Source of the DNA: Rickettsiales endosymbiont of Ecdyonurus torrentis
GTDB lineage: Bacteria; Pseudomonadota; Alphaproteobacteria; WRAU01; Hepatincolaceae
Direction of reading: 5' to 3'
DNA length: 24,000 bases
NCBI GenBank assembly: GCA_964020105.1
Contig: OZ026535.1
Span: forward strand, 461,657 to 485,656
Shown here in pieces: positions 1 through 24,000 of this stretch; position 1 is the first letter of the stretch; each line of letters opens with the position of its first letter. The position numbers and the translations under genes were made by a program. Below the pieces are notes generated by a model. It saw only the letters and a list, made by a program, of their open reading frames with translations. It did not search any database and was not told where the DNA came from.

Positions 1-1
1 T

Positions 2-2692
2 TGGAACGTTACTCCTAATGTTATTAATAATGAGCATTATACTATGGAGCTAAGGGCAATCAGGGGTGATGACACCAATGGTACTGTGGGGTTTTTAGCC
101 ATTTCTTTGGGTGGGGTTGGAACAACCATGTTAATAAAGTATTACGGCGGTGAAACAGTAATATTACCGCAGACGGTTTTAAGGTTTAATGGCTTTAGTG
201 AATATTTTGATAATAAAGATCTTACGCTAGAGTTTCCAAATGTTAATGATATTAATCTTTATGCAGCTTATAACAACTATAATGGTAACAGGAATCCAAA
301 TTATTATCTCTTTACAGGGGGCAGTGGGAAAAGCTTCCACTTTGCAGCCAGGCAAGGGGAGCCCAATACACTTGCTAGGGCAACACTAGTTAATTTTACC
401 ACTTTTTTCTTGGATCGCAATGAAACTAGAGTGGACGGCATAGTAACAATAGGATCTGATTTTGCAACTGAGGGTCTTTATAGGACAGCAAAAGGGTATC
501 TGTATTTTGATCAGATAACTGGAGGAACAGCTGCCAGTGGTGGAACAATTGCGGACGTTGCTGTGCCGATTGCTAGCACAGGAGTTGCAGGAACTGTGGA
601 TGTCGTTAGATTTTTTGACAATGGAGTATTTGGGATCACCGCAGGAAGTTATTATTTTTCTTGGGGCAGTTGGTTGCAACAGGCCTCTGATAATAGCAAC
701 AATCCTTTTGTTGCCTATCCTACCACTACAACAAGGGAAAGTAATAATGCCTACAATAGATATCTTAATAACCAAGGTACAGGTGCTGGGATAGTATTTA
801 CAGAGATGAAAGACGCTAATCTTGTGGGAAGAACTGAGGGCTTTGAAGCCTCAGCATTCTACAGAATGCAAGGAGTTAACTTCATTACTGCAACAGGTGG
901 GCATGATACCTTTTCTACGGGTAAATTATTTTGGAATTCAGCTGATGGTAGACCATCGGGTCCCCTCTTGGCAGCAACTGCCCAGGTTGATATTCGGGGC
1001 AGTATGTACGGTCGAACTTATGTTAGGAGTGTAGATGCAATAACTGGATTTGATACTTTTATTGATGATACTTTTACGGCTGATACCAAAGGAATGGGAG
1101 GGGCAGCTCAAAGTGGGGGGATTGGACGTAATGAGTTTTGGAGCAGAGATCGAATAGAGGATTATTTATTTTATACTAGTGAGGGGAATGATGCACGCTG
1201 GTTACCTGCTAATGGTCATATGCAAAGATATTACCGTATAGAAAATAATGGTGATTTTCATATTAAAGTGACGGCAGTTATTAATGATACGTACGGCACT
1301 GTGCAGCGAAACAATACAGATACAGGAGGAGCTGCAGGGCAGTACGTTAGGGAAATATCTAGACCTAACTTTAGGGGTTTTGAAAAAATTCAGATTAATG
1401 ATTATTCAGAATCTCTAAATCCTGAAGATCAGATGAGTGGTAACTACTATAAAGGCACGCAAGATATGGTTAGTGTAACTGCTGGGGTAGGTGTTGGCTA
1501 TAGGGAGGTGGATTTAGGAGGTAGGTATTTTAACGGTAATGCTAGGCAACGCCAATTTGCAGCGCATCAATCTTCTTCCAGTAATATAAGGATTCAGTGG
1601 CTTAACTCGTCTGATCCTAAGGTGGATTCTTCCTTAATTATTCAAGATGGGTTTTCGAATGGGTCATATACTTCTGTATATGCTTATAAGAATTTTGATT
1701 GGATGGATCTTATGAATAGACAGTATAATCAAGAGCTAGTTACCACTTACGTTTTTAACACAGATTTTGATTTTGCTAAAATGAATGGCAAAACTTTTAC
1801 ACTTGATAATAACTTTGGTAATCGAGGTAATGGTGATTCAAATGTATATTTTCAGCAAAGTAAGTATAACTATAGTGTATCACAAAGATCCACTGCTATA
1901 ACAGCAATTTATACTATAAGAGAAGATGGAGATACTGGGAGAAGTTTTACTTTTACCATATTTGGTGATACACCAGGGTTTCGTCCTAATTTTGTGGCTG
2001 ACGCTGCGGATAATTTAGTTAATAGATTTAATATGACGCAGGAAGATATATTCCAGATGCAGCAGGACATTGCAAAAGATAGTAAAGGAAGTAGCGATGT
2101 AGCTAGTGAACAATATGTTGATGGTAGGGGAGGGATAAGTTCTTATGGTGGAAGTAGATCTAGAAGGAGTGTTGTTGAGGAGGTAGATGGTAAAGAAAGT
2201 GAGAGTGTTAGGTTGCCAGCTAAGGCGTATAATTGGGAGGAGGAGAGAGGCTACGAGCCAATTAAAGATAGTGATATTAAAGAGTGGTTAGAGCTAGTGA
2301 ACGATATTAATAAAGAAGGGGAAGAGGTAGGAGCTACTTATAGTTTAGATTATGTAAGTAATAAGGGAGAGGATGATGTTGTAGAGGAGGAAATGGTTGA
2401 TAATAAGATATTGTATGATATGTTAGGTAGGGAGATGGAAGAAAGTAATAAGGAAATAGATTTTACAAGGGTGGAAAACATTATGAAGCAAGGTGAGGGC
2501 AGTGATTACGGTATAGATGTTACTTTTGGTGAGGAGGAGGAGGATATTTTAAGTAATATTAGTAAGGGAGAGGAGATGGATTCTGCGAAATATATGCTTG
2601 ATAATGAGGGAAGTTCGTCAATAGGTGGTAGTGTGGAGCATTTAGATGTTAATAAAAAGAAGGGAATAAATGGCGGAGGTGAATTTATTTAG
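2..2692 (+). CDS. Large hypothetical protein, probably 5'-partial (continues upstream of the window); Gly/Thr/Asn/Tyr-rich body, strongly acidic Glu/Asp-rich C-terminal ~190 aa; no family recognised
   Basis: Only long ORF in this region, 882 codons from the first in-window ATG at 44. The frame stays open back to nt 2 (WNVTPNVINNEHYT). There is no Shine-Dalgarno before ATG44 and no signal peptide after it, so the true start is likely upstream. The C-terminus (from about ...SRSRRSVVEEVDG) is low-complexity and acidic. ORFs at 386-775(-), 537-794(+) and 822-1034(+) lie inside it and look like shadow frames. Confidence 0.75.
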   Translation, partial: WNVTPNVINNEHYTMELRAIRGDDTNGTVGFLAISLGGVGTTMLIKYYGGETVILPQTVLRFNGFSEYFDNKDLTLEFPNVNDINLYAAYNNYNGNRNPNYYLFTGGSGKSFHFAARQGEPNTLARATLVNFTTFFLDRNETRVDGIVTIGSDFATEGLYRTAKGYLYFDQITGGTAASGGTIADVAVPIASTGVAGTVDVVRFFDNGVFGITAGSYYFSWGSWLQQASDNSNNPFVAYPTTTTRESNNAYNRYLNNQGTGAGIVFTEMKDANLVGRTEGFEASAFYRMQGVNFITATGGHDTFSTGKLFWNSADGRPSGPLLAATAQVDIRGSMYGRTYVRSVDAITGFDTFIDDTFTADTKGMGGAAQSGGIGRNEFWSRDRIEDYLFYTSEGNDARWLPANGHMQRYYRIENNGDFHIKVTAVINDTYGTVQRNNTDTGGAAGQYVREISRPNFRGFEKIQINDYSESLNPEDQMSGNYYKGTQDMVSVTAGVGVGYREVDLGGRYFNGNARQRQFAAHQSSSSNIRIQWLNSSDPKVDSSLIIQDGFSNGSYTSVYAYKNFDWMDLMNRQYNQELVTTYVFNTDFDFAKMNGKTFTLDNNFGNRGNGDSNVYFQQSKYNYSVSQRSTAITAIYTIREDGDTGRSFTFTIFGDTPGFRPNFVADAADNLVNRFNMTQEDIFQMQQDIAKDSKGSSDVASEQYVDGRGGISSYGGSRSRRSVVEEVDGKESESVRLPAKAYNWEEERGYEPIKDSDIKEWLELVNDINKEGEEVGATYSLDYVSNKGEDDVVEEEMVDNKILYDMLGREMEESNKEIDFTRVENIMKQGEGSDYGIDVTFGEEEEDILSNISKGEEMDSAKYMLDNEGSSSIGGSVEHLDVNKKKGINGGGEFI

Positions 2693-2796
2693 CCTCCTCT
2701 GCAAGAGATTGAATACAGTTGGAATGGCAGAAATAGTATAATAGTATTTTAATGCTGCTATTTTAAAGTTACATTTTTTATAAAAACCATTGAAAC

Positions 2797-2839
2797 ATAA
2801 GTAAATAGACACTTTCAAGCGGAGTGTCTATTTACTTAT
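2797..2839 (+). terminator. Perfect 17-bp inverted repeat hairpin (9-nt loop) about 105 nt downstream of the large ORF; candidate terminator or structured element
   Basis: ATAAGTAAATAGACACT (2797-2813), loop TTCAAGCGG, AGTGTCTATTTACTTAT (2823-2839) is an exact reverse complement. No clean U-tract follows on either strand and only 4 of 17 pairs are G:C, so the terminator function is uncertain. Confidence 0.35.
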
Positions 2840-3706
2840 CTAAAAATAAAAGTACAATCTCTTAATTTTTTTATAAAAAAAACTATTTAATGATAGAAAA
2901 TTACTACTAACATTGTTGAGAAAAAATCCCAATTAAATGCTTTAAAGAGAGAAAAAGAGTTAATTTTCATAAAAAAGATAAAAATTTGATATTAATAAAT
3001 TTAAGTCGAAGATAATAGAAAATCGTCATATGTAAGAAGACTGTAATGATGAGAAATGAAAATAACAAGAAATAATAAGAAGAACAATTACTATATATCC
3101 CAGGATAATTCTGTTTAATATAACAATAACAGTACAAAATAAAGAAATTAGAAAAAAGACGAGGATAAATATAATGAGCATTTTGCTAAGAAAAAAGAGA
3201 GTTAAAAAGAGTAAAGCTTCATAATTAAGACTAACATACAAGAGGATAAAATGCAGATAAAAAAGTGCTAAATAATTATGATTATTTAGCATTAGATGTA
3301 TTAGTCACGTCTTAGTTTTAATAAAAAATTGATTAACTAAAATAATTATTATCTAGCAATTTTATCCCATTTAAAGATTCTTAAATTCCTGGTAAATTTT
3401 TCTCACTATATCATATATGTCAAAGATGAAATTTATTTAAAGACTAAAGACTTAACAATTATAATTATATTAACTTTAATTTTAGTGCCATTGAAGATCG
3501 TACTGTTTAACACTAAGTTCTGCTTACTACAAAAAAAATCCTTTTAAATGGTTAAGTTGCTTTTCAAGGTATCCCTGATTTAGTACATGTATCATAATAA
3601 TCAGATTCTCATCAAATTATTAAAATTAGTTTAAAAATATATAAGAATCTATTTTTTATCAATTTATGTCATATTGTGTTATATTAAGTGAAATAATTCA
3701 AAAATG

Positions 3707-3735
3707 TTGACAGATATGAATATATAATTTACTAT
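3707..3735 (+). promoter_or_regulatory. Candidate sigma70-type promoter for the yhf/php-like operon
   Basis: Consensus -35 TTGACA (3707-3712), 17-nt spacer, -10-like TACTAT (3730-3735), about 90 nt upstream of the ATG at 3825. -10-like hexamers are frequent in DNA this AT-rich, so this is tentative. Confidence 0.3.
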
Positions 3736-3824
3736 ATAAATATCGTTATTGCTAATTAAAATAACATTTAGCAACACTGATCAATAATTTTATTGGGTTG
3801 AATATTGACTACTAAGATAAGTAA

Positions 3825-4193
3825 ATGAAAAAATATAAAGAAAATTTACAAAAAAGGTTAGATGTTTTAGAGTCCTCTGGCGTTATATCTAAACGTTCTA
3901 GTGATGTTGTTATGCACTCATTAGGTCAGCTAATCTCATATGCAAAATTCCCTAATAATCAGGAAGCATTTGATATTTTTTTTACTCATTTAGCTCTATC
4001 TACAGAAAGAGCATTATTAAATAAACAATTAGAAGACTATGATAAGTTAATAGAAGGTGAATTAAGAATGCAGAACGATTATTCAAAGATAAAAAAAATG
4101 GTTGCTTTGATTGAAAATGATGCAAACTTAAAATTCACAGATGCGGAAAAAATTTTTATAATGTTACATTTATGTAGTATAGTATCAAATTAA
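3825..4193 (+). CDS. yhfY: Stand-alone PRD-domain protein (YhfY-like), 122 aa
   Basis: ATG-initiated ORF and first gene of the cluster. Helical sequence with a PRD-like conserved His/Arg segment (FFTHLALSTERAL). The size and its position next to DUF2620/YhfT/Php match E. coli YhfY. No RNA- or DNA-binding domain is attached. Confidence 0.7.
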   Translation: MKKYKENLQKRLDVLESSGVISKRSSDVVMHSLGQLISYAKFPNNQEAFDIFFTHLALSTERALLNKQLEDYDKLIEGELRMQNDYSKIKKMVALIENDANLKFTDAEKIFIMLHLCSIVSN

Positions 4194-4208
4194 GTAAGGG
4201 ATTTGGGT

Positions 4209-4571
4209 ATGAAAAAAATAGTCGTAGCTGGGCAACTAGATAAAGAAAAAATAGCTGATTTAATTAGAAAATTAGGAGGAGACAAAGTTCATATAGAAGT
4301 AAAAGGAGATATGGAGGCTGCTTTTGATATGAAAAATAAACTATTTGATTATTATATAGGAGCTTGCAATACAGGAGGTGGAGGTGCAATTGCTATGCCG
4401 ATTGCCATTTTAGGATCTTCACTCTGTGTTACTTTATCCATGCCTGGTAGGTTGTGTAGTAAGGAAGAAATAGAAAACTTTGTTGCCAAAGGTAAGGTGG
4501 TTTATGGCTTTACTGCCCAGCATGCCGAGCAAGTATTGCCTATGCTGATGCCTTTGTTATTGAAAGATTAA
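4209..4571 (+). CDS. yhfU: DUF2620-family protein (YhfU-like), 120 aa
   Basis: The ORF track starts at TTG 4203. ATG 4209 is preferred because AAGGGA (4196-4201) sits 7 nt upstream. Contains a Cys/Gly-rich loop, YYIGACNTGGGGAIAMP. The size and position directly upstream of the YhfT-like permease match E. coli yhfU. Confidence 0.72.
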   Translation: MKKIVVAGQLDKEKIADLIRKLGGDKVHIEVKGDMEAAFDMKNKLFDYYIGACNTGGGGAIAMPIAILGSSLCVTLSMPGRLCSKEEIENFVAKGKVVYGFTAQHAEQVLPMLMPLLLKD

Positions 4572-4599
4572 TAAGTGTGCTACCAGAGGAGCTTTATTT

Positions 4600-5919
4600 A
4601 TGCCAATATTAGCAGATGGACAAATATTTAGATTTTTAATTATTGGACTTTTAGGTGCTTTAGCCTCTTTGCTTAGTAAGCGCGGAGTTGCCGTCTTTCA
4701 TGATGGATTGCGTCCTGTAATGCCAGAGTATATCGAGGGGAAAATAGATAAAAAATCTTTAATGGCAACCTCTTTTGCTTTATCTTTTGGCTTAGTTATT
4801 GGCTTTGGTATACCAGCTTCAATTGCAGCATCTACTGTTGTTTCCATATTGCTTATTCATTCTGTTCTCCTGGGAACTGACATCATAGGAACTTGGAGCC
4901 CTAGTACTTCTTTAGGTGATTTTATTGCAGCCTTAGTAGGATTCATATATGCAGTTCTATTATTACTTGGTCTTGGCTTTATTGTTGAGTTGTTTGCCAA
5001 AATGCCTGTTAACTTTTTACCTCATCTAGGAGAAATAGGTACACCGATAATTACAGCTTTTGCCGTATTCCCTGCACTGGTTATTGCTTATCAGTACGGC
5101 TTTAAAAAGGGAATTTTAGTGCTTGCTATTGCTCTTTTAGCAAAGCAGTTGATTATTAAGTTAGACTTTATTTCTATATTTGATATGAAAATTAAACTTA
5201 ATGCCGACGGTATAGCTTTGCTCGTATCAATGTTAATAATGTTATTTTTGGCAGCAACAGATAAAACAAAAGTAGTGAATAACAATTCTGGAGTAGCACT
5301 AATTAGTTTGTTCTCTGATCGTGTAAAAAGAATTAAAAAAAATTTATTGATCCTAGCTATAACCGGTGGGGTTATAGCTACCGCTACCTCCATGGGTATG
5401 CTCGCTGGTGATTTAATATCATTAAATCTCCTCAAAGACGGTATTAGAACAGAAGCAGCTTTAACTGCTTTTGCTATTGCCCTTGGATTTATACCTCTTG
5501 TTGGCACAACTGCCATTACAACAGGAGTATATAGTCCCGCTGGTATGAAATTTGTTTTTGTTATTGGTATCTTAGTTGCTAATCCATTATTGGCTTTTTT
5601 ATTTGGAGCTCTTGTTATTGTTCTTGAAGTGCTTTTCTTAGAGCGAATTGCTATCTTGGTAGAAAAATCGCCTGGTATCAAAGAATGTAGTAATCATATT
5701 AGAACCGCAACCACTAAAGTGTTAGAATTGGCTTTGCTAGTAGGTGGGATGATAGCTGCTGAAAAAATTGCACCAAAAATTGGTTTCTTTTTTGTAATTG
5801 GTCTATATTTAATTAATAAAACCTCCAGAAAACCCTTTGTGGAAATGGCTTTAGGACCCATTGCTGCAATTCTTTTAGGAATTATTATGAATATTTTATA
5901 TGTCTTAGGAATTATATAG
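4600..5919 (+). CDS. yhfT: Polytopic inner-membrane protein, YhfT-like putative transporter, 439 aa
   Basis: GAGGAG SD (4586-4591) lies 8 nt before the ATG. The product is highly hydrophobic with about 10-12 predicted TM segments. The length (439 aa vs about 434 in E. coli YhfT) and the neighbourhood match. The 5091-5681(-) ORF inside it is a shadow frame. Confidence 0.8.
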   Translation: MPILADGQIFRFLIIGLLGALASLLSKRGVAVFHDGLRPVMPEYIEGKIDKKSLMATSFALSFGLVIGFGIPASIAASTVVSILLIHSVLLGTDIIGTWSPSTSLGDFIAALVGFIYAVLLLLGLGFIVELFAKMPVNFLPHLGEIGTPIITAFAVFPALVIAYQYGFKKGILVLAIALLAKQLIIKLDFISIFDMKIKLNADGIALLVSMLIMLFLAATDKTKVVNNNSGVALISLFSDRVKRIKKNLLILAITGGVIATATSMGMLAGDLISLNLLKDGIRTEAALTAFAIALGFIPLVGTTAITTGVYSPAGMKFVFVIGILVANPLLAFLFGALVIVLEVLFLERIAILVEKSPGIKECSNHIRTATTKVLELALLVGGMIAAEKIAPKIGFFFVIGLYLINKTSRKPFVEMALGPIAAILLGIIMNILYVLGII

Positions 5920-5929
5920 TAGGATAGAG

Positions 5930-6832
5930 ATGAAATTTAAAAATGCTATCTATGCCCATGAACACATTGCTCTAGATCTTTCTACACCTGAGCGCCCTGA
6001 ACGTGTTTTAAATAAATTAGAATCCACCAGGGATGAATTCATACTATTAAAACAACTTGGGGTCTCTAGAATTGTTGATTTAACTGCTAAGGGCATGGGA
6101 CGAAATATAGCTTCAATCGTTAATTTAAGAGAGCTTACACAGCTTGATATTACAGTGGCAACTGGATATTATAAGAAACCTTATTTGCCTCAGGAGGTTT
6201 ATGATAATGACGTCAATGCATTGGCCAAATTAATGTTGAATGAAATATATGAAGGAATTGAATATCATCCAGATAAGAAAAAAGTTAAAGCAACTGTGAT
6301 AGGCGAAATTGGTACCTCTTTGAATGAAATTACACAGGAAGAGTATAAAATTTTCTCCGCAAGTGCAATAGTTCAAAAAAATTCCTTGTTGCCTTTAGTA
6401 ACTCATACAACTTTAGCAACTATGGCACTTGAGCAGATAGATCTTCTTAGAAGCTTTGAGGTTGATTTAACTAAGGTTGTAATTAGTCATATGGATCTAA
6501 GTAATTCTCTAGAATACATAATAAAAGTATTAGATAGTGGAGTTAATATAGGTTTTGATACTATAGGTAAGCTAAATTATAAATCGGATGACACTAGGGC
6601 TAAGTACTTACTTGAGCTTTGTCAAAGGGGATATGTAAGCCAGATTGTTATGTCAGTTGATATAACTGCTAATGCTCAACTTAAAGATATGCATGGTATT
6701 GGATATGCATATTTAATAGAGCAGTTTATTCCAAAACTTTCAGCTAGTGGTGTAAAAGAGATGGATATTAGAACAATCACGGAAGACAATCCCAATAGGA
6801 TCTTTGCTAGGAGTTTTAAAGATGATAAGTAG
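5930..6832 (+). CDS. php: Phosphotriesterase-homology protein (Php; amidohydrolase-superfamily binuclear metal hydrolase), 300 aa
   Basis: Aligns by eye along its whole length with E. coli Php: AHEHIALDL, ATGYY, VIGEIGTS, VTHTT, LEQIDLL, ISHMDL, FDTIGK, MSVDIT, FIPKLSASG. All six expected metal ligands are present (H10, H12, E126, H159, H187, D244 in this ORF). Confidence 0.9.
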   Translation: MKFKNAIYAHEHIALDLSTPERPERVLNKLESTRDEFILLKQLGVSRIVDLTAKGMGRNIASIVNLRELTQLDITVATGYYKKPYLPQEVYDNDVNALAKLMLNEIYEGIEYHPDKKKVKATVIGEIGTSLNEITQEEYKIFSASAIVQKNSLLPLVTHTTLATMALEQIDLLRSFEVDLTKVVISHMDLSNSLEYIIKVLDSGVNIGFDTIGKLNYKSDDTRAKYLLELCQRGYVSQIVMSVDITANAQLKDMHGIGYAYLIEQFIPKLSASGVKEMDIRTITEDNPNRIFARSFKDDK

Positions 6833-7931
6833 TATTATGCAAAGCTATCCTTTGCCTTATTTAAGCTTAGAGGAAGCAATTGAAAAACAGTTTAAATTGG
6901 TAGAGGTTATAACTAGTCATTTTAGGGATAATGAATTTCTAAGTTATGGTGATGTTGGTCTAAATCAGTTAAGTAATGCGCCTTTATATACAAGAAAAGT
7001 AGAAGCAGTATTGGCAGAATATTTTTCTGCTGAAAGCTGTGTGCTGGTTAGGGGGGCTGGGAGTGGTGCACTTAGATATGCTCTTATTAGTGTGTTGCAG
7101 CCTAAGGAAAATATATTGTTGCATAATGCAGAAATATATCCTACAACAGCTATATCTATAAATTCCATGGGGCTTGAGAAAATATTTGCAGATTTTAATT
7201 CAGCAAAAGATATGGAAAACATTTTAGCAGCAGGTAATATCAAAACCATGCTATTGCAGATTAGTCGACAAAAATTAAGTGATAGTTATGACGCTACTAA
7301 GGTTATAGATATCGCTAAGACACATGGGATTAATAACATTATCACAGATGACAATTATACAGTAATGAAGGTTAAAAAGATAGGTGTAGAGATAGGAGCA
7401 GATTTATCAACATTTTCACTGTTTAAGCTTTTAGGATCCCAAGGAATCGGATGTATTCTTGGCAAAAAATATCTGATAGATGAAATTAAAAATATGAATT
7501 ATTCTGGAGGATCTGCAGTACAAGGGTTTGAGGCAATGGAATGTTTAAGGGGATTAGTTTATACTCCAGTTACTTTTGCCCTGCAGGCAAAAGTACTAGA
7601 TGCTGTTTTAAATAGACTTAATAATAATGAAATACAAGATGTAGAAAGCGCAGTAATTGCTAACACACAATCAAGGGTTATTATTGTTAAATTGAAAAAA
7701 GCAATTGCAAAACAAGTTATAAATAATGCTGTAAAATTCGGTGCGGTTAATTATCCTGTAGGGGCGGAATCTAAATTTGAAATTACTCCTATGTTTTATC
7801 GTTGTTCTTCAACTTTACTAAAAGAAAATCCTCAATATGCAGACTATTTAGTTAGGATTAATCCTATGCGAGCAGGAGTAGACACTACAATAAATATTCT
7901 AAAACGTAGTATAGCAATTAGTACTAAATAG
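6822..7931 (+). CDS. yhfS: Fold-type-I PLP-dependent enzyme, YhfS-like, 369 aa
   Basis: The ORF track starts at TTG 6804. ATG 6822 is preferred because TAGGAG (6808-6813) sits 8 nt upstream. It overlaps the php stop by 11 nt. Contains a PLP-lysine-type segment, STFSLFKLLGSQGIGCILGKK. The length (369 vs about 361 aa) and context match E. coli YhfS. Confidence 0.78.
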   Translation: MISSIMQSYPLPYLSLEEAIEKQFKLVEVITSHFRDNEFLSYGDVGLNQLSNAPLYTRKVEAVLAEYFSAESCVLVRGAGSGALRYALISVLQPKENILLHNAEIYPTTAISINSMGLEKIFADFNSAKDMENILAAGNIKTMLLQISRQKLSDSYDATKVIDIAKTHGINNIITDDNYTVMKVKKIGVEIGADLSTFSLFKLLGSQGIGCILGKKYLIDEIKNMNYSGGSAVQGFEAMECLRGLVYTPVTFALQAKVLDAVLNRLNNNEIQDVESAVIANTQSRVIIVKLKKAIAKQVINNAVKFGAVNYPVGAESKFEITPMFYRCSSTLLKENPQYADYLVRINPMRAGVDTTINILKRSIAISTK

Positions 7932-7938
7932 GAATTAT

Positions 7939-9108
7939 ATGTTTTTAAATGCTTTGGTTAAGAAAAATCCTAAATTTATATCCACAGTAAGTAATTTGTA
8001 TCAACAAAATAAACTAGAGCCTGATACATATGTTATAGATCTCGATACTCTTCTTTATAATGCAGAGTTAATTCTTAAAGAAGCTAGAGATCAAGCAATG
8101 GATATTTTATTTATAACCAAACAATTAGGATTCAATCCGTTAATTGCACAAGAGCTAGTTAGATTAGGATATGAAGGAGCTGTTTGTGTGGATTTTAAAG
8201 AAGCTGAAGCTATGATTAAAAATAAAATCCCAATTATTCATAGTGGTCATTTAGTGCAAATACCAAAATGTAAAATAGATAAGTTAGTATTACATAGTAA
8301 ATACATAACAGTATTTTCTTTACATAAAATAAAAGAAATTAACGAAGTTGCGTCCAGGCAGAATAAGATTCAAAACATTTTTCTTAGGATTTGTGGAGAA
8401 AATGATACCTTTTATCCAGGCCAAATTGGTGGGTTTAAATTAGAAGAACTAGCAGTACTAATTTCTCAAGTAAGGAATCTACAAAATATTAAGATAGCTG
8501 GGATCACTTCATTTCCTTGTTTTTTATATAATAGCGCTAGCAAAGCCATAGAAGCTACTAATAATGTTAAAACATTGTTAGTAGCTAAAAAACTTTTAAG
8601 TGATCTTGGTATTATTATTGAAACTTTAAATATGCCATCAAGTATTTGTAAAAATAGCATAAAGATAGCAAAAAAGAGTGGAGCCACTCAAGTTGAGGTG
8701 GGGCATGGTGTTAGTGGTACTACTCCATTACACGCGGAAGACTTTAGTCAGCCTGAAATACCTGCTATTTTGTATCTAAGTGAGCTATCCCACCAATATG
8801 GTGGAGTGAGCTACTTTTATGGAGGAGGATATTATAGGAGAGGGTATCTTAAAAATGCTATTTTGAGTAGTGATATTAGCAAGGGGATATTTAATGATTT
8901 TAAGGAAGTAGAGCAACTTGATAGTACTGTTATTGACTATTATTTTGGCTTAAAGTCATTAGAAAATTTATCACAAGGGGTGATAACAAGTTTTCGCACA
9001 CAAATGTTTATAACTAGAAGCAAAATAGCAATTATAAGTGGAGCTAATGATAATGATCCTAAAATACAGGGGATATATGATATTTTTGGTAAAAAAATAG
9101 ATAGTTAG
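7939..9108 (+). CDS. yhfX: Alanine-racemase-N-domain-like (fold-type III) PLP enzyme, YhfX-like, 389 aa
   Basis: ATG 7939 is preceded by TAGGA. The N-terminal pattern YVIDLDTLLYNAELI...FITKQLGFNP resembles the alanine racemase / YhfX barrel with a candidate PLP lysine. The length (389 vs about 387 aa) and context match E. coli YhfX. Confidence 0.78.
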   Translation: MFLNALVKKNPKFISTVSNLYQQNKLEPDTYVIDLDTLLYNAELILKEARDQAMDILFITKQLGFNPLIAQELVRLGYEGAVCVDFKEAEAMIKNKIPIIHSGHLVQIPKCKIDKLVLHSKYITVFSLHKIKEINEVASRQNKIQNIFLRICGENDTFYPGQIGGFKLEELAVLISQVRNLQNIKIAGITSFPCFLYNSASKAIEATNNVKTLLVAKKLLSDLGIIIETLNMPSSICKNSIKIAKKSGATQVEVGHGVSGTTPLHAEDFSQPEIPAILYLSELSHQYGGVSYFYGGGYYRRGYLKNAILSSDISKGIFNDFKEVEQLDSTVIDYYFGLKSLENLSQGVITSFRTQMFITRSKIAIISGANDNDPKIQGIYDIFGKKIDS

Positions 9109-9119
9109 GAGAGATTATT

Positions 9120-10358
9120 TTGTCTAAGAGAGTTCTTCTTTTTATATTGGATGGCTTTGGTATTGGGGTTATGGATGATTATTTAAAATTCAACCCAAAG
9201 GATAGAGGAGCTAATACTGCCAAGAGTGTTTTATTGATAAATCCAGATATTAAGATACCAAATTTGTTAAAATTAGGTTTAATTAATGCCATAGGTGAAA
9301 ACATTGGTGAGTTTGATGTTTCAAGTAATGCTGTTTTTGGTAAGATGGCTTTAAAGCATTTTGGAGCAGATAGTTTTTTTGGCCATCAAGAAATAATGGG
9401 AACAGAGCCTAAAGAGCCATTGGAGAGACCATTTTTTGAAGTTGCTGAGAGTGTATATAATTTTTTAATTACAAAATCTATTAAAGTGAGAAAAGTATAC
9501 GCAAAAGATTTATCTTTAAGTAATGAAGAAAAGTTACTGTTTTTAGTAATTAATGAATGTGCAGTATTTGCAGATAATTTAGAAAGCATGCCAGGAAGCG
9601 TATATAATTTAACATGCTCACTGGATATAATTAGTTTTCAGAAGATACAAGAGTTGGCTAAATTATTAAGGAATGAATTAACTATTCCAAGAATTATTGC
9701 TTTTGGAGGCAGTGGAGTAACTTTGCAAAATATCTTGGAAGCAAGTGAAGTAAAGGGTAATTATTTTGGGATCAATGCTCCTAGAAGTGGTGTTTATAAA
9801 TGCAACTATCAGGTTGTGCATATGGGTTATGGAATAGATGCAACCAAACAGGTGCCATATTATTTAGAGAAAATCCATATTCCTACAATTTTTCTTGGCA
9901 AAGTTGCAGATATAGTTGTTAATAATTATGGTAAAAATATTCCTGGGGTTGCCACAGAGGTTATTTTAAAAAATACTCTGCAAGAATTTAAAAGCATAAA
10001 TAAGGGGTTTGTTTGTGCTAACATTCAAGAAACAGATTTAGCAGGACATGCTGAAGATGCAAAATTATTTGGTGAAAAAATACAAATTTTTGATGAATAT
10101 TTAACTTTCTTTTTGCAAGAAATGGACAAAGATGATTTATTAATGATTATAGCTGACCATGGTAATGATCCATGTATTAAACATTCTTTACATACTAGGG
10201 AGTACGTGCCTTTGCTGATTGCTTCTATTGAGAATCGCAAAAGTATTAAGGATCTGGGTATAAGGCATAGTATGGCAGATGTTGGTAAAACTATTTTGGA
10301 TTATTTTGCTGCAGAAAATAAGTTATTTGGTAAGTCATTTTTAGAAGATATTAAATAA
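9120..10358 (+). CDS. yhfW: Phosphopentomutase-like metalloenzyme (alkaline-phosphatase superfamily), YhfW-like, 412 aa
   Basis: TTG start at 9120 is supported by AGGAG (9107-9111) 8 nt upstream. DeoB-type metal-site motifs are present: LFILDGFGIG, ETDLAGHAEDA, IIADHGNDPC. The length (412 vs about 408 aa) and context match E. coli YhfW. Confidence 0.85.
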   Translation: MSKRVLLFILDGFGIGVMDDYLKFNPKDRGANTAKSVLLINPDIKIPNLLKLGLINAIGENIGEFDVSSNAVFGKMALKHFGADSFFGHQEIMGTEPKEPLERPFFEVAESVYNFLITKSIKVRKVYAKDLSLSNEEKLLFLVINECAVFADNLESMPGSVYNLTCSLDIISFQKIQELAKLLRNELTIPRIIAFGGSGVTLQNILEASEVKGNYFGINAPRSGVYKCNYQVVHMGYGIDATKQVPYYLEKIHIPTIFLGKVADIVVNNYGKNIPGVATEVILKNTLQEFKSINKGFVCANIQETDLAGHAEDAKLFGEKIQIFDEYLTFFLQEMDKDDLLMIIADHGNDPCIKHSLHTREYVPLLIASIENRKSIKDLGIRHSMADVGKTILDYFAAENKLFGKSFLEDIK

Positions 10359-10585
10359 TTAATATCTAGTCAGTCTAGTAGTAGCTGTAAAAAGAGAAAA
10401 TACATATAAATATAAAAAATCCATAAAACTAACAAGAAGAAATATGCTCAATTACTACGATGGCTTTTTAGTGCTCCAAAATAAGACTTAAATATCAAAG
10501 TAAAATATAAACCTGACTAATATAAATAGGTAAATCCCTTAGTGCAACAATAATAAATCCATATTGTGACAATTTACTAATTTAA

Positions 10586-11785
10586 TTATATAACCTGATT
10601 TTGTATATTAAATACAAATTTTGTATTTATAGAACGCTTAGATGGAGTATACTCTAGAGAATCTATATCTACTGATTGCAAACAATCCTTTGTAAATATA
10701 TCACTTAAAAAAGCGTACATTGTATCATATTTATCTTTGAATGTATTATTAAATTTAGTGTAATCAGTATGACAAAATAAATTATAAGGATCTGGATAGC
10801 CTTTCGGAAAAAAGCTATTTGGTATATTAAAATATTCTGCTAACTCTCTTGTTCTTGAATCAAAAGCATCAATATACGCTGGAATTCCTGCTAGCAAAGA
10901 CATTATATTTCCATGTATACGACAACCAAAAGAAAAGTGATATTGCTCATTTTTTAAATCATTATACCAATCTAAAAAATCACAGTATATCTTTATCCTG
11001 TTATTAAGATACAGTTTTAGCCAATGATGAGTACTATCTGCTAAATACTGACACTCTTTCCAAGTTAGTGCATCCGGCAGATATAATAACTTATAAAATT
11101 CATCCTGATCCACAAATGTAGATCTTGGATATTTCGTAAATATGTATCTATGAGTTACATCATTCCACAACCTAAAGCCATTGGTTGTTAAATTAAAATT
11201 TTCCATTGAAACTTCTTTTTTATTAACCTGTAGATCTCTTCCCTTAGCCATCATAGATATACAGCCAATAACTTTTGCATCATCGTAGGAAAAGCCTAGT
11301 TGATTAAATACTTCATGAGAAAAAAAACCTCTCAATCCTATCTTGCCTCTATTATTTAGTACTAGTTTGAAAAAATCATAGGCTTCATTTTTAATTTCTG
11401 TTATAAAAGTGGTTGAGTAACTATTGCAGGATTGTGCACCGGCAGAAATAACGTGGACAGGGATTTTTATTTGGTGAAATAGTTTTGTCATTAACGGTAA
11501 CATATCTTTCATATATATTGATATAATGTTAGCTGGAAGCAGTACTAGGCTAGAGTAATTTTCATTTATATAATTTATTTCCTCAGGAGTGATTGCTAAT
11601 AGACTACCTAAGCCATTTTCTCTGACATCATAACATTTGTCTTTTAGAGCTGATTGCAGGGCGAACTCGAAGACAATATTGCCTGTGTTACCACCAATAC
11701 GACTCTTAACCACAGAGTGATGGGAAGAATAGTTAAATGGTTTCCTATGATCCTTTCCTAAAACTAATAAAAATTTCTGACTCAT
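10586..11785 (-). CDS. Polysaccharide pyruvyl-transferase-family-like protein, 399 aa
   Basis: ATG is preceded by GAGGT. The N-terminal IGGNTGNIVFEFA resembles the G-x-x-N-x-G-D/N motif of this family. The C-terminal FGCRIHGNIMSLLAGIPAYIDAFDSRTRELAEYFNIP resembles the conserved R-x-H...G-x-P segment. Called from motif memory only. Confidence 0.6.
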   Translation of the reverse strand: MSQKFLLVLGKDHRKPFNYSSHHSVVKSRIGGNTGNIVFEFALQSALKDKCYDVRENGLGSLLAITPEEINYINENYSSLVLLPANIISIYMKDMLPLMTKLFHQIKIPVHVISAGAQSCNSYSTTFITEIKNEAYDFFKLVLNNRGKIGLRGFFSHEVFNQLGFSYDDAKVIGCISMMAKGRDLQVNKKEVSMENFNLTTNGFRLWNDVTHRYIFTKYPRSTFVDQDEFYKLLYLPDALTWKECQYLADSTHHWLKLYLNNRIKIYCDFLDWYNDLKNEQYHFSFGCRIHGNIMSLLAGIPAYIDAFDSRTRELAEYFNIPNSFFPKGYPDPYNLFCHTDYTKFNNTFKDKYDTMYAFLSDIFTKDCLQSVDIDSLEYTPSKRSINTKFVFNIQNQVI

Positions 11786-11942
11786 GTTACCTCATATATG
11801 TTTTGATACATGGAATATTCATAAATATATACAATAGTGGTAAAAATAGCAAATTAAATTCTGACTCATGCTACCTCATATGTGTTATTATACACAGAAT
11901 ATCTATGATTATATACAATAATAGTAAAAATAGCAAATTAAA
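11775..11942. repeat. Tandem direct duplication, 2 x 84 bp (72/84 identical, no indels), covering the 5' end, SD and upstream region of the minus-strand gene
   Basis: Copy 1 is 11775-11858 and copy 2 is 11859-11942. I aligned them base by base and found 12 mismatches. Both copies begin with TTCTGACTCATG, whose reverse complement carries ATGAGTCAGAA (Met-Ser-Gln...) preceded by GAGGT. Confidence 0.9.
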
Positions 11943-11945
11943 TAT

Positions 11946-11974
11946 TTGTAATATCTAATAAAAATTGCTATTAT
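11946..11974 (+). promoter_or_regulatory. Candidate promoter for the plus-strand glycan operon
   Basis: TTGTAA (11946-11951), 17-nt spacer, TATTAT (11969-11974), 27 nt upstream of the ATG at 12001. Weak evidence in AT-rich DNA. Confidence 0.25.
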
Positions 11975-12000
11975 ATGGTTGTTTTATGTGGGAATGATAA

Positions 12001-12933
12001 ATGAAATTGGCTGTTCAGATCTTTGGTCACTTAAGAACTTATGGAGTGTGTCATAGGTCATTATATAAGAATATATTATCTAGATATTCTTGTGATATTT
12101 TTATACATACATGGTCAGATGTTAATCATTATAATCAGTACTGGAATAAAGAAGTTGTAAAACAGATTAACTCACATAATATAGTGGATGATATAAAAAA
12201 AATTTATGCACCAAAAAAACTTCTGATAGAAGATCAGAAGCAAGAAAAAATTGGTAAAGCAAAAAAATTAATCAATAAAAATATAAATATCGATTCTATA
12301 AAGTCGATGTATCATAGTATGACTTCTGTCAATAATCTACGTCTATCATACGAGGAAGAAACAAGTACCAAATATGATTTTGTCATTATGCTTCGACCAG
12401 ATCTTTATTTTAGAAAGCCTTTTATAATAGAGGATTATTTCAAAGACATTGATCCACATATAATAGAGGAAACTGTATTTACAGCGGGACTTCCATTAGG
12501 TTCGTTATACTCCTCATTTAAATCAATAGAAGCTGCAGATGTATTTTTTTTTGCTAGACCTTATCTTATAAATAAGATTTATTCCGTAGAGAATATTGCA
12601 GTATCTTTAGCGGAAGAGATAGTTGTAACAACACCTAGCATTGAATACTTGCTAGCAAAATCCATTAAGAATGCTGGATATACTATGATTCTTATAAATT
12701 ACATTTATAAAAAAGATTTTAGTATTATAAGACCTTTTAATATTAAGGATCTCAGATTTTCAAACATTAAGAAAATTCGAAGAGGACTATTTAGTGTGAG
12801 GATCAATAAAAATAGAATCCATATAGTAATTTTAGGGTTGTGTGTGCGTAGATTTTTAAGAATAACCTTTCATATTGGAGAAGGATATTGTATAAATATA
12901 TGTTTAGGAAATGGATACATAAATGTTATGTAA
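12001..12933 (+). CDS. Hypothetical protein, 310 aa, first gene of the glycan-modification operon (function not recognised)
   Basis: ATG-initiated ORF in the same orientation as the five downstream genes and closely spaced with them. I cannot confidently name any motif. The assignment to glycan biosynthesis rests on context only. Confidence 0.6.
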   Translation: MKLAVQIFGHLRTYGVCHRSLYKNILSRYSCDIFIHTWSDVNHYNQYWNKEVVKQINSHNIVDDIKKIYAPKKLLIEDQKQEKIGKAKKLINKNINIDSIKSMYHSMTSVNNLRLSYEEETSTKYDFVIMLRPDLYFRKPFIIEDYFKDIDPHIIEETVFTAGLPLGSLYSSFKSIEAADVFFFARPYLINKIYSVENIAVSLAEEIVVTTPSIEYLLAKSIKNAGYTMILINYIYKKDFSIIRPFNIKDLRFSNIKKIRRGLFSVRINKNRIHIVILGLCVRRFLRITFHIGEGYCINICLGNGYINVM

Positions 12934-12949
12934 TTTAAAGAGGAATAAA

Positions 12950-13696
12950 ATGCTAAATATAGTTTTGCCAATGGCTGGAAGAGGAAGTAGGTTTGCTGAT
13001 GCTGGTTACAAAACTCCCAAACCGCTTATTGAAATTAATAATGTTCCTATGATAAAAGTTGTAGTAGACAATCTTACACCAATTAGGGAGCATAGATTTA
13101 TTTTTGTTTGTCAAAAAGAGCACGTTGAAAAGTATGATTTGCTTCCTAAATTGAAGTCATATGCTAAGAATGTTGAAATTATTACAATAGATAGAATCAC
13201 AGAAGGTCAGGTATGCACAGCTCTGCTTGCTAAAAGATTCTTTGATAATGATGAGCCTCTTATGAATGCAAATTCTGATCAATATATTGATTTTGATATT
13301 AATGAGTATCTTGATGCTATGGACGCTAGGAGTCTTGATGGTATGATTATGACTATGAAATCACAAGATTCAAAGTGGTCATATGCTAAAATCAATAATG
13401 AGGGGTTGGTTGTTGAAACAGCAGAAAAAAAGGTAATATCAGATGACGCTGCTGTGGGAATTTTTAATTTTGCTAAAGGTAAATATTTGGTACGTTCAGC
13501 AGAACAGATGATAAAAGATAATATTAGAGTCAATGGTGAATTTTATACTTGTCCATGCTATAATTATCTGATAAAAGAGGGGAAAAAAATAGGTATATAT
13601 AATATTGGTGAGGAGTATAACGGTATGTATGGGCTTGGAATACCTGAAGATCTTAATTTTTTTATCAAAAGTAAAATATCCCAAAGGATTAAATAG
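12950..13696 (+). CDS. Sugar-phosphate nucleotidyltransferase-like protein (GT-A fold), 248 aa
   Basis: The ORF track starts at 12923. ATG 12950 is preferred because AAGAGGA (12938-12944) lies upstream and this start avoids overlap with the previous gene. The N-terminal signature LPMAGRGSRFADAGYKTPKPLI is the G-x-G-[ST]-R plus Lys NTP-binding loop of nucleotidyltransferases. Confidence 0.8.
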   Translation: MLNIVLPMAGRGSRFADAGYKTPKPLIEINNVPMIKVVVDNLTPIREHRFIFVCQKEHVEKYDLLPKLKSYAKNVEIITIDRITEGQVCTALLAKRFFDNDEPLMNANSDQYIDFDINEYLDAMDARSLDGMIMTMKSQDSKWSYAKINNEGLVVETAEKKVISDDAAVGIFNFAKGKYLVRSAEQMIKDNIRVNGEFYTCPCYNYLIKEGKKIGIYNIGEEYNGMYGLGIPEDLNFFIKSKISQRIK

Positions 13697-13700
13697 GATC

Positions 13701-14330
13701 ATGCTTATTTTGTCGCATAGAGGGTATTGGAAAGATGACAAGGAAAAAAATCAAAAAATAGCTTTTCAGCGTAGTTTTGATATGGGGTTTGGTACAGAGA
13801 CAGATGTGCGGGATAGTATGGGGAAAATTGTTATTGCACATGATATGCCGATGGGAGGTGAGATAACACTTGAAAATTTGTTAGATATAATGGCAGGGCG
13901 CAATTTACCACTTGCACTTAATATTAAGGCTGATGGGCTATGTGAAATTGTTAGGGATATTTTAGGTAAATATGGTCATCATAACTATTTTTGTTTTGAT
14001 ATGTCTATTCCTGATATGATAATATACATGAGGAAAAGTGTTAAGTTTTTTACAGGATTAAGTGATATATTATCAAAGCCTGTACTTTTAGAGGAAGCAG
14101 ATGGTGTGTGGCTTGATAGTTTTAATAGTGATTGGTATCAGCACCACTTGATTGATGAAATTATAAATGAAAATAAGACTGTATGTGTGGTATCTTCTGA
14201 TTTACATAAAAGGTCTAATAAAGAGCAATGGGGTATTATAAAAAAATCCCATAATATAAATAGTGATAAGCTGATATTATGTACTGATTATCCAGAGGAA
14301 GCTAGGAGATATTTCAATGAGAAAAATTAA
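13701..14330 (+). CDS. Glycerophosphodiester-phosphodiesterase (GDPD)-like protein, 209 aa
   Basis: ATG 13701 follows the upstream stop by 4 nt, with AGGA upstream. The 13605 start would overlap the previous gene by 92 nt. The N-terminus LSHRGYW...NQKIAFQRSFDMGFGTETDVRD fits the GDPD pattern H-R-G...N...AF...E-x-D. Confidence 0.68.
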   Translation: MLILSHRGYWKDDKEKNQKIAFQRSFDMGFGTETDVRDSMGKIVIAHDMPMGGEITLENLLDIMAGRNLPLALNIKADGLCEIVRDILGKYGHHNYFCFDMSIPDMIIYMRKSVKFFTGLSDILSKPVLLEEADGVWLDSFNSDWYQHHLIDEIINENKTVCVVSSDLHKRSNKEQWGIIKKSHNINSDKLILCTDYPEEARRYFNEKN

Positions 14331-14955
14331 AGCAGTTTTATTTGATATGGATGGGGTGTTGATAGAGGCAAAGGATTGGCATTATGAGGCTTTAAATAAG
14401 TCATTAGGGCTTTTTGGTTATAAAATTGAGCGTTATGAACATCTTACTAGTTATGATGGTTTGCCTACTAAGACAAAGCTAAAAAAACTCTCTAAAGAAA
14501 AGGGGCTTCCTGAGGCGTTACATGATTTTATAAATGAAATGAAACAACAATATACAATTTATATGATACATCAATTATGTCGACCTTGTTTTAATCATGA
14601 GTACTTATTGTCTCGTTTAAAGCACGAAGGGTATAAATTAGCTGTTGGTTCTAATTCCATACGTAAGACTGTAGAAATGATGATGGATTATGCTAAACTA
14701 ACACAGTATTTTGATTGTATGATTTCTAATCAAGATGTTAAAAACTCTAAGCCAGATCCAGAAATATATTGTAGAGCAATGAATTTGTTAAATGTAAAAC
14801 CAAATGAGTGTTTGATAGTAGAGGATAATGAGAATGGGATTAAAGCAGCTAATGCTTCTGGGGGGCATGTCTTAATAGTTAGAGATGTTAATGAAGTTAC
14901 TTATGAAGCAGTTAAAAATAAGATTTATGAAATTGAAAATGAGGTAAAGCTATGA
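14317..14955 (+). CDS. HAD-superfamily hydrolase (subfamily IA-like phosphatase / phosphomutase), 212 aa
   Basis: HAD motif I VLFDMDGVLIE, motif II VGSNS, motif III/IV K-P...VEDNENGIKAA. TAGGAG (14303-14308) lies 8 nt upstream. It overlaps the previous gene by 14 nt. Confidence 0.85.
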   Translation: MRKIKAVLFDMDGVLIEAKDWHYEALNKSLGLFGYKIERYEHLTSYDGLPTKTKLKKLSKEKGLPEALHDFINEMKQQYTIYMIHQLCRPCFNHEYLLSRLKHEGYKLAVGSNSIRKTVEMMMDYAKLTQYFDCMISNQDVKNSKPDPEIYCRAMNLLNVKPNECLIVEDNENGIKAANASGGHVLIVRDVNEVTYEAVKNKIYEIENEVKL

Positions 14956-15683
14956 AAATAGTATTCTTGATGGGAGGACATAGTATTTCTCAGAGCAATG
15001 AAGATTATCCATTATGTTTTGCAGAAATTAATGGAGAGCTTGTTTTAGAGAAACATATACAGTATTGTTTAGAATTAAAACCATCAGAGTTGATATTCTG
15101 TGTTAGAGCTGAAGATATAAAGAGATATTGTATTGATGAGGTTATTAAGCGGTTGGATTCAGAAGCAAATATAGTCACTATTAATACACAAACTAGGGGT
15201 GCTGTTTGTACAGCTTTGCTTGGGATTGAGTATATTAATAATGATGAAGAGTTGATAGTTATGGCTGTTGATGATTTCATTGAGGGTGGTGGTGTTAGTA
15301 TAATAAAAGAGTTTAGAGAGAAAAATCACGCTGCTGGTATTGTGTATTTCAGCTCTGTTCATCCTAGATATTCTTTTGCTAAGATTAATAATGGTGAGGT
15401 TGTTGAAGTTGCTGAGAAGCATCCTATAAGTAAAAATGCTTTAGTGAGTTTTTATTATTTTCAAAAAGGACTAGATTTTGTTAGGTGTGCTATGGAGGTT
15501 ATTCGTAAGGATAGCCCTGTGAAAGATGCTTTTTATATAAGTCAGACATTGAATGAAATGATTTTACAACAGAAAACAGTTGGTGCTTATAAGATTGATA
15601 ATAGTAAGTTTCATCCGTTAAAAACAAAAATTCAATTAGCACAGTATATAACATATTTAAAAGAGATGAGAGATAGTAAATGA
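14952..15683 (+). CDS. Paralogue of the 12950-13696 nucleotidyltransferase-like protein with a degenerate NTP-binding loop, 243 aa
   Basis: Clear paralogy: RGAVCTALLGIEYINNDEELIVMAVDDFI vs EGQVCTALLAKRFFDNDEPLMNANSDQYI, and YSFAKINNGEVVEVAEKHPIS vs WSYAKINNEGLVVETAEKKVIS. The N-terminal loop is FLMGGHSISQSNEDYPLCF instead of LPMAGRGSRFADAGYKTPKPLI. ATGA start/stop overlap with the upstream gene. Confidence 0.72.
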   Translation: MKIVFLMGGHSISQSNEDYPLCFAEINGELVLEKHIQYCLELKPSELIFCVRAEDIKRYCIDEVIKRLDSEANIVTINTQTRGAVCTALLGIEYINNDEELIVMAVDDFIEGGGVSIIKEFREKNHAAGIVYFSSVHPRYSFAKINNGEVVEVAEKHPISKNALVSFYYFQKGLDFVRCAMEVIRKDSPVKDAFYISQTLNEMILQQKTVGAYKIDNSKFHPLKTKIQLAQYITYLKEMRDSK

Positions 15684-16003
15684 GGTTAGCAAAACTGGAT
15701 TCTATGACAAAAGGTTGGTTTATAGGTAATTTTTTACCAAGTTTATCTAAAACAGATGCTTGTGAGGTTGCTGTTAAGCATTATAAAAAGGGGGATACCG
15801 AGGCAAAACATTATCATAAGATTGCTGTTGAGTACACTGTGATTGTTTTTGGAGTGGTTCTTATGAATGGAGTAGAATATGGGGCAGGAGATATAATTAT
15901 TATGGAACCCAATGAAGCAACAGATTTTAAGGTATTATCGGATACTGCGGTAAATGTGGTAGTTAAATTGCCTTCAGTTAAAAATGATAAATATTTAGTT
16001 TAA
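15680..16003 (+). CDS. Small cupin-domain protein, 107 aa
   Basis: Exact fit to cupin motif 1, G(X)5HXH(X)4E(X)6G, in KGDTEAKHYHKIAVEYTVIVFG. ATGA overlap with the upstream gene indicates translational coupling. Confidence 0.75.
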   Translation: MRLAKLDSMTKGWFIGNFLPSLSKTDACEVAVKHYKKGDTEAKHYHKIAVEYTVIVFGVVLMNGVEYGAGDIIIMEPNEATDFKVLSDTAVNVVVKLPSVKNDKYLV

Positions 16004-16306
16004 AAATCTAATTTCTGATTATAGGCTTTCAATAGCAAGCTTTATAAGAAGATGTACTATATTAGTATACAATTCAAGTAGAGAGAATATTGTAATTATT
16101 GCTCCCAATTATGTTTTCCTTGATTTTTTCCGGCAGTTGTTTTCGAGCTAAGTGTTAATTTTTATATTATTTAGGGTTGTATAGAAAAATAATGGTTTTG
16201 TGGTAAAAAAAGTTTGAATAGGGAGATTAGTAAAAAAGGCGTATAGTTACAATTAGAAAGAATATATTGCTCAGTTGTCACTCAAATCATCATACAAGGA
16301 AAAAAC

Positions 16307-19099
16307 ATGATAAAGTGGATAGTAGTGGTTATTGCTTGTACATGTACTTTTGTTTTGAAAGCAGAAGATAAATATGGTAGTAGAATAAATTATAAAATTG
16401 AAACTCAAAGTTTTGTTATTTTATATAATAATAAATTAGATATGTTAGCTAATCATCTTGCTAGGAACATAGAAAATTGGGGAGCAGAGGTATTTAATTT
16501 AAGTGGAGCTACTCCTAGAGCAAAAATATATGTTTATTTAGTAAATCATAATGACGTTATAAATGCATATAGCTATTCTAATGTTGTAATATTACATATT
16601 AATTCTGAGTTAATGCATGATTTTCATGTTAATTGGGTTGAGACTACTTTTAAACATGAATTAACTCATAATGTGAATATTCTTTTTGATAAACCACACT
16701 GGTGGAATTATTCTATTGGCATCTTAGAGAGGATGATTTATCCTATTTGGGTCGAAGAGGGATTGGCAACTTATGCTGAAACTGAGTTATTTAATCCGCA
16801 ATACAAAAATGGCAGAGGAGTTAATGAAGATTTTTTGTCTAAAATTAGATACAATTATAATAAAGGTATTTCAAATTATTTTTATTATGAAGATGCTAGT
16901 CCTTATGAAGTTGGTTGGGCATTTTTTGACTTTTATAGTAGTACGTATGGCAAAGATAAATTAAGACTTGCTGGACAAAAATATTTAGCAAATCCATTAA
17001 TTAAAATCATATATTCTCCAATTACAATATATGCAGATACAGCAAACATAAGTAGTATAGATTTATATAGAGACTATGATGAATATTTTGAGAAAAAATA
17101 TAAAATTGCTGAAAATTCTTACATACAAGGAGAAATTTTAATTAAAAATGGTTTTGATAAGCAAAACCATATAGATAATATTCTTGATATAAAAGAAGAT
17201 AATCTGTATTACTATGGTTATAGAAAGAGCGTGCTTAATGGTAGTAGTGATAGAGGTATTTTTAGTTATAATTTAAGCAAAAAGACAGTTAAATCTTACG
17301 TATATCTTAATTCTGGGGCTGACAATGTTGTAAAACAAGATAATGATGTATATTATAGTAATATTGACATTAGGAATTATGATGGAGAGCAGTATTCACA
17401 AGCCTATCATTACAATGGAGATAAATTATTATTTAAAACTAAGAAATTAGATTTACAAAGAGTCCATAAATTAATTAGTACTAAAGAGGGTATTTTTTAT
17501 GTTATGAATAATCAGGATAAGCAGGCACTTGTAAAGCATGATGGGGAGATTGTTGTTATTCCATTTTCTGCAAATTTTATTTTTAATAAGCTAGTTTATG
17601 ATAAAAAAAGCAATAGTATTATTTTCGACGCTGGGAGAATATATGATCTATCTGTTAGTGTATATGAGTATAATTTAGATACAACTATTCTTCGTGTCCT
17701 TGTGAAAGGTAGAGAGCCACATGTAGAGAAAGATAAGATATATTTTTCTAATCATACTGAAAATTCAAGATACAACATATATAGTTTTAATAGATTAACC
17801 AAAGAAGTATTACAATTAACCAATACTCCATATGGAGCCTTTAATCCATATTATCATGAGGGAGTTTTGTATTATATAAGCTACCATGAATCAGGCAAAA
17901 CTATATTTCGCTTATCAGAGGATAAGTTTGTAAATAGCAAAACTAATATATTTGCTGGGTTAGAAATAACTTATGATTTAATGCTTAATAAAAAAGAATT
18001 AAATACATCGATTGCCGAAATGGGTAACACTAATGTCATTGCTGATTTACAAATAGTGGATAATAATATGAATTTATCTATAAATCCAATTAATAATTCA
18101 ACTGTAAATAGCAGTGGAAAAGTTGATAGAAATAGTAATAATATTAATGGAAGTCCTTATAAAAAAACATCTATTTCTTTTTTTAATTATAGACTAAATA
18201 GGATTGATCTTATCGGTACTATGGGAGTATCTGTGGCTTCTTTAGATAATACGCATACAATAGATGTTGCTAGAGAATCATTTGATTACGGAATTGTTGA
18301 GGACAACTTGTCAGCCTCTGATTTAAAATCAGGATCAGTTAGGTTTATTTATAATCCCAATCAAGTTGCAGATATTCCAATGGGTGTATTTTCTGTTGTT
18401 GCGTATAAATCTTTATCAACTAGACATGGTGCACTGATTGCTAATTTTACTCCGATATTATATAGTGGCTATGGCAATGTGCCGAGTATAGTGGGTGATT
18501 TTAAATTAAATCATAATGCTGATTACAAAATTGGTGGAACTTTATTATTTAGTAATATTTATAAGTTAAATATTACAGGAGGATATAGCACTCAGTATAA
18601 AAGAAGAGATAATTATTATCATGCGGGTTTTTCTTTGTATGAAATTTTAAGTTTTACTTATAATCAAGGAGATAAAACTTATTTTAATATTAATGTTGAT
18701 TCCTCAGGTATAAGTAATCTTAATTTATGGAAAGTAACAGGAATGGATTATGTTTTACAAACAACTATCAAAAGAAGTATTCCTTTTAATATTTATTACG
18801 GAACTAGAGACGGCAGAATAGGAATTAATGAAATCATAATAAGACCATCATTTGTACATTTATATGCAGGATATAATAAAAATCCACAACCGTCTTTATA
18901 CAATACTTATCATACTTCTTATACTAACTTAGATGTATTTTTCAATGGAGTGTTTCAGTATAACACAGGCTTCAGTCTCGGGGTTGGAGTAAGTTATCGT
19001 TATAATTATAATCTCAATACTGAATATTCTTCTTTAACTGAAGGGTTTGAGAAAAAAGAAGATGTTGAAACTTATATGATTTTGAAGCTGAATTTCTAA
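16307..19099 (+). CDS. Secreted / outer-membrane multidomain protein, 930 aa: signal peptide, HExxH zinc-metalloprotease (peptidase-MA-like) domain, beta-propeller-like repeat region, C-terminal beta-barrel
   Basis: AAGGA SD before the ATG. N-terminal signal-like MIKWIVVVIACTCTFVLKA/EDK. HELTH at aa 117-121 (nt 16655-16669), followed by PIWVEEGLATYAE (E150/E151), a gluzincin-type third ligand. The middle region (aa ~290-540) has recurring short beta-strand repeats resembling TolB/PD40-type propellers. The last ~300 aa show alternating-hydrophobic strands and end ...YMILKLNF, with the terminal Phe typical of OMP barrels. Confidence 0.8.
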   Translation: MIKWIVVVIACTCTFVLKAEDKYGSRINYKIETQSFVILYNNKLDMLANHLARNIENWGAEVFNLSGATPRAKIYVYLVNHNDVINAYSYSNVVILHINSELMHDFHVNWVETTFKHELTHNVNILFDKPHWWNYSIGILERMIYPIWVEEGLATYAETELFNPQYKNGRGVNEDFLSKIRYNYNKGISNYFYYEDASPYEVGWAFFDFYSSTYGKDKLRLAGQKYLANPLIKIIYSPITIYADTANISSIDLYRDYDEYFEKKYKIAENSYIQGEILIKNGFDKQNHIDNILDIKEDNLYYYGYRKSVLNGSSDRGIFSYNLSKKTVKSYVYLNSGADNVVKQDNDVYYSNIDIRNYDGEQYSQAYHYNGDKLLFKTKKLDLQRVHKLISTKEGIFYVMNNQDKQALVKHDGEIVVIPFSANFIFNKLVYDKKSNSIIFDAGRIYDLSVSVYEYNLDTTILRVLVKGREPHVEKDKIYFSNHTENSRYNIYSFNRLTKEVLQLTNTPYGAFNPYYHEGVLYYISYHESGKTIFRLSEDKFVNSKTNIFAGLEITYDLMLNKKELNTSIAEMGNTNVIADLQIVDNNMNLSINPINNSTVNSSGKVDRNSNNINGSPYKKTSISFFNYRLNRIDLIGTMGVSVASLDNTHTIDVARESFDYGIVEDNLSASDLKSGSVRFIYNPNQVADIPMGVFSVVAYKSLSTRHGALIANFTPILYSGYGNVPSIVGDFKLNHNADYKIGGTLLFSNIYKLNITGGYSTQYKRRDNYYHAGFSLYEILSFTYNQGDKTYFNINVDSSGISNLNLWKVTGMDYVLQTTIKRSIPFNIYYGTRDGRIGINEIIIRPSFVHLYAGYNKNPQPSLYNTYHTSYTNLDVFFNGVFQYNTGFSLGVGVSYRYNYNLNTEYSSLTEGFEKKEDVETYMILKLNF

Positions 19100-19730
19100 G
19101 GAAAAAATATTACGTTAATTGAGAGAAACTGTATGGAGTTTTGACATCATAGAGAGTTGATTTTGTTAGATTTTTTCCTTAAAGTATTATATTTCTATCA
19201 AAATAAAATAACAAAAAGTTACAAAGCCTTAAAATTTATTAACTTAGCGCAAATTATGGCAAATAAAAGCCCTTTGTTAGGTAAGCTCTAGATTATAATA
19301 AAGTAGTTTAGTTTGGGTAGGAAAAAATCAAAGTAGATGTTTGAGATGATACATTGCAACAAAATTTGTGAATAAGTAGAGATTTTAACAGATTAATTAC
19401 TATTAGAAAAGTTAGCTTTAGGTTGATGATAATTTAATTCAAAAAATTTTGTAGAAAACAACGACATTAATTTTGATCTTATTAGGTATGCAAAGAATAA
19501 TTACAATATTTCTCCCTAAATATTCGTAAAATATAAAGAAATTGTAGTAGTTTTCTGCAAATTAAGTAGATTATAATAATCAAAATATAAGTATGTCAAT
19601 TTGCTATTTAACACTAATAAAGCACTTAGGATTTATTTAAATAGGAAATTGCATAAGGTGTAACTTTTACTTTAAAACAAACTGGGTTCTTTGCTTAAGA
19701 ATGGCTGCTCATATATACTAAAATGAGTTG

Positions 19731-20561
19731 CTAGCTGGGATTTTTAGTAATTTTATCTATAGAAATTAATTTTTCTAAAATAGATTTAGCATCCCTAAGA
19801 TTTATCATATTAGGCCCATCGCTTGGGGCATTATCAGGATCTTGATGAATTTCCATAAATAATCCAGCAACTCCAACAGCAACAGCCGCCCTAGCTAATA
19901 AAGGAGCAAAATCACGATTGCCACCAGTTTTATCACCAAGACCTCCTGGTTTTTGTACAGAATGAGTAGCGTCAAATATCACAGGATATCCAGTCTTTGC
20001 CATAATTGGTAAAGAGGTCATATCAACTACAAGATTATTATAACCAAACGATGCCCCTCTTTCACATAGCATTATATTTGAATTACCAGTGCTTTCAATT
20101 TTTTTTGTTATATTCAACATATCCCAAGGAGCTAAAAATTGCCCTTTTTTTACATTAATAACTTTACCAGTTTTACCTGCAGATATTAATAAATCTGTCT
20201 GACGACATAAAAAAGCCGGTATCTGAATTATATCTAGCACTTCTGCCATAATAGCACAATCACTAGATTCATGAACGTCACTAACTACAGGAATATTGAA
20301 TTTATCCTTTATATCCTGGAATACCTTAATTGATTCTTTAATGCCAATACCACGTGAAGAAGAAATAGAGGTTCTATTGGCTTTATCGTATGAACTTTTA
20401 TATATCAATTTAATATCAAGCTCTTTCGTTATTTTTACCAATTCGCCACACATATATATAGCATGATCAGAACTTTCAATAACGCAAGGTCCTGCAATAA
20501 GAATAAATGGTAAATTATTGGCTATTGTAATACTAGCAACATTAACAGCTTTATTTAGCAA
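19731..20561 (-). CDS. kdsA: 2-dehydro-3-deoxyphosphooctonate (KDO-8-phosphate) aldolase/synthase
   Basis: Full-length match to the KdsA pattern: PFILIAGPCVIES, KSSYDKANRTS, IIQIPAFLCRQTDLL, VKKGQFLAPW, LCERG, FDATHSVQKPGG. Confidence 0.95.
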   Translation of the reverse strand: MLNKAVNVASITIANNLPFILIAGPCVIESSDHAIYMCGELVKITKELDIKLIYKSSYDKANRTSISSSRGIGIKESIKVFQDIKDKFNIPVVSDVHESSDCAIMAEVLDIIQIPAFLCRQTDLLISAGKTGKVINVKKGQFLAPWDMLNITKKIESTGNSNIMLCERGASFGYNNLVVDMTSLPIMAKTGYPVIFDATHSVQKPGGLGDKTGGNRDFAPLLARAAVAVGVAGLFMEIHQDPDNAPSDGPNMINLRDAKSILEKLISIDKITKNPS

Positions 20562-20562
20562 T

Positions 20563-22194
20563 CTATTTCTCCTTTACATATTCTGCAACAGCTTGTACAT
20601 AAGATAAAAACAACGGATGGGGTTCAAATATCTTTGATCTTAGTTCTGGATGAAATTGTACGCCAATAAACCAACGATGATTTTTCAATTCTATAGTTTC
20701 AGGTAGTATATTATCAGGAGACATACCAGAAAAAATAAAACCCTTTTCTTCAAGTTTGCTTCTATATTTGGTATTTACCTCATAACGATGCCTATGTCTT
20801 TCATATATCATATCAGCATTATAGATGCTTGATACCTTTGACCCTTTCATTGGAATAAATGGATATAATCCAAGTCGTAAAGTGCCACCCTTATAAGAAT
20901 CTAAACTCCTTTTTTCCAAAACCCCTTCCTTTAGCCACTCAGTAATTAGACCAATTACTGCAGTTCCAGAACTTGCAAATTCACTAGAAGTAGCATCTTT
21001 TATACCTAGAAGATTTCTACTTGCTTCAATCACAGCCATCTGCATCCCAAAGCATATTCCTAAAAAAGGTATATTATTTATCCTTGCATATTCAACCGCC
21101 TTTATTTTCCCCTCAATCCCTCGACTCCCAAATCCAGGTGCCACAATAATACCGTCAATATCAGAAAATAATTTACCACAATTAGGATCTTTTTCTTCAA
21201 ACAATTCCGAGTTAATCCAACTAATATTAACTTTAATACCACTATGAATTCCAGCATGATACAATGCTTCTGTAATAGATTTATATGCATCTTTTAAGAT
21301 TGTATATTTACCAACAAGTGCTATTTTAATATTTTTTGTATAGGAATCTATTTTACTCTCTATCGTTTTCCACTGCGAAATATCAATATTGTTACCCTTT
21401 ATGCCAAAATGATACAAAACTCTCTCATCCAAGCCTTCTTTATGATAGTATAAGGGTACCTTGTATATATTATCAGCATTGTAACCAGCTATAACGTCTT
21501 TTGTATCAACATTGCAAAAAAGAGCAATCTTTTTTTTATCAAGCTCACTAATCTCTTGTGAGGAACGACATAATATAACGTCAGGCTTGATGCCTAGCGA
21601 CTGCACTTCTCTAACAGAATGCTGAGTGGGTTTAGTTTTAATTTCACCAGCTGACTCTAAATAAGGAACAAGTGTAACATGGACAAACACAACCTTGCTT
21701 TTCCCTTTTTCATTATAAAATTGACGAACAGCCTCTAAAAATGGTGTCGCTTCTATATCACCCACTGTCCCACCAATTTCACAGATCAAAAAATCCTCAT
21801 CAGTAATATCTTTATCGATAAAACTTTTTATTTCATTGGTAACGTGCGGTATAACCTGAATGGTCTCCCCTAGGAAATCACCCTTTCTTTCTTTTTCAAG
21901 AACATTGAAATATATGCGACCAGCACTGATACTATCATTTTTGTTACAAGAATTACTTGTGAATCTTTCATAATGACCAAGATCAAGATCCGTCTCTGCA
22001 CCATCATCAGTTACAAAAACTTCCCCATGTTGAGTAGGACTCATAGTCCCAGGATCAATATTAAGATAAGGATCCATTTTTTTATTTCTTACTTTATAGC
22101 CACGTGCCTTCAGCAATGCACCCAAAGATGCAGATACTATTCCCTTACCAAGGGAAGATGTAACACCGCCAGTAACAAAGATATATCTAACCAT
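20563..22194 (-). CDS. pyrG: CTP synthase
   Basis: YIFVTGGVTSSLGKGI, DPYLNIDPGTMSPTQHGEVFVTDDGAETDLDLGHYERF, and the glutamine amidotransferase segment GICFGMQ...HRHRYEVN. Its stop lies 1 nt from the kdsA start. Confidence 0.97.
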   Translation of the reverse strand: MVRYIFVTGGVTSSLGKGIVSASLGALLKARGYKVRNKKMDPYLNIDPGTMSPTQHGEVFVTDDGAETDLDLGHYERFTSNSCNKNDSISAGRIYFNVLEKERKGDFLGETIQVIPHVTNEIKSFIDKDITDEDFLICEIGGTVGDIEATPFLEAVRQFYNEKGKSKVVFVHVTLVPYLESAGEIKTKPTQHSVREVQSLGIKPDVILCRSSQEISELDKKKIALFCNVDTKDVIAGYNADNIYKVPLYYHKEGLDERVLYHFGIKGNNIDISQWKTIESKIDSYTKNIKIALVGKYTILKDAYKSITEALYHAGIHSGIKVNISWINSELFEEKDPNCGKLFSDIDGIIVAPGFGSRGIEGKIKAVEYARINNIPFLGICFGMQMAVIEASRNLLGIKDATSSEFASSGTAVIGLITEWLKEGVLEKRSLDSYKGGTLRLGLYPFIPMKGSKVSSIYNADMIYERHRHRYEVNTKYRSKLEEKGFIFSGMSPDNILPETIELKNHRWFIGVQFHPELRSKIFEPHPLFLSYVQAVAEYVKEK

Positions 22195-22231
22195 AACCTT
22201 CTCACCATTATGTTAAATTAAAAAGTATACC

Positions 22232-22573
22232 TTACTTATTACCTAAAGGAACTTTAGGTTTATCATCAATCTTTGTTTCCACTGGAGATTCTTTGCTTTT
22301 TTGAGCTTCTTGTATTTTATTTAATAAATCATTATCTTCCTTATTACTGTTAATGTGTATGGCTCCAATTACTACACTATTAATAAATAATGCAAAGCCA
22401 AAAATAAGAGTTATTTTTGTTAGTGAACTAGTAACAGAAGTTCTAGCAGAAAAAAAAGAGTTATAAGTGTTACTACTTATTAAAGAAGTTCCGCCTTCAC
22501 TCTTTTGAAACATAACTAATAAAATTAATAACAAGGAAATAACAAACTGAGATACATAAAAAAATGTTAACAT
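22232..22573 (-). CDS. secG: Preprotein translocase subunit SecG (with a charged C-terminal extension)
   Basis: Two-TM topology with the central loop MFQKSEGGTS...FFSA. Conserved position between tpiA and pyrG. Confidence 0.85.
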   Translation of the reverse strand: MLTFFYVSQFVISLLLILLVMFQKSEGGTSLISSNTYNSFFSARTSVTSSLTKITLIFGFALFINSVVIGAIHINSNKEDNDLLNKIQEAQKSKESPVETKIDDKPKVPLGNK

Positions 22574-22592
22574 TTTAAACTCCGAAACTATT

Positions 22593-23345
22593 TTATATAG
22601 AATTAATAATTTTTAAAAAATCATCAGCTTTTAGAGATGCACCACCAATTAATCCACCATCAACGTCCTTAGCAGCTAAAATAACTTTAGCATTACCAGG
22701 GTTAAGGGATCCACCATATAATATCCTCATATTATTAGATATTTTTTCTCCCCTAGCAGACGCTATAATTTTTCTAATATAACCATGCACATGTTCAATT
22801 TCCTCTACGCTAGGAGTTAAAGAGGTACCAATTGCCCATACAGGCTCATAAGCAATAATTGTATTTATATGATCAGAATTATCGGCAAGAGAATTGGTAA
22901 TTTGATTTTCAATAACCTTCAACGTTTGAGATGAATTTTTTTCTTCTAGTGTTTCACCAATACATAGAATACCAGTCAACCCAACAGATATGGCAGAAGT
23001 TAATTTATCTTTAATTAAGCTATTACTCTCCAAGTGATAGGCGCGTCTTTCAGAATGACCAAGTAAGACATGACTGCATCCAATATCTTTTAACATAGCT
23101 GCACTTATATTGCCAGTATAGGCTCCAGAGGCTTTGTCATGACAGTCTTGACCACCAATATGAATGCTAATATTTTTAAAGGATTTTATTAGATGAGATA
23201 ATAAAGTAAATGGCGGAAATACCGCCACATCTATTATTTTTGTTTTGTTTTCTATTGAATTCTGCAAAGATGATACGAACAAATCTGAATCTTTAAGATT
23301 GCAGTTCATCTTCCAATTGCCGGCAATGAATTTTTTCCTAGACAT
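22593..23345 (-). CDS. tpiA: Triosephosphate isomerase, 250 aa
   Basis: KFIAGNWKMN, LLGHSERR, ILCIGE, AYEPVWAIGT, YGGS...GGLIGGASL. The ORF track starts at 23402. I prefer the ATG at 23345 (MSRKKFIAGNWKMN) because GGAAG lies upstream and it gives the canonical length. Confidence 0.93.
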   Translation of the reverse strand: MSRKKFIAGNWKMNCNLKDSDLFVSSLQNSIENKTKIIDVAVFPPFTLLSHLIKSFKNISIHIGGQDCHDKASGAYTGNISAAMLKDIGCSHVLLGHSERRAYHLESNSLIKDKLTSAISVGLTGILCIGETLEEKNSSQTLKVIENQITNSLADNSDHINTIIAYEPVWAIGTSLTPSVEEIEHVHGYIRKIIASARGEKISNNMRILYGGSLNPGNAKVILAAKDVDGGLIGGASLKADDFLKIINSI

Positions 23346-23434
23346 AATTACTTCCAAATAATATACACTAGCAATAGTAAAATATTTCTCAGAAGATTGC
23401 AATTAAAAAACGTACAGTATAGACAAAATTGTAA

Positions 23435-23989
23435 TTATTGCACAAAGTTATTAACGTATGGGGGACCATAAATTTTACCTGTCCTAGCCATAAGAATAAG
23501 GTCGCAAATTTCTCTTACTGCGCCAAATCCACCAGCCTTAACTGTTACATAAGATACAAATTCAAAGACAGACTCAGCAGAATTTGCAACGGCAATTGGC
23601 AGACCTACAACTTGAAAACCTTGTATGTCATTAACATCATCACCCATATGAATGCTTTTTTGTGGGTTAATGGATAAATCTTTACATATTTTTAAAATAT
23701 CTTCTCCCTTTTTATGAGATCCAGTAACTATAGCGTCAAAACCAAGTATTTTTGCTCTCTCGCTTGCTATTTGAGATACACTAGTTGTAATAAGTGCTAT
23801 TTTAATACCTAAATTTTTTACCATTTGTAATCCAGTTCCATCGTGTGCATAAAACTTCTTGATGGCGACCCCATTTTCGTCCATATACATACCACCATCT
23901 GTTAAGGTGCCGTCCATATCCACACACAAAAACTCTATATCTTTTAATTTTTCTACTAGTTCTTCTTTACTTAATAATTTAATGCTCAT
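23435..23989 (-). CDS. kdsC: 3-deoxy-D-manno-octulosonate-8-phosphate phosphatase (HAD-IIIA)
   Basis: KdsC pattern: CVDMDGTLTDGGMYMDENG...KKFYAHDGTGL...GIKIALITT...GDDVNDI...GGFGAVREICDLIL. Confidence 0.88.
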   Translation of the reverse strand: MSIKLLSKEELVEKLKDIEFLCVDMDGTLTDGGMYMDENGVAIKKFYAHDGTGLQMVKNLGIKIALITTSVSQIASERAKILGFDAIVTGSHKKGEDILKICKDLSINPQKSIHMGDDVNDIQGFQVVGLPIAVANSAESVFEFVSYVTVKAGGFGAVREICDLILMARTGKIYGPPYVNNFVQ

Positions 23990-24000
23990 TGCTCTTATTT

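Follow-up and report, generated by a model that had tools for sequence, protein, structure and literature searches.

The 24-kb window (the whole 24,000-nt stretch of DNA analyzed here) contains an intact yhf/php cluster of the conserved type, made up of seven co-directional genes for homologues of YhfY, YhfU, YhfT, Php, YhfS, YhfX, and YhfW, as recognized by Pfam, NCBIfam, and BLASTP. The yhf/php cluster is already known, widespread, and unexplained, and the window copy is an ordinary further member of it. In agreement with an earlier sequence-only reading of this DNA, we found no substrate assignment or physiological role for the cluster in the literature, within searchable papers. Comparison with relatives gives new clues to its substrate. 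The best explanation, to which we assign a probability of about 50%, is that an intact cluster acquired long ago serves to take up and degrade a compound in which a phosphorylated sugar, amino sugar, or polyol is linked to an amino acid or acyl group.

Gene Content and Organization of the Cluster

Seven co-directional ORFs occupy positions 3825-10358 of the window, all of them full length and without frameshifts:

3825..4193, + strand, yhfY homologue, 122 aa (Pfam PRD, 1.2e-7)
4209..4571 (alternative start 4203), + strand, yhfU homologue, 120 aa (Pfam DUF2620, 3.5e-42)
4600..5919, + strand, yhfT homologue, 439 aa (Pfam YhfT, 2.9e-155)
5930..6832, + strand, php homologue, 300 aa (Pfam PTE, 2.9e-63)
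6822..7931 (candidate starts 6804/6822/6837), + strand, yhfS homologue (Pfam YhfS-like_C, 1.1e-38, and fold-I PLP)
7939..9108, + strand, yhfX homologue, 389 aa (Pfam Ala_racemase_N and YhfX-like_C)
9120..10358, + strand, yhfW homologue, 412 aa (Pfam Metalloenzyme; NCBIfam PRK12383)

A BLASTP comparison with E. coli K-12 gave one-to-one, full-length counterparts for all seven products at 20-46% identity (YhfY, 20% over 109 aa; YhfU, 41%; YhfT, 34%; Php, 36%; YhfS, 46%; YhfX, 38%; YhfW, 42%). These matches and the Pfam/NCBIfam hits bear out the sequence-only assignment of the products, each of which pairs with its E. coli counterpart. The active sites had also been judged intact, and all catalytic residues are indeed present in the alignment.

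The intergenic gaps are 15, 28, 10, 7, and 11 nt. At the php/yhfS junction, ATG 6822, which has AGGAG 9 nt upstream, gives an 11-nt overlap, while ATG 6837, the start that lines up with homologues, gives a 4-nt gap; the spacing described previously (gaps of 7-28 nt or an 11-nt overlap) is thus confirmed, with the overlap holding for the 6822 start. The yhfU start is most likely ATG 4209, and the source database product is 120 aa; yhfW has a TTG start with an AGGAG Shine-Dalgarno (SD) sequence. Purine-rich SD-like sites precede six of the operon genes and no such site was found upstream of yhfY, the same pattern as noted before. The GC content of the operon genes (27-36%; whole window, 31.5%) matches that of core genes. 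The sequence-only reading was right about this likeness, but the measured range falls a little below its value of 35-38%.

Host and Origin of the Cluster

The host is an AT-rich alphaproteobacterium near Candidatus Hepatincolaceae, with a genome of ~1.38 Mb and ~31% GC. An alphaproteobacterial host had been proposed from the sequence, and the best named relatives of PyrG (Alphaproteobacteria MAGs, 73-74%; a Hepatincolaceae symbiont, 66%) are in line with this, as is the core-gene set kdsA-pyrG-secG-tpiA. Members of Candidatus Hepatincolaceae live as symbionts in the guts of arthropods and other ecdysozoans. The relatives of YhfT are one alphaproteobacterial MAG (GCA_031274895.1, contig JAISPM010000093, termed L002) at 78%, followed by Clostridium at ~60%. 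In a neighbor-joining tree, built without support values, the window cluster groups with Firmicutes, Thermotogae, and Fusobacteria and not with Gammaproteobacteria. Because of this grouping, the cluster appears to be foreign to Alphaproteobacteria and to have been acquired horizontally from a Firmicute-like donor. The GC3 of the cluster (19-26%) equals that of the core genes kdsA, pyrG, secG, and tpiA (16-24%), which also lie in the window, and the transfer would therefore be old; any acquisition had already been judged not to be recent. The foreign origin itself was missed by the sequence-only reading.

Gene Order and Accessory Genes among Relatives

We surveyed 81 loci, sampled as the 80 most similar to the window YhfT and with Clostridia over-represented, and found the full partner set in 68 of them. 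The order Z-(Y)-U-T-P-S-X-W, which is the window order plus yhfZ, is the commonest in this sample (43/68 complete loci), whereas the E. coli order occurs in only two of the 68. It is also the arrangement common in Clostridia that the window shows. The E. coli order had been correctly given as yhfZ-Y-X-W-php-U-T-S, but the description of the window cluster as rearranged relative to it is not upheld, since Y-U-T-php-S-X-W is the usual arrangement and that of E. coli the unusual one.

Several accessory genes accompany the cluster elsewhere. An amidase-signature-like gene is present in 52 of the 81 loci, and a PBP4B-like/class C beta-lactamase-family serine hydrolase in 12, with close linkage in 11 diverse loci. 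In seven taxonomically diverse loci, yhfW is followed at a distance of 13-267 nt by a true nagB (357 bits, cut-off 326), and DltB-like MBOAT genes are found downstream in seven loci, 1.4-2.9 kb off, all from one Clostridium tertium-like clade. Together, the nagB, PBP4B-like, and amidase-like genes point to amide or ester cleavage and an amino-sugar-phosphate product. None of these three was found in the 24-kb window, and since accessory genes vary by lineage, the substrate here may differ from that of the relatives.

Among the downstream neighbors in the window are genes for a polysaccharide pyruvyl transferase, a HAD hydrolase, and a nucleotidyl transferase. These genes could indicate a biosynthetic role, in which the cluster enzymes would act with the polysaccharide genes to make or modify an amino-sugar or phospho-sugar surface component. 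We regard this as highly improbable: the neighbors are conserved in no other sampled locus, the pyruvyl transferase gene is convergent and not co-transcribed, and clusters elsewhere include genes for a permease and a GntR-type regulator as well as the catabolic nagB.

Absence of yhfZ and the Upstream Region

The gene yhfZ, encoding a GntR-type regulator (HTH_41 and YhfZ_C), occurs in 63 of the 68 complete loci elsewhere, and the closest relative, L002, keeps it. It was not found in the 24 kb: tblastn searches with the YhfZ proteins of E. coli and L002 gave no hit, and a YhfZ profile of 70 sequences, run on the six reading frames of the window, reached at best E 0.022, within a different gene. 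The previous statement that a yhfZ-like regulator is lacking therefore holds within the 24-kb window of the ~1.38-Mb genome. The place expected for yhfZ is an ORF-free 1.1-kb stretch of 24% GC. In the absence of YhfZ, the operon is probably expressed constitutively here or controlled in some other way. Two features precede yhfY:

3707..3735, + strand, best promoter-like site (TTGACA, 17 nt, TACTAT; consensus scan, 10/12 matches)
3750..3773, no strand assigned, palindrome TGCTAA-N12-TTAGCA between the promoter-like site and yhfY

The promoter-like site lies about 90 nt 5' of the yhfY ATG and is a consensus match only, as such sites are as numerous in the region as in shuffled sequence. The motif TGCTAA-N(2-20)-TTAGCA has three sites in the window (3266, 3750, and 10016) against 0.10 expected, with spacing that differs among sites, and the palindrome at 3750..3773 is a possible operator. 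The fold of the leader RNA upstream of the operon was not significant (z = -0.63).

The loss of yhfZ and the ORF-free stretch in its place might suggest a decaying relic, poorly expressed and drifting to loss in a shrinking symbiont genome. Likewise, the window proteins differ from the family consensus in 11% of the columns conserved at ≥90%, against a median near 1%. However, L002 shows the same 11% departure and has yhfZ, which indicates that the divergence is a trait of the lineage rather than a consequence of yhfZ loss. With all seven ORFs full length and free of frameshifts, all catalytic residues kept, and a 6.5-kb cluster retained in a 1.38-Mb genome, we consider decay distinctly unlikely.

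Php and YhfW

Php scores 214.5 bits against the Pfam PTE family (PF02126; cut-off 22.4), and the closest solved structures are those of E. coli Php (4lef and 1bf6; 189 bits). Its ligands H10, H12, E126, H159, H187, and D244 correspond to H12, H14, E125, H158, H186, and D243 of the E. coli protein, giving the complete two-metal site of His-x-His, bridging Glu, two His, and Asp. It is a clear homologue but not an equivalog by threshold, falling under the NCBI cut-off for NF007373 (238.8 bits vs. 486). By these residues and scores, we place it in the Php subgroup of the amidohydrolase superfamily, with two predicted metal ions. After the Php model, the next NCBIfam match among characterized families is the phospho-furanose lactonase NF045706 (91 bits). 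An in vitro substrate profile of Php from the Raushel laboratory (2018) reportedly comprises phosphorylated glyceryl acetates, and E. coli Php is reported to cleave acetyl esters of glycerol-3-phosphate and to require the phosphate group. By that reported profile, the sequence-only view that Php has a structure but no known substrate is slightly out of date in its second part. A pdxB deletion is suppressed when E. coli php is overexpressed, and the route is inferred to yield 2-oxo-3-hydroxy-4-phosphobutanoate (PMC3010111).

YhfW matches NCBIfam PRK12383 with 457 bits (cut-off 254) and falls below the cut-off for true DeoB equivalogs (TIGR01696, 123.9 bits vs. 341). It keeps D11, T95, D306, H310, D346, H347, and H358, the metal ligands and Thr motif, and by homology it is a predicted phosphopentomutase-like member of the alkaline-phosphatase superfamily.

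YhfS and YhfX

YhfS matches E. coli YhfS (4j8l, 3e-97) and keeps the PLP lysine in its S-x-F-K motif. The next solved matches of the family profile are methionine gamma-lyases and cysteine desulfurases, and the protein looks lyase-like on this evidence. To the sequence-only reading, YhfS was a fold-I enzyme of no particular kind; among solved structures, the Cys/Met gamma-lyases stand closest to it.

YhfX, a fold-type-III PLP protein, matches E. coli YhfX (4kbx, 9e-91), scores 44 bits against Ala_racemase_N (cut-off 24), and keeps K61. After these, the family profile finds alanine racemase, YggS, D-threonine aldolase, and D-ornithine/D-lysine decarboxylase, and YhfX thus resembles enzymes acting on D-amino acids, as judged by profile similarity. 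A canonical alanine racemase was considered and rejected: the C-terminal domain is YhfX-like_C, not Ala_racemase_C, and the family-profile match to alanine racemase is no better than E 1.7e-4.

These remote relatives of YhfX raise the possibility that the substrate is an aminoacyl or acyl ester of a polyol phosphate from the envelopes of other bacteria, such as teichoic-acid fragments (D-alanyl-glycerol-phosphate or D-alanyl-ribitol-phosphate) or lipid head groups from alanyl- or lysyl-phosphatidylglycerol. On this view, Php would strip off the acyl group, D-alanine or another amino acid would be metabolized by YhfX and YhfS, and the polyol or sugar phosphate would pass to YhfW and YhfU. The reported action of E. 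coli Php on acetyl esters fits this scheme, as do the DltB-like neighbors and the 12 loci with linked PBP4B-like hydrolases, given that the class C beta-lactamase family includes D-Ala esterases and DD-peptidases. However, the DltB-like genes come from a single clade and lie at a distance, nagB linkage indicates amino sugars and not polyols, and the role of the amidase-like gene is left without explanation. We therefore consider such a substrate unlikely.

YhfY, YhfU, and YhfT

YhfY is a stand-alone PRD-domain protein in which both PRD histidines are retained, H55 being invariant across the family and H114 occurring in 88% of its sequences, and it has two phosphorylatable histidines as in PTS-controlled proteins. 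The AlphaFold2 model of YhfU (pLDDT 97) has as its best solved match RpiB (5ifz; TM 0.68-0.70, rmsd 2.9 Å). An invariant Cys lies in the motif GACNTGGGG, a glycine-rich loop that falls in register on ICGTGVG of E. coli RpiB by hhalign, a weak match (E 0.025); profile matches to the RpiB/LacAB-like structures 2ppw (E 0.13) and 3c5y (E 1.1) are also weak. Pfam places YhfU in DUF2620 and gave no LacAB_rpiB (PF02502) match. On the basis of the model, the fold of YhfU is RpiB-like. YhfT is a polytopic membrane protein (AlphaFold2 pLDDT 81, pTM 0.82), presumed to be a permease. It had no match among solved structures by Foldseek (best E 0.15, TM <0.2) or by sequence profile, and matched neither a known EIIC family in Pfam nor a solved EIIC. 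The yhfU and yhfT genes lie side by side in 66 of the 68 complete loci; the two exceptions are the TPSXWTU loci.

This adjacency, the invariant Cys in a glycine-rich loop, and the PRD protein with both histidines could also reflect a new PTS-type group translocation, with YhfT as an EIIC-like channel, YhfU as an EIIB-like phosphocarrier acting via its Cys, and YhfY sensing the phosphorylation state. Phosphorylation of the substrate on entry would explain why the cluster has no kinase, and the downstream enzymes all look phosphate-dependent. In EIIB proteins, however, the Cys follows strand 1, whereas that of YhfU comes after strand 3, as in RpiB, and no EIIB was among the top 50 fold matches for YhfU. 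YhfT matches no EIIC, as given above, and the cluster encodes no EIIA. PTS components are reported in Hepatincolaceae, including several sugar PTS transporters, together with the use of chitin derivatives (PMC11724238; PMC13515547). On balance, we consider group translocation possible but doubtful.

Proposed Pathway

The preferred reading is a catabolic or salvage operon acting on a small phosphorylated compound in which an amino acid or acyl group is attached to a sugar phosphate, amino-sugar phosphate, or polyol phosphate. Two themes run through the cluster. Phosphate is indicated by the phosphopentomutase type of YhfW, the RpiB-like YhfU, the phospho-furanose lactonase match that comes next for Php after its own model, and the pdxB suppression by overexpressed php, with no kinase encoded; amino acids are indicated by the family-profile relatives of YhfX and YhfS. 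We infer every enzymatic step from family or fold. YhfT would import the compound, and YhfU would isomerize its sugar-phosphate part, or else bind and relay phosphate at the transporter. Php would then cleave an ester or amide bond near the phosphate, which YhfW would shift or remove. The freed amino acid would be turned into central metabolites by YhfX, as an enzyme of the racemase or D-amino-acid type, and YhfS, as one of the gamma-lyase type. YhfY, through its two histidines, may tie expression or activity to the PTS, in keeping with the sugar PTS transporters reported in the host lineage. The pathway suggested in the sequence-only reading (hydrolysis, phosphate migration, and two PLP steps) seems reasonable. 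It assigned no role to YhfU, despite the RpiB-like fold.

Comparison with Known Systems

The RpiB/LacAB isomerases share their fold with the YhfU model (TM ~0.7 to 5ifz), and the Cys-x-Thr-Gly-x-Gly loop aligns; in contrast to them, YhfU is ~30 residues shorter, belongs to DUF2620 in Pfam, and is encoded beside a membrane protein. Phospho-furanose lactonase and PTER, the characterized relatives of Php, share the amidohydrolase TIM barrel and two-metal site with it; the lactonase score of 91 bits is far under the NF045706 cut-off of 630, 3pnz gives 84 bits, and mammalian PTER (9efa) gives 76 bits. Mammalian PTER is a N-acetyltaurine hydrolase (PMC11374699), and the substrates of neither the lactonase nor PTER are implied by the gene context of the window.

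The E. coli K-12 cluster yhfZ-yhfY-yhfX-yhfW-php-yhfU-yhfT-yhfS (b3383-b3376) has seven full-length counterparts in the window with the same catalytic residues. It differs in its order (ZYXW-php-UTS vs. YUT-php-SXW), in having yhfZ, and in adjoining frlABCDR, whereas the window has no frl genes. The E. coli YhfT and YhfU are outliers, with 43% and 32% of conserved columns changed, respectively. The nearest relative is L002, which has the gene order of the window, shares its lineage-specific substitutions, and shows identities of 78% for YhfT, 65% for YhfU, 59% for Php, 61% for YhfS, 56% for YhfX, and 59% for YhfW. Unlike the window, it has yhfZ directly upstream, overlapping yhfY, and its flanks (asd, rplS, and trmD) differ, so that the loci are not syntenic. 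The Firmicute, Thermotogae, and Fusobacteria clusters, yhfZ-Y-U-T-(amidase-like)-php-S-X-W-(nagB), carry yhfZ and in many cases an amidase-like gene, a PBP4B-like hydrolase, or nagB, in contrast to the window, which is without all of these; their seven genes are ordered as in the window, and their YhfT proteins (55-60%) are the closest after that of the one alphaproteobacterial MAG.

Gene content of the yhf/php cluster

The window, with an average GC content of 31.5%, carries seven ORFs on one strand, separated by gaps of 7-28 nt. The family match of each product and its BLASTP match to E. coli K-12 are given in transcription order.

3825-10358, + strand: the seven ORFs
yhfY product: PRD family; E. 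coli YhfY, 20%
yhfU product: DUF2620 family; E. coli YhfU, 41%
yhfT product: YhfT family; E. coli YhfT, 34%
php product: PTE family; E. coli Php, 36%
yhfS product: YhfS-like_C with a fold-I PLP domain; E. coli YhfS, 46%
yhfX product: Ala_racemase_N with YhfX-like_C; E. coli YhfX, 38%
yhfW product: Metalloenzyme family; E. coli YhfW, 42%

These family matches, together with one full-length E. coli counterpart per gene, confirm the seven-gene set proposed in the sequence-only reading. The yhfW product passes the NCBIfam model PRK12383 for YhfW-type "phosphopentomutase" (457 bits, cut-off 254) and lies below the cut-off of the true DeoB model (124 vs 341 bits). Since the source database entry is a 120-aa product, ATG 4209 is the most likely start of yhfU. 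For yhfS, the candidate start ATG 6822 has an AGGAG 9 nt upstream and gives an 11-nt overlap with php, and the alternative ATG 6837 is in register with the homologues. There is no SD-like site ahead of yhfY.

Gene order and the missing regulator

In E. coli K-12 the order is yhfZ-Y-X-W-php-U-T-S, and the cluster is convergent with frlABCDR. A scan of species-representative genomes found a YhfT relative encoded in at least 520 loci. We analyzed the best 80 of these 520 and the contig of an Alphaproteobacteria MAG, a sample biased to relatives of the window's YhfT, and called a locus complete if it had all of U, T, P (php), S, X, and W (68 loci). The order (Y)XWUTPS was found in 2/68 complete loci (Pasteurellaceae) and TPSXWTU in two others. 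The interpretation originally attached to the cluster was supported in part: the arrangement it had called rearranged proved to be the common one among the 68 complete loci, and the lack of yhfZ was borne out within the window, where neither tblastn nor a profile HMM detected a remnant. As yhfZ is present in 63 of the 68 complete loci and the window has the common order, these comparisons indicate that the unusual trait of the window is the absent regulator, not the gene order.

The region upstream of the operon and its candidate regulatory sites are as follows.

2693-3824: intergenic stretch upstream of yhfY, where relatives have yhfZ; 1.1 kb, about 24% GC, no credible ORF
3266-3291: palindrome TGCTAA-N(12-16)-TTAGCA, operon upstream region
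3750-3773: the same palindrome, operon upstream region
10016-10043: the same palindrome, within yhfW

A yhfZ pseudogene in this AT-rich stretch was rejected, as both searches were without a match there. The three palindromes, which differ in spacing, compare with 0.10 expected by chance in the window, and could be putative operators for some regulator. A riboswitch or antiterminator reading was dropped because Rfam detected no RNA element in the window at gathering thresholds, the window holds no tRNA, and the 105-nt leader folds no better than shuffled sequence (z = -0.63). The small ORFs of the stretch, among them a very hydrophobic one of 88 aa on the minus strand (3026-3292), look like AT-rich artefacts. 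About 100 nt past the stop of an 882-aa ORF (44-2692), a perfect inverted repeat of 17 nt around a 9-nt loop (2797-2839) is probably the terminator of that ORF.

Host, flanking genes, and origin of the cluster

At its far end the window has the genes kdsA-pyrG-secG-tpiA. The best named relatives of PyrG are from Alphaproteobacteria MAGs (73-74%), followed by a symbiont (66%) of the family Candidatus Hepatincolaceae, which NCBI taxonomy places in the Alphaproteobacteria. The first description of the genome as alphaproteobacteria-like was right. The source contig is 1,383,406 bp. Published Hepatincolaceae genomes are 1.2-1.5 Mb with a GC content of about 30%, several sugar PTS transporters have been reported in them, and use of chitin derivatives has been reported for the arthropod-associated members (PMC13515547; PMC11724238).

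The cluster lies beside a likely surface-polysaccharide gene block (10586-16003), which encodes a polysaccharide pyruvyl transferase (minus strand), a DUF7796-like protein, a nucleotidyl transferase, and a HAD hydrolase, and also holds three ORFs without a family match; this block is conserved beside the cluster in no other compared locus. The 882-aa ORF, unmatched in Pfam and NCBIfam, has a GC content of 39%, above the rest of the window; its product is rich in Gly, Asn, and Thr, ends in an acidic tail, and may be secreted or exposed at the surface. A 930-aa ORF (16307-19099), also without a Pfam match, encodes a product that starts with a signal-peptide-like segment, contains an HExxH motif (FKHELTHNV), and ends in an aromatic residue; it may be an outer-membrane or secreted metalloprotease-like protein.

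Among 5.8 billion proteins, YhfT has only one close relative, from the Alphaproteobacteria MAG (78%), followed by Clostridium at about 60%. The MAG contig carries yhfZ-Y-U-T-php-S-X-W, with flanks unlike those of the window. When T, P, S, X, and W were concatenated for a neighbour-joining tree, built without support values, the window grouped with the MAG, and the two branched among Firmicutes, Thermotogae, and Fusobacteria, with the Gammaproteobacteria farthest. GC3 is 19-26% in the cluster and 16-24% in core genes. These comparisons are best explained by a Firmicute-like donor and an old transfer, after which the cluster ameliorated to the host composition. There is no sign of a mobile-plasmid vehicle, because YhfT relatives were found on no small mobile plasmids, and the replicons that carry them are either very large or mislabelled chromosomes.

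Integrity of the active sites

Residue conservation was read from alignments of 67-84 members per family. In the window, Php retains the six metal ligands (H10, H12, E126, H159, H187, and D244), YhfS the S-x-F-K lysine, YhfX K61, YhfW its metal and nucleophile motifs (Asp, Thr, and His), and YhfY both PRD histidines. The enzymes thus look active as judged from their residues. The window proteins differ from consensus at 11% of the columns with a conservation of 90% or more, a departure that would fit a rival explanation, that of a decaying relic. Since the nearest relative, the MAG, bears yhfZ and differs from consensus to an equal extent, the alignments argue that these departures are lineage divergence, not decay. 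Relaxed selection following the loss of yhfZ is rejected on the same comparison.

Two E. coli K-12 proteins are strong family outliers, YhfT with 63/147 conserved columns changed and YhfU with 12/37; this pair may have undergone functional divergence or degeneration. E. coli Php, YhfS, YhfX, and YhfW are close to the family consensus.

Folds and candidate activities

The YhfU model (pLDDT 97) has RpiB (5ifz) as its best solved-structure match (TM 0.68-0.70, rmsd 2.9 Å), and the family profile gives weak matches to RpiB/LacAB-like entries. By hhalign, the invariant YhfU loop GACNTGGGG is in register with ICGTGVG of E. coli RpiB, the loop that carries the RpiB catalytic Cys. For YhfT (4600-5919; model pLDDT 81, pTM 0.82), neither Foldseek (best E 0.15, TM <0.2) nor sequence-profile comparison found a match among solved structures. 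The model suggests that YhfT may be a transporter fold without a solved representative.

With the YhfX family profile, the matches past its own structure (4kbx) are to alanine racemase, YggS, D-threonine aldolase, and D-ornithine/D-lysine decarboxylase. Because the YhfS profile, past 4j8l, reaches methionine gamma-lyases, other enzymes of Cys/Met metabolism, and cysteine desulfurases, YhfS looks lyase-like rather than aminotransferase-like. E. coli Php is reported by the Raushel laboratory (Biochemistry, 2018) to hydrolyse phosphorylated glyceryl acetates and to require the phosphate group. A later Php entry, 4lef, exists in the PDB. Php has been termed a protein of unknown function whose overexpression rescues a pdxB deletion, by a route inferred to yield 2-oxo-3-hydroxy-4-phosphobutanoate (PMC3010111), and PTER, its relative in mammals, hydrolyses N-acetyltaurine (PMC11374699). 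For the cluster itself, the literature searched assigns no substrate or physiological role, in agreement with the sequence-only reading.

Accessory genes of the relatives

A divergent amidase-signature-like gene is present in 52/81 loci. It sits between yhfT and php in 24 of them, 3' of yhfW in another 22, and upstream in the opposite orientation in the remaining 6. It is an eighth gene, outside the annotated E. coli cluster, encoding 330-400 aa with the motif GSSS...TDGGGSVLAPA. A true nagB (glucosamine-6-phosphate deaminase) lies directly 3' of yhfW in seven taxonomically diverse loci, a linkage which hints that the pathway product may be an amino-sugar 6-phosphate. Examples, by compared locus, are as follows.

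L025:5586-6701 and L010:11329-12414: amidase-like gene, among L005-L081
L003:16069-16803, L046:16933-17667, and L061:16880-17626: nagB, with four others

A PBP4B-like hydrolase of the class C beta-lactamase family occurs in 12 loci and, in 11 of them, is co-oriented and inside the cluster or at most 192 nt off (Clostridium, Sneathia, Streptobacillus, Granulicatella, Faecalibacterium, Alkalibacterium, and others). A nucleoside hydrolase is found in 6 loci, and frlD-like or frlB-like genes near 2; the E. coli cluster adjoins the frl operon. DltB-like MBOAT genes, each accompanied by an SGNH-like partner, occur in 7 loci, all of one Clostridium clade. The window has no amidase-like gene, and none of the PBP4B-like, nagB, nucleoside hydrolase, MBOAT, or frl-like accessory genes.

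Proposed pathway and comparison with known systems

From the gene content, intact active sites, folds, and gene linkage documented here, we infer a pathway for the catabolism or salvage of a compound in which a phosphorylated sugar, amino sugar, or polyol carries an amino acid or acyl group; rival explanations are a PTS-like translocator, salvage of teichoic acid or an aminoacyl-polyol-phosphate, and a biosynthetic role. YhfT would import the compound, and YhfU would isomerise a sugar phosphate or handle phosphate at the transporter. Php would cleave an ester or amide adjoining the phosphate, which YhfW would shift or remove, and YhfX and YhfS would dispose of the amino acid, maybe a D-amino acid or an O- or S-substituted one. 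YhfY would couple the system to the PTS. As the cluster lacks a kinase, the phosphate would have to come with the substrate or be added in uptake.

In its most novel form, to which we give roughly one chance in eight, the pathway would be a hitherto unrecognised one that lets gut bacteria import and dismantle envelope-derived conjugates, namely polyol or amino-sugar phosphates bearing an aminoacyl or acyl group in ester or amide linkage (e.g., fragments of D-alanylated teichoic acid, head groups of aminoacyl-phosphatidylglycerol, or muropeptide-like compounds). YhfT would be a transporter of a fold absent from solved structures, with the RpiB-fold YhfU as its partner, and the symbiont would have taken its copy from Firmicutes and released it from YhfZ control.

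The yhf/php set is one of the larger conserved E. coli gene sets still without an assigned function. The window copy leaves that function unsolved but adds comparative leads that narrow the candidate substrates, namely the nagB, PBP4B-like, and amidase-like genes, the RpiB-like YhfU, the lyase-like YhfS, and the kinship of YhfX with D-amino-acid enzymes. Its retention in a 1.38-Mb gut-symbiont genome after a probable cross-phylum transfer argues for usefulness in animal guts, and the copy indicates that the cluster can exist without YhfZ. It belongs to an already known, unexplained cluster, and is notable for its host, for a probable origin in another phylum, and for having lost yhfZ.

Follow-up and report, generated by a model that had tools for sequence, protein, structure and literature searches.

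The window, by which we mean the whole stretch of DNA analysed here (24,000 nucleotides), carries on its forward strand a gene for a 930-aa protein in which a metallopeptidase-like domain, a β-propeller and a C-terminal barrel follow one another in one chain. A preliminary description had divided the product into a signal peptide, an HExxH...E site, a propeller and a barrel, and these four parts were borne out by family conservation, the Pfam matches of relatives, profile searches and AlphaFold modelling. The features are listed below in window coordinates, with residue numbers of the protein where applicable.

16297-16300, + strand: Shine-Dalgarno-like AGGA, 6 nt 5' of the ATG (sequence read directly)
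16307-19099, + strand: whole open reading frame, 930 codons plus stop, ATG start (open reading frame listing)
16307-16366, + strand: signal-peptide-like N-terminus, aa 1-20, MIKWIVVVIACTCTFVLKAE (hydrophobicity heuristic)
16388-17110, + strand: gluzincin-like metallopeptidase domain (clan MA, Peptidase_MA_2-type), aa 28-268 (Pfam, AlphaFold, profile)
16655-16669, + strand: HELTH, predicted zinc-binding and catalytic motif, H117, E118 and H121 (conservation)
16748-16780, + strand: WVEEGLATYAE, aa 148-158; E151, in a WxxEG motif that resembles WLNEG of M1 peptidases, is the predicted third zinc ligand
16904-16906, + strand: Y200, candidate transition-state-stabilising tyrosine (invariance and M1 alignment)
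17159-17941, + strand: TolB/PD40-like β-propeller of about six blades, aa 285-545 (AlphaFold, Foldseek, family profile)
17984-18211, + strand: Asn-rich low-complexity linker, probably disordered, aa 560-635 (composition, pLDDT, alignment gaps)
18212-19096, + strand: outer-membrane β-barrel of diverged Omp85 type, aa 636-930 (AlphaFold, family profile, motifs)
19067-19096, + strand: β-signal-like last strand ending in YMILKLNF (sequence read directly)

The reading frame at 16307-19099 is real, as full-length homologues at 26-34% identity occur in other genomes. It lies, as previously stated, between non-coding flanks of 303 bp (16004-16306) and 631 bp (19100-19730), neither of which contained an ORF of at least 45 aa, ORF remnants, tRNA or other RNA genes, or an Rfam match. 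Promoter-like sites numbered 36, against 31 ± 5 in shuffled sequence, and were therefore not in excess. The gene had also been called the most AT-rich of the window, which we had to correct: at 27.7% GC it is exceeded in AT content by secG (22232-22573; 26.3% GC) and by an ORF at 3825-4193 (26.6% GC), and non-coding DNA around 2700-3800 reaches 24-25% GC. Among the large genes of the window it is the most AT-rich. We sought a conserved partner gene at seven other loci and found none; the neighbourhoods therefore do not point to a pathway. Small upstream ORFs were seen at loci L008, L009 and L010, with no kinship to each other.

An exhaustive HMMER search with the 930-aa protein collected about 74 cluster representatives at E ≤ 1e-3, most of them 800-1050 aa long and with a common domain layout. 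The homologue profiling proposed beforehand thus revealed a real family in which most members have the same build. A search for homologues through a word index, started from the one protein, recovered nothing but the query, a lookup of the exact 930-aa protein on public contigs gave no match, and a profile scan of genomes with an 8-sequence alignment retrieved five loci. The query belongs to a diverged, AT-rich sub-clade found in Hepatincolaceae-like arthropod symbionts and in Fusobacteriota; myxobacteria, Bacteroidota/Ignavibacteria and Gammaproteobacteria are also represented in the family. At least three related symbionts with small genomes have kept orthologues. Identity between the query and such an orthologue is 26-28%, although PyrG of that genome is 74% identical. 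The retention of the protein in genomes of about 1.4 Mb suggests that it is useful. Some databases label the relatives "Tol biopolymer transport system component", a label that fits the propeller only. A 341-aa sequence (P0007) considered as a stand-alone barrel was rejected, being a fragment on a 1.3-kb contig.

HMM searches, another check proposed beforehand, succeeded for the relatives and not for the query. Among 50 relatives, Pfam reported PD40 in 25, DPPIV_N in 13, Peptidase_MA_2 in 10 and Omp85 in 8, but the query itself stayed below every Pfam threshold and had no NCBIfam match. A phmmer search of the query against the PDB gave a sole match, by chance (E 0.48). AlphaFold, given a 73-sequence family alignment, produced a model with a mean pLDDT of 76 and a pTM of 0.83 (pLDDT 30 from the single sequence), in which an N-domain of helices and sheet, a propeller of 23 strands and a barrel of 16 follow one another in the order that had been claimed. 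The signal-peptide-like N-terminus also held under a hydrophobicity heuristic: K3 is followed by 14 hydrophobic residues, no other 19-residue segment of the protein is as hydrophobic, and 70 of the 75 full-length relatives begin in a similar way. A lipoprotein signal (VIAC, Cys11) was considered and rejected, since the cysteine is too near the N-terminus and is not conserved among relatives.

For the N-terminal domain, the case for a gluzincin-type active site is carried by conservation. Peptidase_MA_2 aligned to the query with E 0.0035 and 15.5-17.6 bits, short of the curated threshold of 32.4 bits, which was passed by the relatives P0006 (33.3 bits) and P0012 (34.3 bits); the AlphaFold pLDDT of the domain is about 87. 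The query has a single HExxH (H117-H121), found at the same place in 71 of the 75 full-length relatives, in agreement with the conservation asked of it earlier. H117, E118 and H121 are invariant in alignment A6 and at least 90% conserved in alignments A1-A3; E151, 30 residues past H121, and G152 are invariant in A6, as are Y200 and G203. About 95% of the full-length members have retained all of H, E, H, E and Y. The previously noted combination of H117-E-L-T-H121 with WVEEGLATYAE is hence not a chance occurrence.

The closest known counterparts of this domain appear to be M1 aminopeptidases (tricorn-interacting factor F3, ERAP2, cold-active aminopeptidase), with which the HExxH, the WxxEG glutamate and the downstream tyrosine align. 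A profile of the N-domain had as its best PDB matches gluzincins throughout, namely M1 aminopeptidases and M9 collagenases, all of them weak (E 0.017-0.5). Specifically, WxxEG pairs with WLNEGF in both 3cia, the cold-active aminopeptidase, and ERAP2, and Y200 with the "sY.KG" tyrosine of M1 aminopeptidases, which is catalytic in M1 enzymes. Unlike these enzymes, the query lacks the M1 N- and C-terminal domains. M1 enzymes also carry, about 36 residues ahead of HExxH, the exopeptidase motif GXMEN; it is absent here, the family consensus being DxxDxxNGxA with no conserved Glu and the query reading NHNDVINAYS. Three Fusobacteriaceae relatives (P0008, P0009 and P0078) have lost HExxH while keeping their full length, and a non-catalytic role therefore exists in at least some of the family.

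The central part of the chain was confirmed as the TolB/PD40-like propeller of about 250 aa that had been suspected. The family profile matches TolB at E 2e-35, the model places 23 strands here at a pLDDT of about 89, and a Foldseek search with the complete model matched propellers alone (tricorn, CJ1041C, and TolB 7mx5 at an rmsd of 4.0 Å), which leaves it silent on peptidase and barrel. PD40 itself gave no Pfam match on the query, in contrast to the 25 of 50 relatives that have it. The likeness to TolB of the Tol-Pal system is confined to the six-bladed PD40 propeller: the TolB matches of the family profile cover the propeller only (chain residues ~175-330), the N-terminal α/β TolA-binding domain of TolB, itself a soluble periplasmic protein, is missing, and the propeller is set between peptidase and barrel. 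A propeller paired with a protease is also known from tricorn, prolyl oligopeptidase and DPP-IV; tricorn and the S9 peptidases are serine enzymes, in contrast to the metalloenzyme predicted here.

Between propeller and barrel lies the linker, which occupies the place of the POTRA domains in other Omp85 proteins. It consists of 21% Asn, has a pLDDT mostly below 50, and is partly an insertion specific to the query, gapped in the closest relatives. No POTRA family was found among the Pfam matches of the query or of 50 relatives.

The proposed C-terminal outer-membrane barrel is supported by the AlphaFold model and by the family profile, which matches BamA (8xnb) at 2.4e-10 and TamA at 3e-6. In the AlphaFold secondary structure we counted 16 long strands over aa 638-929, which would form the barrel; the pLDDT is only about 55 up to roughly the eleventh strand and reaches about 85 at 810-900. 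The query barrel is colinear with the family motifs ExRFPL..ERG..PPIGI..FxDxG, and the wider family has ExRxPL and FxDxG-type motifs, known from BamA and TamA. An IPF-NIYYGTRDGRIGI element, also conserved, was taken for a putative periplasmic turn on the model of BamA. The chain ends, as had been pointed out, in MILKLNF with an aromatic last residue (F, W or Y in 51 of the 75 full-length relatives), a candidate C-terminal β-signal of the kind that BamA and TamA have. Within the sub-clade the barrel has diverged strongly. Identities over the barrel are 14-28%, the Omp85 barrel model PF01103 does not match the query (8 of 50 relatives match it), and a sub-clade barrel profile had no match in the PDB. 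The sub-clade and wider barrels were joined by hhalign at a weak probability of 16% (E 0.0016), and bridging matches were likewise weak (wideC to P0006, 4e-5; subC to P0034, 9e-4; each in a 103-sequence database).

The loop-6 motif RG(Y/F), in full (V/I)RG(Y/F), is functionally important in BamA, TamA and FhaC. We found xRG[YFWS] in 41 of the 64 members of the wider set; the C-terminal 330 residues are free of it in the query, in all 11 sub-clade proteins and in P0010-P0014, which the wider set includes. The query has INVD at the aligned position, and its loop 6 is about 10 residues long. Compared with BamA and TamA, the protein thus lacks both POTRA and the RG(Y/F) loop 6, and an enzyme and a propeller replace the POTRA arm.

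A rival reading sees here a gene in decay or already without function, its domain signatures eroding within the AT-rich, reduced genome of a symbiont. Sub-threshold Pfam signatures throughout, the low-complexity Asn-rich insertion, the low GC content and the very diverged barrel speak for it. We regard decay as very unlikely in view of the intact 2.8-kb reading frame with its Shine-Dalgarno sequence, the intact catalytic residues and terminal β-signal, the orthologues retained in related symbionts, and an N-domain and propeller that fold at a pLDDT of 87-89.

The preliminary description had not recognised a described Omp85 family in the architecture, yet such a family is on record. Heinz & Lithgow 2014 (PMC4104836) distinguished ten Omp85/TpsB subfamilies, among them "WD40-like Omp85", and their Table S3 gives matches of WD40-like members to the BamA barrel, TolB and aminopeptidases, with 1z5h and 4kxd as entries for the best aminopeptidase hit. 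The published subfamily lacks POTRA (PMC4104836) and has the same order as the query: an M1-aminopeptidase-like region, a TolB-like propeller and an Omp85 barrel. PF07676, PF00930 and PF01103 are common to its members and to the relatives of the query. The taxa overlap (myxobacteria, Bacteroidota/Ignavibacteria, Gammaproteobacteria), and both groups are functionally uncharacterised. From this identical Pfam composition and overlapping taxonomy we infer that our family is the published one, which lists, for example, H1XQ58, D0MEQ5 and A9FGN9. The subfamily reappears in a 2024 paper, described there as Omp85 proteins having "divergent WD40 and peptidase domains" (PMC11358297). The query and its AT-rich sub-clade differ from the published members in falling below all Pfam thresholds and in lacking the loop-6 RG(Y/F), and the query in its long Asn-rich linker. 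We regard the 930-aa protein as a strongly diverged symbiont version of this subfamily, not as a novel type of protein. With regard to the earlier caveat that the architecture might belong to a characterised family, it has been described since 2014 but not experimentally characterised: our literature search turned up no experiment on the WD40/peptidase-Omp85 subfamily, and searches on Omp85 with PD40 and metalloprotease, and on PF13485, yielded nothing relevant.

For the subfamily as a whole, Heinz & Lithgow proposed a BamA-BamB-like fusion (PMC4104836). Applied here, the protein would be a non-proteolytic outer-membrane biogenesis factor, in which the propeller docks, the barrel assists assembly and the HExxH domain only binds. 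The BamA-like motifs LGG..LRGY..ExRFPL..FxDxGxAW kept in the wider family, and the three full-length relatives without HExxH, are consistent with this. We nevertheless consider it improbable, since conservation of the H, E, H, E, Y set to this degree (about 95% of full-length members) is difficult to reconcile with a non-catalytic domain, the loop-6 motif is lost in the sub-clade, and there are no POTRA domains for substrate handling.

The best guide to orientation is PlpD, the best-studied enzyme-Omp85 fusion. PlpD and FplA, patatin-like Omp85 proteins formerly assigned to "type Vd secretion", combine in a single polypeptide, as is predicted for the query, an N-terminal hydrolytic enzyme and, at the C-terminus, a 16-strand barrel of Omp85 type. 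They differ from the query in bearing a patatin phospholipase instead of a zinc peptidase and propeller and in having POTRA, and the homology is limited to the barrel. PlpD was shown not to be exported, and its enzyme domain lies in the periplasm, as do the N-terminal domains of every Omp85 protein characterised so far (PMC11116518). By analogy, the query likely works like PlpD, with its enzyme held at the periplasmic face of the outer membrane. Of the two functional options raised earlier, a periplasm-facing enzyme appears, on the strength of PlpD, better supported than a surface-exposed one.

The second option would make the protein a surface-displayed protease, a type V-like self-exporter whose plugless barrel passes the linker and which acts on host gut proteins or in attachment. 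The 75-residue disordered linker between propeller and barrel, and a loop 6 cut to about 10 residues without RG(Y/F), leave room for pore threading and surface display; the fast evolution noted above is typical of exposed proteins, and the likely hosts of the gene are extracellular gut symbionts that attach to microvilli (PMC11724238). Against this, some 540 residues of protease and propeller would have to cross unfolded without an energy source, the long linker is found in the query alone and not family-wide, and PlpD and the other characterised Omp85 proteins speak for the opposite orientation (PMC11116518). The query and 50 relatives gave no autotransporter, patatin or POTRA Pfam match (types Va and Vd), and in place of the 12-strand barrel and helical plug of Va autotransporters the query has about 16 strands. 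We judge surface display unlikely.

Our preferred reading, to which we assign a probability of about 0.5, is a diverged "WD40-like / peptidase" Omp85 protein that acts as an outer-membrane-anchored, periplasm-facing, propeller-gated zinc peptidase on envelope proteins or peptides. A Sec signal peptide would carry the chain over the inner membrane, and the metallopeptidase and six-bladed TolB-like propeller would lie on the periplasmic side, hanging below the barrel. Zinc would be held by H117, H121 and E151, with E118 as the base and Y200 as helper, and the propeller may filter substrates or offer them a docking site, a role that propellers have in tricorn protease, prolyl oligopeptidase and DPP-IV. 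Unfolded envelope proteins or peptides near the outer membrane would presumably be cleaved by the peptidase, in envelope quality control or turnover. Because of the loop-6 loss, the sub-clade barrel would probably serve mainly as an anchor and not as an active insertase. The analysis establishes the gene, the order of its domains, the conservation of the catalytic residues and the homology of the propeller to TolB and of the family's barrel to BamA/TamA, whereas export, periplasmic orientation, activity, propeller role and substrates are inferred. Periplasmic quality control has been raised as an option for another subfamily, the PF00149 "Metallo" Omp85 proteins (PMC4104836).

A more specific and quite speculative version, which we think has only a small chance of being right, is a single-chain quality-control degradase: the barrel seam would recognise β-signals of stalled or misassembled outer-membrane proteins, the propeller would hold the chain and the peptidase would destroy it. 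BepA, an M48 periplasmic HExxH protease associated with BAM, acts on stalled outer-membrane proteins at the periplasmic face. The analogy is functional only: BepA has no sequence relationship to the query, is soluble, works with a TPR domain and has no barrel attached. If this version were true, the roles of BamA, BamB and BepA would be united in one polypeptide, which might replace missing periplasmic proteases of a reduced-genome symbiont.

The finding is not a new kind of system. The Omp85 superfamily is otherwise known for outer-membrane building (BamA, TamA) and protein export (TpsB). [quoted passage not shown] The architecture persists in arthropod-gut symbionts with genomes of about 1.4 Mb. 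In the query the catalytic residues are intact and the hallmark loop-6 motif of the barrel is lost, whereas the Fusobacteriaceae sister lineage has instead lost the catalytic motif. These opposite losses are natural "mutants" that could guide experiments on the role of each part.

The protein analyzed here is encoded by a complete reading frame with an upstream AGGA:

16307..19099, + strand: ORF of 930 aa with an ATG start (from the ORF listing)
6 nt 5′ of the ATG, + strand: AGGA (read from the sequence)

The product carries a lysine at position 3 (K3) followed by a hydrophobic N-terminus, and ends in ...MILKLNF. Flanks of 303 bp and 631 bp surround the gene, with no ORF of at least 45 aa, tRNA or Rfam match in either. 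The reading frame, motifs, C-terminal end and flank lengths reported in a preliminary description were all confirmed in the sequence. On one point that description is inaccurate: secG (26.3% GC) and ORF 3825-4193 (26.6%) are richer in AT than this gene (27.7%), which it had called the most AT-rich of the window.

Among 5.8 billion proteins, a word-indexed search recovered the query alone, and an NCBIfam scan gave no match to it. Exhaustive HMMER searching of 1.84 billion cluster representatives yielded 74 proteins at E ≤ 1e-3 (15 of them reaching 1e-10), mostly 800-1050 aa long; where the sources name them, the name is either ‘hypothetical protein’ or ‘Tol biopolymer transport system component’. 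At 34% identity, ‘Rickettsiales bacterium LUAb2’ supplies the nearest relative, a hypothetical protein; the orthologue of ‘Rickettsiales endosymbiont of Leucozona glaucia’ ranks next, together with several from Fusobacteriota (Haliovirga abyssi, Fusobacteriaceae MAGs, Psychrilyobacter), ahead of gammaproteobacterial and other MAGs. Domain families were recovered by Pfam among 50 relatives (PD40 in 25, DPPIV_N in 13, Peptidase_MA_2 in 10 and Omp85 in 8), whereas the query itself gave only sub-threshold matches to Peptidase_MA_2, DUF2268 and DUF1570 (residues 87-219).

A family profile built from 73 members matched solved structures as follows:

Profile positions about 388-526: TolB (E 2e-35)
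Profile positions 656-932: BamA (8xnb; E 2.4e-10)
Profile positions 690-931: TamA (E 3e-6)

AlphaFold2 prediction from the single sequence reached a pLDDT of 30; with the family alignment, the mean pLDDT was 76.4 and the pTM 0.83. The model is divided into these regions (pLDDT averaged over ten-residue block means):

Residues 28-265: N-domain of helices and sheet, pLDDT about 87
Residues 288-537: propeller of 23 strands in about six blades, pLDDT about 89
Residues about 560-635: disordered, Asn-rich linker, pLDDT mostly <50
From residue 638: first part of the barrel, roughly the first eleven strands, pLDDT about 55
Residues 810-900: later barrel strands, pLDDT about 85

Sixteen long strands were counted between residues 638 and 929 of this model, including the first part with its pLDDT of about 55. 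Foldseek against the PDB returned propeller matches only (tricorn, CJ1041C, and TolB 7mx5 at rmsd 4.0 Å). Together, profile matches and model agree with the anatomy of peptidase, propeller and C-terminal barrel originally proposed: the query is a conserved three-domain predicted outer-membrane protein in which the gluzincin site is intact, the propeller is of TolB type and the barrel is putatively Omp85-derived. The linker is a low-complexity insertion (window 17984-18211; 21% Asn, predicted disordered) that is largely missing in the closest relatives and occupies the site where other Omp85 proteins carry POTRA domains.

The sole HExxH of the query is H117ELTH121, with WVEEGLATYAE at residues 148-158. 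In a 25-sequence alignment of N-domains, H117, E118, H121, E151, G152, G169, Y200 and G215 are invariant, and HExxH lies at the same position in 71 of 75 full-length relatives, a conservation that speaks against chance. The N-domain profile matched PDB entries weakly (E 0.017-0.5); with few exceptions, the best matches are zinc metalloproteases of the HExxH type, mainly gluzincins of clan MA, among them M1 enzymes (3cia, ERAP2, puromycin-sensitive aminopeptidase) and the M9 collagenases ColG and ColH. In these alignments the HExxH motifs coincide, WxxEG falls on the M1 WLNEG and Y200 on the ‘sY.KG’ tyrosine; in M1 enzymes the WLNEG glutamate is a zinc ligand and this tyrosine is catalytic. Unlike M1 aminopeptidases, with which it shares these aligned elements, the query lacks the GXMEN exopeptidase motif. 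Three Fusobacteriaceae MAG proteins (P0008, P0009 and P0078; locus L002 7794-10316) read INLSK or NNLAK at the HExxH site and remain full-length, retaining propeller and barrel; they probably represent a pseudo-protease lineage inside the family. That the query acts as a non-catalytic biogenesis factor is unlikely in our judgment.

For the query itself, the barrel is the least secure of the domains. The relatives of the query comprise a diverged AT-rich sub-clade of 11 proteins (Hepatincolaceae-like arthropod symbionts and Fusobacteriota) and a wider set of 64. The sub-clade barrel profile had no match in the PDB, and hhalign between sub-clade and wider barrels gave E 0.0016 at 16% probability. 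Modest bridging HMM matches, each from a search of 103 sequences, connect the sub-clade profile to relative P0034 (9e-4) and the wider profile to relative P0006 (4e-5). In the family alignment, the classical Omp85 pattern LGG..LRGY..ExRFPL..ERG..PPIGI..FxDxGxAW is seen in the wider members, which end in ..G..F; the query is colinear with them (KRSIPF-NIYYGTRDGRIGI...) and has INVD at the LRGY position. Within the last 330 residues, xRG[YFWS] occurs in none of the 11 sub-clade proteins and none of P0010-P0014, compared with 41 of the 64 wider sequences, a set that includes P0010-P0014. Given the weak bridging matches, the colinear motifs and the missing loop-6 motif, the C-terminal domain is treated as a putative Omp85-derived barrel by descent that has lost the loop-6 hallmark. 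Other Omp85 proteins carry POTRA domains N-terminal to the barrel, whereas Pfam detected none in the query or 50 relatives.

The earlier view that no described Omp85 family has this architecture is wrong: it was catalogued in 2014, when ‘WD40-like’ was listed among ten bacterial subfamilies of the Omp85/TpsB superfamily (Heinz & Lithgow 2014, PMC4104836). That subfamily combines PF01103 with one to five PF07676 repeats, plus PF00930 and PF10647 (Table S2); Phyre assigned its members a BamA or TamA barrel, TolB and a ‘best aminopeptidase hit’ (1z5h/4kxd/4fgm/4ar1; Table S3), and the authors suggested a BamA-BamB-like fusion (PMC4104836). A 2024 paper describes the subfamily by its ‘divergent WD40 and peptidase domains’ (PMC11358297). 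Our literature search found no experimental work on the subfamily, nor does it come up in the Hepatincolaceae genomics paper. Given identical Pfam composition and overlapping taxa, the query is assigned to this subfamily, which has been catalogued but not studied, as a strongly diverged sub-lineage.

A co-oriented sugar-nucleotide/HAD cluster lies upstream of the protease gene; kdsA, pyrG, secG and tpiA follow downstream on the opposite strand. No neighbours are shared between the window and seven other family loci, or among those seven, and small upstream ORFs at the other loci are unrelated to each other; the protease gene therefore stands alone. Further features of the window are:

44-2692, + strand: 882-aa ORF without Pfam match, whose start may lie upstream of the window; GC 39% (about 31% in the remaining window), strong GC skew, Gly/Asn/Thr-rich body and acidic, Glu-rich tail; possibly secreted or located at the surface
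2693-3824: about 1.1 kb with the window minimum of 24-25% GC and no ORF of at least 100 aa, tRNA or Rfam match
3825-10358, + strand: complete yhfS-yhfX-like cluster (PRD-domain protein, DUF2620, YhfT, phosphotriesterase-family protein, YhfS-like PLP enzyme, YhfX-like racemase fold, phosphopentomutase-like metalloenzyme), unexpected in a ~1.4 Mb symbiont genome
12001-16003, + strand: six genes, overlapping or closely spaced (DUF7796, nucleotidyl transferase, HAD phosphatase, three ORFs without Pfam match), resembling a sugar-nucleotide or surface-polysaccharide cluster and ending 303 bp before the protease gene
19570-19599, − strand: perfect sigma-70 consensus (TTGACA, 18 nt, TATAAT) within the 631-bp spacer that follows kdsA; it reads toward the protease gene from the 3′ side and is thus antisense, precedes no notable ORF and may be chance in AT-rich DNA

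The window PyrG (20563-22194) shares 74% identity with that of the Leucozona endosymbiont (1.465 Mb; the contig carrying the window measures 1.38 Mb) and 66% with that of a ‘Candidatus Hepatincolaceae’ symbiont, so the source is probably a Hepatincolaceae-like alphaproteobacterium. Members of this group are extracellular and occupy the microvilli of the gut in arthropods and other ecdysozoans (PMC11724238). The query, by contrast, shares only 26-28% with its Leucozona-endosymbiont orthologue (L001 7920-10514). Against the three closest relatives, identity is 36-40% in the N-domain, 30-31% in the propeller and 17-28% in the barrel, the fastest-evolving part (down to 17%). Judged by these identities the protein evolves fast, and the low orthologue identity would reflect either very rapid divergence or separate acquisition. 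That the gene is decaying is very improbable.

We favor a periplasmic envelope protease, at a probability of roughly one half for the package as a whole. The protein would be exported by Sec and inserted by BAM, and its N-terminal 60 kDa would remain periplasmic, because an even-stranded barrel has both ends on the periplasmic side and a folded propeller could not cross the membrane. PlpD, likewise a fusion of enzyme and Omp85, provides the precedent: its enzyme domain was placed in the periplasm by protease accessibility, crosslinking and lipidomics (PMC11116518). Display of the protease on the cell surface, by comparison, seems improbable. In the periplasmic arrangement, the propeller may gate or dock substrates, as those of tricorn and S9 peptidases do, and the peptidase would work at the outer membrane, where it would trim peptides or unfolded proteins of the envelope, with loop-6 loss suggesting that the sub-clade barrel serves mainly as an anchor.
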